From an uncultured Candidatus Saccharibacteria bacterium (GTDB lineage: Bacteria > Patescibacteriota > Minisyncoccia > Phycocordibacterales > WO2-35-19), in contig CAYTTP010000002.1 of assembly GCA_964440955.1 (NCBI GenBank), forward strand, positions 18,372 through 82,371: a stretch of DNA of 64,000 nt. Reading direction: 5' to 3'. Of the stretch, positions 1-64,000 are shown piece by piece. Both the position numbers and the translations under genes were made by a program. Below the pieces are notes generated by a model that had not been told where the DNA came from, did no database searches, and was given only the letters and a program-made list of their open reading frames with translations. How positions within the stretch are numbered: position 1 is the stretch's first letter; every line of letters begins with the position of its first letter.

Positions 1-897
1 AAGTTAAAAAATAAAAATATAGAAAATATAAAAGAGGTAATACCCGAACCAGAGGCATCATTTATATCGGGGACATTGTTTGGAGGCAAACAATCACTAG
101 GTCAAGAACTTTTAGATAATTTTAAAAAAGCTGGTCTGGTACATATAATCGTCCTCTCTGGTTACAACTTGACTATCATTGCAACTGCAATCATGGGCTT
201 TACCGAAAGATTTAGTCGACGGTCTCTTGGTATCTGGATATCATTTTTGTCGCTCGTTATTTTTTCAGTAATGGTTGGTTTGGGGGCAACAATATTGCGA
301 GCACTTTTCATGGCTTCGATAGGACTCCTCGCTACCTACTTGGGGAGGCGATACGAAGCTCTTCGCGCCCTTTCGATAGCATTCATTGTTATGGTATTTT
401 GGAATCCAAAGATACTTCTTAGCGACCCATCTTTCCAATTATCATTCATGGCAACTCTCGGTCTGATATTGATTTCGCCAATTATAGAAAATTTTATTTC
501 CAAAAAAATACCAGGATTATACAAACACAAGAACATAAGAGAAATAATTGCATCCACTCTGGCCGTTCAGGTTTTTATACTTCCACTAATTATCAAAATG
601 TCTGGAATGGTTTCGGTCATCTCTTTTATAACCAACATTGTTGTTTTGCCATTCATACCAATAGTAATGTTATTCGGTTTTATAACAAGCTCTCTTGGTT
701 TCATTTCGTATTATTTGTCATGGCCGTTTGGTGTAGTCGCCTATGTCTTTGCAAAGATGATAATAATCATAACCAACGCATCAGCCTCATTGCCCATTTC
801 AATTTTAAAAACAGGATCTATCCCAATATGGGTAGTGATACTTTGGTATACTTCCTATGTATTGATTTATAAATACAAAATTCAGAGAAAAGAGTAG
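1..897 (+). CDS. comEC: ComEC/Rec2-family competence membrane channel protein; partial, reading frame open to window start
   Basis: Polytopic membrane protein with the competence-domain motif HIIVLSGYNLTII. The frame stays open upstream of the TTG at position 76 back to base 1. Confidence 0.65.
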   Translation, partial: KLKNKNIENIKEVIPEPEASFISGTLFGGKQSLGQELLDNFKKAGLVHIIVLSGYNLTIIATAIMGFTERFSRRSLGIWISFLSLVIFSVMVGLGATILRALFMASIGLLATYLGRRYEALRALSIAFIVMVFWNPKILLSDPSFQLSFMATLGLILISPIIENFISKKIPGLYKHKNIREIIASTLAVQVFILPLIIKMSGMVSVISFITNIVVLPFIPIVMLFGFITSSLGFISYYLSWPFGVVAYVFAKMIIIITNASASLPISILKTGSIPIWVVILWYTSYVLIYKYKIQRKE

Positions 898-942
898 GGA
901 ATGACTTTTTCTCATCTCTACTATATTATAACCAACGCCACG

Positions 943-1016
943 CCGCCGTAGCTCAATGGATAGAGCAGCTCCGTCCTAAGGAGAAGATACAAGTTCGATT
1001 CCTGTCGGTGGCACCA
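943..1016 (+). tRNA. tRNA-Arg (anticodon CCT)
   Basis: Manual cloverleaf: acceptor GCCGCCG pairs with CGGTGGC, D-loop AATGGATA, anticodon loop GTCCTAA, T-loop TTCGATT, 3' CCA encoded. Confidence 0.8.
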
Positions 1017-1100
1017 CTTCGCTTTTCACTGCGTTCAAGCTTCGCGGTACGAGCACAAGCCATGACTTTGAAAAATACAGGTACAAATATTTAGGCAACG

Positions 1101-1124
1101 AAAAACCGCTATAAGCGGTTTTTC
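1101..1124. terminator. Bidirectional hairpin terminator (AAAACCGCT-ATA-AGCGGTTTT) between the tRNA and hup
   Basis: Perfect 9-bp palindrome flanked by A and T runs. Confidence 0.55.
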
Positions 1125-1152
1125 GTTAAAATCTTTAGCTGTTTAAAGAGGA

Positions 1153-1434
1153 TTATTTAACAGCGTCTTTCAAAGCCTTAGCAGCACGGAACTTAGGCAC
1201 CTTCATAGCAGGGACATTTACCGAAGCGCCGGTTCGAGGGTTGCGGGCTGTTCTCGCAGCACGAGTCTTGGTAGAGAAGATACCAAGGCCAGCAATAGAT
1301 ACTTCACCACCTTTTTTAAGAGTAGAGACGATTTGATTGATAACAGTTTCCAATACTTCTTCCGCTTGAACCTTTGTACCGCCAAGCTTTTCATGGATTG
1401 CATTTGCTAGATCTGCTTTGTTCATTTTTTTCAA
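1153..1434 (-). CDS. hup: DNA-binding protein HU
   Basis: 93-aa HU/IHF-fold sequence (MNKADL...GGEVSIAGLGIF...RNPRTG). Confidence 0.9.
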   Translation of the reverse strand: MKKMNKADLANAIHEKLGGTKVQAEEVLETVINQIVSTLKKGGEVSIAGLGIFSTKTRAARTARNPRTGASVNVPAMKVPKFRAAKALKDAVK

Positions 1435-1575
1435 AAACTTAAGAACCTTATAATTCTCGACTTGCCTCCAACTTGATCAAACGGACGAGCCACGACGAGT
1501 CGCCAGTTTATCCCTCCCTGCCACAAGTATATATTAAAGGTTTTTTTGAGCAATACCTTTACAATGTGGATAATT

Positions 1576-1923
1576 TTATTGTGTGGTCAAGCTGACAATC
1601 TTACCAAAAGCAGTTGGAGAGTGGTGAGCTACTTCTGAAAGCATCTTGCGATTTAGAGAAACACCCTTCTTTTTGAGTATTCCCATAAAAACACTGTAAG
1701 ATAAACCATTTTTTTCAAGAGCGGCGTTCAAACGAACATTCCACAATCTTCGAAAATCGCCTTTTTTGTCGCGACGATGAGCAAAAGCATAAGCTCCAGC
1801 ATGGGAAATTGCTTCATATGCCTGCCTCTCCTTTTTGGAACGCCCAAAACGATAGCCTTTGACTTGGCTTAATATGTTTCTGCGTGTTTTGAGAGCATTT
1901 ACTCCTTTTTTGACTCGTGCCAT
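1576..1923 (-). CDS. rplT: 50S ribosomal protein L20
   Basis: MARVKKGV...RRDKKGDFRRLW signature; sits in the infC-rpmI-rplT operon. Confidence 0.9.
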   Translation of the reverse strand: MARVKKGVNALKTRRNILSQVKGYRFGRSKKERQAYEAISHAGAYAFAHRRDKKGDFRRLWNVRLNAALEKNGLSYSVFMGILKKKGVSLNRKMLSEVAHHSPTAFGKIVSLTTQ

Positions 1924-1937
1924 TTTTTTAAAATAAA

Positions 1938-2123
1938 TTAGATATTGTTGAGAAACCTACCCCTATCCTTGTTTTTCATTTCGATCAAGACACTGCGGCG
2001 CTTTATAAGCGTCGTATTGGTTTTGTTGCGAGCATTAAAGTGGTTTTGGCCGATCTTTCGAGTCACCAATTTACCATTTTTAGTCACCTTGATCCGTTTT
2101 GCGAAGGATTTGTTTGTTTTCAT
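1938..2123 (-). CDS. rpmI: 50S ribosomal protein L35
   Basis: 61-aa basic protein between infC and rplT. Confidence 0.8.
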   Translation of the reverse strand: MKTNKSFAKRIKVTKNGKLVTRKIGQNHFNARNKTNTTLIKRRSVLIEMKNKDRGRFLNNI

Positions 2124-2172
2124 AAGACTACTATATTTTGCACAACCAGCCTAAAATGTCAACGATTTAGGC

Positions 2173-2685
2173 TTATTTGGCCTTTTCGATCAATACCGTC
2201 AAGCCTTTAGTGCTTTTTTTGGCTGATTCGGCAATACGAAAGTCAGTAGAGATAAGTTTGAAAACCCTATCCATTCGCTCTTTTAGAAAGCTTTCATTCA
2301 TATATTTGGTGCGACCAGGCAAAAATAGGTCAATACGGACACGGTGCCCTTCGGCAAGCCATTCGGAAGCCTTTTTGGCTTTGAGGCTCAAGTCGTGGTC
2401 GCCGGTACCAACCTTTATCTGCAAACTCTTCATTTCGACAGTATGAGCCTTGGCTTTAACGCTTTTTTGTTTTTTGTTTTCAGAGTACAAAAACTTGCCA
2501 TAATCGACAATCTTAGCGATCGGAGGATTGGCATTTGGAGATATTTCAACTAAATCAAGGCCAGCCTTGGCGGCCTCCTCCAGAGCCATACTCGTAGCCA
2601 CTACCCCCATATTTTCACCTTCTGGTCCGATGAGTCTAACTTCGGAAGCCCTGATAAATTTGTTGATTCTATGATTTGTTACCAA
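2173..2685 (-). CDS. infC: Translation initiation factor IF-3
   Basis: IF-3 N- and C-domain motifs (EVRLIGPEGENMGVV; KAHTVEMKSLQIKVGTGDHD). The true start may be a non-ATG codon. Confidence 0.85.
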   Translation of the reverse strand: MVTNHRINKFIRASEVRLIGPEGENMGVVATSMALEEAAKAGLDLVEISPNANPPIAKIVDYGKFLYSENKKQKSVKAKAHTVEMKSLQIKVGTGDHDLSLKAKKASEWLAEGHRVRIDLFLPGRTKYMNESFLKERMDRVFKLISTDFRIAESAKKSTKGLTVLIEKAK

Positions 2686-2736
2686 GAAATTGCAGATTAT
2701 TTTTAATATACGGTGAATTATATCACAAAAAGTATT

Positions 2737-3936
2737 TTAGAATGGGTTTTTGGCCCCACGGATTTCAAAGTGAAGATGAATACCAGTTGCTTTACCGGTC
2801 GAACCCATAAGCGCGATCACATCGCCCTTTTGAACTTTGTCGCCGACCGAAACCTTGTTTTGGTTATTGTGAGCATAAAGAGTTTGGGTGCCATTGTCAT
2901 GTTTTATAACAATATAATTACCATAACCACCATTCCAGCTACCACTACGACTTACTATAACCTCTCCGGAAGCGGCTGCAAAAATAGGGGTATTTAGAGC
3001 GGCTGCCAAGTCAACGCCATTATAACCATGTATACCTTGAGTCCTTTTACCTACAGCAACAGGCCTCATATAATAACTATTTGATTCAATTGAAGCTTCG
3101 ACATAAACACCTGCAGAGGTTTGACTTACCGATGGCGAAGCTTCGCCATCGGGAATAATGATGGTAGTACCGACTGCAAGGGACCCACTCTCAATAAGAT
3201 TGTAGTTTTTTATATCTTCAATATCTGCTTTATACTCCTTAGCTATCGAGGAGAGGGTATCGCCATTTTTAACCGTGTAAGAGATACCGGAAATAGGTAA
3301 GATAACCAGAACTTCTCCCTCCCTTAAGGTATTTGACGATAGGTCATTGCTCCACTTTATGGTATTGACCGTAACTCCAAACATTTCGGCTATTTGAGAG
3401 AGAGTGTCGCCTTTGTGAACAACGTAAGTGCTAATTTGATCGTTTTCAGGTTTGCGCTCGATGATATTTTTTTTGCTGGACACGCCTTTTTCTTCAGCAA
3501 GAAGAGCATTGTCTTCTATTTTTATTTCAGTAGAAATTTTGCTTGGCAGGGAAGCTGCGCTCAAAAGCGCCATACTCTCAAGAGAAGATGTTTTGACAGA
3601 TTCAGCGGCATGTAATGGTCCAAACATACCGTTTATGGTGAGCGAAATCGAACCAGAGAGCGCCCCTATCAGACCAGCTGAAACCGATATTGGCAATAGC
3701 AACACTAACAAAACGAGACCTACTCTTTGGAGTGAGCTCTTTTGCATACCTCGAACCCTGAGTCTGATTTTCCTTAAAAAATAAGGGGGTTTTGACTGAC
3801 CAAAACTGAATAAGGGTAAAATAGCTTTATGGTTAATGGTAATTCCGACTTTCTGCCATTTAATGGCTCTGTAAAGCCATATTTCTGGTGGTCGGTATTT
3901 TTTGGGAACAAGAGTAATTATAACTTTTTGGAGCAC
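2737..3936 (-). CDS. Membrane-anchored peptidoglycan hydrolase: two LysM repeats plus a C-terminal M23 peptidase domain
   Basis: Two LysM motifs (YVVHKGDTLSQIA; YTVKNGDTLSSIA) and an M23 Zn motif (GVDLAA...HLHFEI). Confidence 0.85.
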   Translation of the reverse strand: MLQKVIITLVPKKYRPPEIWLYRAIKWQKVGITINHKAILPLFSFGQSKPPYFLRKIRLRVRGMQKSSLQRVGLVLLVLLLPISVSAGLIGALSGSISLTINGMFGPLHAAESVKTSSLESMALLSAASLPSKISTEIKIEDNALLAEEKGVSSKKNIIERKPENDQISTYVVHKGDTLSQIAEMFGVTVNTIKWSNDLSSNTLREGEVLVILPISGISYTVKNGDTLSSIAKEYKADIEDIKNYNLIESGSLAVGTTIIIPDGEASPSVSQTSAGVYVEASIESNSYYMRPVAVGKRTQGIHGYNGVDLAAALNTPIFAAASGEVIVSRSGSWNGGYGNYIVIKHDNGTQTLYAHNNQNKVSVGDKVQKGDVIALMGSTGKATGIHLHFEIRGAKNPF

Positions 3937-4015
3937 TTTTTCAATCTTGTGGGTGGATTAAAAATAATTCTAATTTAAAGAAACGTTTTCGAATTACTTC
4001 TGATAAGATGTACTT

Positions 4016-5953
4016 ATGCAACACCTAGAGGGGCTAAACGAAGCACAGAGACAGGCAGTCACCAAAACAGAGGGACCGCTTTTGGTGCTAGCTGGAGCAG
4101 GAGCAGGAAAGACCAAAACTATCACTCACCGGATATTGCATCTTATAAAAAATGGGGTGGCACCAGAGGAAATACTTGCCGTCACCTTTACCAACAAAGC
4201 TGCCAGGGAAATGAAGGAGCGTATTGAACACCTGCTACGGTCGGACAATCTAGTTAACCAACCGATCTCAATCACCGGAAGCCCATTTATTTCAACCTTT
4301 CATAGTCTTGGGGTACACATTATCAAAGAGCATTCGGGCCAAATAGGATTAACCAAATATTTTAGTATTTTTGATAGAGGCGACTCCAAAAAAGCAATTA
4401 AAGACGCACTTGAAAAATGGGGTTACAACCCAAAAGAGTTTGAGCCCGGCAAAATACTTGGCATCATATCCAAATATAAGGGAGATGGAGTAGATATAGA
4501 AGAATTTAGCGCCTACGAACATCGTAGCTTTTTCGAAGAAGTTGTTTATAAAGTTTGGCAAACCTACAAAGAAACACTCCAAAAAGAAAATGCCTTAGAC
4601 TTTGATGACCTACTCCTAGTCACGGCAAAAATTTTAAAAGATGAAAAAATTTCAAGTATGTACGCGCGAAGGTGGCGATACATTCACATTGACGAATACC
4701 AAGACACCAATAAGGTGCAGTACGAAATAGCAGAGAGTATTGCAAAACACCATCAAAATATTTGTGTGGTGGGTGACATAGACCAGACTATTTATTCCTG
4801 GCGCGGTGCCAATATTAGAAATATTTTAAATTTTGAGAAAGATTACCGAGATGCGAGAGTAGTGATATTAGAAGAAAATTACCGCTCAACCCAAACCATC
4901 CTCGCGGTCGCAAACCGTATCATCGAAAAAAACAAATTCCGTAAGGAAAAAATATTGGTAACCAAAAATGGAGTAGGCGAAAAAATCGGTGTTTGCGAAG
5001 CGCTCTCAGAAACTCACGAATCTCAATTTGTCGTCCAAAAAATTGAGGGTCTACGTAGTGAAGGGGTGCCTCTCTCGGAGATCGCGGTCTTGTACCGAGC
5101 CAACTTTCAATCGCGCGCTCTTGAAGAGCAGTTTTTGGCAAGCCAAATACCATACCACGTACTTGGTACCAAATTTTTCGAACGCAAGGAGGTAAAAGAT
5201 ATTTTGAGCTATTTGCGGCTCGCCATGAACCCAAAAAGTATCGTAGACTTAAAGAGAGTGATCAACACCCCAGCCCGCGGGATCGGCAAGACAACCCTGC
5301 TCAAGATAGTCGAGGGCAAAGAAGATGCACTGCCCCCAGCTATGAAAATAAAATTAAACAATTTTAATTCTCTGATTTCGCGGATAAGGGAAGTGGCGCA
5401 AAAAGAAACACCGTCACGAACCCTGTTATATATCGCCGAAGAAAGTGGTATCTTGCGAGAGTTTGGAAAATCGGAAGAAGACCAAGAAAGGGTAGAAAAC
5501 ATCAAGGAGTTGGTGGCCCTTTCAAAAAGATATGACCAACTTGCAGAAGGTGAAAGAATTGAAAAATTTATCGAGGAAACATCGCTCCTCTCCGACCAAG
5601 ATAGTGATGAAAAAGGTAAAGATGGAGTACGGCTCATGACCGTCCACGCAAGCAAAGGTCTTGAGTTTGCCTATGTTTTTATAACAGGCCTTGAAGAAGG
5701 ACTTTTCCCTCACAATAAAGACGAGGAACAAAGCAGTGAGGATAGTGAAGAGGAACGCAGGCTTTTTTATGTTGCAATCACTCGCGCCAAAAAGAAACTA
5801 TTTATGACCTACGCCCAAAGCCGAACTATTTTTGGCAGTCAAAATATAAATATCCCCTCTGAATTTTTGCTCGAAATACCCGACGAATACTTGGAAAGAG
5901 AATTCTCCGACTATCGACCGCGCCGAAAATCACTTCTCGATATAGAATTTTAA
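4016..5953 (+). CDS. pcrA: UvrD/PcrA-family ATP-dependent DNA helicase (reduced size, 645 aa)
   Basis: Walker A AGAGAGKTKTITHRI; helicase motifs TFTNKAAREM and VHASKGLEF. Confidence 0.85.
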   Translation: MQHLEGLNEAQRQAVTKTEGPLLVLAGAGAGKTKTITHRILHLIKNGVAPEEILAVTFTNKAAREMKERIEHLLRSDNLVNQPISITGSPFISTFHSLGVHIIKEHSGQIGLTKYFSIFDRGDSKKAIKDALEKWGYNPKEFEPGKILGIISKYKGDGVDIEEFSAYEHRSFFEEVVYKVWQTYKETLQKENALDFDDLLLVTAKILKDEKISSMYARRWRYIHIDEYQDTNKVQYEIAESIAKHHQNICVVGDIDQTIYSWRGANIRNILNFEKDYRDARVVILEENYRSTQTILAVANRIIEKNKFRKEKILVTKNGVGEKIGVCEALSETHESQFVVQKIEGLRSEGVPLSEIAVLYRANFQSRALEEQFLASQIPYHVLGTKFFERKEVKDILSYLRLAMNPKSIVDLKRVINTPARGIGKTTLLKIVEGKEDALPPAMKIKLNNFNSLISRIREVAQKETPSRTLLYIAEESGILREFGKSEEDQERVENIKELVALSKRYDQLAEGERIEKFIEETSLLSDQDSDEKGKDGVRLMTVHASKGLEFAYVFITGLEEGLFPHNKDEEQSSEDSEEERRLFYVAITRAKKKLFMTYAQSRTIFGSQNINIPSEFLLEIPDEYLEREFSDYRPRRKSLLDIEF

Positions 5954-5955
5954 AC

Positions 5956-6768
5956 ATGACAACTAAAAACCAAAAACCAAAAAAGAGTTTGGGACAAAAT
6001 TTTTTGAGAGATCCAAAAATCTTAAAAAAAATAGTAGCAATAGCAAATCTAAATAAAGAAGATGTGGTGCTTGAAGTAGGGCCAGGAGAGGGGCTAATGA
6101 CTCAGATGCTTTTGGATAGAGTGGGCAAGGTGATCGCGGTCGAAAAAGACAGCGATATGGTGTCGTTGTTGAGAGAAAAATTTAAAAATGAAATAATTTC
6201 TGGCCGGCTTGAGGTTGTTGAGGCCGACATCCTTAAATTTAAAATTGAAAATTTAAAATTGAAAATTATTGGAAACATTCCTTACTACATCACTGGCGCT
6301 ATCTTGCGCCATACATTTGAAACCGAGAAATTACCAACCTCGATCACCTTCGTCGTTCAAAAAGAGGTAGCGGAGAGAGTGGTAGCAAAAGACGGCAAAG
6401 AAAGCGTTTTGAGTATTTCGGTCAAAGCTTACGGCACACCGCATTTTGGCGGAGTGATCAAGGCTGGAAGCTTTTTCCCCGCACCAAAAATTGATTCTGC
6501 TATTTTACACATCTCCGACATTTCCAGGAAAAATTTTGAACAATGTTCAGAGGAAAACTTTTTCAAAATTTTGAAATTTGGATTTGCACATAAGAGAAAA
6601 ATTCTTTTAAAAAACCTTTCCGAAAGCTTCAAAATAAAAAGTGACGACTTGAGAAAAATATTTGCCGAATTAAAAATAGACGAAAAAGCGAGGGCAGAGG
6701 AAATTTCGGTCGAATCATGGAAAAAACTTGCCTCTAAAATTTTTTTAAATGGTATAATGATTGAGTGA
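5956..6768 (+). CDS. rsmA: 16S rRNA (adenine1518/1519-N6)-dimethyltransferase
   Basis: KSLGQNFL...EVGPGEGLMT SAM-binding motif, IGNIPYYIT. Confidence 0.85.
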   Translation: MTTKNQKPKKSLGQNFLRDPKILKKIVAIANLNKEDVVLEVGPGEGLMTQMLLDRVGKVIAVEKDSDMVSLLREKFKNEIISGRLEVVEADILKFKIENLKLKIIGNIPYYITGAILRHTFETEKLPTSITFVVQKEVAERVVAKDGKESVLSISVKAYGTPHFGGVIKAGSFFPAPKIDSAILHISDISRKNFEQCSEENFFKILKFGFAHKRKILLKNLSESFKIKSDDLRKIFAELKIDEKARAEEISVESWKKLASKIFLNGIMIE

Positions 6769-7613
6769 ATTTTTTACCGAGTAAAAAAATTTTGAGTTTG
6801 CTTGTCATTATTATCGCGTTTGTCGCTTCGATCATGCTCGCTTTTGGTCGAGGCACCAAACAAGTCATAAACGCGACCACTGCCCTAATACCAGGAGAGA
6901 AGATAGGTTTGCCCGAAAATCCAGGTTGGCAGGAAGACATAGAGCTATTGCAGTATAAAAGCAATTCTTCGACCACCGCTTCCACTTTTGAAGAAGAACC
7001 GACCACTTTAACCGACAGTCTCTCCCAAAGCCTCATTTCAAACTACTTGAGTATGAAGCAAAGTGGCACTTTGGATGCCGACAACGCCACCAACCTTATA
7101 GATCAGAGCCTTGAATATATTGCAAATAGTGCACCAGTTTCTCAAATTTCAAACCTTAATCTTAGCTCTAAAAACGACGTAGCAGCCATGAAGCAATACG
7201 GGGAAGACCTTGGTAAAGTACTCAAATCAAATCGGCCAAAAAACCCAAAAAACGAGCTTGAAATATTGACTGCAATCGCCACCAACAAAGACCAAAGCAA
7301 AATAAAGGAATTGGAGGAGGTAAACATGGTATATAGAAATATCTTGATAGATTTGTCTCTGATAAAAGTCCCCAAGCTGTTCGCTACCTCTCACCTAGAT
7401 ATGATAACCGGACTAAACCAAGTGAGTTCAGCCATTTCGGACATGCAAATCGTGTTAAACGACCCTATTAAGGGGGTGGTTGCCCTTGAAACCTACAAAA
7501 ATGGTTCTTATTTGTTTGCCACTCCACTTCAAGCCACTATCGCGTATCTCAAGAAAAACAATGTCGTTTATGAACAAGGTAGTGGTGGTTATTATCTACT
7601 CCACGGCTTATAA
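6765..7613 (+). CDS. Hypothetical bitopic membrane protein; first gene of the T4SS-like cluster
   Basis: Single N-terminal TM helix followed by a Ser/Thr-rich extracellular region; start overlaps the rsmA stop. Confidence 0.35.
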   Translation: MNFLPSKKILSLLVIIIAFVASIMLAFGRGTKQVINATTALIPGEKIGLPENPGWQEDIELLQYKSNSSTTASTFEEEPTTLTDSLSQSLISNYLSMKQSGTLDADNATNLIDQSLEYIANSAPVSQISNLNLSSKNDVAAMKQYGEDLGKVLKSNRPKNPKNELEILTAIATNKDQSKIKELEEVNMVYRNILIDLSLIKVPKLFATSHLDMITGLNQVSSAISDMQIVLNDPIKGVVALETYKNGSYLFATPLQATIAYLKKNNVVYEQGSGGYYLLHGL

Positions 7614-7623
7614 TTAACTCAAA

Positions 7624-8904
7624 ATGAACTGGATTTATTCAAAAATAGGCGCATCTAAAAAAATAGGAGCGTTCTTGATAGTCTTTAGTATCTTTTCTGG
7701 CATGGTCGCGCCAATATTCCCTCAAAAAGCTGAGGCTCAGTGGTTGGTTTTTGACCAAGCAAATTTCATCGAAAACCAGAGAGGAAATTGGATAAATACA
7801 CTAACATCAGCCAACACTTTGTTTGGAGGTCCGGTGAAGGAGGGTGGTATGGATGCGGTAGCCTGGATACTAGCCAACTTGGTCATAGAACGCATTGCGG
7901 CAAGCACTGTCACCTGGATCAATAGCGGCTTCAAAGGAAGTCCAGCCTTCATCACCGACCCAGGCGCATATTTCAAGGACTTGGGCGACAAAATAGCAGG
8001 GGAGGCGATCATGAGTGGCGACTTTAGGTTTTTGTGCGGTAACTTAAATGCCAAAGTGCGGATCGCTCTTGCCCGCGGCTACATCGGCGAGCGAAATTTT
8101 TCCTGCAAACTCTCGACTGTTGAAGGTAACCTCGAAAACTTCATGAATGATTTTAATCGAGGCGGCTGGGATAAGTTTTTCATATTAAGCCAGGACCAAA
8201 CTCAAAACCCACTTGGTATATATATCCAAGCGGAAGGCGACTTGGCTCGACGAATCGCTGACCAAGTAGGACTCAAAAACCAAGAATTAGCTTGGGGTAA
8301 AGGCTTTTTGTCTTTCAAAAAGTGTGCTTCCTGGTCCGGAGCACCGACCGCCACCGATGATCCAAATTTATATGACGAAAATGGCATACCAACAGCAGGT
8401 AGCCCACAGAGGCAATGTAATAGGGAAGAAATAGTAACCCCGGGCGATGTTATTTCAACACAATTAAACGATGTGCTTGGTATTGGCAACGACAAGCTTG
8501 CAGTAGCTGACGAAATAAACGAAATCGTAAGTGCTCTTTTAAATCAGCTTGTAAGCCAAGTTGTTGGCGGTATTGGTAAAGGCTTGCGTGGTCTTTCACA
8601 ACCAAACTCTTCAAACAATAATAGGGCCTTTATTGATCAATTAGCCAACCGAAACCCTGGCGACACCATTGTTGGCTACTTCTGCCTCGACAAACCAACC
8701 GACCCAGGCTACGACCCAACCGGCCAAACCTGCCAAAATCCTGATACACCAGACACATCTATTATCAACCTTCCTCCTCCATATATACCACCAGTAGACA
8801 CTTCCACCTCAACCAACCCAAGCATAAACCCAATAAGCCCACAGGAATACTGCAACCGAAACCCTAACGACGAAAATTGTCGTAATGACAGGTTGAATAT
8901 GTAA
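7624..8904 (+). CDS. Hypothetical secreted protein with a Pro/Thr-rich C-terminus (T4SS-locus associated)
   Basis: Signal peptide/TM at the N-terminus; C-terminal PPPYIPPVDTSTSTNP low-complexity tail. Confidence 0.35.
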   Translation: MNWIYSKIGASKKIGAFLIVFSIFSGMVAPIFPQKAEAQWLVFDQANFIENQRGNWINTLTSANTLFGGPVKEGGMDAVAWILANLVIERIAASTVTWINSGFKGSPAFITDPGAYFKDLGDKIAGEAIMSGDFRFLCGNLNAKVRIALARGYIGERNFSCKLSTVEGNLENFMNDFNRGGWDKFFILSQDQTQNPLGIYIQAEGDLARRIADQVGLKNQELAWGKGFLSFKKCASWSGAPTATDDPNLYDENGIPTAGSPQRQCNREEIVTPGDVISTQLNDVLGIGNDKLAVADEINEIVSALLNQLVSQVVGGIGKGLRGLSQPNSSNNNRAFIDQLANRNPGDTIVGYFCLDKPTDPGYDPTGQTCQNPDTPDTSIINLPPPYIPPVDTSTSTNPSINPISPQEYCNRNPNDENCRNDRLNM

Positions 8905-8923
8905 TTAAAAATAACAAACCGAC

Positions 8924-9775
8924 ATGAAAATACACTTCCAAAAAATAATTTTCCTAGGACTTCTATCCTTCATGGCTCCATCTTTGGTAAACGCCCAAAG
9001 CGCCGACGTATCAAACTGCCTTGGAGCAGTAGTAAACGGTGTTTGTAATGCAAACATATCCGTTAGTGTTTGTGCAAACGGTTCAACATTTGAGCAGCCC
9101 GACGGCACCATAACCTGCCAAGTACCAATAAACGGTCAGTGGGTAGTAGCCAGTTTCAATGAAAAAGTAGGTACTATAAGGACACCGATCGTAACCTCAA
9201 GCCCCGACTGTGCCGGACCAGTGGTAAACGGTGTTTGTCGAACCGAAATCGCAAATGCCCAAAATAACTGCATCGCAGGCACTATACAAACTGACGCAAG
9301 TGGCAACCGTTCCTGTCAAGTTTTGCTAAATGGCCAATACACAACAACAAACATCTGTACTGGTACCGAGACAACAGGCCCATGTCGAGCGGAGCGCATC
9401 AATCTGCAAGCAGCTCTCGAAGCAGCACGCCAAATGAGCCTTGCAACCGGTAGGCAGTGTCGAGCCGAGTTTAGTTCCTTTCCGACAATCGACATAAATA
9501 CCGGTCTATCAAATGGTTTTTATCAAACTCTCTGTGAGGGCGACTTTGGCTTCAACCCAACCGACTATGCAAATGGTATAGGTCCGGTAAGACCAACCAC
9601 TCCGTCTCAAGGTACTAGACCAACCAACATACCCGAGAGCACCCGTCCGGAAAACACCGGAGGTATGACAACGATAAATGTAGGCGCGAGTACCAACAGC
9701 GCTTATATTTCCGGACTCATGGAAATAATAAACCGCTTTCTCGAAAACGCCCGCCGATTGTATGGGACACGATAG
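8924..9775 (+). CDS. Cysteine-rich secreted protein with an internal tandem duplication
   Basis: Signal peptide; repeated module VVNGVC...C...CQV..NGQ appears twice. Confidence 0.4.
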   Translation: MKIHFQKIIFLGLLSFMAPSLVNAQSADVSNCLGAVVNGVCNANISVSVCANGSTFEQPDGTITCQVPINGQWVVASFNEKVGTIRTPIVTSSPDCAGPVVNGVCRTEIANAQNNCIAGTIQTDASGNRSCQVLLNGQYTTTNICTGTETTGPCRAERINLQAALEAARQMSLATGRQCRAEFSSFPTIDINTGLSNGFYQTLCEGDFGFNPTDYANGIGPVRPTTPSQGTRPTNIPESTRPENTGGMTTINVGASTNSAYISGLMEIINRFLENARRLYGTR

Positions 9776-9788
9776 TGCAAAAAAATGA

Positions 9789-12044
9789 ATGAATAAAAAA
9801 TTATCAACATTATTTTTTGTCGCGATCCTGGCACTGACTTTTGTGCCTAATTTTGCTTTTGCTATAACCGAAGCCGAATGTAAAGCCAAAGGCTCAAACT
9901 ATTTCTTCACGCCAGAACTTAGAATTAGCGAGTCGGAAGTAGTGCCAGCCAACTGTACAGAGAGGACTCAAGAAGTAAGAGATAGGGGGAACCAGGTAAT
10001 GAGTGAAATGCAATCAAACGGCAGCAATCTTTTGGGTGTAATGTTTGAGCCATTGTTCAAAGGCATAGGGCAACTACTCATGACTCTTTCATCACTCGTC
10101 CTCCTTACAGTAGGGAAGCTTTTTGATTTGAGTATTACCTACACGATCATTGATATGGCAAAAAACCTAGGGCCAGACGGTATCGGCAAGGCTATCGAAG
10201 GAGCTTGGGCAACCCTAAGAGATTTGGCCAATATATTTTTTATCTTCATACTTATATATGCCGCCTTTAAGGCAATGTTTGACCTAAATCCAACTAGCAT
10301 AGGTGGCACAGTCAAAAATATAATCATAGTCGCCCTGCTTATAAACTTCAGTCTCTTTTTGTCAAAAGTGGTTATTGATGCTTCCAATGTAGTGGCAATT
10401 GGGTTTTATAAATCAATCAGTGTTCAAGAAACATATAATTTAAATTCGGGAACCATTGACGATGATGGAAATATCCTCCCCCGACCAACTGAAGTGACAG
10501 GTATAACCGGTGGTTATATGAACCTGCTTGGGATGAATGGTTGGTTTTCATCAAAAATCCTTGATACCAATGTCAGAGCCTCTACCGCAATGGCGCTTGG
10601 TGTCATGAGTTCGATATTCATGATTGTGACAGCAGTTGTTTTTGGCATCACCGCTTTTATGTTGATCGCTCGCTACATCATTCTTATATTTTTGCTCGTA
10701 CTCTCTCCGCTTGCTGCTATTTCATATATGATCCCCGGACAAAGCTCGTATTTTGATAAGTGGTGGAAAATGCTTCTAAACCAAGCCCTCTTTGCTCCAG
10801 TTTTCTTTGCTATGACCTGGGTCGTATTTAAAGTGGCCGGACATCCAAAATTTTTGGGCTCACTATCAGACAAAATATCAGGAAAAGTTTTTGTTGAAAC
10901 AATAACAAACGGTGCCGATACTGGGGTCGCTGCCATTGTTTTAAACTTTGTTTTGATCACCGGCTTCTCAGTCGCTGCGCTTATAGTATCAAAGAGTATT
11001 GCCTCAAAGACCGAAGGTTTCAACGCCATCACTGCCGGCGCGGCTGGAGCAGTTTTTGGAGGCAGTGCTCTTGCAATGAGAAATACCGTCGGCAGAGCTT
11101 CGTCACTTGTTAGTGACAAATATAGGGATAGGTTGGAAAAATCCGCCATCGGCAGAAGTACACTTTGGCTTGCCAATAAAGGTAAGGGAGCAAGCTTCGA
11201 TACTCGTGGTATTGACCTAGGTAAAGTACCTGGAGTTGGTGGGTATATCAAAAAAGAAGCTGACATCCTAGGCAAGGCAGGTGGTGCTGGTGGCTTTGCT
11301 AAAGCAGTCAAAACAAAAGCAGAAGCTAAGGAAAAATACGCTAAGGAGGTTTATGGTCAAAGTGAAAATGAAAAAGATGAGATTAAGAAAATCAAAAAAG
11401 ATAAAAATTTGACAGACAAGATAAATCTAGACCGCGAGATTGCAGAAACTAAAACAGCAACCGAAGCAAAAGAAAAGGAAGAGAAGAGAAAGAAATATGC
11501 TGATACAATACTTGGAGAATACAATACTAGATTGGCAGAACTAAATAAAGAGAGAGTAGTTAAACAGAGAGAAGTGAGTGCAGAGAAAGATGAAGACAGA
11601 AAGAAAGTATTAACCACAGAGTTAAGTAATATCTTGGCTAGTATCAACCTTGAAAAAGAGGGGAGAAAAGAAAAGGAGAAGGATATGGAAAATAATGATG
11701 CAACATACAAAGACTTGAAAGAAAAGGCTGATGAAGCTAAAGAGGCCGCCAAAAAAGCAAAGGAACAGAGAAATAAAAAGGAATACGATGATAGTGAATA
11801 TGGCGAGAGATTGAAGGATATAAAGGATAGAGCCAAGAAGCGCCAAGGAATGTATGCAGAAAGATTGAGAAAAATGCCATTTGTTGGTTGGACACAAGGT
11901 AGTGAAGCGGCGGCAAGAAAAGTTGAAGCTCTCACAGAAGAGAAGTCGAAAAGTCAAAAAGCGGCTGACCTTTTAACTGAATTTGCAAAAGATGCCACAC
12001 CTACTCCACCCCCACCGACACCTCCAACCACCCCAACAACATAA
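9789..12044 (+). CDS. TrbL/VirB6-like polytopic membrane protein with a long Lys/Glu-rich coiled-coil tail and a PT-rich C-terminus
   Basis: Signal peptide, then about 6-7 TM helices over some 350 aa, then about 270 aa of KEKE-type low complexity ending PTPPPPTPPTTPTT. It sits next to the VirB4-like gene. Confidence 0.5.
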   Translation: MNKKLSTLFFVAILALTFVPNFAFAITEAECKAKGSNYFFTPELRISESEVVPANCTERTQEVRDRGNQVMSEMQSNGSNLLGVMFEPLFKGIGQLLMTLSSLVLLTVGKLFDLSITYTIIDMAKNLGPDGIGKAIEGAWATLRDLANIFFIFILIYAAFKAMFDLNPTSIGGTVKNIIIVALLINFSLFLSKVVIDASNVVAIGFYKSISVQETYNLNSGTIDDDGNILPRPTEVTGITGGYMNLLGMNGWFSSKILDTNVRASTAMALGVMSSIFMIVTAVVFGITAFMLIARYIILIFLLVLSPLAAISYMIPGQSSYFDKWWKMLLNQALFAPVFFAMTWVVFKVAGHPKFLGSLSDKISGKVFVETITNGADTGVAAIVLNFVLITGFSVAALIVSKSIASKTEGFNAITAGAAGAVFGGSALAMRNTVGRASSLVSDKYRDRLEKSAIGRSTLWLANKGKGASFDTRGIDLGKVPGVGGYIKKEADILGKAGGAGGFAKAVKTKAEAKEKYAKEVYGQSENEKDEIKKIKKDKNLTDKINLDREIAETKTATEAKEKEEKRKKYADTILGEYNTRLAELNKERVVKQREVSAEKDEDRKKVLTTELSNILASINLEKEGRKEKEKDMENNDATYKDLKEKADEAKEAAKKAKEQRNKKEYDDSEYGERLKDIKDRAKKRQGMYAERLRKMPFVGWTQGSEAAARKVEALTEEKSKSQKAADLLTEFAKDATPTPPPPTPPTTPTT

Positions 12045-12047
12045 AAA

Positions 12048-12611
12048 ATGGAAACAAAAGAAATTATAAAAGAAAGACTTGATATATTGGGAGACGAACT
12101 AAGAGAATTCATCTTAAATGAAGGTTGGAGAAGTGATGTTAAAAAAATATGTGAGAGGTATGCTCTTGACGAAGAGCAATCCACTGTGTTTGAGAATGAA
12201 GTATTTTTTTCCTTGCTCTGTATAGAAAAAACAAGCGATATTGAAAAGAATCTAAAAGACTATGGTGGCTTTGAGGAACAGTTGGCGGGGTGGGTTTCAG
12301 AAGAAGCGCAAAAATATATATTCAATAATGTTCAAGAGTATATAAGTGAATTTTGGCAAAGTATGAATGAAATAGCCCAGGAGCAAGAACCTGCAAAAAA
12401 AGAAAGGCAAATAAATACGGGAAATGATTTTGAGCAGTTGATCATAAACCAAGCGCGAGCAATGCAGCCTGCCCGAATCGCCTCGAGCGAAGCCGTAGCG
12501 GGCGGGCCTGCCCGAACAGGCGAAGCGCCACAAAATTTACCTACACAGGATAAACCAAGAGTGATACATAATTATATCGGGCAAGATCCGTATAGGGAGG
12601 CAGTCGAATGA
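12048..12611 (+). CDS. Hypothetical acidic cytoplasmic protein
   Basis: No TM segments; the 3' end contains a local GC-rich stretch (12460-12540) carrying a CCTGCCCGAA direct repeat. Confidence 0.35.
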   Translation: METKEIIKERLDILGDELREFILNEGWRSDVKKICERYALDEEQSTVFENEVFFSLLCIEKTSDIEKNLKDYGGFEEQLAGWVSEEAQKYIFNNVQEYISEFWQSMNEIAQEQEPAKKERQINTGNDFEQLIINQARAMQPARIASSEAVAGGPARTGEAPQNLPTQDKPRVIHNYIGQDPYREAVE

Positions 12612-12637
12612 ATCATGAAGTATGAATTATGAATCAA
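12606..12637. repeat. AT-rich GAATTATGAAT-type repeat, left arm flanking the four-helix-bundle gene
   Basis: GAATGAATCATGAAGTATGAATTATGAATCAAG; it contains the stop codon of the upstream gene and the start codon of the 4HB gene. Confidence 0.6.
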
Positions 12638-13014
12638 GTAGTCAAAAAATAAAATCTTTTACAGATCTCAATAGTTGGAAAGAGGGACATAGGTTAGTGG
12701 TGATGATATATAAAATAACAAAAGGTTTTCCAAAGGAAGAGCTTTTTGGGCTAACAAATCAAATAAGAAGAGCTGCTATTTCTATAACATCAAATATTGC
12801 AGAGGGATTCAGTAGAAGTACTTTTAAGGATAAGTCACATTTCTATTCGATAGCATTAGGCTCGCTAACTGAAACCCAAAACCAACTTATTATTGCCAGA
12901 GATGTCGGGTATTTAGATACTAAAAAATTTCATGAAATAGGATTACAAACAGTTGTAGTTAGTAAACTCTGTAATGGCTTGCTAAAATCTAATAGAACTA
13001 AGCATAATTCATGA
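12622..13014 (+). CDS. Four-helix-bundle protein (23S rRNA intervening-sequence protein family)
   Basis: 130-aa sequence with the characteristic EGF.R...EK..FY.IA.GSL.E..TQL.IA pattern; flanked on both sides by AT-rich inverted repeats. Confidence 0.55.
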   Translation: MNYESSSQKIKSFTDLNSWKEGHRLVVMIYKITKGFPKEELFGLTNQIRRAAISITSNIAEGFSRSTFKDKSHFYSIALGSLTETQNQLIIARDVGYLDTKKFHEIGLQTVVVSKLCNGLLKSNRTKHNS

Positions 13015-13036
13015 TTCTTAATTCATAATTCATTTC
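13003..13036. repeat. AT-rich repeat, right arm, inverted relative to the 12606 arm
   Basis: CATAATTCATGATTCTTAATTCATAATTCATTTC; it contains the 4HB stop codon. Confidence 0.6.
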
Positions 13037-13041
13037 TTTTC

Positions 13042-13455
13042 ATGAGATTCCAAGTCCCACAGTTTATAGACGTCGAAGACAAAATATTTGGGCCACTAAC
13101 CCTTAAGCAGTTTATATATTTGGCTGGCGGAGCAAGCGTACTTCTTGTCACCACTACTATGTTTGGACTTTTCTTTGGCTTACTCCTCGCTTCCCCAGTC
13201 GTCCTCCTTGCTATCGCTCTTGCATTTTATAAAATAAACAACCGACCATTCATCCACGCTCTTGAAGCCGCCTTCATTTACCTCACTAAAGACAAACTCT
13301 ATATTTGGAAAAAAACTGAGGAGCAACGAGTCGAAACAAACAACGAACAAAAATATAAAGGATTGTCAGTACCAAACCTATCAAACAGCAAATTGAAAGA
13401 TATGAACTGGCAACTCGACACAAAGAGGGGAGAAGAATCGAAGACTGGTATATAA
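13042..13455 (+). CDS. PrgI/VirB3-like small membrane protein
   Basis: 137 aa with a conserved N-terminal stretch (FQVPQFIDVEDKIFGPLTLKQFIYL) followed by two adjacent TM helices; this is the PrgI-family architecture. Confidence 0.5.
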   Translation: MRFQVPQFIDVEDKIFGPLTLKQFIYLAGGASVLLVTTTMFGLFFGLLLASPVVLLAIALAFYKINNRPFIHALEAAFIYLTKDKLYIWKKTEEQRVETNNEQKYKGLSVPNLSNSKLKDMNWQLDTKRGEESKTGI

Positions 13456-13465
13456 TAAATAGTAA

Positions 13466-14089
13466 ATGGCTAACAACGCTACTCAAGAATTTGTCCCGAT
13501 AGACGATGTGCGCGACGGCGTCGTTATTTTGAAAGACGGTAGTATTCGCTACGTACTTATGGCTTCGAGCATAAACTTTTCCCTAAAGTCAGCTGACGAA
13601 AGGCAGGCCATCCTCCTTCAGTTTCAAGATTTTTTGAACTCTCTGGATTTTTCAGTTCAAATATTGGTCGAGTCTCGAAAACTTGATATACGGCCCTACA
13701 TAGCTGTTTTGGAAGAGCGATACAAAGCCCAAACCAACGATCTTATGAAAGTTCAGATCGAACAATACATCGAATTCGTCCGAAGCTTCACCGAGTCGTC
13801 AAATATAATGACCAAAAATTTCTTTATCATCGTACCTTACGACTCAGCAATAATATCGACCCAGTCCGGATTTCTCGGTAGTTTGGTCAGCAAAAAGGAC
13901 GCCAAAAAACAACAAGACGATAGCTTTGAAGAAAATCGAAACCAACTCGAACAGCGAGTAAGTGTGGTCGAGCAAGGTTTGTCGAGATGTGGAGTAAGAG
14001 TTGCAAGGCTTGGAACCGATGAAGTGGTAGAATTATTTTACAAAGTATTTAACCCTGGCGAATCAGAAAAACCAATCAAAATTAGTTAG
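13466..14089 (+). CDS. Hypothetical protein resembling the extreme N-terminus of VirB4/TrbE ATPases
   Basis: FVPIDDVRDGVVILKDGSIRYVLMASSINF...ERQAILLQFQDFLNSL resembles the VirB4 N-terminal region. A 100-nt spacer separates it from the ATPase ORF. Confidence 0.35.
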   Translation: MANNATQEFVPIDDVRDGVVILKDGSIRYVLMASSINFSLKSADERQAILLQFQDFLNSLDFSVQILVESRKLDIRPYIAVLEERYKAQTNDLMKVQIEQYIEFVRSFTESSNIMTKNFFIIVPYDSAIISTQSGFLGSLVSKKDAKKQQDDSFEENRNQLEQRVSVVEQGLSRCGVRVARLGTDEVVELFYKVFNPGESEKPIKIS

Positions 14090-14101
14090 AAACTAATTTT
14101 A

Positions 14102-14183
14102 GAATCAAGAATTATGAATCACGAATTATGGTACGAAAAGAAAAATGGGTTGTATGATTCATACTTCATAATTCATAATTCAA
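14102..14183. repeat. AT-rich inverted-repeat pair with nothing between the arms (25-nt spacer), lying between the two VirB4-related ORFs
   Basis: GAATCAAGAATTATGAATCACGAATTATGG ... TGATTCATACTTCATAATTCATAATTCAA. Confidence 0.6.
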
Positions 14184-14192
14184 TTTAAAAAT

Positions 14193-15989
14193 ATGTTTGA
14201 TTTTTTCAAGAAAAAAGAAAACAAAAAATTGACCAATGTCTCGGTTTTACCGACCACTATCACCGAGAGTGCCGAGCTCGAATTGCGCGATATTTTGGCG
14301 CCCTCAGCCCTAAAGGTTAACGCCAAAGAACTAAACTTGGGTGAAAAGTTAGTGCGTAGCTTCTTCGTCATTTCATACCCACGCTTTCTTTCTGAGGATT
14401 GGTTTTCACCGATTATCAATATGGATAAAATGTTCGATGTCTCTATTTTTATTCACCCGCTTGAAACAGCCAAAGTTCTTCGCACTTTCCAAAAAAAAGT
14501 AGCCGAAGTTCAAAGCCAAATCCGTACTCGGGAAGAAAAGGGGTTGGTACGCGACCCAGTACTCGACACTGCCTACCAAGACCTTGAGAACTTGCGTGAC
14601 GACCTCCAACAGGCGCAGGAAAAAATGTTTGAGGTTGGCCTTTATGTCTCTGTTTATGCAACCACAAGCGAAGAACTCGATAAGGTAGAGTCCGAAATAA
14701 AGTCAATGATGGAGTCGAAACTCGTCTACATCAAACCGGCCCTGTTTCAACAAGAACAGGGTTTTCGCAGCATCTTACCGATCGCCAAAGACGACCTATC
14801 GGTTCACTCTAAAATAAATTCGTCACCACTTTCAAGCGTTTTCCCATTCATTTCCTTTGACCTTACCTCCGACAAAGGTATCCTCTACGGAATAAACCGA
14901 CACAATTCGTCTTTAGTTCTTTTTGATCGCTTCTCGCTAGAAAATTACAACTCAGTATGTCTCGCTAAATCAGGGTCAGGAAAGTCTTTTGCCACCAAAC
15001 TTGAAATATTGCGTACTCTCATGTTTGACGCAGAAGTAATAGTTATTGATCCAGAAAATGAATATGAATATATGGCGGAAGCGGTCGGTGGCCGATATTT
15101 CAACATCTCCCTCAACTCTGACCACCATATAAACCCATTTGAATTGCCAATACCAGGTGAAGACGAGTCAAGTGCAGCAGTTTTGAGAAGCCAAATAATA
15201 AACTTGGTTGGGTTGTTTCGTATCATGATGGGTGGGCTCACTCGCGAAGAAGACGCTATCATTGATCAAGCAATAACCGAAACCTATGCCTTGAAAGACA
15301 TCACGGCCGACTCCGATTTTAAAAATATTGAACCCCCTCTTTTATCTGACTTTGAGCTCGTGCTTGGTGGTATGGAAGGAGGAGCATCACTTGCTCAACG
15401 TATTTCAAAATATACCAGAGGTACTTGGGCAAACTTTATAAACAGGCCATCAAACATCGATATCAACAAACAATTCATTGTTTTTTCAATCCGAGACATG
15501 GAGGATGAGTTGAAGCCAGTCGCTATGTATATCGTAACCCACTATATATGGAACGCGATCCGTCGCGAACTCAAAAAACGCCTGCTTGTGATTGATGAGG
15601 CTTGGTGGATGATGAAGTCCGAGGATACCGCTTCGTTTTTGCTTTCACTCGCAAAACGCGGCCGAAAATACTATCTTGGACTCGCCACCATCACCCAAGA
15701 CGTTGACGACTTTTTGAAATCGCCTTATGGTACACCAATCATCAGCAACTCCTCGATCCAAATACTTCTAAAGCAGTCGCCAACTACCATCGACCGGCTT
15801 CAAGAAGTCTTCAACCTCACCGATGAGGAAAAATATTTGTTGCTCGAGTCGGGAGTAGGGGAGGGAATATTTTTTGCCGGACTCAAACATGTGGCGATCA
15901 AAATAATCGCTTCTTACACCGAAAGCCAAATTATCACTTCCGATCCTTCCCAAATACTTGCCATCAAGCAAATGAAAAATAAGTTATAA
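14193..15989 (+). CDS. virB4: VirB4/TraC/TrbE-family type IV secretion ATPase
   Basis: Walker A CLAKSGSGKSFATK; Walker B LLVIDEAWWMM; LGLATITQD motif. Confidence 0.8.
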   Translation: MFDFFKKKENKKLTNVSVLPTTITESAELELRDILAPSALKVNAKELNLGEKLVRSFFVISYPRFLSEDWFSPIINMDKMFDVSIFIHPLETAKVLRTFQKKVAEVQSQIRTREEKGLVRDPVLDTAYQDLENLRDDLQQAQEKMFEVGLYVSVYATTSEELDKVESEIKSMMESKLVYIKPALFQQEQGFRSILPIAKDDLSVHSKINSSPLSSVFPFISFDLTSDKGILYGINRHNSSLVLFDRFSLENYNSVCLAKSGSGKSFATKLEILRTLMFDAEVIVIDPENEYEYMAEAVGGRYFNISLNSDHHINPFELPIPGEDESSAAVLRSQIINLVGLFRIMMGGLTREEDAIIDQAITETYALKDITADSDFKNIEPPLLSDFELVLGGMEGGASLAQRISKYTRGTWANFINRPSNIDINKQFIVFSIRDMEDELKPVAMYIVTHYIWNAIRRELKKRLLVIDEAWWMMKSEDTASFLLSLAKRGRKYYLGLATITQDVDDFLKSPYGTPIISNSSIQILLKQSPTTIDRLQEVFNLTDEEKYLLLESGVGEGIFFAGLKHVAIKIIASYTESQIITSDPSQILAIKQMKNKL

Positions 15990-15996
15990 TTGGGTA

Positions 15997-16998
15997 ATGA
16001 AAAGCTTTTTCAAAACAGCATTTCTACTTGTCGCCACCTTTTCATTTTTGTTTTTTTCTAATCGGGTTTTGGCGATTTCGATAAATCTGCCGTACAGCCT
16101 GAGCAATGAGCTTGGTGTCGAAATAATACCCGAATATCCGCGACCAAACGAGCAAGTTTGGGTAAACCTCACTCTTTATACCGACAACCTAAATTCGGCC
16201 AATATCTCTTGGTATATTGACGACAAGCTCGTCGAATATGGCATCGGTCTTACTTCCTACTCATTCAAAATGGGCGAGGCCGGAGTGGGGAAAAAAGTCA
16301 CCATAAAAGTAGTATTGGCAAATGGCGCCTCTTTTACAAAGGAAATTTCGCTCACTCCATCGAGTGTTGATTTGATATGGGAAGCACTTTCATACACCCC
16401 ACCTTTTTATAAAGGTCGCGCACTTCACCCCGCCCAAGGGATAGTAAAAGTAGTCGCCATGCCTGAGTTTTATAAAGACGGATCGCGAGTTAAGCCCGAG
16501 AACTTGATTTATAATTGGTCAAATGACGTCGAGGCTTATCAAAGCCAATCAGGCTACGGCAAAAATGTTTTGTTGATAAACGGCTCTCTTATTGGCGATA
16601 TTGACTCGATAAACTTACTCGTAACCGACCCAGGCAAAGGGCTCGCCGCTCAAAATTCCATCTCTATCAACCCATCCGATTCAAGCATAGTTTTTTACAA
16701 AAACGATCCTTATTATGGATTCTCATTGGACAAAGCTTTGTTTGGAACATACAACCTAAAAGAAGAGGAAGTGGAGCTTTTCGCCGCACCATATAACATG
16801 AGTCCTGAATCTTCGACAAACCTGGAGTATTCCTGGAGCTTGAATGGAACTCAAATAAATAGTTTGAACGGTTCACGTACCGCCCTTTTCAAAAAAACTG
16901 AAGAGGAAGGTAGCTCGGAGCTTTTATTTAGAGCAACCAACAACAACCGCATCCTACAATTTACTGAGAACAGCCTTGTGATAAGATTTAGTAAATAA
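15997..16998 (+). CDS. Hypothetical secreted beta-rich protein (T4SS-locus associated)
   Basis: Cleavable signal peptide ending RVLAIS, then a 300-aa extracytoplasmic region. Confidence 0.4.
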   Translation: MKSFFKTAFLLVATFSFLFFSNRVLAISINLPYSLSNELGVEIIPEYPRPNEQVWVNLTLYTDNLNSANISWYIDDKLVEYGIGLTSYSFKMGEAGVGKKVTIKVVLANGASFTKEISLTPSSVDLIWEALSYTPPFYKGRALHPAQGIVKVVAMPEFYKDGSRVKPENLIYNWSNDVEAYQSQSGYGKNVLLINGSLIGDIDSINLLVTDPGKGLAAQNSISINPSDSSIVFYKNDPYYGFSLDKALFGTYNLKEEEVELFAAPYNMSPESSTNLEYSWSLNGTQINSLNGSRTALFKKTEEEGSSELLFRATNNNRILQFTENSLVIRFSK

Positions 16999-16999
16999 G

Positions 17000-17929
17000 A
17001 TGAAAAATTTAAAGTATATACTAACGATAATATTTTTTGCTACGATCGTAACAATACCAGCATTACCCTTCTCAATAAGCGCTCAAGAGAGTTATAAATC
17101 AAGGGGGGAATATACCTTACTCGCTCCACTACCTAAAGTGACTGATTGTACCGATGAACAGGTAGCAGCAGGAAATGTTGAATGCAAAACTGATATTAAA
17201 AAATATGTAGAGGGGATGTTCCAACTTTTGCTCGGTCTTGCTTCTGTTTTCACTGTTGGTTCAATAGTGTATGGAGGGTTTGAGTACATAACGACCGACA
17301 ACTTCATGGGTAAGTCCGATGGTATAAAAAGGATCCAAAATTCCCTTTGGGGTTTGGTCCTTGTTATTTGTTCTTGGATCGTCCTCTATACCATAAACCC
17401 ACGACTAATCCAGGATCTTGATTTGAATATAGAACCGGCTGTATTGGAAAAGAGGTTCAATAGTGGATCATTGACACCACCATCAACACCAGGGAGACCA
17501 ATGACAGAAGATGAGTTGGTGGCAAGCGAGGAAGTTAAATTAGAGTTGGAAAGCGCTAATATAACCGTCTATAAAGGACCTTGCGCCCAAGGACAAACTA
17601 CCCTTTGTGTAAACTTAAATGGTCTAAACCAAAACCTGATTGATGGCGCAAAAAGCTTAAAATCAAGCTGTAATTGTAATATAACAATAACCGGAGGAAC
17701 TGAAGCGGGTCACAGTACTGGTTCGTCACATAATACTGGAAATGCTTTGGATATGAGTTTTGAATCTAACTTAGATAAATACATTTCAGATAATAAAACC
17801 GGTGCACCAGAGAGGGTGGTGGTAAGAAATGTTTATATAGGTGATAGATACATGGTCAATGTAAATGGAAAAACAATGACATTCCTAAAAGAATTGAACC
17901 CACCACATTGGCATGTAGAAATGAGATAA
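17000..17929 (+). CDS. VirB2/TrbC pilin-like N-terminal module fused to a C-terminal M15/LAS zinc peptidoglycan peptidase domain
   Basis: Signal peptide plus two hydrophobic helices (pilin-like), then SSHNTGNALD (M15 SxHxxGxAxD motif) and HWH (M15 xWH motif). Confidence 0.5.
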   Translation: MKNLKYILTIIFFATIVTIPALPFSISAQESYKSRGEYTLLAPLPKVTDCTDEQVAAGNVECKTDIKKYVEGMFQLLLGLASVFTVGSIVYGGFEYITTDNFMGKSDGIKRIQNSLWGLVLVICSWIVLYTINPRLIQDLDLNIEPAVLEKRFNSGSLTPPSTPGRPMTEDELVASEEVKLELESANITVYKGPCAQGQTTLCVNLNGLNQNLIDGAKSLKSSCNCNITITGGTEAGHSTGSSHNTGNALDMSFESNLDKYISDNKTGAPERVVVRNVYIGDRYMVNVNGKTMTFLKELNPPHWHVEMR

Positions 17930-17932
17930 AAA

Positions 17933-19177
17933 ATGAAAAAGATTCTTATCATAGGTATGGTGGTGATAATCGGCGTAGCGGTATTTTTGATATATTCGCC
18001 ACTTGCGGACAATGGTGGGGGAGGAGAGAGTAGGGTCGGTTTTTCGATAAGAGACTTTTTGCCATTTGGCAAAAGCGATGACGGAGTTCAACTTACCGAC
18101 CAAAACCAAGACCAAAACACTCCCACAAGTACCAGCACTTCAACAAATATTGGGGTTATACCAAGAATAAGAAAGGTTTCCCAAGAGCCTATAGCTGGAG
18201 CAGTCATCTTTGCCCAAGGGACGACCAGTGTTGTACGTTTTGTAGAAAAAGGTACAGGCAATGTGTATGAAGCTCGTTCTGACTCAAATACTATTGAGCG
18301 GTTAACCAACACCACTATCCCTAAAATAGTACGAGCTTTTTGGTTGCCAAATGGTACGGGATTTTTGGCTCAAACTCTCGCTCCTGAGAGCGAAATAATA
18401 GAAACTCGATTTGTCAAAATAGCCCGAGCTCTCAATATAGGAGCACAAGAATCACTAACCCCTTATAACGCGACTATTTCCAATTTGCCGACCGGTATAG
18501 AAGAACTAAGTATAAGACCCGACAGTGCCAAGATATTTTATTACACCATTTCAAATTTGAACTCCGAGTGGCATATTTCAAACCCTGACGGTACAGCCGA
18601 TACTGTTGTTTATAAACATCCACTTACCGAATGGTTGCCAACCTGGCTTGATAACTCAAATATAAGCCTCCAAAGCAAACCAAGTGGTACGGAAATAGGT
18701 TATGTTTATTCATTTAATACTTCAAATGGAATTTTGAAGAAAAACGGCACTTCGGGAGCAGGCCTCCTTTCTACCCCAAAAAATATAGAAATGGAATTGG
18801 CTTCAACCGGTGGCACATCACCAAGGCTTTTTGCCATAGACAATAAAAATTTAACCTCAAAAAGTTTGGATGTGGCGACCTTGGCGGACAAATGTACTTG
18901 GTCTTCTTCCAAAACCCTAGCCGTATACTGTGCTGTCCCAAAAGAGGTTTTTAGAGCCGTCTACCCTGACGATTGGTACAAAGGATTATTAAACTTCAAT
19001 GATTCAATTTACTACATCACAATTGACCCATTATTTGTTGTTAACACTATTAACCTTTCCCAAACAACAAAAGAAATGATCGATGTGGTCGATATAAAAA
19101 TTAGTCCAACTGACGATCACCTTATTTTCAAAAACAAAGCAGATGGCTATTTATGGCTTTTGAGAATTGCCGAGTAA
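17933..19177 (+). CDS. Hypothetical membrane-anchored extracytoplasmic protein; last gene of the T4SS-like cluster
   Basis: Single N-terminal TM helix, Thr/Ser-rich linker, large beta-rich ectodomain. Confidence 0.35.
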   Translation: MKKILIIGMVVIIGVAVFLIYSPLADNGGGGESRVGFSIRDFLPFGKSDDGVQLTDQNQDQNTPTSTSTSTNIGVIPRIRKVSQEPIAGAVIFAQGTTSVVRFVEKGTGNVYEARSDSNTIERLTNTTIPKIVRAFWLPNGTGFLAQTLAPESEIIETRFVKIARALNIGAQESLTPYNATISNLPTGIEELSIRPDSAKIFYYTISNLNSEWHISNPDGTADTVVYKHPLTEWLPTWLDNSNISLQSKPSGTEIGYVYSFNTSNGILKKNGTSGAGLLSTPKNIEMELASTGGTSPRLFAIDNKNLTSKSLDVATLADKCTWSSSKTLAVYCAVPKEVFRAVYPDDWYKGLLNFNDSIYYITIDPLFVVNTINLSQTTKEMIDVVDIKISPTDDHLIFKNKADGYLWLLRIAE

Positions 19178-19870
19178 TTGCTTTTTGATATACATATCCT
19201 GGACCATGCCGGCAATATTGCTCACTATCCAATAAAGTGCGACTACGGCCGATATTTTCCACGAAACAAAAAATATAACTATTGGCATGGTGTATTTCAT
19301 TTGAGTACCAAGCACTTGGGAAAAATCTTTTGAGTCAACTGGTGTTTTTTGTCCTGAAGATGATTGCTGAACATGCATTTGAAAATATGTACTTATAGCG
19401 GCTATAATTGCAAAAATAACGCTTTTTTGAGAAACATCAATTAAACCAAATAAATACATTGAAACCGATGTTGGTATTTTTATAAAAGAATACAAAATAG
19501 CCGGGTCAATGGTAGGCAAACCAGAGCGATAAAAAATATGATAAAGAGAGTAGATGACTGGTATTTGAATAAAAAGAGTAACTAAACCTGAAAAAGGGTT
19601 TATGTTGTTTATTTTATAAAATTCCATTACTTTGACAGCCTGTTCTTGAGTATCGGGATATTTCTTTTTTATTTCGGCCAATTCTCCTTCTTTTTGTTTC
19701 ATTATAAGCTGAGTAAGGGAAGTTTTTTTTGAAAGAGGGTAGAGAATTATTTTTACCAAAACAGTCAGAATAATGACTGCGATACCAACATCAACAAAAG
19801 GAATATTCAAAAGAAGAATAAGAGCGTTATAAAGGGGGATATACACAATTGTCTTTAAAAAAGAAATCAT
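19151..19870 (-). CDS. yidC: YidC/Oxa1-family membrane protein insertase (short form)
   Basis: Polytopic protein with a conserved YidC core; rnpA-yidC synteny. Confidence 0.8.
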   Translation of the reverse strand: MISFLKTIVYIPLYNALILLLNIPFVDVGIAVIILTVLVKIILYPLSKKTSLTQLIMKQKEGELAEIKKKYPDTQEQAVKVMEFYKINNINPFSGLVTLFIQIPVIYSLYHIFYRSGLPTIDPAILYSFIKIPTSVSMYLFGLIDVSQKSVIFAIIAAISTYFQMHVQQSSSGQKTPVDSKDFSQVLGTQMKYTMPIVIFFVSWKISAVVALYWIVSNIAGMVQDMYIKKQLLGNSQKP

Positions 19871-20199
19871 TTTAAGTTTTGTATTTTTGTAATAATAGCA
19901 TGAACTTCCTTTTTAACCTCATCAATACGCTCAGGTATCTTCCTAAAGGAAAAAACAACCATAACTGGATTATTTAAAGTTTCAATTATTCCCGAAACAG
20001 CGCGGTAGCCAGCCCGGCGCATTTTGTTTCTTAATACTGCCTTTTTTGATATTTTTTTTGATATCGAAAAGCAAATTCGAGAGTGTTTTTCGTTTGATTT
20101 AGAAAAACGAGCAAAAAAAATAGGGGTATTTAAAAATTGATTGGAGTCATAAACAGTCTTGAAGGACTTCTTGGGTATCCTATATTTTTTGCTTATCAT
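19867..20199 (-). CDS. rnpA: Ribonuclease P protein component
   Basis: Basic 110-aa protein placed between rpmH and yidC; FSISKKISKKAVLRNKMRR motif. Confidence 0.75.
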   Translation of the reverse strand: MISKKYRIPKKSFKTVYDSNQFLNTPIFFARFSKSNEKHSRICFSISKKISKKAVLRNKMRRAGYRAVSGIIETLNNPVMVVFSFRKIPERIDEVKKEVHAIITKIQNLK

Positions 20200-20206
20200 A
20201 AAAGCT

Positions 20207-20341
20207 TTATACTGAAAGCTTTTTTCGGCCTTTTTGGCGACGACGTTTCAAGACTTTTTTGCCATTTGCTGATTTGCTTCTCTTTAGAAAACCGTGAGTT
20301 TTTGCTCGCTTTTTCTTTTTTGGTTGATAGGTTGTTGACAT
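20207..20341 (-). CDS. rpmH: 50S ribosomal protein L34
   Basis: Hand translation of the minus strand gives [44 protein letters not shown] (44 aa). It is absent from the ORF track because it falls below the 60-aa cut-off. Confidence 0.8.
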
Positions 20342-20451
20342 GTTTTTATTTTACTTGCCGGTTAAATTTTCAACTAGTTATAAACACATTATAAACACAT
20401 TTAGTTACAAATACAAGTTTCCTAAAAAAGTTTTGAATATATAATACCTCC
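20342..20451. promoter_or_regulatory. oriC-flanking region upstream of dnaA
   Basis: Tandem TTATAAACACA x2 (20378-20399) and a divergent rpmH/dnaA promoter region. Confidence 0.4.
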
Positions 20452-21795
20452 ATGGACACCAAGGAACTATGGAACAACGTTCTTCTTGAAATAGAGACAT
20501 CTGTTTCGAAAGCGAATTTTGCGACATGGTTCAAAGAAACAAAGATCTCTGGTTTTGAAGATGGTACCGTTTATCTTTCGGTCCCAAACACTTTCGTTCA
20601 GGAATGGCTTACAAAAAAATTCCACCCCCTTATTTTAAAGCTACTTAGGCAATCGTCTGAGTCAATACACGCCTTAGAGTATGTAATCAAAGAGGAGAGT
20701 AAACAAAAAAACCAATATATTCCAACAAAAAATACCACTATAGCAAAAGAATTGCCGCTTGCTGAACATTATATAAACAAAGAGGATAACTTAAACCCTC
20801 GTTATACTTTTGAGTCTTTTGTGGTTGGCCCGTTCAACGAACTTGCTTATGCAGCCGCTCAAGCTGTTATAAAAAGCCCAGGCATTGCTTATAATCCATT
20901 TTTCATTTACGGCAGTACCGGACACGGCAAAACACACCTCATTCAAGCCATAGGGAACGCTGTTAAAGCCAAAGATCCGTCAAAAAAAATATTTTATTTC
21001 ACTACTGAAAAATTCACTAGCGACTACACAAATTCAGTTCAAGCCAATAAAGTCGAACAATTTAAGGAGAAATATCGAAAATACGACATGATAATTATGG
21101 ACGATGTTCAATTTCTATCTGGTAAAGAAAAAACCCAAGAGGAATTGTTCCATCTTTTCAATATAATGAAAGATAATAACAAACACGTTGTCTTTTCTTG
21201 CGATAAACACCCAAATTTCGTGACCGGACTCGAGGACAGGCTTAAATCTCGGTTTTCAGCCGGAATGGTTATTGATATTCCAGCCCCAGACCATGAATCA
21301 AGAGTGGCAATAATAAAATCAAAATGTTCTTCTATAAACCTATTTTTATCAGATGATGTTATTGACTATTTGGCTGATTCAATAAAAGGTAATATTCGAG
21401 ACTTAGAGGGGGTAATAAACCTAATAGTCTGCCAAACCGAAACAAAAAATAGAACCTTAAATCTAAACGAAGTAAAAGAATTGGTAAAAAATAGTATTAA
21501 ACAAAAAAAGTTACTTTCCTATAAAGAGGTAATAAAAATAATTTCTGACTTCTATAAAATAGAAGAAGAAACAATATACGAAAAAACTAGAAAAAAAGAG
21601 GTTATAAAACCTAGACAAATAATAATGTATATTCTAAGAGAGGATTTTAGTATTTCTTATCCATCAATAGGGGAGAAGCTTGGTGGTCGCGATCACACCA
21701 CAGTGATACATTCATGTGAAAAAATAAAAAAAGACATGAAAGTTGATATGTTACTCCTAAAAGAGATTCAGGAGATACGTTCAATGATAAGTTGA
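20452..21795 (+). CDS. dnaA: Chromosomal replication initiator DnaA
   Basis: AAA+ motifs GSTGHGKTHL and IIMDDVQFL; C-terminal DNA-binding helix-turn-helix. Confidence 0.95.
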   Translation: MDTKELWNNVLLEIETSVSKANFATWFKETKISGFEDGTVYLSVPNTFVQEWLTKKFHPLILKLLRQSSESIHALEYVIKEESKQKNQYIPTKNTTIAKELPLAEHYINKEDNLNPRYTFESFVVGPFNELAYAAAQAVIKSPGIAYNPFFIYGSTGHGKTHLIQAIGNAVKAKDPSKKIFYFTTEKFTSDYTNSVQANKVEQFKEKYRKYDMIIMDDVQFLSGKEKTQEELFHLFNIMKDNNKHVVFSCDKHPNFVTGLEDRLKSRFSAGMVIDIPAPDHESRVAIIKSKCSSINLFLSDDVIDYLADSIKGNIRDLEGVINLIVCQTETKNRTLNLNEVKELVKNSIKQKKLLSYKEVIKIISDFYKIEEETIYEKTRKKEVIKPRQIIMYILREDFSISYPSIGEKLGGRDHTTVIHSCEKIKKDMKVDMLLLKEIQEIRSMIS

Positions 21796-21997
21796 TAAGT
21801 TGTTGATTGATTGAGGAATAGTAATGGAAAAGTAAATTAAAAAGTTGATAATTTTTAAAAAATAAAAAACTAAAAAATTATTATCAACAAATATCCACAT
21901 GATATTTTTAAAAAAATTCCAAAAAACGTTCAGATATAAGCAGATAAAGTAGAATTCCCCAAATCCACAGATTATATGAACTAAAAAAATAAATTAA
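21796..21997. promoter_or_regulatory. Candidate oriC: DnaA-box cluster plus an AT-rich unwinding element between dnaA and dnaN
   Basis: TTATCAACA (21881), TATCCACA (21892), AAATCCACA (21961), TTGATAAG/TTGATAAT reverse boxes (21792, 21844), A/T-only run at 21851-21880. Confidence 0.6.
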
Positions 21998-23098
21998 ATG
22001 AAAATAAAAACAAACAAACAAAAAATAGAATCCGGGGTACAAAAAGCTTCTCGAGTAGCTAATAAACATCTTACTCTTCCAGTATTATCGTGTGTTTATT
22101 TGGAAGCGTTAGCCTCTGGTAAATTGGTTATAAAATCAACCAATTTAGATGTCGGTATTGAAATAGAGCTTGAAGTTAAAACAGTTGAACAGGGAGTGGC
22201 TGCTGTACCAGCTCAAATATTTTTAAATGTTCTTTCTTCGATAAAAGAAGATGAAATAACAATCGAAACAAAGGATAACAATATACTTATTTCATCAAAT
22301 AAAAACTCAGCAACTATTAAATGTCTTCCTTATGAGGATTTTCCAACAATACCAATATTAGAAAGTTCTAATGTTTTACAAATAAATAGCAGGGATTTAT
22401 TAGCTGGTTTTAAGTCGGTTTGGTATAGTGCCTCTGTTTCAGCTATTAAACCAGAATTAAGTAGTGTCTTTTTATATAAAGATGGTGAAAATTTAGTTTT
22501 TGCTTCTACAGACTCATTTAGGTTGGCAGAAAAAAAGGTTCACAATTCTTCAAATGTTGAAATTCCACAACTTTTAATACCATCAAAAAACGTTTCCGAA
22601 ATAATAAAGCTTTTTGAAGATCTTGGCGATGATATAAATGTTGTTTTTGAAAAAAATCAAATCGCTTTTATCGCTAAAGATATATATTTAGTCTCTAGGT
22701 TGGTTGAAGGAAATTTCCCTGACTATAAACAAATAATACCTAAAAATTTTACTTCAAGTGTTACTGTTTTGAAAAATGACTTTATAAACTCAATAAAAAC
22801 TTCAAATATATTTTCTGACACTCTTCATCAGGTTAAATTATCGGTCGTACCAAACGAAAAAGCTTTGTTTGTTGAATCAAAAAATAATGATGTTGGTGAG
22901 TATAAGGAATCAATCAATGCTTCTATAACTGGAGACGCTTTAGAATTAAATTTTAACAACAAATATATTATTGATTGCATGCAATCAATAGTATCGGATA
23001 GTATCGTTTTAAATTTTGCCGGAATGGGTAAACCTTTATTGATTGAAGGTGTCTCAAAAAATGGGTTTAGCTATATAGTTATGCCAATGAATAGATAA
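21998..23098 (+). CDS. dnaN: DNA polymerase III beta sliding clamp
   Basis: 366 aa with three-domain clamp conservation; directly downstream of dnaA. Confidence 0.9.
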   Translation: MKIKTNKQKIESGVQKASRVANKHLTLPVLSCVYLEALASGKLVIKSTNLDVGIEIELEVKTVEQGVAAVPAQIFLNVLSSIKEDEITIETKDNNILISSNKNSATIKCLPYEDFPTIPILESSNVLQINSRDLLAGFKSVWYSASVSAIKPELSSVFLYKDGENLVFASTDSFRLAEKKVHNSSNVEIPQLLIPSKNVSEIIKLFEDLGDDINVVFEKNQIAFIAKDIYLVSRLVEGNFPDYKQIIPKNFTSSVTVLKNDFINSIKTSNIFSDTLHQVKLSVVPNEKALFVESKNNDVGEYKESINASITGDALELNFNNKYIIDCMQSIVSDSIVLNFAGMGKPLLIEGVSKNGFSYIVMPMNR

Positions 23099-23099
23099 T

Positions 23100-23348
23100 A
23101 TGCTTGATATATCAAACTTTTTTCAGAAGTTTTTAAATCTTGAACTCTCAGTACGAGCCAAGCAAAAAATTATCATTGAAACAATAAAGGAAATTACCAA
23201 TATTGAACTTAAAAATGATCACTTTGAGTTGAAGGAAAATTATTTAAAATTAAAGGTAAATCCGGTTTTTAGAAACGAGATTTTTATGTATAAAGCCCAG
23301 ATTGAAGAATCTCTAAGGTTAAAAAAGATATTTATATCTGTTTTATAG
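23100..23348 (+). CDS. DUF721/DciA-like small protein
   Basis: 82 aa, positioned directly after dnaN; loose match to the DUF721 pattern (LKLKVNPVFRNEIFMYKAQIEESL). Confidence 0.3.
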   Translation: MLDISNFFQKFLNLELSVRAKQKIIIETIKEITNIELKNDHFELKENYLKLKVNPVFRNEIFMYKAQIEESLRLKKIFISVL

Positions 23349-25496
23349 AGAAAAGCTTTGTATATTGGCAAAGTTGTTCAATTCAGCCCATTTTCTTACA
23401 CCATATTCCCAATGGTCAAATTGAGGGTCGTTTTCAGGATTATTAGGAAAGTCTCCTCGAGGGTCGTCTTTGTTTACCCACTCCAATATCGAGTGTACTC
23501 CTCCTACCACCTTATTTCCTTCTCGTTTGCCACCTTGCCAAATACCGGTCAAAACTGGTTTAAGGGTGTTTGGGTCTTCTAAAAGAGGTTTCTCAAAACT
23601 TTCTACTGGCATTTCATTGAGAGCTTGATCCATAAAAGCTCGCCACATCGGTGCAACAATAAAACCTGCTACTCTTTTTTCCATCGAACTATTATCGTTG
23701 TTTCCTACCCAAGCACCCACTGCAATCCTTGGTGTATAACCCATTATCCAAGCATCACGATAGTCATTGGTGGTACCGGTTTTTACTGCAACATCATTTC
23801 GGCCGTCAAAATGAAGTACCGAGCTTTGTCCATAAGCTGGTGCGCGGGCTATGTTATCGGAGAGGATGTCTGAAATTTTAAGCGCCACCTCTTTTGGTAA
23901 AACTTCCGAAGATTTTAATTCATATTTTTCCAAAACCTCTCCATTTTTATCTTTTATTTCTGATACTGAATGAATTTCATGCTTCACTCCACTATTTGCA
24001 AATACTGAGTAGGCACCAGTAAGCTCAAGGGGAGTCACTTCGCCACCTCCAAGCACTAGGGTCAAACCATAGTCACCACTATCTTTAAGTGAATTTATAC
24101 CCATGTCTTGCGCAAGTTCGATAGACTCATGAAGTCCGGCTAGATACAAGGTTTTTACTGATGGTATGTTTAGTGATTGAGCTAAGGCACTACGTAAAGT
24201 GACTGGTCCTCTAAAAATATTGTCGTAGTTTTGTGGCGCATAACAGCCGTTTTCCATGGTGAAATTGTCCCTAGCACAAGAAGTTGAAAATTGAGTTTGA
24301 ACATCGAAGAGCACTGTCTCCGGAGTAAAGCCTTTTTTGAAAGCTTGGGAGTAAACAAACGGCTTGATGGTCGAACCCGGCTGTCTTTTGGCTGTTGTTA
24401 CATTGAAAGCACCATCTATTTCCTTGTCAAAATAGTCGCGCGATCCAACCATGGTAAGTATACCGCCGGTTTTTGGATCAATAGCAACAATCGCTGCATT
24501 TTCAGCATTGAATTTTTGTTGGTTTTCTAGAGCATAGTCGTGAGCTATCCTTTGGGCTTTTTCTTGAAGAGTGTAGTTTAGAGTGGTGGTTACTCGCAAG
24601 CCTCCAGTATTTATTATTTCATCACCATATTTTTCACGGATATAATCAAGAACGTAAAACACAAAATGAGGAGCTTTTATGCCATCATCATTTTTTGGTA
24701 AAAATTCTACATTCTCTTCTTTGGCGCTATTGTACTCAGCTTCATTTATAAGAGAATTTTCTAACATCTCCTTCAATACCAAATTTTTACGATCATTAAG
24801 TTTTTCTTTATTTTTACCGTAGGGTGAATAAAAAGTCGGTGCTTTTGGGATGGCAGCCAAATAAGCCGCTTCAGCTAAAGTCACGTCAGATGATGGTTTG
24901 CCAAAAAATGCTTGGCTCGCTTCCTCAACCCCATAAATAACACCCCCATAAGGTATTTCGTTCAAATACATGGAAAGTATTTCTTCTTTGGTTACCACTT
25001 TTTCAAGTCTTATCGCAAGGACCCACTCTTTTATTTTTCTTGCTGGCCCACCAAAAAGACTTTTATCACCAGTGAGGAGTGAGTTTTTTACTACTTGTTG
25101 GGTGATGGTTGAACCACCCTGACTAAATTCTAGCGATAACAAGTTGGCGAGCACGGCGCGCATAAATGACGAAATTTTTATTCCGTTGTGGGTATAAAAC
25201 GACTTGTCTTCGATAGCAATCGTTGCATTTTGAATATTTTTTGAAATTTCGGATATAGGTACGACACTTCGCCTGACATTGCCTCCAGTGTCATAAAGGA
25301 GGATATTGCCAGTCGAATCGTATACTTTGGTTGATTCGCTTACTCTTCGCTCACGAATCGAGTCGGAAGTGGGGACTTTAAAATTGCTTATCCAAAAAGC
25401 GACAATGGAGCCCACTATTAAAATAAGGGAAGAAATAAGCATGAGGCTTGTTTGAACAAGTTGTTTATGCTTTTTAAAAAATTGTTTTATTTGCAT
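23343..25496 (-). CDS. Class A penicillin-binding protein (transglycosylase plus transpeptidase), PBP1A-like
   Basis: GT51 motifs EDKSFYTHNG and GGSTITQQ; transpeptidase motifs STIKPF, SxN and KTG. Confidence 0.9.
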   Translation of the reverse strand: MQIKQFFKKHKQLVQTSLMLISSLILIVGSIVAFWISNFKVPTSDSIRERRVSESTKVYDSTGNILLYDTGGNVRRSVVPISEISKNIQNATIAIEDKSFYTHNGIKISSFMRAVLANLLSLEFSQGGSTITQQVVKNSLLTGDKSLFGGPARKIKEWVLAIRLEKVVTKEEILSMYLNEIPYGGVIYGVEEASQAFFGKPSSDVTLAEAAYLAAIPKAPTFYSPYGKNKEKLNDRKNLVLKEMLENSLINEAEYNSAKEENVEFLPKNDDGIKAPHFVFYVLDYIREKYGDEIINTGGLRVTTTLNYTLQEKAQRIAHDYALENQQKFNAENAAIVAIDPKTGGILTMVGSRDYFDKEIDGAFNVTTAKRQPGSTIKPFVYSQAFKKGFTPETVLFDVQTQFSTSCARDNFTMENGCYAPQNYDNIFRGPVTLRSALAQSLNIPSVKTLYLAGLHESIELAQDMGINSLKDSGDYGLTLVLGGGEVTPLELTGAYSVFANSGVKHEIHSVSEIKDKNGEVLEKYELKSSEVLPKEVALKISDILSDNIARAPAYGQSSVLHFDGRNDVAVKTGTTNDYRDAWIMGYTPRIAVGAWVGNNDNSSMEKRVAGFIVAPMWRAFMDQALNEMPVESFEKPLLEDPNTLKPVLTGIWQGGKREGNKVVGGVHSILEWVNKDDPRGDFPNNPENDPQFDHWEYGVRKWAELNNFANIQSFSL

Positions 25497-25541
25497 GAGT
25501 CTTATTATGCCAAAAATGGGGAATTATGGTAGAGTTTTGTT

Positions 25542-26723
25542 ATGGAAGACAAAATAGATGAATTATTGAATAGGGGAACAGAAGAAATTTTTGTTAGAGA
25601 GCATCTCAAGGAAGCTTTACTAAGCGGTAAAGAGTTGCGGGTTAAATTTGGGATAGACCCTACTGGTCCAGCAATTCACTTAGGTAGAGCTATTCCTTTA
25701 CGGAAATTAAAAGCTTTTCAAGATTTGGGGCATAAGGCTGTTTTAATAATTGGTGATTTTACTGCTAAAATTGCTGACCCTTCTGATAAACTGGAAAAAA
25801 GGCCAATGCTTACTGATGAAGAAATACAAAAAAATCTTAAAGATTATCTATCTCAAGTTGGTAAAATAATTGATTTGTCTAAAACAGAAATTCACTATAA
25901 TTCGGAGTGGTTAGCAACAATGAGTTACATAGAGTCTGGGAAGCTCCTAGAATGTTTTAGTGTTCAACAGATGATAAAGAGGCGAAATTTTAAAGAAAGA
26001 ATGGAAAGAAATGAGGATGTTTTTGTTGTCGAACTTATTTACCCGGCTCTTCAAGGATATGACAGTTTTAAGGTGTCAGCCGATGTAGAGATTGGTGGTT
26101 TTGATCAGTTGTTTAATTTAAAAGCAGGAAGAACTGTACAAAAAAGATATGGACAGAAAGAACAAGATATAATGACAATGTCTATGTTGGTTGGCACTGA
26201 TGGTAGAAAAATGTCATCATCTTGGGGTAATATAATATCTCTTTTAGATAGTAAAGATGAAATGTTTAGCAAAATAATGACAATCAAGGATGATTTGATT
26301 TTTCAATATTTTACTTTATGCACCGATTTGTCTATGGTAGAAATCGAACGTTTTGAGAATGAGATGAAAAATGGTGAAAATCCAAAAAACATTAAGTTAA
26401 GGTTGGCCAATGAGATAGTCAAAATGTATCACGGAGAAGAAGCAGCTAAAGAAGCGGAGGAGAATTTTGAAAAAACTTTTTCTAAAGGTGAATTTCCAGA
26501 AGATGCTCAAAAAATTGAAGCCGAAAAAGAGGCAAAGCTGTCGGATGTTTTGTTGCGAGAAAAATTGGTAGATTCAAAGTCAGAATATCAACGGTTAGTT
26601 GAAGCTGGAGCTATCACTCAAATACCCGATAAAAAAATAACCGATATTTATGAGCTGGTTGGGGATGGGGAGCGGAAAATAAAAATAGGTAAAAAGACTT
26701 TCTTGATTTTGAAGGGTAAGTAA
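25542..26723 (+). CDS. tyrS: Tyrosyl-tRNA synthetase
   Basis: Class I HIGH-like motif (PTGPAIHLG) and a KMSKS-like motif (KMSSSWGN); C-terminal S4-like domain. Confidence 0.8.
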   Translation: MEDKIDELLNRGTEEIFVREHLKEALLSGKELRVKFGIDPTGPAIHLGRAIPLRKLKAFQDLGHKAVLIIGDFTAKIADPSDKLEKRPMLTDEEIQKNLKDYLSQVGKIIDLSKTEIHYNSEWLATMSYIESGKLLECFSVQQMIKRRNFKERMERNEDVFVVELIYPALQGYDSFKVSADVEIGGFDQLFNLKAGRTVQKRYGQKEQDIMTMSMLVGTDGRKMSSSWGNIISLLDSKDEMFSKIMTIKDDLIFQYFTLCTDLSMVEIERFENEMKNGENPKNIKLRLANEIVKMYHGEEAAKEAEENFEKTFSKGEFPEDAQKIEAEKEAKLSDVLLREKLVDSKSEYQRLVEAGAITQIPDKKITDIYELVGDGERKIKIGKKTFLILKGK

Positions 26724-26740
26724 CCTAAATCATCTAAAAC

Positions 26741-26778
26741 AAAAACCACCACGTCAGACGTGGTGGTTTTTGTTTTAT
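26741..26778. terminator. Bidirectional rho-independent terminator (ACCACCACGTC-AGA-CGTGGTGGT followed by a T-tract)
   Basis: 11-bp perfect stem followed by TTTTTGTTTT. Confidence 0.65.
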
Positions 26779-26784
26779 TACACC

Positions 26785-26970
26785 CTACTCACTATCTCCT
26801 TCTACATCTTCCTCCCCCTCTTCTTCATCATCACTTTCTACTCCTTCTACATCCCCCTCCTCAAGATCATCTTCGGTTTCTGGTAAGTTTATAACCTCTT
26901 TCTCATCGTCTTGCATAGAATATTTATTATATTTTTTAATTCCGTTTGAACGGTGAATACTTTTTAACAT
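26785..26970 (-). CDS. Small highly acidic hypothetical protein
   Basis: 61-aa ORF with a D/E-rich tail; coding status uncertain. Confidence 0.2.
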   Translation of the reverse strand: MLKSIHRSNGIKKYNKYSMQDDEKEVINLPETEDDLEEGDVEGVESDDEEEGEEDVEGDSE

Positions 26971-26994
26971 TCTCGTTTTTAAAATGCAATAACC

Positions 26995-27513
26995 CTACAA
27001 ATTTCTTGTGGATAAAATGGTGGCTGATGATGTAAGAGCTATCGCGATCGCGTCGTATTCATCGTCTATTTTTTTGTCATTTTTGGTTAGGCGCAAAATC
27101 TTTCTGACCATGTCTATCACCTGGTTTTTATCGCTTTTGCCATAGCCAGTGACCGCTAGTTTTACTTGATTTGGGTTGTACTCCCTCACTTCGACTCCAT
27201 ACTCAGCTCCTTTTTGTAGTATCACGCCACGCACTTCGGCGACCATGAGTGCGGTCTTTACATTTTTGCTGAATAAAAGATTCTCGACTGCAAGTATTGC
27301 TGGATTGTATTTTTTAAAGATTCGATCGAGCTTTTTGGCTACTAGATTTAGGCGTTCTGGGTGGGGGATTTTGGCTTCTGTTTCAAAACACTCGGAATGA
27401 ATTAAGTTGTCACCAATATTTGTTTTTTCAATCACCGCAATCCCTAGTCGGCCATAACCGGGGTCGATACCCAATATAAATGAATTATGAATTATGAATT
27501 TTGAATTATGCAT
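26995..27513 (-). CDS. ruvC: Holliday junction resolvase RuvC
   Basis: ILGIDPGYGRLGIAVIE catalytic motif. The first 11 codons are supplied by an AT-rich repeat, so the true start may lie a few codons downstream. Confidence 0.85.
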   Translation of the reverse strand: MHNSKFIIHNSFILGIDPGYGRLGIAVIEKTNIGDNLIHSECFETEAKIPHPERLNLVAKKLDRIFKKYNPAILAVENLLFSKNVKTALMVAEVRGVILQKGAEYGVEVREYNPNQVKLAVTGYGKSDKNQVIDMVRKILRLTKNDKKIDDEYDAIAIALTSSATILSTRNL

Positions 27514-27541
27514 AATTCTTGATTCTCAATTCATTATTCAG
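27478..27541. repeat. AT-rich inverted-repeat pair between yebC and ruvC
   Basis: TGAATTATGAATTATGAATTTTGAATTATG / CATAATTCTTGATTCTCAATTCATTATTCA; it supplies the first codons of ruvC. Confidence 0.6.
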
Positions 27542-28067
27542 CGTTCGTATAGACTTCCTGTACTTCTTCGTTTTCTTCCAACTCTTCGATCAGAGATTGG
27601 AGTTTTTCACCATGGTCTTCGTTTATTTGGATATTCATGTTGGGTGCCCAGCTACCATCAATGTTTTTTGTAAAAGCCCAAGAGGCTGATCCTGGTACGG
27701 CAAGTTCAAAACCGTTTTTAGTTAAAATATGCTTTATTTCCTGGGCTGCCTTGTTTCTATTTTCGGTCAGGGCTTCAATAATGAGGGCGCAACCACCAGG
27801 ACCATACGCTTCGTAGGTTATTTGCTCCATTAAGCCTGCATCACCACCAACTCCTTTTTTTATTGCTCTCTCTATATTGTCGTTTGGTACATTTTCGGCT
27901 CTGGCTTTTTCAATTGCGCTTCTAAGCCCAGGGGAGTTTACATCACCTTTTGCCTTTTTTGATTCAACAGTAATGAAGCGCACCAACTTGGAAAAGATTT
28001 TTGCTTTATAAGCATCGGTCACTGCTTTTTTGTTTTTTATTTTTGACCATTTATTATGTCCAGACAT
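27534..28067 (-). CDS. yebC: YebC/PmpR-family transcriptional regulator lacking the middle domain
   Basis: MSGHNKWSKIK N-terminus; about 65 aa missing compared with the usual roughly 245-aa homologs; EVQEVYTN C-terminus retained. Confidence 0.8.
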   Translation of the reverse strand: MSGHNKWSKIKNKKAVTDAYKAKIFSKLVRFITVESKKAKGDVNSPGLRSAIEKARAENVPNDNIERAIKKGVGGDAGLMEQITYEAYGPGGCALIIEALTENRNKAAQEIKHILTKNGFELAVPGSASWAFTKNIDGSWAPNMNIQINEDHGEKLQSLIEELEENEEVQEVYTNAE

Positions 28068-28072
28068 GTTTT

Positions 28073-29056
28073 TTATTGGTTATCGATACCTATATGTTTG
28101 AAGCCATGCTTGGTTAGTACTCGTCCACGCGGGGTTCGCTCCAAAAATCCGATTTGCAAGAGGTATGGTTCATTAAATTCTTCAATAGTCGCTTCTTCTT
28201 CGGAGAGGGAAGCGGCAATAGTGTTGAGGCCAACCGGTCCGCCTTTAAATTTGTTGGCGATAGTCATTAGGATGTCGCGGTCAGAAGAGTTTAGTCCGAG
28301 CTTGTCTATACCTAAAAGGTCGAAAGCTTCCTCAACCACCCCTTTTGTTATATCACTTTTTTTCATTTGGGCGTAGTCGCGGGCTCTTTTGAGCAGATAG
28401 TTTGCGGTGCGGGGTGTAAAGCGACTCCTTTTTGCAATTGAAGTCACCGCTTCTTCTTCCACTCTTACTCCCAAAAGCTTGGAAGAGCGCTCTACAATGT
28501 CGCTTATTTCATCTTCTGAATAAAACTCGAGCTTGAAAACCCCACCCGAAAATCGTGAGCGAAGTGGAGACGAAATCATTGCGAGCCGAGTGGTCGCTCC
28601 GATTAAAGTAAATGGTGGCAGCTCAAGCTGGATCGTGCGTGCCGATGGTCCTTTGCCAATAATTATATCAAGAGAGCGCGCCTCCATGGCTGGGTAGAGT
28701 ACCTCTTCAATTGATTTGTTTAAGCGGTGGATCTCGTCGATAAAAAGAATATCACCAGGTGATAAGTTGGTGAGGATAGAGGCTAGGTCACCAACCTTTT
28801 CGATTGCCGGACCTGATGTGGAGCGCATTTGACTACCGGTTTCTTTGGCTATGAGGTGAGCAAGGGTGGTTTTGCCAAGTCCGGGTGGACCATAAAATAA
28901 AATATGTTCGGCTGGGTGCGATCGTTCGCGTGCCGCGCCCAAGAGTATTTGTAAATTTTTTTTGATTGTTTTTTGGCCAATATAATCATTCCATTCCGAA
29001 GGTCGGAGAGTTTGGTCCAAAAAATGAATATCTTCCGGGTTTTCATTGTTAACCAT
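28073..29056 (-). CDS. ruvB: Holliday junction branch-migration ATPase RuvB
   Basis: GPPGLGKTTLA Walker A; sensor motifs; ruvC-yebC-ruvB arrangement. Confidence 0.9.
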   Translation of the reverse strand: MVNNENPEDIHFLDQTLRPSEWNDYIGQKTIKKNLQILLGAARERSHPAEHILFYGPPGLGKTTLAHLIAKETGSQMRSTSGPAIEKVGDLASILTNLSPGDILFIDEIHRLNKSIEEVLYPAMEARSLDIIIGKGPSARTIQLELPPFTLIGATTRLAMISSPLRSRFSGGVFKLEFYSEDEISDIVERSSKLLGVRVEEEAVTSIAKRSRFTPRTANYLLKRARDYAQMKKSDITKGVVEEAFDLLGIDKLGLNSSDRDILMTIANKFKGGPVGLNTIAASLSEEEATIEEFNEPYLLQIGFLERTPRGRVLTKHGFKHIGIDNQ

Positions 29057-29095
29057 ATATAGTATAGTAGTTCATGCTGGCCTAAATGGGGAGTA

Positions 29096-29124
29096 TTGAC
29101 ATATTTTTTTAAATATGATATACT
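29096..29124 (+). promoter_or_regulatory. Sigma70-like promoter (TTGACA, 17-nt spacer, TATACT) facing into the ruvB-pilB spacer
   Basis: Consensus -35 hexamer, 17-nt spacer, near-consensus -10 hexamer. Confidence 0.4.
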
Positions 29125-29130
29125 TCGCGA

Positions 29131-29335
29131 GTAACAGTATTTTTACGTTGAAAACATTGGGGATAGAAATCTCTAAGCGTCGGTCGCTTTATGCGGTTTT
29201 GACATTAAATCAAGGAAGTGCCGGTACCATTCTTCACGGGACGGTTCGCTAGCGCTTTCCTCAGAATAATGTTTTGCTTTGGATATAAATATTCAAAGTG
29301 TCGCTTAGAGATTTCTGTCTCCAATTTTTGTTTAT
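29131..29335 (+). ncRNA. Candidate structured small RNA of about 200 nt, function unknown
   Basis: Sits downstream of the promoter. A 20-nt arm GATAGAAATCTCTAAGCGTCG (29162-29182) pairs with TGTCGCTTAGAGATTTCTGTC (29299-29319) to close a roughly 115-nt interior, followed by a TTTTTGTTT tract. No ORF inside. Confidence 0.3.
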
Positions 29336-29397
29336 CCCTCAACCTGTTTTTCATTATTCATAAAAGGGAATCCCAGGCAATTTTTTTTGTGTATAAC

Positions 29398-31074
29398 TTA
29401 TTCAAGATCGATAACTCGGCCAAGTTCGTCAAGGGAAGTGAGACCGCGGCAAACTTTGAGCACACCATCTTGTTGCATATTTAAAAGGTTTTGACTCTCG
29501 GCGGCTTTGTTTATTTCTCGTTCGCTTGGGTTTTGGATAACAGCTTTTTCGATTTGTTCATCAGTGAGTATCGCTTCATAAATACCTGTTCGCCCTTTGA
29601 AACCTGTGAAGTTACACTCCTGACATCCTACCGCTTCGGAAATATTTTTTTCATCGAGACCGTTTAAATAGCTTTTGTCTTTGATGCTATCAAGTGTTTT
29701 GTGGATTATTTGCATTTCGTTTTCTGAGAGTGTGGCCTTTTTTTTGCAAACGCTACAAAGGGTGCGTACAAGCCTTTGGGCCATCGCAATGTTGATTGCC
29801 GAAGTTATCACCTTCGGGTTTACTCCAAGATCAATAAGTCGGGGAAAGGTGCCAGCTGCATTGTTGGTGTGTAAGGTGGAGAATACAAGGTGGCCAGTAA
29901 GTGCAGCATTTACTGCAATTTCTGCCGTTTCGTTGTCGCGGATTTCACCAACCATGATCACGTCAGGGTCCTGGCGTAGAGCACTTCGCAGACCTTCCAA
30001 AAAAGTGTAGCCTTTTTCGTCGTCGGTTTGGGTTTGGACTACCCCCTTTAGGTGGTATTCGATAGGGTTTTCGATGGTTATTATTTTTATTTCTGGTGTG
30101 TGAATTTTTTTGAGGAAGGCGTAGAGGGTGGTGGTTTTACCGCTACCAGTAGGACCGGTGTTTAAGATCATACCATTTGGCTTTTTGAGTTCGTGAGTCA
30201 AGATCTCGAGGAGTTTTTTGTCGATTCCCAAAGCTTCGAGTTCTACACTGATTGCAAGTGGGTTTAAAACACGCAATACCACTGATTCGCCATAACCACC
30301 GGGCAATAATGAGGTACGCACCTCTATCTCGCCGTCGGAAAGGCGAATACTAAAGCGACCGTCTTGAGCCTTGTCTTTTACATTTAATTTAACGTTTGAA
30401 ATTAGTTTGATACGGGAGAGGAGGAGAGTGAAGGTTTCCTTATCTATTTCCAAAATATCATTCAATACTCCATCCAATCGGTAGCGCAAGCGAACTGACT
30501 TTTCTTCTGGTTCGAGGTGGATGTCGGAAGCACCGACTGAAATAGCGCCAGCCAATATTATTTCTAAAATGCGCGAAATACGATAGCTCTTTTTTTGGAT
30601 GAGCACTGTCTCAATTGATTTTTTTATATCATCGGTCGTTTTAACTGTTTTGATCAATTCTTGGATTTCTTCGTTTTCGATATCGAGCGCACCACCTTTG
30701 GTTTCCATTGAATAGGACAAATCCTTATAGCGACCCCAGATTTTTTGGAGGCTTTGATGTGAAGCCATATAGAGAGTAGGAACATAGCCCCTGTCTTTAA
30801 GTGATTCGATGAGTTGGATCGTTTTGCTGTTATTGGGAGAGATGATAGCGAGCGATATTTTTTTGTTTATGATATTGAAAGAAGCTACTTCCGCTTCACG
30901 GGCCTCTTGCTCACGAATAACTCTTAAAGCATCAATGTTAACCGGTGTTACCCCAAGGTCTATATATTGAAGTCCGTATTTTTGGGACATCGCTTTCGCG
31001 AGTCCTTCCTCTTCGGCCTCAGCCAAATCGGAGAGTTTTTGTCTTTGCTTGTCTTCGTCGAAGTGAATTACCAT
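29398..31074 (-). CDS. pilB: Type IV pilus assembly ATPase PilB / GspE family
   Basis: N-terminal GSPII_E_N-like domain; Walker A GPTGSGKTTTL; Asp and His boxes. The start is reassigned to MVIHFDE at 31074; the ORF-track extension to 31161 runs through an intergenic palindrome. Confidence 0.85.
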   Translation of the reverse strand: MVIHFDEDKQRQKLSDLAEAEEEGLAKAMSQKYGLQYIDLGVTPVNIDALRVIREQEAREAEVASFNIINKKISLAIISPNNSKTIQLIESLKDRGYVPTLYMASHQSLQKIWGRYKDLSYSMETKGGALDIENEEIQELIKTVKTTDDIKKSIETVLIQKKSYRISRILEIILAGAISVGASDIHLEPEEKSVRLRYRLDGVLNDILEIDKETFTLLLSRIKLISNVKLNVKDKAQDGRFSIRLSDGEIEVRTSLLPGGYGESVVLRVLNPLAISVELEALGIDKKLLEILTHELKKPNGMILNTGPTGSGKTTTLYAFLKKIHTPEIKIITIENPIEYHLKGVVQTQTDDEKGYTFLEGLRSALRQDPDVIMVGEIRDNETAEIAVNAALTGHLVFSTLHTNNAAGTFPRLIDLGVNPKVITSAINIAMAQRLVRTLCSVCKKKATLSENEMQIIHKTLDSIKDKSYLNGLDEKNISEAVGCQECNFTGFKGRTGIYEAILTDEQIEKAVIQNPSEREINKAAESQNLLNMQQDGVLKVCRGLTSLDELGRVIDLE

Positions 31075-31115
31075 AAAAATATTATAGCATGACCTATTTT
31101 CTCCTATGCAGACCT

Positions 31116-31152
31116 TACCCCCCAGCCCCTCTCCTAGAATTAGGAGAGGGGA
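31116..31152. repeat. GC-palindrome family copy A (ACCCCCCAGCCCCTCTCCTAGAATTAGGAGAGGGGAG)
   Basis: Seen directly; shares a leader with copy D and a 23-nt core with copy B. Confidence 0.6.
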
Positions 31153-31160
31153 GTCAGACA

Positions 31161-31189
31161 TTGCTTTTTTATATAAATAATGTATAATG
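31161..31189 (+). promoter_or_regulatory. Promoter TTGCTT-17-TATAAT upstream of the GC-rich lipoprotein gene
   Basis: Spacing counted base by base; followed by the GGAGG ribosome-binding site at 31202 and the ATG at 31216. Confidence 0.45.
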
Positions 31190-31215
31190 TTTGGTAGAAA
31201 TGGAGGTTTTGTAAA

Positions 31216-31701
31216 ATGAACAATAAGTTGTCACTAGCCATGATGGCTGCCATGATTTTTTTGAGTAGCTGTGCGAATCGCACAACTGCTCCTAAGGCGC
31301 CGTCGACACCAAAAACAGTTGACCATGGGAAGTGGGTGGTGAGCTACCCATACCAAGGCAACAACCTGGTTGTGACGATTTACAACCAGACCGACTTTTT
31401 CCTTAAAGTTTTTGTTGATGGGTTTGAGGTTAACTACACTAACAAAAAAAAGAAGGAATCAAAAGAGATGGCTGTTTCGAAGAGAGGCATTGTTCCTCTT
31501 AGCTTTGCTGGTGGATACCAGACCTCTCGCCCTATCAATATCGGGGTGAAGGTGTACTGTGTGTATCCGGCACCGGCCAACTGTCGCGAGGGGCTCATGG
31601 CCCAGCGAATGTTCTTCGCTCCGCCGCGCTGGTCTGGAGGTTTAAACACCTTCTACCAGCAAAAAGATGCTTGGGAAATCACTTCCGGCATTCTGCGCTA
31701 A
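31216..31701 (+). CDS. Putative lipoprotein; anomalously GC-rich gene
   Basis: Lipobox LSSC; the 3' half is about 55% GC in an otherwise roughly 38% GC context. Confidence 0.5.
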   Translation: MNNKLSLAMMAAMIFLSSCANRTTAPKAPSTPKTVDHGKWVVSYPYQGNNLVVTIYNQTDFFLKVFVDGFEVNYTNKKKKESKEMAVSKRGIVPLSFAGGYQTSRPINIGVKVYCVYPAPANCREGLMAQRMFFAPPRWSGGLNTFYQQKDAWEITSGILR

Positions 31702-31713
31702 CCGCTCTTTTTC

Positions 31714-31740
31714 GGGCTCGGACTCAAGCAGTCCGAGCCC
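31714..31740 (+). terminator. Hairpin terminator GGGCTCGGACTC-AAGC-AGTCCGAGCCC
   Basis: 12-bp perfect stem immediately after the stop codon. Confidence 0.5.
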
Positions 31741-31764
31741 TTCGCTTTGTGGTAGGATGAATAT

Positions 31765-32229
31765 ATGAAAATAGTCTCGAAAAGCGAAAAGGAAACCGCT
31801 CAAATCGCCAAGGATTTTGCTAAAAGTCTTAAATCAAAAGAGTCTGGCGCGACCATTGTCGGGCTTTATGGCGACTTGGGTGCCGGCAAAACCACTTTCA
31901 TGAAGTCAATAGCGAGCGCTCTTGGAGTGGAGGAGACTATCCAAAGCCCTACTTTTGTTATTATAAAAATCTTCAATCCCGCCTCATCGGCGGACAAGTT
32001 GCAACCTGTAATTTTCAGTAAATTAATCCACATTGATGCATATCGCATCGAAGACGAAAAAGAAATGTTGACTCTTGGGTGGGATTCTATTTCAAAAAAC
32101 AAAGAAAATATTATTTTTGTGGAATGGCCAGAGAGAATATCAAAAATAATTGGTGATCATATCAAGATAAATTTTGATCATGGAAAAAGTGAAAATGAAC
32201 GGGTGATTGAAATACAAAATGAAGAGTGA
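31765..32229 (+). CDS. tsaE: tRNA threonylcarbamoyladenosine biosynthesis protein TsaE
   Basis: P-loop GDLGAGKTTF plus the SPTF motif. Confidence 0.8.
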   Translation: MKIVSKSEKETAQIAKDFAKSLKSKESGATIVGLYGDLGAGKTTFMKSIASALGVEETIQSPTFVIIKIFNPASSADKLQPVIFSKLIHIDAYRIEDEKEMLTLGWDSISKNKENIIFVEWPERISKIIGDHIKINFDHGKSENERVIEIQNEE

Positions 32230-34582
32230 TAAAAAACAAAAAAATAAAAAGCTAGTTTTGCTTGACGCGCACGCGATCATTCATCGCGCTTATCATGCTC
32301 TACCTGATTTTGCGACAAGTAAAGGCGAACCAACAGGAGCATTGTATGGTCTTGTACTCATGATACTAAAAATAGTTTCTGAGCTTTCGCCGGACTATAT
32401 TATTGCTTGTTTTGATTTGCCTAAGCCGACCTACCGTCATGAAGTCTATGAGAGTTACAAAGCTGGTCGGGCCAAAACCGATGACGACCTTTCAGTCCAA
32501 CTTGAAAAAGCTCGGGAGGTTTGTGAGGCTTTAAATATCCCTATATATTCACTTGAAGGGTTTGAAGCAGACGATATGCTCGGCACTATTGTAGAGGAGT
32601 CTAAAGACATTGATATTGTTATTGCCTCGGGTGATATGGATACTTTGCAGTTGGTTGCCGATAGGTACAATGGTGGTTCGGTCGCTGTTTATACTTTAAA
32701 AAAAGGTATCAACGAAACAGTGATCTATAACGAAGAGAAGGTTTTGGAAAGGTTTGGTTTTGGTCCGAAGCTTTTGCCTGACTACAAGGGTTTGCGTGGT
32801 GACCCATCGGACAACATTGTTGGTATTGAAGGTATTGGAGAAAAGAGCGCGACCGACTTACTTGTCAACTTTGGCTCAATTGAAAAAATATATGAGTCTT
32901 TGAAGAAGGATGAAAAGAAATTTGAAGAGAAGGGAATTAAAAAAAGAATTATTGAACTTTTGAAAAATGGTGAAGAAGAAGCGCGTTTTAGTAAAATGCT
33001 GGCTACCATTCGTCGTGACGCCCCAATCGATTTTCAACTACCAAAAGAGGAGTGGGCTAAGGGGGTGGATATGAAAAAGGCAGGAGAGATATTTGCCCGC
33101 TACGAGTTTCGTTCGCTTGGTAGTCGGCTTGAATCGGCTCTAAATTCACGGGGGGTTAAGATAGAAAAGGAAAAAGGTGAAGTTCTTTCTCCTGAATTGT
33201 TAGAAGAGACAAAGGTCGCTTTGTGGGTCGTTGATTCAAATATTACCAACCCTAAAGAGGAAGATATTTTAAATTTTGCCAATACCAATTCTTTTGTTGA
33301 AGCAAAAAATTTAATTTTTGAAGAGCTCAAAAAAAGAGAAAGTGAGGATGTGTTTTTGAAGATAGAAAAGCCGATTATACCCATTATCGCCAAAATGGAG
33401 GAGAGGGGGGTTAAGATAGACATTGGTATTTTTGAAAAGCTAAAAAAAGAGTATTCTTTAGAACTTGAAAAAATAGAAACGGAAATATGGCGCCTCGCTG
33501 GCGAGAAATTTAACATTGCTTCTCCAAAACAGCTTGGTGAAATACTTTTTGACAAGCTTGGTCTTTCGGTCAAAAACCAAAAAAAGACCGGTACTGGAGC
33601 AAAATCTACTAAGGAGTCTGAGCTTCAAAAAATGAAGGACTTGCATCCTATTGTACCTTTGATTTTTGAATACCGTGAAATTTCAAAAATAATCGGTACC
33701 TATATCGAGCCAATACCGGCGCTTGTTGGTGCAGATGGACGTTTGCATGCACACTTCATCCAAACTGGTACGACGACCGGTCGCATGGCTTCGCAAAATC
33801 CAAACCTGCAAAATATTCCGATAAGTTCCGAACGGGGACGAGCTTTGCGTGACGCCTTTGTAGCCGAGTCGGGATTTGTTTTTGGTTCTTTTGACTACTC
33901 TCAAATTGAACTTCGCATCGCTGCTTTTTTGTCGGGCGATAAGACGCTAATTGAGATCTTTAAATCAGGAGAGGACGTGCATACGAGTGTGGCCGCTGTC
34001 GTGTTTGGAGTATCACCTGAAGAGGTAACCAAGGAAATGCGCCGCGAGGCAAAAGTCATAAATTTCGGCATTCTCTATGGAATGGGGGTGACGGCTCTCC
34101 AGCAAAATTTGGGTTCTGATCGTGCGACTGCTCAAAATTTTTACAATACTTATTTTGAAAGGTTTCCTGATTTAGCCAAATATTTGGATGACACCAAAGC
34201 GTCGGCTAGTAAGCTTGGTTATACCAAAACTTTTTTTGGTCGTCGCCGTTATTTTGAGGGGATGAAATCAAAAATCCCGTTTATCAAAGCGGCGGCCGAG
34301 CGGATGGCGATAAACGCGCCGATCCAGGGTACTCAAGCAGACGTGATAAAAATAGCGATGAAGCGGATCGATGATTTTTTGGTAGCCGAGAAGCTCGACC
34401 AAAAGGCTTATCTCATTTTGCAAATTCACGATGAGTTGATTTATGAAATCGCCGAAGAGGTGAAAGAAAAGGTGGCGCCAAAAATAATAGAAATAATGGA
34501 GAGCGTGTTGGGCCCAGAAGACACCAAGGGTGTGCCGATTTTGGCTGATTCGGCGTTTGGTAAAAATTGGGGGGAGGTATAA
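32207..34582 (+). CDS. polA: DNA polymerase I (791 aa)
   Basis: N-terminal 5'-3' exonuclease domain (LVLLDAHAIIHRAYHA) and C-terminal polymerase motifs (RRxAKxINFGxxYG, QIHDEL). Confidence 0.9.
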   Translation: MKYKMKSDKKQKNKKLVLLDAHAIIHRAYHALPDFATSKGEPTGALYGLVLMILKIVSELSPDYIIACFDLPKPTYRHEVYESYKAGRAKTDDDLSVQLEKAREVCEALNIPIYSLEGFEADDMLGTIVEESKDIDIVIASGDMDTLQLVADRYNGGSVAVYTLKKGINETVIYNEEKVLERFGFGPKLLPDYKGLRGDPSDNIVGIEGIGEKSATDLLVNFGSIEKIYESLKKDEKKFEEKGIKKRIIELLKNGEEEARFSKMLATIRRDAPIDFQLPKEEWAKGVDMKKAGEIFARYEFRSLGSRLESALNSRGVKIEKEKGEVLSPELLEETKVALWVVDSNITNPKEEDILNFANTNSFVEAKNLIFEELKKRESEDVFLKIEKPIIPIIAKMEERGVKIDIGIFEKLKKEYSLELEKIETEIWRLAGEKFNIASPKQLGEILFDKLGLSVKNQKKTGTGAKSTKESELQKMKDLHPIVPLIFEYREISKIIGTYIEPIPALVGADGRLHAHFIQTGTTTGRMASQNPNLQNIPISSERGRALRDAFVAESGFVFGSFDYSQIELRIAAFLSGDKTLIEIFKSGEDVHTSVAAVVFGVSPEEVTKEMRREAKVINFGILYGMGVTALQQNLGSDRATAQNFYNTYFERFPDLAKYLDDTKASASKLGYTKTFFGRRRYFEGMKSKIPFIKAAAERMAINAPIQGTQADVIKIAMKRIDDFLVAEKLDQKAYLILQIHDELIYEIAEEVKEKVAPKIIEIMESVLGPEDTKGVPILADSAFGKNWGEV

Positions 34583-34595
34583 TACCTCACCCCAT
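34568..34595. repeat. GC-palindrome family copy F (GGGGAGGTATAATACCTCACCCC), overlapping the polA stop codon
   Basis: Seen directly. Confidence 0.45.
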
Positions 34596-34616
34596 ACGGC
34601 TGGTATACTTATCATT

Positions 34617-35075
34617 ATGGAGCAGAGCTTATTCAAGGAATACATAGGAGTGTTTGAGGAAAAGCCGGAGGAGAAAAAAGAGAAGGCGGTTCGAGTTTTT
34701 GGCTACAGCCCTTTTGCTCTCCAGGATGCGATTGGAGCTAAGGATGTGAAGCAAATGTGGCTCGAGTACCGAAGGCTTCGACTGGAAGACATTGAAGCAG
34801 AGGAAATAATTCACAACATTATATCCAAGCTTCGTGACTTGCTTTCAATAATGAATGGCGCTACCAAAGAAGACCTCTCTATCAAAAACGATTTCCCGTT
34901 CAACAAATCAAAACGTGACCTTAAAAATTGGAAAAGAGAGGAGCTTCAAGCAATGTATACCAAGTTTGTCTTTGCTTACCATCATTCCCGTATGGGGCGC
35001 AACGCAAATAATTTTGATTTGGCTATAGGTGACCCACTCGACCTCGCAATCGAGAAAATAATATTGAATGGATAA
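34617..35075 (+). CDS. Hypothetical protein
   Basis: Start reassigned to MEQSLFKEY (ATG at 34617), downstream of the polA stop. Confidence 0.35.
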   Translation: MEQSLFKEYIGVFEEKPEEKKEKAVRVFGYSPFALQDAIGAKDVKQMWLEYRRLRLEDIEAEEIIHNIISKLRDLLSIMNGATKEDLSIKNDFPFNKSKRDLKNWKREELQAMYTKFVFAYHHSRMGRNANNFDLAIGDPLDLAIEKIILNG

Positions 35076-35098
35076 ATCTAAAGCAGTTTAGATTTTTT
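35074..35098. terminator. Hairpin terminator AAATCTAAA-GCAGT-TTAGATTT plus T-tract, copy 1
   Basis: Perfect 9-bp stem with a T run. Confidence 0.5.
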
Positions 35099-35206
35099 AA
35101 CTATTTCTGTGGTCACGGATAATTTTTTCGCCGTCGCTCAAAAATTTCCTCGACCCCGACTCGCCCGTTTTTGCCGCTGCAAAAACACGGCTCCGTCTCG
35201 CACAGC

Positions 35207-35233
35207 TAAAAAATCTAAAGCAGTTTAGATTTT
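35207..35233. terminator. Identical hairpin terminator, copy 2, directly 3' of tRNA-Lys
   Basis: Exact 25-nt duplicate of the 35074 hairpin. Confidence 0.5.
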
Positions 35234-35243
35234 TCTTAACGCT

Positions 35244-35317
35244 GTGCGCCCGGTAGGAATCGAACCTACGACCATCTCCTTAAAAGGGAGCTGCTCTACC
35301 GACTGAGCTACGGGCGC
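35244..35317 (-). tRNA. tRNA-Lys (anticodon TTT)
   Basis: Manual cloverleaf: acceptor GCGCCCG/CGGGCGC, anticodon loop CTTTTAA, T-loop TTCGATT; CCA not encoded. Confidence 0.85.
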
Positions 35318-35379
35318 AACGAAGACATTGCAAAATATAACTTAAAAAAAACTAAAAATCAATATATTTTGTAGTGCGG

Positions 35380-35784
35380 TTATAGAGGCAGATCAAAAGC
35401 AAATGCTCCGGCGCCGGTGAGGAGAAGGGAGAGGCTCATTATAAACATAAGTAAGTAAAAGGCGATGTCGCGTCGGAGCAAAGAGCTTTCTTTGTACTCA
35501 ATAAAAGCTTCGGTGAAAGTGAAAGCAAGAAGGATGAGGGCGGCGATTTGGGTATAAAAACCGAAGAATAACATCCCACCGGTCACTATTTGCAAAATTG
35601 CAATCACGCTTATTATTTTTTTAGGGAAGGGGGCCTTTACTATTTTTAAAATATTAAGCCATTCTTTTTTTTCAGACTTGAGTGAAGCAAACCCTAATTC
35701 TATAGTGATCAAACCCAAAATCACTCGCAATAAAAACGGGGCGAAGAAACTGTAGGTGAGTAGGTCTGGAAAAGGATTTAACAT
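35380..35784 (-). CDS. DoxX-family membrane protein
   Basis: 134 aa, four TM helices, DoxX-like N-terminal motif. Confidence 0.55.
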   Translation of the reverse strand: MLNPFPDLLTYSFFAPFLLRVILGLITIELGFASLKSEKKEWLNILKIVKAPFPKKIISVIAILQIVTGGMLFFGFYTQIAALILLAFTFTEAFIEYKESSLLRRDIAFYLLMFIMSLSLLLTGAGAFAFDLPL

Positions 35785-35802
35785 AAAGGTAGTATACCAA
35801 GT

Positions 35803-36267
35803 ATGGAAAAAGTTGTCATACTGAACAATATTCGAAGCAACGAAAATGTCGGTTCTATTTTTCGCACTTCTGATGCGGCCGGCGTTTCAAAAATAATTTT
35901 GACCGGTTATACTCCTGCACCCCTCGATCGTTTTGGCCGAAAAAATAAAGCGCTATCAAAATCAGCGCTTGGGGCAGAGGAGTTTGTAGGGTGGGAGAGC
36001 GTTGCTTCCTTGCAAGAAGCGGTTGAAAAATTAAAAATCGAAGGTTTTAAAATTATTGGAGTAGAACAAAGTGAAGGAGCGATTGATTATAAAAATTATA
36101 AACCTGATTCTGTTAATGAAAAAATAGCTTTTGTTTTTGGCAACGAGGTGACGGGTTTAAGTGAAGAGGATTTGGCTTTATGTGACGAGGTGGTGGAAAT
36201 AAAAATGAAGGGCAAAAAGGAGTCTCTCAATGTCGCCGTCTGCGCGGGGATTATTTTGTTTAATTAA
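35803..36267 (+). CDS. SpoU/TrmH-family RNA 2'-O-methyltransferase
   Basis: SPOUT motifs NVGSIFRTSDAAG, FVFGNE and NVAVCAGIIL. Confidence 0.8.
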   Translation: MEKVVILNNIRSNENVGSIFRTSDAAGVSKIILTGYTPAPLDRFGRKNKALSKSALGAEEFVGWESVASLQEAVEKLKIEGFKIIGVEQSEGAIDYKNYKPDSVNEKIAFVFGNEVTGLSEEDLALCDEVVEIKMKGKKESLNVAVCAGIILFN

Positions 36268-36268
36268 G

Positions 36269-36320
36269 ACCTCACCCCACCTCGCTATACTAGGCACTCT
36301 CCTAGAATTAGGAGAGGGGG
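36269..36320. repeat. GC-palindrome family copy B (CCTCACCCCACC...CTCTCCTAGAATTAGGAGAGGGGG)
   Basis: 23-nt core identical to copy A. Confidence 0.6.
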
Positions 36321-36407
36321 ACCGCACAAAAACAAATAAGAAAAAGGGTTTTTAAGAAAAATACTTGCTTTTTTATATATAATATGATCCCATTTTGGGA
36401 GAGTCCC

Positions 36408-37118
36408 ATGGGGACTGATCTTAGAAAGGACTGTAAAAACGGTATGACCGAACAACAGATGCCGAAGTTTATGGGTGTTCTGGTTGAACACCAAAGAGCC
36501 TTCTTCTCCGACTTTGGGGATGAGGATGCTCAATGGGTAATTCAAAACACCAAGGCTGCAATCGCAGTCTTCGCTCAAGCAGTAAAGAGTCGTGGCGTGA
36601 AGGCGATCGGAGAAATTAAGAACGTTCTCGCAAATCTTAAGAAAATCACGATCAACCCGACGCTCGAAAAGCGCACGGCCGACTGCTTCACCAACACCGA
36701 GCGGTACTACCATCGCGACTCCAATCTGAACACTCTCCTGCCGGAAATCCAACCGGCACAGGAGGCGGTGGAGGTTGCGGTCAATAAGTTGCTGGAGAAC
36801 TCTCGGTTTGTCGGAATGGTGCAGAGCTTGCTCGGCACCACCGACACCGGCACGACAGTTCTCTCCCGCGAAATCATCGCTCGCAAGTACATCTTCTTCC
36901 TTCCGCAGATTGAGCAATTGATCGATCGGCAGGAGTCAGGTGAAAATGTCGGTTTACGAGTAGATGGCTGGGGAAACTTCTTCCTTGTGTTGAACAAGAA
37001 GGGTGGCGTCTCGGTCGTTTGCGTGTGCCGGCGTGGCGGGCGGTGGAGCGTGGGTGTTTACGACCTCGGCAACGTCTACGTTTGGGGTGCCGGGCGCCAC
37101 TTCTTTTCCTGCAACTAG
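36408..37118 (+). CDS. Hypothetical protein encoded in a GC-rich island (about 55-58% GC)
   Basis: Ribosome-binding site GGGAGAG 7 nt before the ATG at 36408; TATAAT at 36378. It competes with an antisense 210-aa ORF (36285..36917, minus strand), so the strand call is tentative. Confidence 0.35.
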   Translation: MGTDLRKDCKNGMTEQQMPKFMGVLVEHQRAFFSDFGDEDAQWVIQNTKAAIAVFAQAVKSRGVKAIGEIKNVLANLKKITINPTLEKRTADCFTNTERYYHRDSNLNTLLPEIQPAQEAVEVAVNKLLENSRFVGMVQSLLGTTDTGTTVLSREIIARKYIFFLPQIEQLIDRQESGENVGLRVDGWGNFFLVLNKKGGVSVVCVCRRGGRWSVGVYDLGNVYVWGAGRHFFSCN

Positions 37119-37234
37119 CCACTATGTATCTTTGATCCTTTGTCCCTGTCCCGATCTACGAAGTTTGTAGGTCGGGACATTTTGTTTATAATACTTTCTG
37201 AATACGCTGGCATCTTGGGTAATTCTGTCTTTTT

Positions 37235-38167
37235 TCACCACTCCATACTATCAACTACTAAACCATTGTTGTCATACAAGGTTAGCTTTTCATTGCGGTC
37301 GCGCCAGAGGGGCCCAAATTTGTTGAGATAAATATAATATTGGTTGCCTGGAAAGTCGGTATCACTAAAATGATTGGCCACACAGGCTTTGTAGGTTGCT
37401 TGGACTTCCATATACGCTTTGCATGACGACGGTGTGCTGTCCGGCAAGTCGCGTAAATAACTATTTTTTACTGTGGTACATCGAGGAATACGCTCAAGCA
37501 GCTCAAGACAATCGTCATTGCGCTCGTTTATGCTGGAGAAGGTAGGCAAGTCGGTGTCGGTGACGAGCGGGCACTGTGTCGGTAGGGTTGGCCAAAATTC
37601 AGCGTTTTCTTCAAAGTAGCCGGTGCACTTGTTGGTACGGAAGGAAATACCAATTGGCGAAAAGCCTTTGATAATGTAGGCACTGTCTTGATATTGAAGT
37701 ACTACGTCTTGATAGGTTTTGCTGAAAGGGAAGGGAAGTAGGGAGGCGCCACCTATGACTACTGTATTACCAGTTTTTTCGCTTCGTAAGTACCAACCGG
37801 TGATTTTGATAGTCTGGTTTTTTTGGAGGTAGGTTGAGAGGCGAATATATTCATGTCCCGGGTCGCTATTGTTTAAATTGTTGACCATACTCATTGTCAC
37901 AAGGTCATTGTAGGGGGAGGTATTGCTACTCGAATTATTTTTAGCGATGTTTTGCTCTAGTTTTTTTATTTGCTGCTCAACTTCTTTGATGTTTTCAGCG
38001 GCAGTTTTGTTTGGGGTGTATCCAAGCGATGATTGGTCATATTGATTTGGCGACCCTATTGATGAGTTGCTCTCATTTTTGATCGCATTTTGCTTGTATG
38101 GGCCATAAGCAAGACCTAAAAGTACAAAGAGGACTAAAAGTATAACGATTGGTTCTTTGTCTTTCAT
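37235..38167 (-). CDS. Hypothetical secreted or membrane-anchored protein
   Basis: N-terminal TM helix, coiled-coil segment, Cys-containing C-terminal domain. Confidence 0.4.
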   Translation of the reverse strand: MKDKEPIVILLVLFVLLGLAYGPYKQNAIKNESNSSIGSPNQYDQSSLGYTPNKTAAENIKEVEQQIKKLEQNIAKNNSSSNTSPYNDLVTMSMVNNLNNSDPGHEYIRLSTYLQKNQTIKITGWYLRSEKTGNTVVIGGASLLPFPFSKTYQDVVLQYQDSAYIIKGFSPIGISFRTNKCTGYFEENAEFWPTLPTQCPLVTDTDLPTFSSINERNDDCLELLERIPRCTTVKNSYLRDLPDSTPSSCKAYMEVQATYKACVANHFSDTDFPGNQYYIYLNKFGPLWRDRNEKLTLYDNNGLVVDSMEW

Positions 38168-38171
38168 TTTT

Positions 38172-39035
38172 TTATTTAAACATTTTTTGGTGTACTGGAC
38201 AGTAGTGGGAGCTTCTGCCTCGCACCATCACGCGTTCTATTATACCAGGACAGCCTGGATGAACACACTTTTTTGACCGCTTGCTATAGACTTTATGGAA
38301 ATTTTGGAAACCACCTTTTTCGCCAAAGGCGTTTCGATAGTCTGACTTTGAGTCGCCGCCATGTTTGATCGAAAAATTCAATATCTTTCTCATTATTTTC
38401 CACATCTCAAAATACTTTTCTTTTGGTATTTTGGAGGCGTTTGAAAGTGGGTGAACACCAGTCTCAAAAAGTATCTCATCGGAGTAAATGTTGCCGATAC
38501 CAGCTACCGCGGTTTGGTCGAGGAGGGCTGACTTTATCGGCATACTATTTTTGTTTTTTAAAATCTCAAAGAAATTGGAAGCGGTAAATGAATCGTGAAG
38601 TGGCTCCGGCCCAAGTCGAAGAAGTGACTCGTGGCTATCGAGTTTTGTAGTTTCTACAACAGCTACTGAACCAAACTTTCTAAGGTCGGAAAAAAGTAGA
38701 TAGTGGCCGTTTGAAAGAGAGAAGTAGAGGTGGAGGTATTTTTCGTTTCTATCTTTTTTATACATCAAACAACCGGTCATTTTCATATGTACCAGTATGG
38801 TGTAGTCACCGCTTAGATGGATCAAAATATTTTTGCCTCGGCGTTCGACGTTTTTGATTTTCTTGCTGATAACTATTTTTTTGAAATCCTCAAAATATTT
38901 TTTGTTTTTTATCGTTTGTCTCGATTTGTGGGTGGTGCCGACATGAAAATCAGACCAAATATCGATAATTTTTTTATTTTTTATAACAGTGTTTAGTCCA
39001 GTCACTGTAGTATGTACTTCGGGAAGTTCTGGCAT
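38172..39035 (-). CDS. mutM: Formamidopyrimidine-DNA glycosylase (Fpg/Nei family)
   Basis: MPELPEV N-terminus with catalytic Pro2; C-terminal zinc finger CxxC...CxxC. Confidence 0.85.
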   Translation of the reverse strand: MPELPEVHTTVTGLNTVIKNKKIIDIWSDFHVGTTHKSRQTIKNKKYFEDFKKIVISKKIKNVERRGKNILIHLSGDYTILVHMKMTGCLMYKKDRNEKYLHLYFSLSNGHYLLFSDLRKFGSVAVVETTKLDSHESLLRLGPEPLHDSFTASNFFEILKNKNSMPIKSALLDQTAVAGIGNIYSDEILFETGVHPLSNASKIPKEKYFEMWKIMRKILNFSIKHGGDSKSDYRNAFGEKGGFQNFHKVYSKRSKKCVHPGCPGIIERVMVRGRSSHYCPVHQKMFK

Positions 39036-39037
39036 GG

Positions 39038-39116
39038 GATTGAATTATGAAGTATGAAGTATGAATTAAGAATTATGCATCGGAAACCATAATTCATCAT
39101 TCTTTATTCATGATTC
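39038..39116. repeat. AT-rich inverted-repeat pair between murE and mutM
   Basis: GATTGAATTATGAAGTATGAAGTATGAATTAAGAATTATGCAT / CCATAATTCATCATTCTTTATTCATGATTC; it supplies the last codons of murE. Confidence 0.6.
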
Positions 39117-40416
39117 TTTTGATTTCTTCGCGTACCACCGTTGCATCGTCCCACTCTTGTTTGGTACCGTTTGGACCCATGATGTATGGGTCGGTGCCTT
39201 TGCCAGTGATCAAAACGGCTAAACCTTTTTGATCACTGGCACCTTGCTCGTCCGACAAAGCTTTAGCGACGTCGGAAGCGCGGAGTGTTACCGCCTTTTT
39301 AAGCGCATGTCTTATAGCCTCTCTGCGATCGAGGATGACTTCAACTGGTTTTTTGACAATTACCTCGCGCATTTCCTCGATTATCTTTTCAGGATCTTCG
39401 TCGTACGGGTCTTCATTGGTTAAAATTATGTAATCGCAATGTTCTTCAGCAACTCGAGCCATGGCCGGTCTTTTCCAAGTGTCGCGCCCTCCACCAGTAT
39501 TGCCAAGGACACATATTTTTTTGTAAGTGCCGTAAGCGGAGTAAATAGCGTCGAGGGACTCGCGAGTATGGGCGTAGTCAACCACCACTTCAAAGTCTTG
39601 ACCTTCCTGAATCTTTTCCATTCGACCTCGTACGAGGGTGATATTTTCCAAACCTTTTTTGATGTCTTGATCGGTTATGCCGAAGTGTCGAGCACAAGCT
39701 ACGGCTCCGGCAATGTTTTGAATATTGAATGAACCATGAAGAGGGGTGTGAATGACGGTTTTGTCGAGCTGAAAGGATGAGCCTTGAGGGGAGCTTTTGA
39801 CATCAAGTAGGTCGCTTGCGGAGTAGGGTATTTTGTATTTTATATCAAGCGATAAAAACTTTTCCGACTCAATATCGTCTTTGTTTGCGATTATTGCTCT
39901 CTTTGGTTTTGTACTCTTTTCGAGTGTTTTTGCTATCGCCAGTTTGGCGGCAACATATTTTTCATAAGAGCCGTGCGACTCTATGTGTTCTGGGGAGAGG
40001 TTGGTGAATATAAGAGCATCGAGTTCGATAAACTTGTGGCGGTATTGTCGAGCACCTTCGGAGCTCATCTCAATTATGGCCGTGTCGCAGCCTTCACGTA
40101 TGGCGTTATATAGGAATTTTTGCACAAAAAATCTTCCCGGCATGGTCATTTTATAAAGATTGCGCTTTGAATTTTCGCCGATAGAAAATTGAACAGTACT
40201 TGAGGAAGCGACTTTGTACCCTCCTGCCTTAAAGAGGGTAGCTGTCACTTCGGTAACTGTTGTTTTGCCTTTAGTGCCAGTCACTCCTATTACTCGTATC
40301 TTTTTTGATGGGAAGCCATAAATGACTGCACCGAGAAATGCAAGTGAGTAATGATAGATTGGCTGACCAAGCTTGAAGAGTGGGTGAGGTATTATTTTTT
40401 TTAAAAAATCTAACAT
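39097..40416 (-). CDS. murE: Mur ligase, MurE-like (UDP-MurNAc-L-Ala-D-Glu to diamino acid ligase), lacking an N-terminal domain
   Basis: GVTGTKGKTTV P-loop, DYAHT motif, NTGGGRDTWKR motif. Confidence 0.7.
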   Translation of the reverse strand: MLDFLKKIIPHPLFKLGQPIYHYSLAFLGAVIYGFPSKKIRVIGVTGTKGKTTVTEVTATLFKAGGYKVASSSTVQFSIGENSKRNLYKMTMPGRFFVQKFLYNAIREGCDTAIIEMSSEGARQYRHKFIELDALIFTNLSPEHIESHGSYEKYVAAKLAIAKTLEKSTKPKRAIIANKDDIESEKFLSLDIKYKIPYSASDLLDVKSSPQGSSFQLDKTVIHTPLHGSFNIQNIAGAVACARHFGITDQDIKKGLENITLVRGRMEKIQEGQDFEVVVDYAHTRESLDAIYSAYGTYKKICVLGNTGGGRDTWKRPAMARVAEEHCDYIILTNEDPYDEDPEKIIEEMREVIVKKPVEVILDRREAIRHALKKAVTLRASDVAKALSDEQGASDQKGLAVLITGKGTDPYIMGPNGTKQEWDDATVVREEIKRIMNKE

Positions 40417-40417
40417 G

Positions 40418-40984
40418 TTAGTTTGATATTTGTTTTAATGCGTACTTGATCCTTTCGTTTGTTCCTTCTATCTCTTTTGGTAATTGTTTTATTGTCTCTT
40501 GTATATCACGTTCTCGATAGCCGAGCGATTTTAATGCTTCAAAAACATCAATGTCTGTTGTTGTTCCGTCTTTTTGGGAGCCTCTTGATACGAGTTTGCC
40601 GTTTAGCTCGATAACTATTTTTTCGGCGGTTTTTTTGCCGATCCCTGAAATAGTAGTGAGTGCTGAAGTGTCGCCGGTGGCTACTGCCTGTTCGATTGCT
40701 TGGACTCCTGCCACTCCCAATATTGCTAGTCCTGATTTTGGTCCGACACCAGAGACAGAGAGCAGGAGCTCAAATATTTTTAACTCTTGCTCGTTTTCAA
40801 AACCATACAGATCGATCGAGTTTTCCCGTACTGCCGTATGCGTCCAAAAATTAGCTTCACTGCCGATTTTAAGATTTTGGCTGGCTTGGATAGTTATATT
40901 GATAACAAAGCCTATACCTCCGCATTTAACGATGGTTTTGGAAGGCAAAATTTCAAATATTGTTCCTGAAATATGACCAAACAT
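40418..40984 (-). CDS. ruvA: Holliday junction branch-migration protein RuvA
   Basis: N-terminal OB domain (MFGHISGTI...VKCGGIGF), HhH motifs GVGPK and GIGKKTA. Confidence 0.85.
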   Translation of the reverse strand: MFGHISGTIFEILPSKTIVKCGGIGFVINITIQASQNLKIGSEANFWTHTAVRENSIDLYGFENEQELKIFELLLSVSGVGPKSGLAILGVAGVQAIEQAVATGDTSALTTISGIGKKTAEKIVIELNGKLVSRGSQKDGTTTDIDVFEALKSLGYRERDIQETIKQLPKEIEGTNERIKYALKQISN

Positions 40985-41124
40985 ATTAGTAAGTATATAG
41001 CATTAGTCAGCTAGTTAAAATTTGCATTATTTTCAATATGATGGTAATCTTAGCTAATTCAATTTTCAGTGTTTAATTTCCACCTCTTCGGTGGATAAAC
41101 TTAATATTAAATTTTAAATCCGGT

Positions 41125-41388
41125 ATGCCAATAACATCATCAGCCAAAAAAGCTCTCCGCTCATCCAAACGTAAGCGAGTTTTCAACTTGAAAAGGAAGG
41201 ACGAAATGAACTTGGTGTCAAAAGAATATAAAAAACTTCTTGTAAGTGGTAAAGAGGCAGAAGCTGCTAAAATGCTTCCAAAGCTTCAGCAAGCGATCGA
41301 CAAAGCAGCTAAACGGGGGATTATCAAAAAGAATACTGCTTCTCGCAAGAAGTCGAGGTTCTCAAAAAAACTTCCTTCGAAGAAATAA
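41125..41388 (+). CDS. rpsT: 30S ribosomal protein S20
   Basis: MPITSSAKKALRSSKRKR N-terminus; 87-aa basic helical protein. Confidence 0.85.
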   Translation: MPITSSAKKALRSSKRKRVFNLKRKDEMNLVSKEYKKLLVSGKEAEAAKMLPKLQQAIDKAAKRGIIKKNTASRKKSRFSKKLPSKK

Positions 41389-41394
41389 TCAAAA

Positions 41395-41425
41395 CAAAAA
41401 ATCCCTCTCGGGATTTTTTGTTTGT
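41395..41425 (+). terminator. Rho-independent terminator of rpsT (AAATCCC-TCTC-GGGATTTTTTG)
   Basis: 7-bp GC-containing stem plus a T6 tract. Confidence 0.7.
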
Positions 41426-41443
41426 AGATAAATATATTTATGA

Positions 41444-41472
41444 AAATCGGGTCGCCTTCTGGCGACCCGATT
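41444..41472 (-). terminator. Rho-independent terminator of the minus-strand histidine phosphatase gene
   Basis: ATCGGGTCGCC-TTCT-GGCGACCCGAT stem with a T-run on the minus strand. Confidence 0.65.
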
Positions 41473-41473
41473 G

Positions 41474-42103
41474 CTAATGGTTGTGCTGTTCCTGACGGAA
41501 GAGATGTCTTTCCTCAAGTGTTGTTCCTTTGGCTAGGCGAAGGAGTTCGCCGTTGCCGAAGTGGAAAATATTCAGCACTTCTCTCCACCTAATGTTGTAA
41601 TAGGCGCCGTATAGAGCCTTGCCCATGTCCCCGTGGGTTACAAGCAAGATCTTGTGGTTCGGCCCTTGGTGTAGGTGTTCGAGGAGTTGGATGACCCGTC
41701 GCGCTCTTTCCCAGAGTTGAAAGAATGTTTCTACCCCAGGACCAGATAGGAAATACGTGATCGTGCCGGTCTTGATGGTGTATGGTGCGCAAAGCTTCTC
41801 GATCTCACTGACTTTTTCCCCGGCCATGTACCCAAAGTCACGCTCGATGAGCGAGTGTAGGATTATCGGATCTCCGTTGTTTACACCCAACCAATCGCAG
41901 ATTGTGCTTGTGGTCGAGCGTGCTCTGACTAGTGGCGAAGTGTACACTGCATCAAACTGAATTCCAGCATCCTCGATCTTTTGAGCGAGCCTTTCAGCTT
42001 GTTGCTCACCAAGATCGGTCAGATCCTCATCGCGATGGCCGTTTAGAATACCTTCTTCGTTGTCCTTGTCTTGTCCGTGTCGGACTACGTAGATTTCTAA
42101 CAA
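41474..42103 (-). CDS. Histidine phosphatase (phosphoglycerate mutase superfamily); comparatively GC-rich gene
   Basis: RHG motif (VVRHGQDKDN), SPLVRARST, and a late conserved histidine in VTHG. Confidence 0.75.
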   Translation of the reverse strand: MLEIYVVRHGQDKDNEEGILNGHRDEDLTDLGEQQAERLAQKIEDAGIQFDAVYTSPLVRARSTTSTICDWLGVNNGDPIILHSLIERDFGYMAGEKVSEIEKLCAPYTIKTGTITYFLSGPGVETFFQLWERARRVIQLLEHLHQGPNHKILLVTHGDMGKALYGAYYNIRWREVLNIFHFGNGELLRLAKGTTLEERHLFRQEQHNH

Positions 42104-42202
42104 TTTGTACCGTTCCTTTCTGCCGAAAAGATATACTAAAAATCTTTTTTGGTCAAAAGTAGCAAAAACATAGTTATTTTGTTATTGTCTTTATGTAAAC
42201 AA

Positions 42203-42274
42203 GCTCCCGTCGTTCAATGGATAGGACGTATCCTTGCGGAGGATATGATGTAGGTTCGATTCCTGCCGGGAGCA
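42203..42274 (+). tRNA. tRNA-Arg; my anticodon-loop parse gives GCG
   Basis: Acceptor GCTCCCG/CGGGAGC; its D-loop and T-arm closely match the two other Arg tRNAs in the window; anticodon loop TTGCGGA. Confidence 0.65.
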
Positions 42275-42503
42275 CAAAAGTACGAAATAATTTTGTGCTC
42301 TCGGGCAAGCAAACTGCTTTGCTTGCGAACAGGAATCGAACGGCGGAATATGTTTTTTGTAGCAACAAAAAACTATGAGCCGGTGCCCAGACAAATTTTG
42401 CGTGGTTAGCAAAATTTAGTCGAGGGAGATACTTCTACCGGGAGCACCACGAGATTTAGTATAATTTTATTTTGGAAAAAATTACTAAACAATATAAATA
42501 ATT

Positions 42504-42833
42504 ATGGAAGAATTAAATAGCCCCGAAAGTTTTGAAGGTTTTAAAAATAGGGTTGCAGAAATTTTTAAAAAAGAAGGACTTTCTGATAGCTTGAAGTCTG
42601 AAATAGAAAGTTGGTTGGCATCAGCATACGAAAGGTATGACAGAGAGGGTAGTTCTGCAGAAGAAAGGATTTTAATTATGTTGCAAATGGCACAAATATA
42701 TGGAGCTACAGAGCAATACGATAACTCTTGGGATACTTTAGAATCCGCTTGGGATTATGCAAGTGGTGAGCAAAATGCTGAATTAGTTGAAAAAGTTGAA
42801 GATATGATGGACTCAATACACATCAGAAAGTGA
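42504..42833 (+). CDS. Hypothetical small acidic protein
   Basis: 109-aa ORF with a ribosome-binding site; no recognisable motif. Confidence 0.3.
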   Translation: MEELNSPESFEGFKNRVAEIFKKEGLSDSLKSEIESWLASAYERYDREGSSAEERILIMLQMAQIYGATEQYDNSWDTLESAWDYASGEQNAELVEKVEDMMDSIHIRK

Positions 42834-42871
42834 TGATTTTTTGGTAAAAATAAACTGACTTTTTTCCTAAC

Positions 42872-43345
42872 CTACCGAGAAATGAGTTTATCAAACCATT
42901 CGTGGATGATGGATTCGCGCAAATAACCTTCTTCCAAAAATTGAAGCATGGTCTCGCGCAGGTCATCAAGGTTGACTTCTTCGTTTATATGAACAATAAC
43001 GAGAGGCAAAAAAGTGTTTTTTGGGTTTAGTAGGATGCGTGAGCCATGAATATGGTCATCTTCGATCCAAAAATATTGGTAGGAGCTCCATGGGTAGAGG
43101 TATTTGTCGAGCACTATCCCTGCTTGAGTGACGCGGACCTCGATGGTTCGTGTTTCTTTGTATGAAAGAATAGAAAGGGTGATACCACCAACGATGACAA
43201 GTATTCCGAACAAAAAGTTGCCGAAATAAAACGAGAGTACTGCGATCGCAAGAGCGATAATGCCAAGCGCCCAATACCAGTCCTTACTCTTTTTTTCAAA
43301 ATGATGTTCGGGTGAGGTCCACTCGATCAAGGTTTCTTCTCGCAT
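42872..43345 (-). CDS. Hypothetical membrane protein (two TM helices plus a cytoplasmic domain)
   Basis: Hydrophobic hairpin WALGIIALAIAVLSFYFGNFLFGILVIVGG. Confidence 0.4.
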   Translation of the reverse strand: MREETLIEWTSPEHHFEKKSKDWYWALGIIALAIAVLSFYFGNFLFGILVIVGGITLSILSYKETRTIEVRVTQAGIVLDKYLYPWSSYQYFWIEDDHIHGSRILLNPKNTFLPLVIVHINEEVNLDDLRETMLQFLEEGYLRESIIHEWFDKLISR

Positions 43346-43450
43346 GAAATAATTTTATCACAGTAAATAAATAAAGTAATTCAAAAACGTCTCTTCGAAA
43401 AGGTCCTCGAGTAAGGTCCCCAGACCATTTTCTTATAGATTTTTTTTGAA

Positions 43451-43813
43451 TTACTTTACAAGAGTGCCTGGAAGTACTGCGTTGTCTAATTTCAAAAGTG
43501 AAAAGAAATTGTCTCCCGAAACCGCCATGATCATACCTTGGCTTTCGAGACCCATCATTTGTCTTGGTTCGAGGTTTGTTACAAAAGCGCAAGTTGTACC
43601 AACCAATTCTTCAGGGTTTATGTGTTTGGCGATGCCAGAGAGTATTTGTCTTGGTTGTCTTCCTTCGACCGTCGAAGCGTCAGCGAAGGCGGTGCCAAAA
43701 TCAACCACAAGCTTTAGTAACTTGTCAGAACCTTCTATTTTTTCTGCGCTCAAAATCTTGCCGGCGCGGATTTCTACTTTTTTAAAATCATCTATTGAAA
43801 TTGTGTTTTCCAT
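43451..43813 (-). CDS. tRNA-binding domain protein (CsaA / Myf / EMAP-II-like OB fold)
   Basis: FKKVEIRAGKIL...VVDFG...ILSGI motif resembles the MetRS C-terminal tRNA-binding domain. Confidence 0.65.
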   Translation of the reverse strand: MENTISIDDFKKVEIRAGKILSAEKIEGSDKLLKLVVDFGTAFADASTVEGRQPRQILSGIAKHINPEELVGTTCAFVTNLEPRQMMGLESQGMIMAVSGDNFFSLLKLDNAVLPGTLVK

Positions 43814-43815
43814 AT

Positions 43816-44181
43816 TTATTTTCCTGTGGTTAATTCTTCTCCTTCATAAATGTCTTTGGTCGCTATCCAGCAAATTTCGGTGTCACCTGGCAAAACTTGA
43901 GTATTGTCTATGTTTGGTTTTTTGGAACTGTTTATAAATCTTGAATTGTCGATTGAACAAATATAGGAGTTGGTACGAGGGGAGATGTACCCGCCGTCTC
44001 GAACCATTTCCCTCTGAACTTCCGGAAAGCTCTCGACCTGCTTTGGGTCGAAAAACATATCAAATCGCGGGTCAAACCGCCACACCACCGTTTTGGCCGG
44101 TATGTATTGCATAGCTAACAACCCAACACCAGTCAGCTTGTTTCTCCTGCTGTATCTTACTTTTGTTTTGACTAGTAGCAT
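43816..44181 (-). CDS. Minimal SET-domain-like protein (putative lysine methyltransferase), about 121 aa
   Basis: GVGLLA (GxG motif), RFINSSKKPN (compare RFINHS..PN) and a GEELT C-terminal motif; resembles 119-aa viral/bacterial mini-SET proteins. Confidence 0.4.
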   Translation of the reverse strand: MLLVKTKVRYSRRNKLTGVGLLAMQYIPAKTVVWRFDPRFDMFFDPKQVESFPEVQREMVRDGGYISPRTNSYICSIDNSRFINSSKKPNIDNTQVLPGDTEICWIATKDIYEGEELTTGK

Positions 44182-44187
44182 GATAAA

Positions 44188-45249
44188 TTATTGCGCTTTT
44201 TTTATATTTACAACATTGGCTCTATTGAAAACCTGACTGTCCATATATGTATAATAGTAAATATCGATTTCTACAAATACCTTATCTAAATTTTTAAATC
44301 CCAATTTTTTAATATTCTCTGTATTTTCTATTCCAAACCAAACCATTCTGCTATCACTACTAAGATAGGGTAATTGTTTTAGAGAATCATTAGTTAAATA
44401 CCGTATTGAGTATTCTGGTCCAAACCCTTCTTCCTTTAGGTCCCTGATGTATAAGGTTCCCGTTAGTTTGGCTGTTCCTTTAAATTCTATTCCTACCTTT
44501 GCTTCAGAAATTGGGTAATAAATTTTGTCTACTACCATAGCTCCAACTTTTTGACCTATCTCGATATTTTCATGACTAAAGATATTTGGAGTTAATCCTA
44601 GTGATTCTGTAGCGTCATGTTGGATGTTTATATAAAGACCCCCATTTACTGCATCTCTCGTACCAATACTCAAAATTAAAGAATTATTATCTTTTTGATA
44701 AAGAAAATCTTGGTAAAAACCAGGCTCTCTAGGTTTTGCTGTCAATATCCAATTATTATCAGCTAACCAATTTTTGATTAGGGTAACAACGTTGCTATGT
44801 TCTCTGCGGGCAATTTCTACATCATTTTTATATTCAAGGTCTTCAGAATTAAATGATTTGCTGAATAGCATTACAATATCGTTTGGTTTTGGCAGTCTTT
44901 CTGTTTCTATGGTTTGTATAAATTTCCAACCGCTATAACTCCCATCAAACTTCCATTGAATCAGTTTTTCGATTTCAGATATGTCGCTATTTATTTTATC
45001 AAAATTATTAAGGGTCAATTCAATTTCTTTTTCGTTCACGGTCGATTTCATAAAGTCACCATCTTTCTTGGGGTAGGATGGCATAAGATGATCTAATATC
45101 TTGTCACCAAAAAAAAGAATGATTCCTGTGATGGTCAAAATAACTCCAATCAAAATTATCAATTTTTTTGATTTTTTAGGAGGTTGGGGTTGTAGAGTGG
45201 CTTCACCGAACTGTGTGGTTTTAATATTTAGGAGATTATTGTCGTCCAT
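44188..45249 (-). CDS. Hypothetical membrane-anchored protein
   Basis: N-terminal TM helix followed by a 300-aa domain. Confidence 0.4.
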   Translation of the reverse strand: MDDNNLLNIKTTQFGEATLQPQPPKKSKKLIILIGVILTITGIILFFGDKILDHLMPSYPKKDGDFMKSTVNEKEIELTLNNFDKINSDISEIEKLIQWKFDGSYSGWKFIQTIETERLPKPNDIVMLFSKSFNSEDLEYKNDVEIARREHSNVVTLIKNWLADNNWILTAKPREPGFYQDFLYQKDNNSLILSIGTRDAVNGGLYINIQHDATESLGLTPNIFSHENIEIGQKVGAMVVDKIYYPISEAKVGIEFKGTAKLTGTLYIRDLKEEGFGPEYSIRYLTNDSLKQLPYLSSDSRMVWFGIENTENIKKLGFKNLDKVFVEIDIYYYTYMDSQVFNRANVVNIKKAQ

Positions 45250-45366
45250 TTATTTTGATTAGAGTTGGCTATAAATAATAAGTTTACTATACAATAAAAA
45301 AACTTTTGTGAAAATCAGATTTATGTTGTAGTATCTTCTTACAGAGATCGTGATTGAAAACAACGC

Positions 45367-45454
45367 GGAGGAGTGGCTCGAGAGGTTTAAGGCACTGGTC
45401 TTGAAAACCGGCATACTCGAAAGGGTATCGTGAGTTCGAATCTCACCTCCTCCG
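45367..45454 (+). tRNA. tRNA-Ser (anticodon TGA)
   Basis: Acceptor GGAGGAG/CTCCTCC, anticodon loop CTTGAAA, long variable arm, T-loop TTCGAAT; promoter TTGTGA-17-TAGTAT upstream. Confidence 0.85.
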
Positions 45455-45531
45455 CAGTGTTTTCAATCGAACCTTATCTCATTAGCTAAGCGAAATAAAA
45501 TAAATAAATCCAACAAAAGATTTTTAAAATA

Positions 45532-45789
45532 ATGACCAAAAGCAAAATTAGTAGCGGAGCGGTGCATAAATTGCCAGCAGATTTTAAAAAGGTCATGGCT
45601 TCTTCGATGAAGGCGAAAGCAACCTGGGAAGATATAACAGGGCTTGCGCGCAATGAGTGGATTTGTTGGGTTGAGTCAGCCAAGAAAATGGAAACGAGGA
45701 ATCATCGAATCGAGCGAACTGTCGAAGACCTTTCAAAAGGCAAACGCTGCCCTTGCTGTTGGGCCGGCTGTCCGCACCGATTTACTTAA
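45532..45789 (+). CDS. YdeI/OmdA-family protein with a C-terminal Cys cluster
   Basis: VHKLPADFKK...WEDITGLARNEWICWVESAKKMETRNHRIERTVEDL matches the OmdA-domain pattern. Confidence 0.45.
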   Translation: MTKSKISSGAVHKLPADFKKVMASSMKAKATWEDITGLARNEWICWVESAKKMETRNHRIERTVEDLSKGKRCPCCWAGCPHRFT

Positions 45790-45827
45790 ACCTTTCAATA
45801 AGTGGCTATGTGTGATATAATAGCAAT

Positions 45828-46049
45828 ATGAAAACTATCATTCAGTTTACGATCGAAAAAGGGGAAAAGTACTACATTGCCCACGCAAATGATTTTCCTA
45901 TTTTTACTCAAGCAGAAACTCTTGATGAATTGGTAAAAAATATCAAAGAAGCAACCGGACTTCATTTTTCAGATGAAGATCTTGAAGAAAACGGATTGAA
46001 AGCAAACCCATCCTTACTTGTAAACTTTGAGATTCCTCAATATGCCTAA
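45828..46049 (+). CDS. hicB: HicB-family antitoxin
   Basis: 73 aa; sits 5' of and translationally coupled to hicA (ATGCCTAA overlap). Confidence 0.55.
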   Translation: MKTIIQFTIEKGEKYYIAHANDFPIFTQAETLDELVKNIKEATGLHFSDEDLEENGLKANPSLLVNFEIPQYA

Positions 46050-46281
46050 ATTAAGAGTTTTGGGCGGGAAAGATCTGCTTAAAATTTTCTCCAACTTTGG
46101 TTTTGAAGAAATAGAACAGCATGGCAGTCATGTCAAAATGAGGCGGTTTGTTGCTGAAGAAAAGCAAACATTGACTGTCCCTATGCACAAAGAAATTGAT
46201 AAAGGATTGCTTAAACAAATATTTAACCAGGCTTCACGATACGTATCTGAAGAAGAACTAAGGCCATTTTTTTATATTTAA
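46042..46281 (+). CDS. hicA: HicA-family mRNA interferase toxin
   Basis: MPKLRVLGGKDLLKIF...QHGSHVKMRR...LTVPMHKEIDKGLLKQI. Confidence 0.7.
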   Translation: MPKLRVLGGKDLLKIFSNFGFEEIEQHGSHVKMRRFVAEEKQTLTVPMHKEIDKGLLKQIFNQASRYVSEEELRPFFYI

Positions 46282-46293
46282 TTTTGGTCAATC

Positions 46294-46674
46294 ATGCGAC
46301 ATATTGGAATCGATTTTGGTAAAAAGCGGGTTGGGGTGGCTACCTCGGACGAAGAAGGGAAGTTTGCTTTTGCACACTCGGTTTTGCCAAACGACGACAA
46401 ACTCTTGGGAAATTTGAGAAAAATAATTGAGTCGGAAAATATCGAAAAAATAGTATTGGGCGAATCAAAAAATTTGGATGGCAAACCAAACTCGCTCATG
46501 CAGGAAATAGAAATTTTCAAAAAACAATTGGAGGGAAGTTTTGATTTGCCGGTAATTTATGAACCAGAATTTTGGACATCAGAGCAGGCCAAAAGAGTGA
46601 CAGGGGAAAACCAAATGCACGATGCTTCAGCCGCTGCCTTGATACTGCAGTCGTATTTAGATAGGTCAAACTGA
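46294..46674 (+). CDS. ruvX: RuvX/YqgF-family Holliday-junction-resolvase-like nuclease
   Basis: MRHIGIDFGKKRVGVATSD motif. Confidence 0.8.
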   Translation: MRHIGIDFGKKRVGVATSDEEGKFAFAHSVLPNDDKLLGNLRKIIESENIEKIVLGESKNLDGKPNSLMQEIEIFKKQLEGSFDLPVIYEPEFWTSEQAKRVTGENQMHDASAAALILQSYLDRSN

Positions 46675-46697
46675 CTTACCAATTCAATTTTTTGGTT

Positions 46698-46769
46698 GTG
46701 CCTTCGGCAGGAATCGAACCTACATCAACGCCTTAGAAGAGCGCTGCTCTATCCATTGAGCTACGAAGG
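46698..46769 (-). tRNA. tRNA-Arg (anticodon TCT)
   Basis: Acceptor GCCTTCG/CGAAGGC, anticodon loop CTTCTAA, T-loop TTCGATT. Confidence 0.85.
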
Positions 46770-46771
46770 CT

Positions 46772-46847
46772 GTGGTGCGCGGTGAGGGACTTGAACCCCC
46801 GACCTTGTCAGTGTAAATGACCTGCTCTACCAACTGAGCTAACCGCG
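46772..46847 (-). tRNA. tRNA-Val (anticodon TAC)
   Basis: Acceptor GCGCGGT/ACCGCGC, anticodon loop TTTACAC, T-loop TTCAAGT, CCA encoded. Confidence 0.75.
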
Positions 46848-46961
46848 CGCAAAATTTTAAAGAATAAAATGATTATAAAATTTTAGCGTCAAGCCGAAGC
46901 TTTAGCGTAGGCTGACCGCGATAATATACCATAAATATTCAATATGTGTAATATTTAATAC

Positions 46962-47687
46962 ATGAATCTAAAAATTCTATATGAAGACGAACATATAGTC
47001 GCGCTCGACAAGCCGTCAGGGCTTTTGGTGCATACTGATGGTAGGAGCAAAGAATTAACCTTGGTTGATTGGGTACTTCAAAATTATCCGGAAGCGGCAG
47101 ATGTAGGCGAGGAGGAGTACATACAAAATGGGGAGAAGGTGATGCGTCCAGGGATCGTACACCGTCTTGATAGGGAGACAAGTGGGGTGGTTGTGATCGC
47201 AAAGACGAAAGAGGCTCACGCATTTTTGAAAAAACAATTTCAAGATCGGACAGTGAAAAAAGTGTATCACGCTTTTGTTTGGGGAAGCTTTCCAAAAATC
47301 GCGCCTGGAGCTTTGCAAGTTATCAACAAACCGATTGGTCGAAGCGCTTCCGACTTTCGCAAATGGTCGGCCGAGTTTGGCGCGAAGGGGGACCTACGAG
47401 AAGCCGTTACCCACTACTCTGTAATTGCTCAAAATAAGGAGTATGCTTACCTCTCTGTTTCTCCCCAGACAGGACGTACTCATCAAATCAGGGTGCACTT
47501 GAAATCGATCAGTCATCCGGTCGTGGGGGATAGTGTCTATGGTCCAAAAAAAGAAAATGCTCTGGGTCTATCAAGGCTCGCCCTCCACGCGCGCTCGATC
47601 GAGCTTAAGTCTCTTTCTGGCGTCTCTCTTCATATCGAATCCGCTCTGCCCGAAGAATTTGAAAAGGCTAAGAGTCTACTAGGTTGA
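46962..47687 (+). CDS. RluA-family pseudouridine synthase
   Basis: HRLDRETSGVVVIAKT catalytic motif. Confidence 0.8.
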   Translation: MNLKILYEDEHIVALDKPSGLLVHTDGRSKELTLVDWVLQNYPEAADVGEEEYIQNGEKVMRPGIVHRLDRETSGVVVIAKTKEAHAFLKKQFQDRTVKKVYHAFVWGSFPKIAPGALQVINKPIGRSASDFRKWSAEFGAKGDLREAVTHYSVIAQNKEYAYLSVSPQTGRTHQIRVHLKSISHPVVGDSVYGPKKENALGLSRLALHARSIELKSLSGVSLHIESALPEEFEKAKSLLG

Positions 47688-47737
47688 AGTTGGTTAAAGA
47701 TTAGAAAAAATAAGCAAAAACTGTTATATTCTCTCTT

Positions 47738-50700
47738 ATGAAAGAAGAGGAAAAAAACATAGCGGCCAAGGAAGAAGAAGTCCTGAAATTTTGGAAGGAG
47801 AATAAAATCTTTGAAAAATCACTCACCAAATCCTCTCCCAAGGGTAACTTCGTTTTTTATGAAGGTCCACCGACCGCTAACGCGAAACCTGCTCTTCACC
47901 ACCTTGAAGCTCGGGCCTTTAAAGACGTGATCCCTCGCTATAAAACTATGAGAGGGTTCCATGTTCCCAGAAAAGGTGGTTGGGATACGCATGGCCTTCC
48001 GGTAGAACTTCAAATAGAAAAGAAGCTTGGTCTTACTTCAAAAAAAGACATAGAGCAATATGGTGTTGAAGCTTTCAATCGCGCCTGCAAAGAGAGCGTT
48101 TTTGAATATATAGGTGAATGGGAAAAATTTACTGATCGCATTGCATATTGGGTTGATAAAAAAAATGCTTACTACACCTTCAACTCTTCTTTTATGGAGA
48201 CCGAATGGAATATTATAAAAAAAGTGTATGAAGACGATCTTCTCTACAAAGATTATCGGGTGGTGCCGTGGTGTACTCGCTGTGGGACAGCGCTCTCCTC
48301 TCATGAATTGGCTCAAGGCTACGAAGATGTAAAAGATCTTTCTGTTTATGTGAAATTTAAGGTTAAACAAGGTCAGAAGATAAAAGATTCTGTTGTTGAA
48401 GACAATACATATATATTGGCATGGACGACAACCCCATGGACTCTTCCGGGTAATGTCGGATTAGCAGTGGGGGAGGAGATTGAATATTTAAAATTAAAAA
48501 TTACCAACCAAGGAGGCGGAATTGGAAATTCTTCAGAAATCTTAATAATTGCCAAGGAGAGGGTGTCAGTAATAACTGCAGAGTATTCTGTCCTCGATGA
48601 AATAAAAGGAAAAGACTTGATTGGTCTTGAATATGAGCCACTTTACCCGTATTTGAAAGACAAGTTTGAAAGTAAAGATCCAGAAAGTTTTGAAAGAGCT
48701 TATAAGGTGTACGGGGCGGATTTTGTAACTACTACCGATGGTACAGGTATTGTTCATACTGCCGTTATGTATGGTCAGGAAGATTTTGAACTTGGCACAA
48801 AGGTGGGGCTTCCAAAATTTCATCTTGTTTCTGACGATGGCAAGTTTGTTAGCGATACTGGTTTTTTGGAAGGCAGGTTTGTCAAAGAAAAAGACGAAAA
48901 CGGAAAGCCTACACTCGCAGTTGATATCATTGATGATTTAAAGAAAAGAAACCTGTTTCTCAATCAAGAAAATATAAAACATACTTACCCTCACTGTTGG
49001 AGGTGTAAGACTCCTCTTATATATTACGCGCGCGACTCTTGGTATATTCGTATGTCAAAGCTTCGCGATGAACTCCAAAAAGAAAATGAAAAAATAAACT
49101 GGGTACCCTCTCATATTCGTGCCGGCCGTTTTGGGGAATGGCTTCGGGAAGTGAAAGATTGGGCAATTTCTCGTGAAAGATATTGGGGTACGCCATTGCC
49201 AGTGTGGCTATCAAAAAATGGAGAAATGAAAGTAATTGGAAGTGTCGAGGAACTAAAAAAATACACTAAAAAATCTGGCAATCAATATTTCGTCATGCGT
49301 CACGGCGAAGCGAGAAACAATGCACTTAACATACCAGACAGGGAGGGTGACCCTGAAAATCATTTGACCGAAAAGGGGGAGAAAGAAGTTTTGGAAACCT
49401 GTGATGATTTGAAGACTAAAAAGATAGACCTAATCATCACCTCGCCGTTTTTGAGGACGAGAGAGACAGTGGCGATCATAAAGAGAGAGCTCGGCCTTAA
49501 GGAAGAAAATATAGTTGAAGATACGAGAATATTTGAAATACAGCCAAACGAAAGTTATTTGGAGGTACGAAAGCGGATGGGCGAATTTATTTTTGATATC
49601 GAGTCAAGATACCAAAACAAAAATATTTTGATTGTAAGTCATGGTTTGCCAATCTGGTCGCTTTTGGAAGTGGTAAATATGCGGAAGGTTGATGATGGTG
49701 ACACTCCTTACGATTTGAAAACAGGCGAAGTGAAAGGATTTTCGTTTTCTCTATTTCCAAAAAATGAAAAATACGAGCTTGATTTGCATAAGCCATATAT
49801 TGATGAAATTGAACTTTTTGACGAGGGGGGCGAAAAGCTAACTCGCACAAAGGAGGTGATGGATGTTTGGTTTGACTCTGGTGCCATGCCTTTTGCTCAA
49901 GATGGTTTAACTCTACAAGATAAAGTCTTGTATCCAGCCGACTATATTTCTGAAGCGATCGATCAGACTCGTGGTTGGTTTTATACTCTCCATGCGATTG
50001 GAGTATTGATGGGGCGAGGACACGCTTATAAAAACGTTGTCTGCTTAGGGCATATTCTTGATGCAGAGGGTAAAAAAATGTCCAAGTCGGTCGGTAATAT
50101 CATAGATCCAGTTGTCGCGATAAACACGTATGGCGCTGACGCTTTGCGTATGTGGATGTATACAGTCAACCAACCGGGGGATTCAAAAAACTTTGACCCG
50201 AAAACGGTTGATGAACTGATAAAAAAGATTTTCAATCCTATTGAAAATGTCATTTCTTTTTATGAAATGTACGCTGACTCTTCTATACAACCCCATGATC
50301 GAAGCAGTGATTTGTTAGACAAATGGATAATAGCAGTCTTCAAAAAAATGTCCGCTCAGGGTACCGAATATTTGGATAACTTTAAAATTTTTGAAGCAGC
50401 GAGATTGGTGCGCGACTTTGTCAATGATTTTTCTACATGGTACATACGTCGTTCGAGAGAAAGGTTTAAATCAGAAGATTTGACTGATAAAAACAACGCG
50501 CTTAGCACTACCGCTTTTGTTTTGCGCGAATTGTCGAAATATATGGCGCCATTCATGCCGTTTTTTGCTGAGAGTATTTATTTGAAATTCAGAGCAAATG
50601 AAGAGCCGGAGAGTGTGCATTTGACCGGATGGCCTTTTGAAGATGATGGAATATTGAAAAATATTTTCGATTCGTTCAAGCATGAAAAAAATATCATTGA

Positions 50701-51193
50701 AGACATGGAAGAAGTGCGACGCATAGTGTCGCTCGCTCTTGAAAAGCGTATGGCTGCAAATATAAAAGTAAGGCAACCGTTGACTAAATTAAAAATAAAA
50801 AATTCAAGATTGAATAATTCGGACCCAGCTTTTTTGGATTTGATCAAGGATGAAATAAATATCAAAGAAGTTGTTTTTGATGAAAGTATTGCCGAAGATG
50901 TAGAGCTTGACCAAACCATCACTCCGGAGTTGAAAAAGGAGGGGGAGGTGCGGGAGATTATCAGGATGATACAAGACTTGCGTAAAGAAAATGAACTAAC
51001 ACCTGACCAAAAAATAACTCTAAGGGTCGAAGCAGGAAAAGAAAAAATAGAGCTGTTTAGAGAGTTTGAAAGCACAATTTCCAAACCAACCAACATTTCG
51101 CATTTTGAGTTTATTGATAGAGAAGGTGGGGCAGATGTCGCAAGGGAAGTTGATTTGGATAGACTGGTTTTGTCCATAATTCATACTTCTTAA
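47738..51193 (+). CDS. ileS: Isoleucyl-tRNA synthetase carrying an in-frame inserted histidine-phosphatase (PGAM-family) domain
   Basis: HIGH-like motif (PPTANAKPALHH), KMSKS, and WCTRCGT zinc motif. Between GTPLPVW (about aa 484) and VWFDSG (about aa 714) lies a roughly 150-aa module with RHG (FVMRHGEARNN), SPFLRTRET and IVSHG motifs. Confidence 0.9.
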   Translation: MKEEEKNIAAKEEEVLKFWKENKIFEKSLTKSSPKGNFVFYEGPPTANAKPALHHLEARAFKDVIPRYKTMRGFHVPRKGGWDTHGLPVELQIEKKLGLTSKKDIEQYGVEAFNRACKESVFEYIGEWEKFTDRIAYWVDKKNAYYTFNSSFMETEWNIIKKVYEDDLLYKDYRVVPWCTRCGTALSSHELAQGYEDVKDLSVYVKFKVKQGQKIKDSVVEDNTYILAWTTTPWTLPGNVGLAVGEEIEYLKLKITNQGGGIGNSSEILIIAKERVSVITAEYSVLDEIKGKDLIGLEYEPLYPYLKDKFESKDPESFERAYKVYGADFVTTTDGTGIVHTAVMYGQEDFELGTKVGLPKFHLVSDDGKFVSDTGFLEGRFVKEKDENGKPTLAVDIIDDLKKRNLFLNQENIKHTYPHCWRCKTPLIYYARDSWYIRMSKLRDELQKENEKINWVPSHIRAGRFGEWLREVKDWAISRERYWGTPLPVWLSKNGEMKVIGSVEELKKYTKKSGNQYFVMRHGEARNNALNIPDREGDPENHLTEKGEKEVLETCDDLKTKKIDLIITSPFLRTRETVAIIKRELGLKEENIVEDTRIFEIQPNESYLEVRKRMGEFIFDIESRYQNKNILIVSHGLPIWSLLEVVNMRKVDDGDTPYDLKTGEVKGFSFSLFPKNEKYELDLHKPYIDEIELFDEGGEKLTRTKEVMDVWFDSGAMPFAQDGLTLQDKVLYPADYISEAIDQTRGWFYTLHAIGVLMGRGHAYKNVVCLGHILDAEGKKMSKSVGNIIDPVVAINTYGADALRMWMYTVNQPGDSKNFDPKTVDELIKKIFNPIENVISFYEMYADSSIQPHDRSSDLLDKWIIAVFKKMSAQGTEYLDNFKIFEAARLVRDFVNDFSTWYIRRSRERFKSEDLTDKNNALSTTAFVLRELSKYMAPFMPFFAESIYLKFRANEEPESVHLTGWPFEDDGILKNIFDSFKHEKNIIEDMEEVRRIVSLALEKRMAANIKVRQPLTKLKIKNSRLNNSDPAFLDLIKDEINIKEVVFDESIAEDVELDQTITPELKKEGEVREIIRMIQDLRKENELTPDQKITLRVEAGKEKIELFREFESTISKPTNISHFEFIDREGGADVAREVDLDRLVLSIIHTS

Positions 51194-51205
51194 TTCATAA
51201 TTCAG
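51174..51205. repeat. AT-rich repeat, single arm, at the ileS stop
   Basis: CCATAATTCATACTTCTTAATTCATAATTCAG; it encodes the ileS C-terminus IIHTS followed by the stop. Confidence 0.5.
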
Positions 51206-51211
51206 TTTGCA

Positions 51212-51796
51212 ATGTACGCCAAACATCATACGCGTGGAATAATTTTATCTAGTAAGGCCGACGGTGATTATGATCGAGTGGCGTATATTTTTACCCAAGA
51301 TTTTGGTTTGCTTAGAGCAAAAGCTCAGGGTGTGAGGAGACTTGGTTCAAAAATCGCTTCCGGGGTCCAGGATTTTTCGCATGGTGAATATTCTCTAGTG
51401 CATGGTAAATCCGGTTGGCGGCTTGTGAGTGCCAGGGCTGAAGGCAATATTTTTGAAGATCTAAGAGGCGAGAAGGCGAAACTTGAAGTAGTCGCCAAGC
51501 TATTTCTATTGATCAAAAAAATGATGGGCGAGGAGGAGCCGAATAATGAACTTTTTTTGGTTGTGATCAATTTTATCGGTATGGTGCGAAGTGTAGACCT
51601 TTATACCTTACCTGGTCTTGAATGCTTGGTAATACTTAAGGTGCTCTATCATCTAGGTTATATGAATAATGATCCTGAGTTTTCGCTTCCACTTGCTTCG
51701 GTTGTGATAAGTGAAGAGGAGGTAAAGAGGGTTTTGCCAAAACGATCTTTTCTTATCTCTGTTATAAACGATGCTCTGCGAGCAAGTCACCTTTAA
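51212..51796 (+). CDS. recO: DNA repair protein RecO (short form)
   Basis: N-terminal OB-fold pattern (GIILSSKADGDYDRVAYIFTQDFGLLRAKAQG). Confidence 0.6.
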   Translation: MYAKHHTRGIILSSKADGDYDRVAYIFTQDFGLLRAKAQGVRRLGSKIASGVQDFSHGEYSLVHGKSGWRLVSARAEGNIFEDLRGEKAKLEVVAKLFLLIKKMMGEEEPNNELFLVVINFIGMVRSVDLYTLPGLECLVILKVLYHLGYMNNDPEFSLPLASVVISEEEVKRVLPKRSFLISVINDALRASHL

Positions 51797-51813
51797 TGTG
51801 GTATTATTAAAAT

Positions 51814-53742
51814 ATGGATGAAGAAAAGAGGGAAAAGCTCGACGCGGTCGAGAGGTCGCTCTATTCGAGGATCGATCGAAAAACAGAACCAGGTCAAAGG
51901 ACCAAATTCTCTGAGAGAGAAGTAGGTGTTGAGACCGAAGATAATGGTTGGCAAAGCGATCAAAAAAACCGCTTTGATGAACTCGCCTCCAAAGCTGCCC
52001 ATATGGCACAAAGCAAACATAGTATAGTCAAAAAAATATTTATCGCTTCAATCGTGTTTTTTGTTTTGTCGGTCGGCGTGGCTTCATTTATCTTTCTCGA
52101 TGGGGTCAATTTTGTCTCTTCTAAAAAGGTAGAAGTGGCTGTCGAGGGACCGCTCTCTATCGCTGGCGGCCAGGAAACCTCATTTGATGTTCGTGTTTCA
52201 AATAACAACACCACCGACCTTGAGTCGGCCTCACTACTTGTTGAGTATCCTGAAGGTACGCGCTCAGCTACTGACATGACAAAGCCCTTAGAGCGAGAGC
52301 GCTTCACTTTGCCAAATATTGGGAGAGGTGAGGAGTATGTCGAACGTATGAAAGCGGTATTTTTTGGTTCGAAGGACAAAGCTCAAGAGATAAAGATAAC
52401 CCTCGAGTATCGAGTCGAAAATTCAAGCGCTCTATTTTATAAAGATGTGACTCATGAATTTTCGATAAGCTCATCGCCGGTCATTGTTACTCCAACTTAT
52501 CCGAAGGAGGTTAATTCTAACCAAAGCATGTCGTTCAATATAGAGGTGGCTTCCAATTCGAAGGAACCAATCTCCAATTTTTTGGTGAACGTCGAGTATC
52601 CTTTTGGTTTTGTTTTTAGCGAATCCAACCCAAAAGCAACTTCCGGAAATGGTATTTGGCAATTTGCGACTTTGAAAGCGGGGGAGAAAAAAACAATCCG
52701 CATTGTGGGTACTATGGTCGCTCAAGACAATGAAGAAAGAGCTTTTCGTATTACTGCCGGTACTGCCGACCAAAACGATCCACGCAAGATAGCGGTCCCG
52801 ATAGCGATGCTAACCGAGTCGATAACAGTAAGTAGACCATTTGTTAATTTGGACTTTTTAGTCGAAGGCAAAGATCAAGATTATGCTGCTTCCTCTAATG
52901 GTCAAATAGAGTCGGAGGTTCGACTTACCAATAATCTTTCAACTCGTCTTTTCAATACCAAAGTAGAAGTTTCTTTTAGTGGTGCAGCTTTTGACAACCT
53001 TGCCGTTAGTCCTTCACAGAGTGGGTTTTTTCAATCTTTTAACAATACTATCGTCTGGGACAAGAGAGCGCTCCCCGATCTTGGTGATTTGGGACCTGGA
53101 GAATCCGAAGAGCTTTCCTTCAGGCTTTCGCCGCTTGATTATTCAAAAATACCGGTAGGTGTTGCTGCTTCGATTTCGATGACAGCTAAAGTGACAGGGG
53201 AGAGAGTGCTCGACTCTGGTTCGAGCGAGGTGGTGACTGCAATCGAAACTAGAAAAATAGTTTTGGGTAGCAATGTGAACTTCTCTTCGAAAACAGTTCG
53301 ATCCCAAGGCTCGATCGAAAATGAAGGTTTGGTGCCACCTCGAGTCAATAAGCCGACTGACTATACGATTGCTTGGACGGTCAGAAATTCGATCAATCAA
53401 ATAAGCAATATTGAAGTTCGTGCCAAATTGCCTCCATATGTAAGCTACACCGGAGTCAAAAACCCTTCCGGTGAAGTGTTAAGTTTTGATCCAAACTCTC
53501 ACGAAGTAGTGTGGAGTGGTGGGTCACTGTTGCCACAAGGCTCGAAGACTGTTTACTTCCAACTACGCTTCGTTCCAAGCACAAGCCAAATCGGTTCGGC
53601 TCCCGTACTTATATATGAGTCAAACTTGAGCGCAATCGACAAAGTGACCGGCGCGAAGCTAAATATTATGGCCGGCGCCCAAACCACTAACTTTTCCGGC
53701 GATCCTTCTTTTAAGGACAGGGATGATAGGGTGGTGGAGTAG
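51814..53742 (+). CDS. Large hypothetical membrane-anchored extracytoplasmic protein
   Basis: N-terminal TM helix (IFIASIVFFVLSVGVASFIFL) followed by a 560-aa beta-rich region. Confidence 0.4.
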   Translation: MDEEKREKLDAVERSLYSRIDRKTEPGQRTKFSEREVGVETEDNGWQSDQKNRFDELASKAAHMAQSKHSIVKKIFIASIVFFVLSVGVASFIFLDGVNFVSSKKVEVAVEGPLSIAGGQETSFDVRVSNNNTTDLESASLLVEYPEGTRSATDMTKPLERERFTLPNIGRGEEYVERMKAVFFGSKDKAQEIKITLEYRVENSSALFYKDVTHEFSISSSPVIVTPTYPKEVNSNQSMSFNIEVASNSKEPISNFLVNVEYPFGFVFSESNPKATSGNGIWQFATLKAGEKKTIRIVGTMVAQDNEERAFRITAGTADQNDPRKIAVPIAMLTESITVSRPFVNLDFLVEGKDQDYAASSNGQIESEVRLTNNLSTRLFNTKVEVSFSGAAFDNLAVSPSQSGFFQSFNNTIVWDKRALPDLGDLGPGESEELSFRLSPLDYSKIPVGVAASISMTAKVTGERVLDSGSSEVVTAIETRKIVLGSNVNFSSKTVRSQGSIENEGLVPPRVNKPTDYTIAWTVRNSINQISNIEVRAKLPPYVSYTGVKNPSGEVLSFDPNSHEVVWSGGSLLPQGSKTVYFQLRFVPSTSQIGSAPVLIYESNLSAIDKVTGAKLNIMAGAQTTNFSGDPSFKDRDDRVVE

Positions 53743-53778
53743 ATTGTAGATAATAGATGTTAGTGGTAGAAATAAGGA

Positions 53779-55086
53779 ATGGAAAAAGACAATAAAATGG
53801 AAAAGATTGTTTCGCTTGCCAAAAGGCGAGGATTTGTATTTCAAGGAAGTGAGATATATGGTGGTTTGGCAGGTACTTGGGATTATGGCCCATACGGTGC
53901 GGAGTTGGCTCACAACATAAAAGAATTATGGTGGAGGCATTTTGTGACTGATCGGGAGGATGTTTTTGGTATATCTACTCCAACTATTATGCCCGAAGGA
54001 GTATGGAGATCATCAGGACACCTCTCTGGTTTTACTGACCCTATGGTTGAATGCAAAAAATGTCATCATCGATTTAGAGCCGATCATTTGAAAGATAAAA
54101 ACAAATGTCCTGATTGTGGTGGAGAACTCGGTGAAGAGAAAGCTTTCAATTTAATGTTTCCGCTTAGTATGGGTAGTAGTGCTGACAGTGTTGCTTATCT
54201 TCGAGGCGAGGTGGCGCCTGGTATGTTTGTTAATTTTAAAAATATTTTGGATACTATCCATCCTAATTTACCTTTTGGCCTTGCTCAAATAGGCAGGGCT
54301 TATCGCAATGAAATAGCACCGAGAGATTTTCTTTTTAGGGTTCGTGAATTTGATTTGATGGAGATTGAGTTTTTTCTTCGCGAGAAAGATTGGGAAAAAT
54401 ATTTTGAGATGTGGCGGGAAGAAATGTGGAAATGGATAGAAAAAGTCGGTATAAACAAAGATCTTGTCCACGAACTTGAGGTTGCTAAGGAAGACCGGGC
54501 TCATTACTCAAAAAGAACTATTGATTTTGAATTTGATTTTCCTTTTGGCAGGAAAGAATTGTACGGTCTTGCTTATCGGACTGATTATGACTTAAAGGCT
54601 CATAGCGATGGTTCGGGCGTTGACCTATCTTATTATGACGAAGAAACAAAAGAGAGATTTGTCCCGCATGTTGTTGAGCCGTCGATGGGTCATGGCAGGA
54701 CACTGCTTGCAGTGCTTGCCTCTGCCTATACCGAAGATGAAATGAATGGGGAAGTGAGGACATATTTAAAACTTAAACCAAGTATTGCACCGGTGAAAGT
54801 AGCGGTATTTCCTCTTCTTAAGAACAAGCCAGAGTTGGTGACAAAGGCGAGAGAGGTATTTATGACACTCAAAAAGGAATTTGGCGCGATCGAATTTGAT
54901 GATAACGGTAATATTGGCAAGCGGTACAGGAGGCAAGACGAAATTGGTACGCCATTTTGTGTGACAGTCGATTTTGAGACGATTGAAAAAAATGAAGGAG
55001 TTACGGTTCGCGACCGTGACAGTGGTAGCCAGGAGAGAATAAAAGAGGAGGATTTGGTCGCTTACATAAAAAATAAAATACAATAA
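53779..55086 (+). CDS. glyQS: Glycyl-tRNA synthetase (alpha2 type, GlyQS)
   Basis: Class II motifs; RGFVFQGSEIYGG N-terminal signature; zinc-binding CxxC...CxxC. Confidence 0.85.
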   Translation: MEKDNKMEKIVSLAKRRGFVFQGSEIYGGLAGTWDYGPYGAELAHNIKELWWRHFVTDREDVFGISTPTIMPEGVWRSSGHLSGFTDPMVECKKCHHRFRADHLKDKNKCPDCGGELGEEKAFNLMFPLSMGSSADSVAYLRGEVAPGMFVNFKNILDTIHPNLPFGLAQIGRAYRNEIAPRDFLFRVREFDLMEIEFFLREKDWEKYFEMWREEMWKWIEKVGINKDLVHELEVAKEDRAHYSKRTIDFEFDFPFGRKELYGLAYRTDYDLKAHSDGSGVDLSYYDEETKERFVPHVVEPSMGHGRTLLAVLASAYTEDEMNGEVRTYLKLKPSIAPVKVAVFPLLKNKPELVTKAREVFMTLKKEFGAIEFDDNGNIGKRYRRQDEIGTPFCVTVDFETIEKNEGVTVRDRDSGSQERIKEEDLVAYIKNKIQ

Positions 55087-55156
55087 GAAAGGTTTGTTGA
55101 GTTTTCCTCGTCTTTGCTCTGGTGCTTGTCGAATAATATCTTATACTTATTTGCAT

Positions 55157-56245
55157 ATGGCCGCACCTTCAGAAAAAATTTTGTCCATAAGCGCCGTAAG
55201 CGTTTTCAAGGCGGTGCTTGTGGTTTTGGGTTTTGCCTTATTCTATTACTTGCGTGACGTGGCACTTGTTGTGCTTCTTGCCATTATTATTGCCTCTTCG
55301 GTTGAGCCAGGCACAAAATGGTTTTTGCGCCGAAGAGTACCAAGATTGCTTGCTGTACTGCTCATTTATTCTGTTGCTGTCATTGTACTTGTTGGTATGT
55401 TTTACTTCCTTCTCTTGCCACTTCTAAACCAGTCGGCCTCGTTTCTTTCGACCTTACCAAGCTACCTCGGTGAGCTTCAAGTTTGGAATCCACTGCAAGA
55501 CAGTAGTTTCCTAGGTTCGGGTAGTTCGGTGGTTGAAGGCTTTTCTAAAAACTTCTCACTAGTGCAGGTGGTGAATGAAATCAATGGTTATGTGGCTGGA
55601 CTTTCAAACGGTTTCTTCTCGACGGCAAGTCAGGTGTTTGGAGGTATTTTGAGTTTTATATTGGTTGTCGTTCTTTCCTTTTATCTATCGGTGGAAAATG
55701 ATGGGGTGGGGAGCTTTTTGCGCATTGTGACTCCAGCCAAAAATGAAAAATATATTCTCGATCTTTGGCGACGTTCTCAGCACAAAATTGGTCTCTGGAT
55801 GCAAGGGCAAGTAGTGCTTGCGATTTTGGTTGCTGTTTTGGTATTTTTGGGCCTCACTCTTTTGCAGGTTGAAAATGCCCTTCTCCTTGCGGTGCTTGCT
55901 GGACTTTTTGAAATCATTCCTCTTTTTGGTCCGATCCTTGCCGCTATCCCGGCGGTCACACTTGCTCTTATAAGTAATGGAATGACGAGTGCTCTTTTGG
56001 TGATTGGACTTTATGTCATCATTCAGCAGTTTGAAAATCAACTTATCTATCCACTCGTGGTGCGAAAAATAGTTGGTGTGCCACCACTCGTTTCTATTCT
56101 TGCACTTATTATTGGTGGCAAGCTTGCCGGATTTGTTGGGCTACTTGTTTCAGTGCCTCTCACCACTATGCTTATGGAATTTTTGAATGATATCGCTAAA
56201 GACAAGATGATCGCGAGTGAAAAACTATCAAAAATTGGCGATTGA
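55157..56245 (+). CDS. AI-2E family transporter (UPF0118 / PerM-like)
   Basis: Eight TM helices plus LFEIIPLFGPILAAIP; start reassigned to the ATG at 55157. Confidence 0.7.
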   Translation: MAAPSEKILSISAVSVFKAVLVVLGFALFYYLRDVALVVLLAIIIASSVEPGTKWFLRRRVPRLLAVLLIYSVAVIVLVGMFYFLLLPLLNQSASFLSTLPSYLGELQVWNPLQDSSFLGSGSSVVEGFSKNFSLVQVVNEINGYVAGLSNGFFSTASQVFGGILSFILVVVLSFYLSVENDGVGSFLRIVTPAKNEKYILDLWRRSQHKIGLWMQGQVVLAILVAVLVFLGLTLLQVENALLLAVLAGLFEIIPLFGPILAAIPAVTLALISNGMTSALLVIGLYVIIQQFENQLIYPLVVRKIVGVPPLVSILALIIGGKLAGFVGLLVSVPLTTMLMEFLNDIAKDKMIASEKLSKIGD

Positions 56246-56287
56246 GGCTAGACTCATCACTTTTCCAAAATCTGCTATAATCGCTCT

Positions 56288-57736
56288 ATGAAAGATAAGA
56301 CTTTTTATATTACAACGACTATTCCTTATGTGAATGCCGATCCGCACATGGGTTTTGCTCTCGAGCTTGTGCAGTCGGACGCAATCGCTCGGTATCACCG
56401 ACTCAAAGGTGAGGAGGTGTTTTTTAATACCGGTACTGACGAGCATGGACAAAAAATTTGGGAAGCAAGCCAAAAAGAAGGGCAGGAGGTACAGGCTTAT
56501 GTCGACCGTTATGCAGCCAATTATTTTAACCTGACCAAAACCCTCAATCTTTCTAATGATAATTTTATTCGTACTACCGACGAGGCTCATATAAAAGCAG
56601 CCCAAGAAATGTGGCGCATTTGCGAAGCGAAGGGGGATATATATAAAAAGAAGTATAGGGGGTTGTATTGTGTCGGGTGTGAAAAATTTCTAATCGAGCG
56701 CGATTTGGTAGATGGAAAGTGTATTTTGCACCCAACCAAGGAGCCAGAAGTGGTGGAGGAAGAAAATTACTTTTTCAAACTGACCAACTACCGAGACCAA
56801 CTTCTTGACTACCTTTCAAACGAAAACTCTATTGCTCCAGATTGGCGTCGTAAGGAGGCAATTGAATATGTGAAAGAGGGTATGGAAGATTTCTCGATTT
56901 CTCGAAGTAAAGAAAGATTTTCGTGGGGAGTGCCGGTACCGTGTGATGAGAGTCAGGTGATGTATGTGTGGTTTGACGCGCTTGTAAATTATATTTCAAC
57001 TCTTGGGTGGCCACACGAGAAAGAAAAATTTGAAAAATTTTGGCAAGGCGGTTTTCACATGCAAACCGCTGGCAAAGATATGGTCAAGTTTCAGTCAGTG
57101 ATGTGGCAGGGGATGCTCCTCTCGGCCGGGCTTACACCAACAAGCACAGTGGTTTATCACGGGTTCATCACGGCCGAAGGTGGGGTCCGTATGTCGAAGT
57201 CATTGGGCAATGGGGTAAATCCGGTTGACATAGCCAGTGAATATGGAACCGATGCTTTACGTTACTTTTTATTGCGCGAAGTCTCAGTTTTTGAAGACAG
57301 TCCATTTACAATTGAGAGGTTTAAAGAAGCGTATAACGCCCATTTGGCTAATGGGTTGGGAAATTTGGTTTCGAGAGTTATGACTATGGCGGTTAAAAAT
57401 AATATAAAAATAAGAGAGTCAGATTCTGATCTGTTTAATTTTTTCAAACCTGGCTATATATCAGAATTTGTTGAAAAATTTGAGATAAATAAAGCAATGG
57501 ATTTGATTTGGGGAAAAATTGGCAAGGCAGATTCATTTATACAAACCAAGGAACCTTTTAAGAAGATAAAGAGTGACAAAGAATCTGCAACAAAAGATAT
57601 ACAGGAATTGCTCTGCGAATTAGCGGAAATATCAGTTTGTCTTAGGCCGTTTTTGCCACAAACTGCTAAAAAAATTGAAACATTAGTGAGAGAAAATAAA
57701 ATGTCAGAAGTTTCTCTATTTCCAAGAAAAGATTGA
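56288..57736 (+). CDS. metG: Methionyl-tRNA synthetase
   Basis: P.VNADPHMG (HIGH-like), KMSKS (RMSKSLGN), zinc knuckle CVGCEKF...CILHP. Confidence 0.9.
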   Translation: MKDKTFYITTTIPYVNADPHMGFALELVQSDAIARYHRLKGEEVFFNTGTDEHGQKIWEASQKEGQEVQAYVDRYAANYFNLTKTLNLSNDNFIRTTDEAHIKAAQEMWRICEAKGDIYKKKYRGLYCVGCEKFLIERDLVDGKCILHPTKEPEVVEEENYFFKLTNYRDQLLDYLSNENSIAPDWRRKEAIEYVKEGMEDFSISRSKERFSWGVPVPCDESQVMYVWFDALVNYISTLGWPHEKEKFEKFWQGGFHMQTAGKDMVKFQSVMWQGMLLSAGLTPTSTVVYHGFITAEGGVRMSKSLGNGVNPVDIASEYGTDALRYFLLREVSVFEDSPFTIERFKEAYNAHLANGLGNLVSRVMTMAVKNNIKIRESDSDLFNFFKPGYISEFVEKFEINKAMDLIWGKIGKADSFIQTKEPFKKIKSDKESATKDIQELLCELAEISVCLRPFLPQTAKKIETLVRENKMSEVSLFPRKD

Positions 57737-57770
57737 CCCCACCCCAACCCTCCCCTTGGTCAGGGGAGGT
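57736..57770. repeat. GC-palindrome family copy C (CCCCACCCCAACCCTCCCCTTGGTCAGGGGAGG)
   Basis: Seen directly; lies in the metG-tatD spacer. Confidence 0.5.
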
Positions 57771-57783
57771 AAGAAAAAATTAT

Positions 57784-58605
57784 ATGAAATACATCGATAT
57801 ACATTGCCACTTGGATTTTCCTGACTATGGCGAACAGTTAGTGGATGTTTTGGCGAGGATGAAAGAGGGTGAGGTCGGGGCGATTACTATTGGCACCGAC
57901 CTTGAAAGTTCAAGACGTGCAGTAAAGATCGCGGAAGAAAATGAAAATATTTGGGCCTGTATTGGAGTGCATCCGGTAGATATCACCCCCCAGCCCCCTC
58001 TTATAATAAGAGGGGGAGAGCGAAGCGAGGGGGTGATATTAGAATTGGAAGAACTCATTAAAAGCGAAAAGGTGGTAGCGATAGGTGAATGCGGACTCGA
58101 TTATTTTAGATTACCAAAAGAGGAAGATAAGATAAAAGAGGAAAAAGAGAGACAAGAAAAATTATTTCATCAACAAATAGAATTTGCTTTGAAGCATGAT
58201 AAGCCACTTATGCTTCATTGTCGAACGGCATACAAAGAAGTTTTGGACATTTTGGAAGAATATAAGAAAGGCGAAGGAGGAGAAAAATTGAGAGGTAACT
58301 GTCACTTTTTTGCTGGTACAGTAGAAGAGGCAAAAAGATTTGTCGGCTTAGGCTTTACTTGTTCATTCACGGGTGTGATTACCTTCACTCATGATTATGA
58401 CGAAGTAATAAAAAGTTTGCCACTCGATTCGATCATGTCGGAGACTGATGCGCCGTTTGTGGCCCCTGTACCACATCGAGGTAAGCGCAATGAACCAACC
58501 TTTGTTATAGAGGTGGTCAAAAAACTCGCTCAAATAAGAGGTTTGAAGGAGGAGGAGGTGGCTCAAATTTTGCTCCAAAACGCCAAACGAATTTTTGCTT
58601 TTTAA
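57784..58605 (+). CDS. tatD: TatD-family metal-dependent hydrolase/DNase with a 20-codon repeat-derived insertion
   Basis: IDIHCHLDF N-terminal motif, GECGLDY, and D near the C-terminus. Start set to MKYIDIH because the ORF-track extension crosses an intergenic palindrome. The in-frame insert is at 57980-58040. Confidence 0.75.
   Translation: MKYIDIHCHLDFPDYGEQLVDVLARMKEGEVGAITIGTDLESSRRAVKIAEENENIWACIGVHPVDITPQPPLIIRGGERSEGVILELEELIKSEKVVAIGECGLDYFRLPKEEDKIKEEKERQEKLFHQQIEFALKHDKPLMLHCRTAYKEVLDILEEYKKGEGGEKLRGNCHFFAGTVEEAKRFVGLGFTCSFTGVITFTHDYDEVIKSLPLDSIMSETDAPFVAPVPHRGKRNEPTFVIEVVKKLAQIRGLKEEEVAQILLQNAKRIFAF
57980..58040. repeat. GC-palindrome family copy D, 60 nt with terminal inverted repeats GATATCACCCCC / GGGGGTGATAT, inserted in-frame in tatD
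   Basis: Nested palindromes; the length is a multiple of 3; it encodes DITPQPPLIIRGGERSEGVI. Confidence 0.6.
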
Positions 58606-58728
58606 TAATACTTATGGTATCTTGCTGGTACTGATCTCGAGGCGTATCTTATTATAATAACGTCTCTATCCTGAGTTTTTACCCTGAATATATAGAAGGG
58701 TATCGAAGGACCCGGTCAGTTAAAAATA

Positions 58729-59211
58729 ATGGAAGAAACAAAAAATGATAGTGGTGATCTCCAGATTTATGAAATCGGATATCACATTTTGCCAAGTGTC
58801 GCTGAGGGCGATGTTGCGGCTGAAGTCTCCAAGATAAACTCTGTTATAAAGGAGAAGGGTGGGGCAATGATAAGCGAAGAATTTCCAGAACTCCGATCGC
58901 TCGCTTATGACATTACAAAAAAAATAGATACGAGAAATTTTAATTTCAGTAAAGCCTACTTCGGATGGGTTAAGTTTGAAATTGACAGAAGCGTGATAGG
59001 TGAAATAAAAGACTCTCTTGAAAAACAGCCAAATATTTTGAGGTTTATTGTAGTGAAGACGGTTCGTGAAAATACAATCTATACTCCTAAATCATCTGAA
59101 AGAAAATCCGAAAAGGAGGATGTAGTTGATACAAAAGAAGCTCGTCCTCAAGCTTCCGAAGAGGAGATGGATAAAAGTATCGATGAGCTTGTAGTCGGTG
59201 AATCATTATAA
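58729..59211 (+). CDS. rpsF: 30S ribosomal protein S6 with an acidic C-terminal extension
   Basis: YEIGYHILP...LAYDI pattern; rpsF-ssb-rpsR synteny. Confidence 0.7.
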   Translation: MEETKNDSGDLQIYEIGYHILPSVAEGDVAAEVSKINSVIKEKGGAMISEEFPELRSLAYDITKKIDTRNFNFSKAYFGWVKFEIDRSVIGEIKDSLEKQPNILRFIVVKTVRENTIYTPKSSERKSEKEDVVDTKEARPQASEEEMDKSIDELVVGESL

Positions 59212-59235
59212 GGTTTTAGAACTAACTATATCCTC

Positions 59236-59694
59236 ATGTATATCAACAGAGCGATCATTTACGGCAACTTGACCAAAGATCCGGAATTGAAAGCACTCCC
59301 TTCGGGAGCTGCAGTTTGCGAGTTTAGTGTTGCGACCAATCGTGTATGGAAAGATAAAAATGGTGCGAAGCAGGAGTCGGTTGATTATCACAATGTTGTC
59401 GTATTTGGCAAGCAAGCTGAACTTATAAAACAGTACATGAGGAAGGGTAGCCCTATTTACATCGAGGGTCGTATCCAAACCAGAAGTTGGGAGGCACAAG
59501 ATGGTACCAAGCGTTATCGAACGGAAATAATAGTCGATAACTTCCAGTTTGGGCCGAAACCAGGTGGTCAGGCAGCTACGACTACTGGTTCTTATGAGTC
59601 AAAAGATGATTCAAAAGTTACTCCGGCTAAAGATGAAGTTCCTGCTATCCAATATCCGGAAGAGGAAATAAATGCAGAGGATATACCGTTCTAA
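59236..59694 (+). CDS. ssb: Single-stranded DNA-binding protein
   Basis: OB-fold signature; acidic tail ending DIPF. Confidence 0.9.
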   Translation: MYINRAIIYGNLTKDPELKALPSGAAVCEFSVATNRVWKDKNGAKQESVDYHNVVVFGKQAELIKQYMRKGSPIYIEGRIQTRSWEAQDGTKRYRTEIIVDNFQFGPKPGGQAATTTGSYESKDDSKVTPAKDEVPAIQYPEEEINAEDIPF

Positions 59695-59752
59695 GACCTC
59701 ACCCCCAATTAAAAAAATAACTCCCCTAACCCCTCTTATATTAAGAGGGGGA
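59695..59752. repeat. GC-palindrome family copy E (CCTCACCCCC...CCCCTAACCCCTCTTATATTAAGAGGGGG)
   Basis: Its stem and loop are near-identical to those of copy D. Confidence 0.55.
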
Positions 59753-59768
59753 TCGGGCAAAAAATAAA

Positions 59769-59975
59769 ATGAAAAAACAAACATGTTACTTTAAACAAAA
59801 TGGCATCAAGTATGTCGACTATAAGGATGTTGAGCTTTTGAAGAAGTTCGTCAATCCTCACGCTCGCATTATGGGCAAAAGGCGTACTGGTGTCTCGACT
59901 GAATATCAAAAGAAACTTGCCGAAGCAATAAAACGCGCTCGCTTCATGGCCCTCATGCCATACTTGAGTCGGTAA
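59769..59975 (+). CDS. rpsR: 30S ribosomal protein S18
   Basis: C-terminal motif RRTGVS...KKLAEAIKRARFMALMPY. Confidence 0.85.
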   Translation: MKKQTCYFKQNGIKYVDYKDVELLKKFVNPHARIMGKRRTGVSTEYQKKLAEAIKRARFMALMPYLSR

Positions 59976-60012
59976 AGGTAGGCCTATAATTCCTGCGCTC
60001 GATACGAAAAAA

Positions 60013-60052
60013 CCTTCCTAAAATTCGGCCTAAGCCAAATTTTAGGAAGGTC
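60013..60052. terminator. Long hairpin terminator (ACCTTCCTAAAATT...AATTTTAGGAAGGT followed by a T-tract) between rpsR and efp
   Basis: 14-bp perfect stem, 12-nt loop, followed by CTTTTCTT. Confidence 0.65.
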
Positions 60053-60123
60053 TTTTCTTGTCCTCGGCCTAGTGGGCCTGCGGAATCTCGCTTAGGAAAT
60101 TTTAACTACTGGCTCTGCAGATT

Positions 60124-60684
60124 TTATACTCGTTCGCTGTACTGCCCATCGACTGTATTGATGCGAATTGTGTCGCCTTCGTTTATGAAAAGGGGAGTGT
60201 TGACCATAGTGCCAGTTTCAACCTTTACTTGTTTGCTACCACCTTGAGCGGTGTTGCCCTTGGTCGAAGGGGGAGCCTCGATAACTTTGAGGTCGACCTT
60301 GATCGGCATTTTGACGCCGATGATTTCATCTTCAAAAATCATTGCTTTGGCTACCGCATCTTTTTTCAAAAATTTTGCCCCGTTACCGATTTGCTCTTCA
60401 GATAGGGAAAAGCGCTTTGACGGCTGACCAACTTCATGGAACCAATATTCTCCTTTTGTTTGGTAAATAAATTGGATCTCTTTGTTTTCAAGCTCTGCCT
60501 CCTCGGCCTTATCGGAGACATGGAAGGAATATTCGGTCATGCGGCCAGTGATGAGGTTTCTAAGTTTGGTCGCGTTTACTGGCTTGCGTTGTTGCTTGCG
60601 AAAAACGTGTGCGTCCAAAACTTCCCACGGCTCTCCTTCGTGAATAATAAACTTTCCGACTGTGATTTCGTTGTATTCAAGCAT
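60124..60684 (-). CDS. efp: Elongation factor P
   Basis: Three-domain EF-P conservation across 186 aa. Confidence 0.9.
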   Translation of the reverse strand: MLEYNEITVGKFIIHEGEPWEVLDAHVFRKQQRKPVNATKLRNLITGRMTEYSFHVSDKAEEAELENKEIQFIYQTKGEYWFHEVGQPSKRFSLSEEQIGNGAKFLKKDAVAKAMIFEDEIIGVKMPIKVDLKVIEAPPSTKGNTAQGGSKQVKVETGTMVNTPLFINEGDTIRINTVDGQYSERV

Positions 60685-60719
60685 TGCCGAAACAGTCTAT
60701 CACGAACCTTTGGACGAGT

Positions 60720-61802
60720 CTATTCTTCTGGAGCTTCCTCGCTTTCTTCGACTTCACCTGGTTTAACAGGGATGATTGAACCACTATTTTTTTGTAGGCC
60801 TTCGCGAATTTGTTTCAATATTTCGTCAGTGATTTTTTTGTTTGTCTTGTCTTTCAAAAATTGGCGAGTGGCATCATAACCACGACCGAGGGGAGTATCA
60901 TTGTATTTGTATGAAGAACCTGATTTTTGAATGATACCCATTTTTTCACCAAGAGCGATGATTTCACCTTCGCGAGAAATGCCCTCGTTATACATGAGGT
61001 CAAACTCGGTTTGTTTGAATGGGGCAGCGACTTTGTTTTTGACTACCTTGACCCTGATGCGTCCACCCATTATTTCTTCACCTTTTTTGATTTGAGCGAT
61101 GCGACGAATGTCGATACGGACTGAAGTATAAAATTTGAGCGCTTTGCCTCCCGGAGTCGTTTCTGGATTGCCAAACATAACTCCAATTTGCATACGGATT
61201 TGGTTGATGAAAATAACGACTGTCTTTGATTTGGCGACGATAGCCGTCAGTTTGCGGAGCGCTTGTGACATAAGGCGCGCCTGCTTGCCAACATGATGTG
61301 CTCCCATGTCACCTTCGATCTCGTCTTTGGGGGTGAGGGCGGCGACTGAGTCAATGACTATAACATCAAGTTTGCCACTCCGTACGAGTGAGTCGACTAT
61401 TTCGAGTGCTTGTTCACCGTTGTCTGGTTGGGAAATTAAAAGCTCGTTGAGCTTTACTCCGAGTCGGCCCGCATACTCCGGGTCCATGGCATGTTCGGCG
61501 TCGATAAAAGCACAGATACCACCTTTCTTTTGAGCTTCAGCGACTACATGGAGGGAAAGGGTAGTCTTACCAGAAGATTCTGGACCAAAAATTTCGATGA
61601 TCCGGCCACGGGGCATACCGCCTACTCCGAGGGCCATATCAAGTCCCAAAGAGCCAGTTGGTATAGCATCTACATCAACTTTTGGCTTGTCGCCTAATTT
61701 CATAATCGAATCATCACCGAACTTAGTTTTTATTTCTTTCAGAGTGTCTTCGATCCTTGAATCAGTACCCTTAGCTTCTTTTGCAGTTTTTTCTTTTTTC
61801 AC
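60720..61802 (-). CDS. recA: Recombinase RecA
   Basis: [10 protein letters not shown] Walker A; L1 and L2 loop motifs. Confidence 0.95.
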
Positions 61803-61803
61803 T

Positions 61804-62184
61804 TTAGTTTTCTGTTGTCTTGTAATATATGTTCAACAATTTCTTTTCTTCGGCCCCAAACCGATCCTTAGCCCTAACTATAATTATATTAGACCCCTCT
61901 CCAAGGAGCAATTTTTCTTCAAAAAAGCCCCGAGTGTCTATATATATTGGGCGCTCGTTTATGCTTATATAGGTGCTATTTTTAACCATTCCTTTTATGA
62001 GAAGGGTAGAGGTGGCTATTTCTGTAATGTTTGGGGTGGGGAGCAGTATTTCTATCGATGGCCCCATTATCAAATTGCGGGCATTCCATAAGCCGTAGCA
62101 TATGAGCAAAATGACCGACATTACGATCATAAATCGTTTGACATTTCGGCCACTTTCACAAGTATCTAGTCTAAGCTGGTTCAT
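61804..62184 (-). CDS. Hypothetical small membrane-anchored protein
   Basis: N-terminal TM helix; 126 aa. Confidence 0.3.
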
Positions 62185-64000
62185 CTTCGTTTAAAGCTTC
62201 CGAATATCCGCCTTCCGGTTTGATAAGCACTTCACGTGGCTTGGCGCCTTCGCCAGGGCCGATCACTTGTTTTTCTTCTAATATATCCATGAGTCTAGCA
62301 GCGCGGGCATAGCCGATGCGAAGCTTTCTTTGGAGGAAGGAAGTGGAGGCTTTGCCTGTCGCGATCACGGTCTCTCTCGCTTCTTCGTACATGTCGTCAT
62401 CAACATCGCTATCGTCATTGTCGCCTAGAGTTGACTCAAAGATTGAATTTTTTGTCTTCTCTTCGCTCATGTTTATCTCGCCTGGTGGTTCGTCCTCAAC
62501 GCTACGAGCTAAGTATTCGGAAACTTTTTTGACCTCGCTCTCCGAAATGTATGGACACTGAAGCCTGATAGGTTTGCTCATTTCGCCGGATATATATAGC
62601 ATGTCGCCGGCACCGAGGAGTTTTTCTGCTCCAGCAGAGTCAATAATGGTGCGGGAGTCAAACTGGGAAGCTACTTGGAGAGCAATACGGGAAGGGATGT
62701 TTGCTTTAATAAGACCAGTAATGACGTTGACCGAAGGACGTTGGGTCGAGAGGATGAGGTGAATACCGACAGCTCGGCTCATTTGAGCGAGTCGCACAAT
62801 CGCTGCTTCAAGCTCGCGAGGATAGCTTTGCATGATATCAGCAAGTTCATCTATTATTATTACGATATAAGGCATAATTTCTGGTGCTTCACCCTGCTTC
62901 TCTTTTTTATATTTTTCCAAAGCTGGCGCCAAAATGTTTTTGTGGTATGACTCGATATCGCGGACTTTGTTTTTTTCGAGTAAGTCATATCGTCGGTCCA
63001 TTTCCTTGGCTGCCCACTTGAGTGCCATGATCGCTTTTTTTGGCTCGGTAATGACAGGGGTGAGTAAGTGTCCTATTTTGTTGTATAAGGTGAGCTCGAC
63101 TCTTTTTGGATCGATCATGATGAGTTTTAGGTTTTCGGGAGAGTTGCGGAAGAGGAGTGAGTTTATAATGACGTGGATAGTCACTGACTTACCGCTCCCG
63201 GTTGCTCCAGCGATAAGGAGATGGGGCATTTTGCCTAAGTTGGCAAAGATCGAGGCTCCAGTGATGCTCTTACCAAGACCAACCATAAGAGCTTTTTCGG
63301 ATTCGCGATATTCGTCTTGGCTCAAAAGAGTGCCGAGCCCAACCATTGTTTTTGTGGTGTTTGGTATTTCAATACCAACCAATGACTTGCCGGGGATCGG
63401 TGCTTCAATGCGTACTGGGTGTGCGGCAAGTGCAAGCTCGAGGTTGTTTTGAAGGCCAAGTATTTTTGAAAGCTTTACTCCCTCTGCTGGCTTCAAGGCA
63501 TAACGAGTAACAGAAGGGCCTATCGATATTTCGTCCATCTCGACGATAATGCCAAAGTTTTGCAAAGTGCGCTTTATGATATTTGCGTTTGCTTTGATGT
63601 CGCCTACTTCTGGTTTGCCTTTGTCGCGCTCAAGAAGAGAGAGTGGGGGAGGGGTGAAGGGTTTCCATGAAATATTGTTTTTTTGAATACCGAGTACACC
63701 GTCGTCATCGTTATTTGATGGTTTTTTGGGAGTCGAAGGCACTACAATTTTAGGTGTTAGTGTTTCTTGGGTTGGATTTTTCAAAATCTCTTGATCTGTT
63801 TTGATTGTAAGAGCAGCTTCTTCGCTCCCCATCTCTTCGTTTGGTTTTCTTATTCGGAGAAAAACAAGGATCGAGTTTATATTGACTGGGGTATCAAACA
63901 TGACCATGCAAGCGATCACCATAAGTGCCATCAAAATGATGGCCGTTGCGTATATGTCAAAAAGAGAGACAAGGGGTTTATAAAGGAAGTTACCTACCAT
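62171..64000 (-). CDS. ftsK: DNA translocase FtsK/SpoIIIE (C-terminal 609 aa; the N-terminus lies beyond the window end)
   Basis: Walker A GATGSGKSV; C-terminal gamma winged-helix domain; N-terminal TM helices. Confidence 0.9.
   Translation of the reverse strand: MVGNFLYKPLVSLFDIYATAIILMALMVIACMVMFDTPVNINSILVFLRIRKPNEEMGSEEAALTIKTDQEILKNPTQETLTPKIVVPSTPKKPSNNDDDGVLGIQKNNISWKPFTPPPLSLLERDKGKPEVGDIKANANIIKRTLQNFGIIVEMDEISIGPSVTRYALKPAEGVKLSKILGLQNNLELALAAHPVRIEAPIPGKSLVGIEIPNTTKTMVGLGTLLSQDEYRESEKALMVGLGKSITGASIFANLGKMPHLLIAGATGSGKSVTIHVIINSLLFRNSPENLKLIMIDPKRVELTLYNKIGHLLTPVITEPKKAIMALKWAAKEMDRRYDLLEKNKVRDIESYHKNILAPALEKYKKEKQGEAPEIMPYIVIIIDELADIMQSYPRELEAAIVRLAQMSRAVGIHLILSTQRPSVNVITGLIKANIPSRIALQVASQFDSRTIIDSAGAEKLLGAGDMLYISGEMSKPIRLQCPYISESEVKKVSEYLARSVEDEPPGEINMSEEKTKNSIFESTLGDNDDSDVDDDMYEEARETVIATGKASTSFLQRKLRIGYARAARLMDILEEKQVIGPGEGAKPREVLIKPEGGYSEALNEDEPA

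Follow-up and report, generated by a model that had tools for sequence, protein, structure and literature searches.

A candidate structured non-coding RNA gene with its own promoter is conserved beside ruvB across the Paceibacteria

A large part of bacterial diversity belongs to the CPR/Patescibacteria, which have tiny genomes with very few known regulators and of whose non-coding RNAs almost nothing is known. Comparative genomics of bacteria has yielded a number of orphan structured non-coding RNAs, such as the raiA motif RNA and OLE. Other stable RNAs, including those of rRNA operons and the Bacillus subtilis scRNA, are cut from precursors closed by a stem that RNase III processes. The classic substrate of this enzyme is a near-perfect duplex of about two turns, and the centres of such processing stems are usually not conserved in sequence. 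The 6S RNAs are rods of about 200 nucleotides with a relatively unstructured central bubble and arms interrupted by loops and bulges, in which the 5' strand of the bubble serves as the template for product RNAs (PMC8876501).

We analyzed a 64-kb stretch of DNA, referred to here as the window, which its RuvB protein, with named hits that include Candidatus Paceibacterota, Zambryskibacteria and Parcubacteria, places in the CPR class Paceibacteria. The pilB-ruvB gap (29057-29397, 341 nucleotides) lies between two minus-strand genes. An initial annotation had described this gap as anomalously long; it is long but not unique, as other gaps of 250-490 nucleotides are also present in the window. The further statement that no ORF fits inside the gap does not hold, since ORFs of 45 and 49 amino acids do fit. 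Neither has a Pfam match, the longest ORFs across family members differ in strand, length and sequence, and no conserved ORF was found within the RNA element among relatives, so that a coding region was rejected. The features of the locus, in window positions, are the following.

28073-29056, minus strand: ruvB, followed by yebC and ruvC
29096-29124, plus strand: promoter of the RNA gene, with TTGACA at 29096-29101, a 17-nucleotide spacer, TG at 29116-29117 and TATACT at 29119-29124
29125-29156, plus strand: variable 5' leader, with transcription predicted from promoter geometry to start near 29131
29158-29181, plus strand: 5' strand of helix P1, conserved core AAAUCUCUAAGC, pairing with 29300-29323
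29182-29199, plus strand: H1, a short variable hairpin
29201-29273, plus strand: P2 arm, comprising helices, an internal loop, the P2a module and a variable apex
29201-29207 with 29267-29273, plus strand: lower helix of P2
29208-29212 and 29262-29266, plus strand: internal loop of P2, about 6x5 nucleotides in the consensus and the largest internal loop of the fold
29213-29216 (AGGA) with 29258-29261 (UCCU), plus strand: P2a helix
29276-29299, plus strand: H3, a hairpin whose base (CUUU...AAAG) is conserved and whose loop varies
29300-29323, plus strand: 3' strand of P1, conserved core GCUUAGAGAUUU
29325-29333, plus strand: U-run (TTTTTGTTT) directly after P1, as read from the sequence
29398-31161, minus strand: pilB, encoding a PilB-type T2SSE ATPase
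40418-40984, minus strand: ruvA, with RuvA_N, HHH_5 and RuvA_C domains

The core of the element (29157-29324, plus strand, approximately 168 nucleotides) consists of the 24-bp helix P1 closed around a junction with three arms, H1, P2 and H3. The complementary segments at 29162-29182 and 29299-29319, and the U-run after them, are exactly as first described, and the arms prove even longer, as a repeat finder extends them to 28 nucleotides at 89% complementarity (29152-29179 and 29302-29329, with 122 nucleotides between). The 21-mer arm occurs at only these two sites in 64 kb, where none is expected. When folded computationally, the plus strand of 29125-29340 reaches -76.6 kcal/mol, compared to -46.8 +/- 3.9 kcal/mol for shuffled sequences (z = -7.6) and -56.0 kcal/mol for the minus strand of the same region.

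P1 comprises 24 continuous base pairs, with 94.8% of alignment cells paired and compensatory changes in 18 of 23 pairs. Its central 12 bp are conserved in sequence, and it is the outer and inner pairs that covary. Within the junction, H1 shows compensatory changes in five of six pairs and often carries a UUCG-type loop; in four lineages (L018, L019, L021 and L022) it is absent, with only 1-2 nucleotides in its place. All seven pairs of the lower P2 helix covary, whereas the P2a helix is conserved in at least 90% of 23 members. Above P2a lies a 1x2 loop, in which the family consensus has C opposite UA and the window A opposite UU. It is followed by a step that reads UGG/CUG in the family (G-C / G.U / U.G) and CGG/CUA in the window, and in which GG and CU are again conserved in at least 90% of the 23 members. 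The P2 apex varies in length and sequence. H3 has compensatory changes in all ten of its pairs and is missing only from L080. Linkers at the junction are 1-4 nucleotides long, giving a consensus three- or four-way junction. Outside P1, strongly conserved nucleotides cluster solely in the one internal-loop module, P2a, and a scan of all column pairs gave no signal for a pseudoknot, a loop-loop contact or additional long-range pairing.

A RuvB scan of one genome per species returned 80 loci; all family members were located through RuvB. The element is present in 26 of the 26 Paceibacteria loci examined, on the strand opposite to ruvB and just upstream of it, in a set that includes Zambryski-, Nomura-, Kaiser-, Ryan- and Sungbacteria and extends to a RuvB identity of 56%. 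Family cores are 127-181 nucleotides long, always with both ends paired in P1. A model built from five sequences (R1) matches the element in every Paceibacteria locus from L003 to L022, and finds no element at ruvB loci of Chloroflexota, Bacillota and other non-CPR bacteria. A second model from 15 sequences (R2) adds L028 (Sungiibacteriota, 52.9 bits, RuvB identity 63%), L080 (39.9 bits, 56%) and L043 (31.9 bits, 60%), and two further metagenomic relatives score 118-129 bits. The RuvB of one locus, L144, occurs on many contigs. In the contigs closest by RuvB (86% identity), the same pilB-gap-ruvB order is seen with gaps of 409 and 487 nucleotides; the promoter and element are almost invariant relative to the window, unlike the leader and trailer. 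Where the element does differ in these closest relatives, at a few positions, the changes are compensatory, with GUGC/GCGC becoming GUAC/GUAC, and with an H1 that is altered in sequence but retains its stem.

The block of pilB, RNA gene (on the opposite strand), ruvB, yebC and ruvC is syntenic throughout the family, and within it the RNA, encoded opposite to both neighbors, lies tight against ruvB with its promoter beside the ruvB start, at a distance from pilB that ranges from about 60 to 1900 nucleotides. The window holds one copy, recognized as a single hit of the family model, and the arm core is not repeated. The 57 metagenome loci retrieved with a pattern whose internal spacing was incorrect are in essence chance matches, none with ruvB, pilB, yebC or ruvC; two gave weak R1 hits, and the R2 hit of L085 is weak and truncated. 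Its retention throughout a class implies that the RNA must be important to these cells. The family comes with an alignment, a structure and a covariance model, and is easy to find in metagenomes thanks to its fixed position. It also offers a concrete handle on the biology of uncultivated episymbionts.

Covariation is strong in the alignment of 15 species-level sequences. Standard base pairs are formed by 89.2% of cells, compared to 70.3 +/- 1.0% in shuffles and 39-48% when the partners are slid by 1-3 columns. Changes on both sides are found in 47 of 61 pairs, and all six helices receive support. Because this alignment had been fitted to the model, a structure-blind MAFFT alignment of 20 sequences was examined as well, and P1 covaries there also. 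Arm conservation with covariation, on which the proposal of an RNA had been staked, is thus seen in 15-25 relatives. The transcribed strand can be read from the same data: G-U and U-G pairs number 135 versus 21 for A-C and C-A, an excess that identifies the plus strand of the window, and the sense fold is more stable than the antisense fold in 23 of 25 members, by a mean of 10.3 kcal/mol.

The promoter was located exactly by the initial annotation, both in coordinates and in sequence. It has a perfect -35 box and an extended -10, points into the gap on the plus strand, and scores 11 of 12 with the extended -10 TG in a promoter scan. In a regular-expression scan, the combination of TTGACA, a spacer of 16-18 nucleotides and TGnTAnnnT had its sole instance in the 64 kb here, both strands considered. 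All 24 family loci scanned have the same arrangement, with a 16-17-nucleotide spacer, ahead of the element and in its orientation. Together with the covariation, the G-U bias and the lack of a conserved ORF, this supports the original suggestion of a structured small RNA of about 200 nucleotides transcribed from its own plus-strand promoter, with an end at P1 or just beyond it.

Between the promoter and P1, the leader is not conserved in sequence even among the closest relatives, and across the family it spans anything between 9 and 133 nucleotides, counted from the -10 box, whereas the length and register of P1 are fixed. The longer leaders often hold a hairpin followed by a U-run ahead of P1. 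Such terminator- or attenuator-like elements were noted in L005 (2396-2460), L006, L014, L017 and L028, and members with short leaders, the window included, are without them.

At the other end, the U-run at 29325-29333 is likely to mark where the transcript of this genome stops. In about half of the family a U-run comes right after P1 or forms its outer 3' strand; the remaining members have a separate, often bidirectional, hairpin-plus-U terminator 10-60 nucleotides beyond P1. A terminator scan of 28900-29550 found no canonical intrinsic terminator, which we attribute to the fact that P1 encloses 118 nucleotides and not a small loop. There is no consistent U-run on the pilB strand across members. 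Promoter geometry and the U-run after P1 together predict a primary transcript of roughly 200 nucleotides in the window, from about 29131 to 29333. The closest relatives, L003 (~3640-3733) and L004 (~1730-1896), carry an insertion of 90-170 nucleotides right after the 3' strand of P1, corresponding to the point after 29324 in the window; the insertion folds strongly (-22 kcal/mol for the first 70 nucleotides) and takes the place of the window's U-run.

How does this RNA compare with described families? At the gathering threshold, Rfam 15 has no match in a search of the whole window. Permissive searches (E <= 10) of window positions 28950-29500 returned only noise, such as a plant microRNA precursor model that favors long hairpins, with no family of the 6S type, and in a permissive search of 11 diverse relatives the element gave no family match. 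Likewise, the models for SRP RNA, RNase P RNA, tmRNA and 5S rRNA have no match in the window or the 11 relatives. The long arm also lacks the conserved GNRA-capped domain IV of an SRP RNA, as its apex varies in sequence and length.

The initial annotation had called the architecture 6S-like. The likeness lies in size (approximately 170-200 nucleotides), in ends paired in a long terminal helix, and in a stand-alone gene with a strong sigma-70 promoter and a presumably abundant product. It does not extend further: in place of a rod there is a branched junction, the terminal helix is unbroken where that of 6S is bulged, an open central bubble or template strand is lacking, and no match is obtained in either search direction. 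Covariance-model searches with the Rfam 6S models (RF00013 and related) and others yielded nothing in the window or the 11 relatives, and R2, run with filters off, has no hit on Escherichia coli ssrS, its best score in that locus being 3.9 bits at a site elsewhere than ssrS. Both the structure and the reciprocal model searches thus lead us to reject a canonical 6S RNA.

With bacterial Y RNAs (YrlA/Yrn1, the partners of Rsr/Ro60) the element shares a long, sequence-conserved end helix that closes a multi-helix module, but it has neither the tRNA-like T-arm nor a bulged helix of the kind recognized by Ro. No Y-RNA-like Rfam match was found in the window or the 11 relatives, and the gene tables of the examined loci contain no rsr (TROVE-domain) or rtcB gene. 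Precursors with an RNase III stem are similar in having a near-perfect duplex of about two turns that flanks a structured RNA, with variable flanks outside; the element departs from them in the sequence conservation at the center of P1 and in an interior without a match to any rRNA, SRP, RNase P or tmRNA model. A further parallel is with the raiA motif RNA and OLE, which are also lineage-restricted and structured, with their own promoter and terminator, covariation and no known function. Unlike these, the present element is restricted to CPR Paceibacteria, sits at a fixed position beside ruvB, and it matches none of these families in Rfam 15. We would class the RNA as a new family in an established category, that of lineage-specific, highly structured bacterial non-coding RNAs, and no description of it was found in Rfam 15 or in the searchable literature on CPR RNAs.

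Taken as a whole, the explanation that we consider probable is that 29096-29333 (plus strand) holds a true gene for a structured non-coding RNA, transcribed independently, belonging to a Paceibacteria-wide family and producing a stable, trans-acting, protein-binding RNA. Its firmest part, that a real structured RNA gene occupies the plus strand, is very probably correct. The specific picture of a stable RNA that binds protein and acts in trans is offered tentatively, at somewhat less than even confidence. The gene combines the strongest promoter in its neighborhood with a precisely maintained fold and an invariant putative recognition module. The promoter would drive constitutive, high-level expression, and the product would be a stable RNA that acts in trans, most probably within a ribonucleoprotein; for a stable RNA with a closed architecture like that of Y RNAs, a protein-binding role is to be expected. 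P1 would seal both ends, with the variable leader and trailer probably trimmed at P1 in an RNase III-like manner, and the great variation of the leader beside a P1 of fixed length and register fits removal of the flanks at this helix. The invariant P2a module may be the protein-recognition site, and H1, H3 and the P2 apex may act as structural spacers; two of these are dispensable, H1 having been lost in four lineages and H3 in one.

Some observations sit less easily with this explanation. No gene in the examined neighborhoods suggests itself as encoding the partner protein. The sequence conservation in the center of P1, which goes beyond a simple stability or processing stem, may reflect sequence-specific recognition or a constraint from the opposite strand. 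A promoter anchored to ruvB and terminator-like hairpins in the leader, neither of which a plain housekeeping RNA would predict, are possible signs of a link in cis to ruvB or of regulated read-through.

The first alternative takes up this hint and makes the gene a cis regulator of the ruvB-yebC-ruvC operon, through promoter occlusion or competition, head-on interference, or antisense overlap of the two 5' ends; the RNA structure would then mainly serve transcript stability or termination. The RNA gene lies immediately upstream of ruvB in 26 of 26 loci while its distance to pilB ranges so widely, and the position of the promoter is fixed relative to ruvB and not to P1. At 13 of 24 loci, the putative start of ruvB, its first in-frame ATG (ATGTCAAG), overlaps the -35 box CTTGACAT as its reverse complement. 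Furthermore, no consistent ruvB promoter was found outside the region of the RNA gene, and the best candidate for one in L011 and L013 falls within the leader of the RNA, which would make the two transcripts overlap at their 5' ends. Interference or occlusion, however, needs only a promoter, and not a 168-nucleotide junction with six covarying helices and an invariant loop, and pairing that depends on G-U indicates selection on a folded plus-strand RNA. The promoter is 39 nucleotides from the ruvB ATG in the window and as many as 228 elsewhere, so overlap is not universal, and since the whole pilB-ruvB-yebC-ruvC block is syntenic in the clade, adjacency of the RNA to ruvB is by itself weak evidence. 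A cis and a trans role are not mutually exclusive, and we regard the link to ruvB as a serious second role or rival, although an unlikely one. The loci listed for the overlap of the -35 box and the ruvB start codon are L005-L008, L010-L013, L017, L019, L020 and L028, with 29056-29101 as the counterpart in the window.

With the canonical RNA set aside, the element could still be a functional analog of 6S, that is, an abundant RNA that sequesters the sigma-70 holoenzyme and represents a lineage-specific, branched replacement, which we consider doubtful. The size, the ends locked in a long terminal helix and a very strong, constitutive-looking promoter would all suit such a role. The order of stem, hairpin, long internal stem, hairpin and stem is topologically like that of a 6S RNA with hairpins in the bubble strands (PMC8876501), and there is no canonical 6S in the 64-kb window, which is only a fraction of the genome. 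P1 also starts with UCUCUAAG, reminiscent of the 5' end of E. coli 6S (UCUCUGAG), but this is a short resemblance only and gave no model score. Besides the failure of the 6S-type models at E <= 10 and of R2 on ssrS, the geometry is unfavorable: with linkers of 1-4 nucleotides and a largest internal loop of about 6x5, nothing corresponds to an open central bubble. What would be the 5' strand of that bubble is a covarying, stable hairpin, often UUCG-capped, or is reduced to 1-2 nucleotides in the four lineages without H1, leaving no template strand for a product RNA. P1 is uninterrupted, compared to the bulged arms of 6S, and the H3 loop has no conserved -10-like sequence. If the RNA were nevertheless a global regulator of the 6S type or another, it would show that an RNA of another architecture can carry such functions.

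A more speculative and improbable proposal is that the RNA forms the core of a hitherto undescribed, Paceibacteria-specific ribonucleoprotein, in one of two versions. In the first, it would be a housekeeping regulator that substitutes for a function the reduced genomes lack, for example a non-6S control of RNA polymerase or the ribosome. In the second, it would work physically with the DNA-recombination or pilus motors encoded on its flanks, its expression being tied firmly to ruvB by the overlap of promoter and start codon.

We think it very unlikely that the RNA is catalytic or senses a ligand, either as a self-cleaving ribozyme or as a trans-acting aptamer in which the junction and the UA bulge build a compact fold. 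The level of covariation and the conserved nucleotides in the internal loop and junction are typical of ribozymes and riboswitches, and the terminator-like hairpins of the leader could be regulated; but no Rfam ribozyme or riboswitch family matches, there is no covariation for a pseudoknot or loop-loop contact, no downstream gene is available for regulation in cis, and few unpaired nucleotides are conserved.

The remnant of a degenerate MITE or another mobile element, or simply a large (bidirectional) pilB terminator, is suggested by two inverted arms of 24-28 nucleotides around some 120 nucleotides and by the U-run after the second arm, but is effectively refuted by synteny (an orthologous position in 26 genomes across a class), by a conserved and covarying interior and by a consensus promoter that points into the element, as well as, for the mobile element, by a single copy in 64 kb, the absence of a target-site duplication (the flanks GAAAACA and TTTTTGT are not direct repeats) and the lack of matches in phage, plasmid and viral collections, and, for the terminator, by the negative scan, by a P1 that encloses 118 structured and conserved nucleotides, and by the many members with a separate terminator in place of a U-run after P1 and the inconsistent U-runs on the pilB strand.

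Several other identities were considered and rejected. An uptake sequence falls together with the mobile element, the arm core being found only in this one element in 64 kb. The element cannot be an mRNA leader because beyond it the RNA strand runs into the 3' end of the convergent pilB; a riboswitch model match was also not obtained. A mimic of the Holliday junction is unlikely given that the four-way junction is not conserved where H1 or H3 is missing (four lineages and one, respectively). A replacement for ruvA is rejected, since ruvA is present at 40418-40984. This gene lies 11 kb from ruvB and not directly upstream of it, the local cluster being ruvB-yebC-ruvC.

Further features of the neighborhood were noted during the analysis. 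Directly after ruvC, the gene table of each relative contains an ORF of 44-66 amino acids without a Pfam hit (window ~26785-26970, minus strand; L001 5087-5272; L003 6129-6275; L143 5272-5412; L144 5338-5472), which may be a conserved small protein. On the other side, the window has an ORF of 161 amino acids divergent from pilB (31216-31701, plus strand), also without a Pfam match, and an unannotated ORF of 141-210 amino acids is found at the same tsaE-pilB position in L001, L003, L143 and L144. Two other gaps of 430-490 nucleotides (40985-41473 and 59695-60123) have no hit to any RNA family; a hairpin in the first (41389-41425) gives a weak, probably spurious match to the model of the present family (16 bits, E = 0.35). 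Finally, between the 3' end of the RNA and the stop codon of pilB (29343-29397) lies a block that is conserved with L003, L004 and L012. It holds a promoter-like site on the minus strand (TTGCCT, 16 nucleotides, AATAAT, from 29380 to 29353), which would drive antisense transcription across the RNA gene toward ruvB.

Follow-up and report, generated by a model that had tools for sequence, protein, structure and literature searches.

Two GC-rich genes behind a shared palindrome in a Patescibacteria contig: probably a BoxC/PIT-type triplex-motif repeat beside locus-specific promoters

Introduction

Do two GC-rich genes that stand behind the same palindrome owe their expression, and perhaps even their presence, to one portable DNA module? 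This question is raised by a 64,000-nt stretch of Candidatus Saccharibacteria DNA (the window, meaning the whole stretch analysed), in which a small lipoprotein gene and a second gene of compositionally atypical character are each preceded by an identical 23-nt palindrome and a promoter-like segment. An earlier note had described this arrangement as a portable promoter/insulator module of about 70 nt, suggestive of cassette-style acquisition or of a duplicated expression module. Here we describe what the palindrome and the segment downstream of it appear to be, what the two genes are, and which history they most probably share.

Results and Discussion

The identity of the palindromes could be confirmed. 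The 23-mer CTCTCCTAGAATTAGGAGAGGGG occurs twice and no more in the window, each time on the plus strand (31129–31151 and 36297–36319), and no match to it is expected in shuffled sequence. Downstream of both copies lies an identical 15-mer, TTGCTTTTTTATATA (31161–31175 and 36365–36379). The gap between the 23-mer and the TTGCTT hexamer is 9 nt in front of the lipoprotein gene (copy A) and 45 nt in front of the second gene (copy B), and thus we see two separate blocks in the same order and no single contiguous 70-nt module.

Using a covariance model of the repeat built from 20 copies we found exactly five significant copies in the 64-kb window, all on the plus strand. Copy A (31109–31155, 46.9 bits) is BoxC/PIT-like and located between a divergent pilB-like gene (minus strand, start at about 31074) and the lipoprotein gene. 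It consists of a C-rich flank ACCTTACCCCCC (31112–31123) and an 11-bp hairpin CCCCTCTCCTA/GAAT/TAGGAGAGGGG (31126–31151), its RNA fold has an energy of −21.8 kcal/mol, and on the G-rich strand 9 of 11 reverse-Hoogsteen triads are allowed. Copy B (36269–36323, plus strand; model match at 36277–36323 with 26.7 bits) is degenerate. Its flank ACCTCACCCC (36269–36278) begins 2 nt past the SpoU stop codon, 18 nt are inserted between flank and stem, the purine arm is truncated to leave an 8-bp hairpin core (36297–36316), and with 4 of 8 allowed triads the triplex is broken. Copy B is therefore a damaged copy of the repeat, of which the relative L019 has an intact orthologous counterpart.

The remaining three copies are found further downstream, at 57731–57775 between a tRNA-synthetase gene and tatD (8/8 triads), at 57976–58038 inside tatD itself (model match 57976–58022, 9/10 triads) and at 59695–59757 in the gap between ssb and rpsR, the gene for ribosomal protein S18 (model match 59711–59757, 8/9 triads). 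Repeat and motif searches showed that their hairpins at 57749, 57994 and 59730 are each preceded by a C-rich flank like ACCTCACCCC, and the repeat flanks read ACCTCACCCC / GGGGTGAGGT. The copy in tatD is in frame (ITPQPPLIIRGGERSEGV, with the outer pairing ATCACCCCC/GGGGGTGAT), and the alignment of TatD to PDB 1j6o has a 10-residue gap exactly at the repeat; its fold has −36.4 kcal/mol (z −6.9). In the window the repeat hence also stands in front of or within native core genes (tatD, rpsR), which the earlier note had itself named as an observation that would count against its proposal.

Judged from its sequence, the 23-nt palindrome is the core (pyrimidine arm, loop and purine arm) of an intrastrand triplex motif (TM) of the BoxC/PIT type. 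On the G-rich strand and together with the flank ACCTCACCCC the repeat reads Y arm, loop, R arm, 2–4 nt and GGGGTGAGG, the flank nearly mirroring the pyrimidine arm. By analogy, such an arrangement could fold as a hairpin with a reverse-Hoogsteen third strand and G.G-C, A.A-T and T.A-T triads (class II). Intact copies show between 8/8 and 10/11 allowed triads (10/11 in relatives), compared with about 5–6 for shuffled flanks. Additional support comes from 39 matches in 26 sources, among which 9 of the 11 stem pairs show compensatory changes; none of 500 shuffles attained the observed score, for an alignment that had been fitted to the model.

BoxC/PIT or 'TM' intrastrand triplex motifs have been described by Holder et al. 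2015 (PMC4666352), with the E. coli consensus CCCTCNCCC-N3-6-GGGNGAGGG-N3-GGGNGAGGG (PMC4666352). The repeat of the window shares with them the order of pyrimidine arm, loop, purine arm, 2–4 nt and G-rich reverse-Hoogsteen arm, as well as near-identical tracts (GGAGAGGG-TTA-GGGTGAGG) with conserved stems and variable loops (Table 1, PMC4666352), and the E. coli example CCCTCTCCCTTGAGGGAGAGGGTTAGGGTGAGGGT has the same three-domain layout with nearly equal tracts. Both are dispersed, multi-copy and mostly intergenic elements of many phyla with an enrichment in cyanobacteria. On the other hand, the registers differ by one base (CCCCTCTCC vs CCCTCTCCC), the motif is found here in a Patescibacteria genome of about 40% GC, and there are in-frame copies inside tatD and the cas10d gene of Stanieria, whereas the E. 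coli copies are all intergenic. The orientation bias seen here and in viral contigs is absent in E. coli, and copies on viral contigs and plasmids were not found in the E. coli study.

The 20-nt core was detected at eight loci in 8 GTDB species (scan with one genome per species) from several phyla, the sources being Fibrobacter, Muribaculaceae, Psychrilyobacter, Saccharibacteria and other Patescibacteria, and most of them carry the same flank. Related copies are present on cyanobacterial plasmids, one of them being the copy translated inside Stanieria cas10d, in Cupriavidus and in one phage, and a 42-nt version of the element gives full-length matches at 81% identity in 1495 E. coli genomes. 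Similar copies are also carried by more than 120 viral contigs of IMG/VR; in 96 viral-contig copies the loops vary from 3 to 7 nt while flank and stems are constant, and 43 of 59 copies are co-oriented with their flanking genes (43:16). The single orientation in the window and the orientation bias in the viral contigs hint at an RNA-level or transcription-linked role.

Other element types fit less well. An intrinsic terminator was rejected, as the hairpin lacks a following T-run on both strands, and so was a REP/RAYT element, as neither a GTAG nor a CGTC tag is present. REP/REPIN palindromes carry a GTAG or CGTC tag and are moved by RAYT transposases (PMC3733652, PMC3116915). Like the repeat, they are short and imperfect, have an asymmetric flank that is conserved, and are dispersed at gene boundaries, and inverted doublets of the repeat occur in L002, but here, beside the missing tag, a G-rich third-strand domain forms the flank and no RAYT gene was seen in the 64-kb window. 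A search against Rfam returned only tRNAs at the gathering threshold and just noise around the palindrome, and literature matches to the raw repeat strings or to the peptide GEGLGVR were unrelated primers only. Rickettsia palindromic elements, which are about 100–150 bp long and known from one genus only, can also sit in frame and be translated inside genes, in contrast to which the present motif has about 45–60 nt and crosses phyla. With integron cassettes and attC sites there is the likeness of a short imperfect palindrome adjoining single, compositionally odd genes. However, the palindrome is located upstream and not 3' of the genes, the genes have their own promoters and syntenic positions, and no integrase is encoded between 29.4 and 38.2 kb.

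Turning to the segment behind the palindrome, a promoter is predicted for the lipoprotein gene at 31161–31188 (plus strand), with TTGCTT at 31161–31166 and TATAAT at 31183–31188. The spacer between them is 16 nt and not 17 nt long, as had been stated. A Shine-Dalgarno sequence GGAGG follows at 31202–31206. The corresponding promoter in L046 reads catTTGCTTTTTTAT...TATAAT (TTGCTT-17-TATAAT), and L011 has TTGCAA-17-TGaTATAAT at the orthologous locus. In the promoter region of the second gene (36365–36393, plus strand) TTGCTT is present as well (36365–36370), but TATAAT (36378–36383) lies only 7 nt past it. L019 and L020 show TTGCTTTTT at the copy-B locus and TGaTATGAT 16–17 nt further on, and at this orthologous −10 position, 17 nt downstream, copy B has TCCCAT (36388–36393) in place of the TATGAT of the relatives. 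Conserved hexamers 16–18 nt apart, as in a sigma-70-type promoter, are thus found in copy A and missing in copy B, where the −35 box is conserved and the orthologous −10 box is mutated.

Since these promoters are conserved in orthologous intergenic regions of related Paceibacterota, we take each TTGCTT promoter to be ancestral and inherited at its own locus. What the two loci share in all the species compared is TTGCTTTTT(T), a −35 box with a T-run; the additional ATATA identity in this genome may be a coincidence in an AT-rich spacer or a result of local exchange. The two sites lie 5 kb from each other and share 23 + 15 identical nt, a higher identity than among orthologous copies in relatives, and some within-genome exchange between them, either by gene conversion or by re-insertion of a master copy, is conceivable. 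As a window-wide promoter motif TTGCTTTTTT was discarded, as it is not enriched (38 matches vs 27.6 expected).

The second gene had been reported to start at 36408. According to its orthologues and to the public gene call, the start is at 36444 (MTEQQ...), and the in-frame ATGs at 36384 and 36408 fall within the leader. The gene (36444–37118, plus strand, 224 aa, 53.8% GC, GC3 about 66%) has a variable repeat (VR) at 37008–37115 (plus strand, 64.8% GC) and is followed by a terminator hairpin at 37147–37179 (plus strand), for which L011 has an orthologous hairpin of different sequence. Only three database relatives were found. The orthologue P0002, annotated as Candidatus Paceibacterota, is 57% identical, and its locus has the gene order of the window with pilB(−), a small lipoprotein gene, tsaE, polA, ..., doxX(−), spoU and the target gene, continuing past it with a 309-aa gene(−), fpg, a mur ligase gene, ruvA and S20; these neighbours are 50–70% identical to those of the window. 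In the P0002 locus the target gene is followed by a 111-nt template repeat (TR) and by genes for bAvd and for a reverse transcriptase (RT) of the RVT_1 type. In the syntenic relative L011 all of the 20 TR/VR mismatches are at TR adenines, the TR of the syntenic relative contains AAY codons, and mismatches confined to TR adenines are the defining signature of a diversity-generating retroelement (DGR; PMC8144416). Comparing the VR of the window with the TR of the relative, differences fall on 19 of 27 adenine positions and on 16 of the 81 remaining ones (Fisher p = 3e-6). From this pattern and the homology to P0002 we assign 36444–37118 as the variable (target) protein gene of a DGR.

In the relatives, the RT/Avd complex copies the transcript of the TR, making errors at adenines, and the error-bearing copy is then written into the 3' end of the target gene. 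A search of the window by tblastn with the RT and Avd of the relative gave nothing under E = 1, and an RT is also absent from about 4 kb past its right end. A second copy of the VR, as expected for a TR, does not occur in the 64-kb window, so that neither an RT near the target nor a TR/VR pair, as a complete DGR would have, is found there, and only 117 nt lie between the target gene and the next conserved gene. As TR, Avd and RT are all absent from the window, the VR appears frozen, at least locally, and the ancestral −10 box is mutated. With 64 kb and about 4 kb examined, an RT and TR acting in trans from elsewhere in the genome are possible. The sequence of the window recurs with 100% identity in the assemblies from SRR13608702, SRR13608704 and SRR13608705.

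Well-known examples of DGRs are those of Mtd in the Bordetella phage BPP-1 and of TvpA in Treponema. The present gene can be compared to a CPR-restricted DGR clade (clade 2, Roux et al. 2021, PMC8144416). It agrees with known systems in its C-terminal VR and in having a syntenic relative with a TR of AAY codons, adenine-only mismatches and adjacent Avd and RT genes. It differs from them as the target gene stands alone within the 64 kb, as the entire gene, beyond the VR, is GC-rich relative to the genome and to its own RT, and as the protein has neither a signal peptide nor a recognisable domain; Pfam and PDB profile searches with it were empty, and an AlphaFold model based on a 3-sequence alignment reached a pLDDT of 43, too low to recognise a C-type lectin fold as the carrier of the VR. 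A metagenome scan with the target alignment revealed 25 further loci of the family, many adjoining RT genes, while the scan with PolA alone gave no matches. In L025, L028 and L041 the DGR cassette is located in different genomic contexts, and horizontal movement and a GC content that often departs from that of the host are known for DGRs (PMC5758913). The suspicion of mobility is hence correct for the class to which the gene belongs, but a recent import into this genome is not supported.

The lipoprotein gene (31216–31701, plus strand) encodes 161 aa with the lipobox FLSSC, has 48.4% GC and a GC3 of 57%, and is followed by a hairpin resembling an intrinsic terminator (31714–31740, plus strand, −26.7 kcal/mol, z −3.7). 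It is a near-orphan with a single homologue cluster (P0125, 40% identity, locus L046, upstream of tsaE), and Pfam, PHROGs and PDB profile searches gave no match. The L046 gene has 49.2% GC between flanks of 34–36%, and the lipoprotein gene in the same slot of L011 has 55.2%, so that the slot upstream of tsaE is occupied by GC-rich lipoprotein genes in three genomes. A similarity between the family of the window and L046 and the lipoprotein of L011 was not significant (BLASTP E 4.5, shuffle p 0.04, hhalign E 0.056). We also considered the lipoprotein gene as a second DGR target and rejected this, as a TR-like match is absent. It may be a fast-evolving or replaceable small lipoprotein gene in a conserved slot.

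How foreign do the two genes look? The contrast of 55% to 38% GC given before is overstated, as the window has 40.55% GC and the three genes in question 48.4% (31216–31701), 53.2% (36408–37118) and 50.0% (41474–42103). Nevertheless, they do have the three highest GC3 values of 64 ORFs, with z scores of 2.2 for the lipoprotein, 3.4 for the target and 2.1 for a histidine phosphatase gene. Third-position A is about halved in the lipoprotein and target genes; in the target gene T3 is depleted too, and its GC3 peaks at codons of about 60–150, outside the VR. Target genes of the family have 50–62% GC in 24 of 25 loci, no matter whether the locus has 36% or 60%, the exception being L022 with 46.5% and a GC3 of 44%. 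In all eight comparable loci the target exceeds its own RT by 9–24 points, and target GC follows host GC at a constant positive offset, the offset of the RT being negative. Both genes are found in the same syntenic slots of relatives, where they are equally GC-rich or richer, and any acquisition must therefore be old and not recent. A homologue search for donor lineages returned exclusively CPR-type metagenome contigs and no GC-rich donor; a recent island would be marked by an empty slot in relatives, a donor lineage, and mobility genes or direct repeats at its borders, but here both slots are occupied in relatives and no integrase is encoded between 29.4 and 38.2 kb. The high GC of both genes thus appears as a stable property across related genomes and not as a mark of recent import, and its persistence is not explained by origin alone.

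Taking these results together, we favor with a probability of about 0.7 that two unrelated known kinds of element happen to adjoin at both loci and that no portable expression cassette exists. The TM repeats would be dispersed elements which, by analogy to E. coli, neither drive nor stop transcription and mark rearrangement-prone intergenic junctions, and the TTGCTT segment downstream would be the vertically inherited sigma-70-type promoter of each gene. In E. coli, PIT elements are reported to show no activity as promoters or terminators, and an unusual degree of rearrangement between strains is reported for TM loci (PMC4666352). A portable palindrome-plus-promoter (insulator) module that was duplicated or brought in recently with foreign GC-rich cassettes is very improbable by comparison. 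It would explain why two GC3 outliers, each of them self-contained with its own terminator, both follow an identical 23-mer and 15-mer arranged in one order, and it could draw on the horizontal mobility and frequent GC deviation of DGRs (PMC5758913). Yet the blocks are unequally spaced (9 vs 45 nt), the palindrome family also lies beside or inside core genes, the homologues include no GC-rich donor, and the E. coli elements lack the activity such a module needs (PMC4666352). Promoters and genes are moreover found at the same syntenic positions in relatives, with neighbours of 50–70% identity, and this synteny largely refutes the module; the 23-mer is a copy of a dispersed BoxC/PIT-type repeat, and the promoters are locus-specific.

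It is also unlikely, though less so, that the TM junctions are recombination-prone and that the adjoining slots have been refilled repeatedly from a GC-richer CPR gene pool. Such refilling would account for non-homologous GC-rich lipoproteins in one slot, where the proteins of the window and L046 are dissimilar to that of L011 and yet have slot, architecture and high GC in common, and also for DGR mobility as seen in the changing context in L025, L028 and L041. Homologues of the target occur in contigs of 52–60% GC from the same kinds of groundwater samples, and copy B is itself rearranged. However, the homologues from these GC-rich contigs are just 31–38% identical, whereas the 57% identity of the target orthologue matches that of its neighbours and suggests vertical descent; the RT adjoining the target is AT-rich, which means a cassette without a single donor composition, and the first slot has been sampled in three genomes only. 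A better, still tentative candidate for the base composition is an intrinsic selection which keeps GC3 high in these genes independently of their origin and of the TM. Adenine avoidance around the retrohoming target, or mRNA stability or structure for surface and variable proteins, are examples that we put forward with the same reserve. A GC excess in 25 of 25 target homologues at loci of 36% or 60% GC, the constant positive offset of the target next to the negative one of the RT, the halved third-position A in both genes and a VR of 64.8% GC are all in line with this idea. It fits poorly with the GC3 peak outside the VR, the depletion of T3 along with A3 in the target and the exception of L022 (GC3 44%), and no known mechanism requires a GC-rich lipoprotein gene.

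The main value of our reading of two adjoining known elements is that an apparently foreign cassette can be understood as a known triplex-motif repeat beside ordinary locus-specific promoters. It also widens the range of BoxC/PIT to Patescibacteria and many viral contigs, with an orientation bias and in-frame translation, and points to a CPR DGR variable-protein gene without nearby retroelement machinery as a possible case of natural DGR decay. The GC-rich target family, compared with host and own RT, and the slot lipoproteins, compared with their flanks, could bias compositional detectors of HGT.

Of the four genes that stand directly behind a TM, two belong to the top three GC3 outliers (hypergeometric p = 0.0085, post hoc), and a genuine association of TMs with GC-rich genes is conceivable. 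It is rather unlikely, though conceivable, that TMs in reduced CPR genomes mark junctions where small GC-rich genes for surface or variable proteins, as in the lipoprotein slot and the DGR target, are exchanged or keep their distinct composition, and that they spread as oriented mini-insertions which are carried by phages and can land in frame within genes such as tatD and cas10d. If this is true, a non-B DNA motif would be tied to targeted gene turnover in episymbiotic bacteria. The histidine phosphatase gene (41474–42103, minus strand), correctly recognised before as a third compositional outlier, carries no copy of the repeat. It is typical for the lineage, with more than 500 homologues at 51–57% identity, and among the homologues listed the named sources are all CPR (Pacebacteria, Parcubacteria, Liptonbacteria and Doudnabacteria).

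Triplex-motif repeats in viral contigs and in coding sequences

In a scan of IMG/VR we found that the motif of the BoxC/PIT-like triplex-motif repeats, ACCTCACCCC-N1-4-CCCCTCTCC, is carried by at least 120 viral contigs (loci L048-L167). Among the viral matches listed, up to 5 copies lay within 7.3 kb (L050), and motifs lying between co-directional genes were co-oriented in 43 cases versus 16 (p = 6e-4), a kind of strand bias that is not reported for the E. coli triplex motif.

The repeat also occurs inside coding sequence. The copy within tatD (57976-58038) is in frame and translated as ITPQPPLIIRGGERSEGV; when the protein is aligned with T. maritima TatD (PDB 1j6o), a gap of 10 residues falls at exactly this site. 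A similar in-frame copy is present in cas10d of a Stanieria plasmid (L044, 1501-1560). The ACCTCACCCC tract is common to the repeat family and to a hairpin, GGGGGGAGGTA-TAA-TACCTCACCCC (34569-34593), within which the polA stop codon lies.

Leaders, variable gene content and a second repeat family

Long conserved leaders precede the homologues of the diversity-generating retroelement target gene (L019-L043; 36394-36443 in the window) and may represent a conserved 5'UTR structure. In close relatives a variable hairpin precedes AAAGGAGCTGTAAAAACGGT-ATG; distant homologues carry TTGACA-17-TATAAT and then CAGCTGATGG...hairpin...CAGCTCTTTGAT.

Between the two GC-rich genes, the syntenic relative L011 encodes an ECF-type sigma factor and a 110-aa protein (7786-8677), whereas the corresponding interval of the window (35076-35379) contains only tRNA-Lys. 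The slot after rpsT is variable, with a histidine phosphatase gene (50% GC) adjoining tRNA-Arg in the window (41474-42275) versus a PsbP_2-domain gene of 29.7% GC in L011 (16647-17195). The AT-rich stretch 19150-23350 (25-33% GC, several ORFs with a GC3 of 19-31%) is compositionally atypical at least as much as the GC-rich genes flagged in the earlier note.

A second repeat family in the window consists of AT-rich inverted repeats of heptamers, (TGAATTA)n opposite (TAATTCA)n, placed in short spacers separating co-directional genes (12599-12638, 13003-13035, 14102-14185, 27471-27543, 39031-39120 and 51175-51207). One pair of them brackets an ORF of 130 aa and 31% GC (12622-13014).

Follow-up and report, generated by a model that had tools for sequence, protein, structure and literature searches.

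Work on bacterial SET proteins has mostly dealt with effectors that are secreted and methylate the histones of a host, and we know of no substrate for the free-standing mini-SET family of environmental bacteria. In SET7/9, the His of the NHS motif positions the catalytic Tyr. vSET, the 119-aa H3K27 methyltransferase of Paramecium bursaria chlorella virus 1, keeps both the NHS motif and the catalytic Tyr after EEIT in its published sequence and is an active enzyme that works as a dimer, and partner subunits complete many SET enzymes. In yeast Set1, where the His is said to keep the Tyr in position, the substitution H1017A is tolerated, H1017L and H1017R are null, and so are Y1054A and F1056A (PMC3585878). 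MLL5 has a SET domain without activity of its own, in which both the NH and the active-site motifs are degenerate (PMC5094779). Host histones are the methylation substrates of Chlamydia NUE, Legionella RomA/LegAS4 and Bacillus anthracis BaSET; in archaea, Go1-SET acts as a methyltransferase on the chromatin protein MC1-alpha (reviewed in PMC3980110). Our literature search found no paper joining a SET domain with Patescibacteria, and a search on vSET Tyr105 found nothing relevant.

The locus considered here lies in a window of 64,000 nt, the whole stretch of DNA that was analyzed, taken from contig CAYTTP010000002.1 of assembly GCA_964440955.1 (Patescibacteria/CPR); all coordinates are those of the window. 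A first-pass annotation had described, within 43451–44181, a minimal SET-like protein of 121 aa next to a stand-alone tRNA-binding protein. Both ORFs are present, the former (121 aa) at 43816–44181 and the latter (120 aa) at 43451–43813, both on the minus strand. The 121-aa protein reads MLLVKTKVRYSRRNKLTGVGLLA...RFINSSKKPN...GEELTTGK and then stops; the GVGLLA, RFINSSKKPN and GEELT motifs that had suggested a SET domain were all found in it, the last followed by three residues and the stop codon. The SET assignment is far above chance, given a 38.9-bit match (E 1.3e-9) to the Pfam SET family (PF00856), for which the gathering score is 22.4, with residues 18–118 aligned to profile positions 1–101 of 105.

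The AF2 model of the protein has a pLDDT of 93.2 and a pTM of 0.82, with a local dip in pLDDT to ~76 at residues 11–20. Its top PDB match in Foldseek is vSET (3kma_A, E 4.9e-7), with SETD2, MLL1, and NSD2 next; 329 PDB chains were matched at E<=0.001, and the best 50 of these 329 are all SET-domain structures. The TM-score against 3kma_A is 0.67 when normalized by the query and 0.76 when normalized by the target, at 19% identity. As modeled, the window protein is shown to retain the SET beta-fold, and the vSET-like size and fold predicted at first pass are borne out by the Pfam match, the model and the Foldseek ranking. At the sequence level, a single-sequence search of the PDB gave marginal matches only (E 0.25 to MLL1), and the best sequence-profile match of the family profile was MLL4 (4z4p, E 5.8e-11), with "geEltidY" of the profile aligned onto "GEELTYDY" of MLL4.

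Overall, 43816–44181 is a real SET-domain gene of the expressed type, and its product is a derived form within a mini-SET family widespread in bacteria. We recovered 471 word-index matches to this family, and HMMER returned 2757 representatives at 50% identity. Canonical members are ~129–140 aa long, and the family is found in Patescibacteria as well as in many phyla outside the CPR, including genomes and MAGs labeled Hyphomicrobium, Rhodobacteraceae, Myxococcota, Planctomycetota, Actibacterium, and Salegentibacter. The window protein is 52–56% identical to the nearest full-length members (profile E to 1e-55), and shares with this uncharacterized family the fold, the N-terminus (MLLVKT...), the GxG motif, W34, D41, D78, R81-F82, N84, and GEE. 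It differs from the family at several other positions, detailed below, and belongs to a truncated clade that is monophyletic in the tree, with a long stem nested among canonical lineages. The family HMM, applied to six-frame ORFs, identified only this gene in the window and no second canonical SET paralogue; likewise, a genome scan with an 8-sequence alignment found one SET locus per clade MAG and no additional ones.

We compared 264 canonical family members with the seven intact members of the truncated clade (the window protein and six from other genomes); the clade also includes one frameshifted copy. On the cofactor side, the GxG motif (G18-V19-G20, 44122–44130, minus strand) is kept: 98% of the canonical members have G18 and 100% have G20, and both are invariant in the clade, as are N84, R81, F82, D78, and E116. 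Directly before GxG, the clade has gained a basic segment (R13-N14-K15-L16-T17, 44131–44145, minus strand) containing a 3-residue insertion; positions 15–17 are gapped in at least 97% of the canonical members, and position 13 is Arg in all seven clade members vs. Ile in 83% of the canonical ones. In the degenerate NHS motif (N84-S85-S86, 43924–43932, minus strand), the Asn is retained and the His is gone. N84 and H85 are found in 100% and 98% of the canonical members, respectively, and residue 85 across the seven clade members is S, S, S, P, S, S, and K. The clade has also lost the aromatic residue at position 63 (93% conserved in the family), and has Y10, Y26, W105, and Y112 as clade-wide fixed new residues; Gly30 is likewise missing from the window protein.

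The most extensive difference is at the C-terminus, where the window protein ends in E116-L-T-T-G-K and a TAA stop (43816–43836, minus strand), three residues after EELT and before the tyrosine of x[DN]Y. The first-pass annotation had suspected from this early stop that the catalytic Tyr might be missing, and the alignment agrees: the Tyr of EELTx[DN]Y is present in 98% of the 264 canonical members and in none of the seven clade members. The clade proteins terminate 1–9 residues past EELT in tails that are mutually unrelated (TGK, TQI, TSSINTKNT, TKL, I, TQL, and TQI). Also missing from the window protein is the DxxDExSxEEYL tail that ordinarily lies C-terminal of x[DN]Y; in the canonical relative P0010, this tail (residues 118–134) is confidently modeled as three short helices. 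With the chain ending three residues past ELT, at most a stub is left for threading the pseudoknot loop RFINSSKKPN. The absence of the Tyr is unusual within the window protein's own family.

The clade is not decaying. It is under very strong purifying selection, with pN of 0.04–0.12 vs. pS of 0.50–0.96 between clade pairs, the synonymous values being at or near saturation, and with a dN/dS of 0.054 for the sole clearly unsaturated pair (L011/L012). In the same genome pairs, the SET proteins are 76–87% identical, compared to 66–75% for ribosomal protein S20, 58–71% for the tRNA-binding protein, 41–59% for RuvX, and 61–62% for RluA, so that SET is more conserved than S20 of the same genomes.

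How does this protein compare with the described SET systems? It is similar in size to vSET and neither has pre- or post-SET zinc modules, but unlike vSET it terminates before the position of the catalytic Tyr. It has a common fold with MLL/SET1, NSD, and SETD2, and the ELT-x-D-Y register of these proteins is common to the mini-SET family, whereas each of them is a large enzyme with several domains, a post-SET region, and partner subunits. None of the residues H1017, Y1054, and F1056 of Set1 has an equivalent in the window protein; the latter two correspond to the lost Tyr and the residue two further on (PMC3585878). The closest functional analogy is to the inactive SET domains of the MLL5/SETD5 type and of several PRDMs, which have degenerate NH(S) motifs and function without intrinsic activity (PMC5094779). 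This likeness is one of convergence only, with no specific sequence relationship; in MLL5 it is the NH Asn that is missing, whereas the window protein, whose inactivity is a prediction, still has this Asn but no longer has the His, the Tyr, or the tail.

One ancestral event in this lineage removed the whole segment after EELT, that is, the invariant Tyr, which aligns with the catalytic Tyr of the MLL-type ELTYDY, and the structured tail of ~15 residues. The lineage also lost the NHS His and the conserved position-63 aromatic and gained the basic 3-residue insertion before GxG, while retaining the residues of the cofactor side (GxG, the NHS Asn, D78/R81/F82, and the EE motif). A burst of change came first and very strong purifying selection followed. 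With the wall of the substrate-lysine channel probably gone, the window protein is most likely not a stand-alone canonical lysine methyltransferase any more, a reading drawn from what is known of other SET enzymes. The more probable role for such a protein would be that of a cytoplasmic SET-fold binding module, a pseudo-enzyme in which AdoMet binding may persist; or else a partner might complete its active site. Several observations weigh against the pseudo-enzyme interpretation. The retained and tightly constrained cofactor side would also fit an AdoMet-using enzyme, and the missing wall might be supplied in trans, as in the vSET dimer and in partner-completed SET enzymes. A functional link to the tRNA-binding protein is also conceivable, as the two genes overlap or nearly touch in three genomes and a distant relative (L064) has the same neighborhood. 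A more specific suggestion, which we offer only tentatively, is that a Patescibacteria lineage has turned a mini-SET lysine methyltransferase into a novel SET-fold protein lacking the Tyr and the tail, which would act either as a non-catalytic regulator that binds AdoMet or peptides or as a half-enzyme completed in trans; its partner might be a translation-linked protein, for example the adjacent, detached tRNA-binding domain of methionyl-tRNA synthetase (MetRS).

It is possible, though we rather doubt it, that the protein is still an active lysine methyltransferase, with the channel rebuilt by clade-specific residues (for example, W105, Y112, Y26, or the basic N-terminal insertion), or completed by a homodimer, as in vSET, or by a partner. 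The invariance of G18, G20, N84, R81, and F82 would be consistent with this, as would the clade-wide fixation of Y10, Y26, W105, and Y112 and the very strong selection that holds SET identity above that of the neighboring housekeeping genes. A small residue at the His position could be tolerated as well, given that Set1 H1017A is active (PMC3585878). However, the Tyr aligned in 98% of the family is gone, and Ala mutants of this Tyr and of the following aromatic are null in Set1. Y112 is not its replacement, since canonical members that have the Tyr (the P0007 group) also carry Y112, and the former His site drifts among S, P, and K, as expected for a disused part of the site. Nor does the lost tail seem to be encoded elsewhere: a regex search for tails of the [DN]Y..[IFV]D..D...YL type in six frames of the window and the seven clade loci returned no relevant ORF.

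The gene at 43451–43813 (minus strand) encodes a stand-alone tRNA-binding OB-fold protein of 120 aa, matching PF01588 (tRNA_bind) at 81.3 bits against a cut-off of 27. Its ATG follows the TAA of the SET gene after 2 nt, so that the tight adjacency to a tRNA-binding gene described at first pass is real. The label given to this neighbor, "CsaA-type," fails, as the CsaA models score far below their cut-offs (TIGR02222, 41.3 bits vs. 119.65; NF007496, 38.4 vs. 171) and the MetRS C-terminal model TIGR00399 (metG_C_term) fits far better, at 110.4 bits, just below its cut-off of 116.65. The protein covers positions 540–648 of the 648-position MetRS model NF008900. The MetRS of the window (482 aa; 56288–57736, plus strand), which lacks a C-terminal tRNA-binding domain, covers positions 2–476 of the same model at 492.7 bits and matches TIGR00398 (metG) at 418.6 bits against a cut-off of 336. 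Because the two genes cover the MetRS model in complementary parts, we assign 43451–43813, on sequence grounds, as a separately encoded, split-off C-terminal domain of MetRS, putatively Trbp111-like. Like Trbp111 and the MetRS beta-subunit-type proteins, it has the PF01588 OB-fold in a genome whose MetRS is without that domain, although it falls below the TIGR00399 cut-off and its tRNA binding is predicted only. A fusion with this downstream gene, or recoding into it, was considered and rejected: the TAA and 2 nt intervene, what follows ELT is different in each relative, the tRNA-binding protein begins with ISIDDFKKVEIRAGK, an ordinary OB-fold start, and the adjacency is not conserved.

Upstream of the SET gene lies an ORF of 353 aa with an N-terminal membrane anchor (44188–45249, minus strand), whose end is only 6 nt away from the start codon of SET and which is therefore probably co-transcribed with it. 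Profile searches found no significant family match for this ORF, and tblastn found no match in the loci of the relatives, indicating that this neighbor is not conserved. Downstream of the tRNA-binding gene is an ORF of 157 aa with two transmembrane helices (42872–43345, minus strand), a conserved neighbor of tRNA_bind whose homologs (58–60% identity) come after tRNA_bind in L001, L011, and L012. The setting between two membrane proteins near tRNA genes is thus as first annotated, with one transmembrane stretch in the 353-aa ORF, two in the 157-aa ORF, and four tRNA genes, at 42203, 45367, 46698, and 46773. The sole minus-strand promoter-like site (45314–45286) is upstream of the 353-aa ORF, and there is no minus-strand terminator-like site inside the gene block. 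The SET and tRNA_bind genes are probably co-transcribed in the window.

The first-pass annotation had also implied a functional pairing of the SET and tRNA-binding proteins, and synteny across relatives does not support this. In such a pair, the SET module might bind or modify the MetRS accessory domain, MetRS itself or another translation component, or both proteins might act jointly on tRNA; we consider it unlikely. Direct adjacency is restricted to the window and two close relatives (L011 and L012), in which the aligned tRNA_bind start abuts or lies within the end of the SET ORF. This fits overlapping genes and, with the 2-nt gap in the window, would favor a pair. The order SET-RuvX-tRNA_bind, which recurs in L010 and in the distant canonical SET locus L064, points the same way, as does the basic loop (RRNK) gained by the clade. 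In addition, when 392 ORFs from 75 loci were clustered, tRNA_bind was the commonest neighbor cluster (7 loci of 75), although a merged ORF in L012 and, in L020, a CsaA-type gene 2 kb away swell this count; no neighbor is widely shared across the family. Against a pair, the two genes of L001/L013 lie on opposite strands with 2.5 kb between them, L003 and L009 have different neighbors, and some clade members have no tRNA_bind in the flanking sequence at hand. None of ~60 wider-family loci has a tRNA_bind gene within 6 kb of SET. Among the ten longest family members examined, all are tandem SET-SET proteins except for one SET-GNAT, and no SET-tRNA_bind fusion occurs. Every linked case, moreover, sits in the same conserved housekeeping block, which indicates linkage by shared descent; even L064 has the same DUF5652/Zn-ribbon/RuvX/tRNA_bind/PilM neighborhood. 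The adjacency is therefore best explained as inherited, lineage-specific synteny in a housekeeping neighborhood (S20, tRNA_bind, RuvX, and RluA). We consider it reasonably probable, with real room for doubt, that the whole account holds, namely a derived mini-SET protein that is likely no stand-alone canonical lysine methyltransferase, next to a MetRS C-terminal domain, with the adjacency reflecting synteny.

The earlier suggestion that the protein is an episymbiont's methyltransferase effector, directed at the host or modifying the nucleoid, is very improbable. The genome is of the Patescibacteria type, and there is precedent in the characterized bacterial SET proteins that act on host histones (PMC3980110). 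However, a protein that has lost the His, the Tyr, and the tail is unlikely to perform ordinary lysine-methyltransferase chemistry at all. The protein has no signal peptide in the AF2 model, its N-terminus being strand 1 of the fold; the family is spread across many non-CPR lineages; and no linkage to a secretion system was seen at the locus or in relatives. A decaying remnant left by a premature stop, as the truncation relative to 98% of the family and two frameshifts in the N-terminal half of one clade member (L001/L013, with the same sequence in L002) might suggest, is effectively refuted by the selection analysis, with seven intact copies at saturated synonymous sites, low pN, invariant core motifs, and conservation above that of S20.

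The truncated clade may be regarded as a natural experiment in which the cofactor side of a SET domain was kept and the lysine-channel side deleted under very high constraint. If inactive, the protein would be a clear-cut case of a SET pseudo-enzyme in a prokaryote; if active, the "invariant" tyrosine and the pseudoknot tail would be dispensable. Either outcome would refine the reading of SET annotations for CPR genomes, to which the name "histone methyltransferase" is otherwise carried over without scrutiny. The point is a modest, specialist-level one, as the gene family, the fold, and the Trbp111-like neighbor are all of known kinds. Members of the mini-SET family are annotated as "SET domain-containing protein" or "Nuclear protein SET," for example in Parcubacteria group bacterium GW2011_GWA2_49_9.

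The 121-aa ORF at 43816-44181 (minus strand; MLLVKTKVRYSRRNKLTGVGLLAMQYIPAKTVVWRFDPRFDMFFDPKQVESFPEVQREMVRDGGYISPRTNSYICSIDNSRFINSSKKPNIDNTQVLPGDTEICWIATKDIYEGEELTTGK, stop codon TAA), described in the first-pass annotation as SET-like, is confirmed as a SET-domain protein. It matched Pfam PF00856 over nearly the whole profile (38.9 bits, E 1.3e-9; gathering score 22.4), and its AlphaFold2 model, built from a 92-sequence alignment (pLDDT 93.2, pTM 0.82), gave 329 Foldseek matches in the PDB at E<=0.001, of which the 50 listed were SET-domain structures. The best match was the 119-aa viral protein vSET (3kma_A; E 4.9e-7, TM 0.67/0.76), followed by SETD2, MLL1, NSD2, MLL3, and S. pombe Set7. A SET profile match and a SET fold, the absence of which had been named as grounds for rejecting the assignment, were thus both found.

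The protein falls within a widely distributed bacterial family of small SET proteins with a single domain. Searching with the single sequence recovered only seven close relatives, while a profile search recovered 471 family proteins, and HMMER, run exhaustively against 1.84 billion representatives, returned 2757 at E<=1e-3 (1369 at E<=1e-10), mostly 125-140 aa in length; longer members are tandem SET-SET or, in one case, SET-GNAT proteins. The sources name them simply "SET domain-containing protein" or [quoted passage not shown], and a literature search found no characterised member. With each species represented by a single genome, 71 family loci were located; many belong to Patescibacteria MAGs (carrying the labels Saccharibacteria, Nomurabacteria, Buchananbacteria, Magasanikiibacteriota, Vogelbacteria, Moranbacteria, and Paceibacterota), and others to Hyphomicrobium, Rhodobacteraceae, Methylococcaceae, Myxococcota, Planctomycetota, Verrucomicrobia, and Bacteroidota. 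Two of the loci come from cultured strains, Actibacterium pelagium and Salegentibacter. In locus L005 (865-2125; also L006 and L007), two differing SET genes of 129 and 174 aa share one strand with an intervening 112-aa gene that resembles small multidrug resistance proteins, and a second SET gene also lies close to the first in L031, L037, L044, and L045.

We set the clade of the window protein against 264 canonical members of the family. Among the canonical proteins, NHS or NHA follows RF.N and x[DN]Y follows GEE[LMI]T, each in 98%, and an acidic tail, DxxDExSxEEYL, is conserved after x[DN]Y within the Parcubacteria-type subgroup. Because "geEltidY" of the family profile aligns to "GEELTYDY" of MLL4, the conserved Tyr is the canonical SET tyrosine; in the model of one canonical relative (P0010; pLDDT 95.3), tail residues 118-134 are confidently placed as three short helices. 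By contrast, the window protein ends before x[DN]Y, so the suspicion that it lacks the catalytic Tyr was well founded. It shares this truncation with relatives P0001-P0004, L011, and L012 (76-87% identical to it), all seven intact proteins ending 1-9 residues past EELT in mutually unrelated tails (TGK, TQI, TSSINTKNT, TKL, I, TQL, and TQI). The His position is occupied by S, S, S, P, S, S, and K, a 93%-conserved aromatic residue at position 63 is replaced by Gly, a 94%-conserved Gly at position 30 by Lys, and a conserved Ile by Arg, and a three-residue insertion has produced a basic segment, S-R-R-N-K-x-T, directly before GxG. Still invariant are G18, G20, W34, D41, D78, R81, F82, N84, A107, D110, I111, G114, and E116. 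In a neighbour-joining tree, the truncated clade is monophyletic on a long stem and nested among canonical lineages, with the canonical 135-aa group of Parcubacteria as its sister, so the truncated state is derived and arose once.

Studies of other SET proteins bear on these losses. In yeast Set1, Y1054A (the equivalent of the missing Tyr) and F1056A, two positions further on, are null, as are H1017L/R, whereas H1017A is tolerated; in SET7/9, H297 is described as positioning the conserved Tyr, Y335, which forms the lysine access channel (PMC3585878). The pattern of loss and retention in the clade is coherent: the Tyr and tail are gone, the His that positions the Tyr has drifted in turn, a further conserved aromatic residue has been lost, and the cofactor-side motifs have remained fixed. 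From this we infer that the substrate-lysine channel has been dismantled. The main alternative, that methyltransferase activity is retained through a rebuilt channel, is less likely but still carries a substantial probability. On the residue pattern, the window protein is probably no longer a stand-alone canonical lysine methyltransferase and is more likely a SET-fold binding module, possibly still AdoMet-binding, or is completed in trans. MLL5 offers a precedent for a SET fold whose NH and active-site motifs are degenerate and which has no activity of its own (PMC5094779).

The ATG of the 120-aa tRNA-binding neighbour (43451-43813, minus strand) lies 2 bases after the SET TAA, and the reported positions and tight adjacency of both genes hold. 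The SET start lies 6 nt beyond the end of a 353-aa ORF (44188-45249, minus strand), and a 157-aa ORF (42872-43345, minus strand) follows the tRNA-binding gene after a 105-nt gap; both have clear hydrophobic membrane segments, in agreement with the earlier placement between two membrane proteins, and tRNA genes are indeed nearby (42203, 45367, 46698, and 46773). The sole promoter-like site on the minus strand of this four-ORF block precedes the 353-aa ORF, and on that strand the block is not interrupted by any terminator-like site, making co-transcription plausible from predicted site positions.

The label CsaA-type does not suit the neighbour: CsaA models scored only 38-41 bits, against 81.3 bits for PF01588 and 110.4 bits for the best NCBIfam model, TIGR00399 (MetRS C-terminal domain), just below its cut-off of 116.65. 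The neighbour aligns to positions 540-648 of the 648-position MetRS model and the window MetRS (56288-57736, plus strand, 482 aa), which has no C-terminal tRNA-binding domain of its own, to positions 2-476, suggesting that the neighbour is a detached MetRS appended domain of the Trbp111/MetRS-beta type, encoded on the opposite strand at a distance of 12.5 kb. Such separate encoding is a known arrangement, and the protein would be an ordinary Trbp111-like one. In L012 (6309-7196, plus strand), a homologue of the tRNA-binding protein (aligned to residues 3-101) and one of the 157-aa membrane protein form a one-frame 295-aa ORF, either a fusion or an assembly artefact.

The two genes are directly adjacent, touching or apparently overlapping, in the window, L011, and L012; they flank RuvX in L010 and in L064 (Paceibacterota; a distant canonical SET, 31% identical to the window protein), lie 2.5 kb apart on opposite strands in L001/L013, and have other neighbours in L003 and L009. 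About 60 further family loci have no tRNA-binding gene within 6 kb. Every linked case lies in one conserved housekeeping block (S20, tRNA-binding protein, RuvX, and RluA), so inherited synteny is the economical explanation; that the close spacing reflects true functional pairing seems improbable. L064 (104-3387) shares the same DUF5652, Zn-ribbon, SET, RuvX, tRNA-binding, and PilM neighbourhood with L012 (3000-7200) and L010; its SET protein sits on a branch separate from the truncated clade, and positional conservation is out of step with sequence relatedness.

There is no support for the proposal that the protein is a methyltransferase directed at the host or the nucleoid: it lacks the catalytic residues, its N-terminus belongs to the SET fold and is not a signal peptide, many lineages outside the CPR commonly carry the family, and no secretion-related genes linked to the SET gene were found in the relatives.

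A pseudogene is ruled out for the window SET gene by low pN relative to pS and by conservation above that of S20 and the neighbours. Across the seven intact clade genes, Nei-Gojobori estimates were pN 0.04-0.12 and pS 0.50-0.96, with synonymous sites saturated in most pairs; the sole clearly unsaturated pair, L011/L012, gave a dN/dS of 0.054. In the same genome pairs, the SET proteins (76-87% identical to that of the window) are more conserved than S20 (66-75%), the tRNA-binding protein (58-71%), RuvX (41-59%), RluA (61-62%), and the 157-aa membrane protein (58-60%). The exception is L001 (5830-6210; L013 6001-6381; L002 816-1196), where the N-terminal half is broken by two frameshifts, one of about -2 at TATA/CCAGCC and the other of -1 within a run of T, leaving a 69-aa C-terminal ORF as the only called gene. 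The frameshifts are shared by an NCBI MAG and a Logan assembly (L002, from an independent read set), indicating that the SET gene can be lost. Overall, this is a clade without tail, Tyr, and His under strikingly strong constraint, a variant of a known, uncharacterised bacterial mini-SET family rather than a new system. The window protein is a candidate SET pseudo-enzyme from a prokaryote or, alternatively, a case for testing how far the "invariant" SET tyrosine can be dispensed with.

Elsewhere in the window, the 1151-aa IleRS (47738-51193, plus strand; TIGR00392, 859 bits) contains a histidine-phosphatase domain (PF00300, 74.8 bits, residues about 517-700) between its first catalytic half and the KMSKS/anticodon-binding part. 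At least 15 clusters of metagenomic proteins, mostly 200-370 aa and possibly fragmentary, combine PF00133 with PF00300, and several are named "isoleucyl-tRNA synthetase", so the insertion recurs. NCBIfam holds an IleRS-with-GNAT exception model; we know of no description of a histidine-phosphatase insertion in IleRS. A stand-alone protein of the same superfamily (41474-42103, minus strand, 209 aa), about 1.3 kb from the SET/tRNA-binding pair, matches models of the alpha-ribazole phosphatase and dPGM types best, with none of them reaching its cut-off. A 751-aa ORF without a Pfam match and a TraG-like P-loop ATPase (PF19044, 104.8 bits) lie near each other at 9789-12044 and 14193-15989 (both plus strand), and together with a T2SSE/PilB-type ATPase at 29398-31161 may form a conjugation- or type IV-like secretion/pilus gene set.
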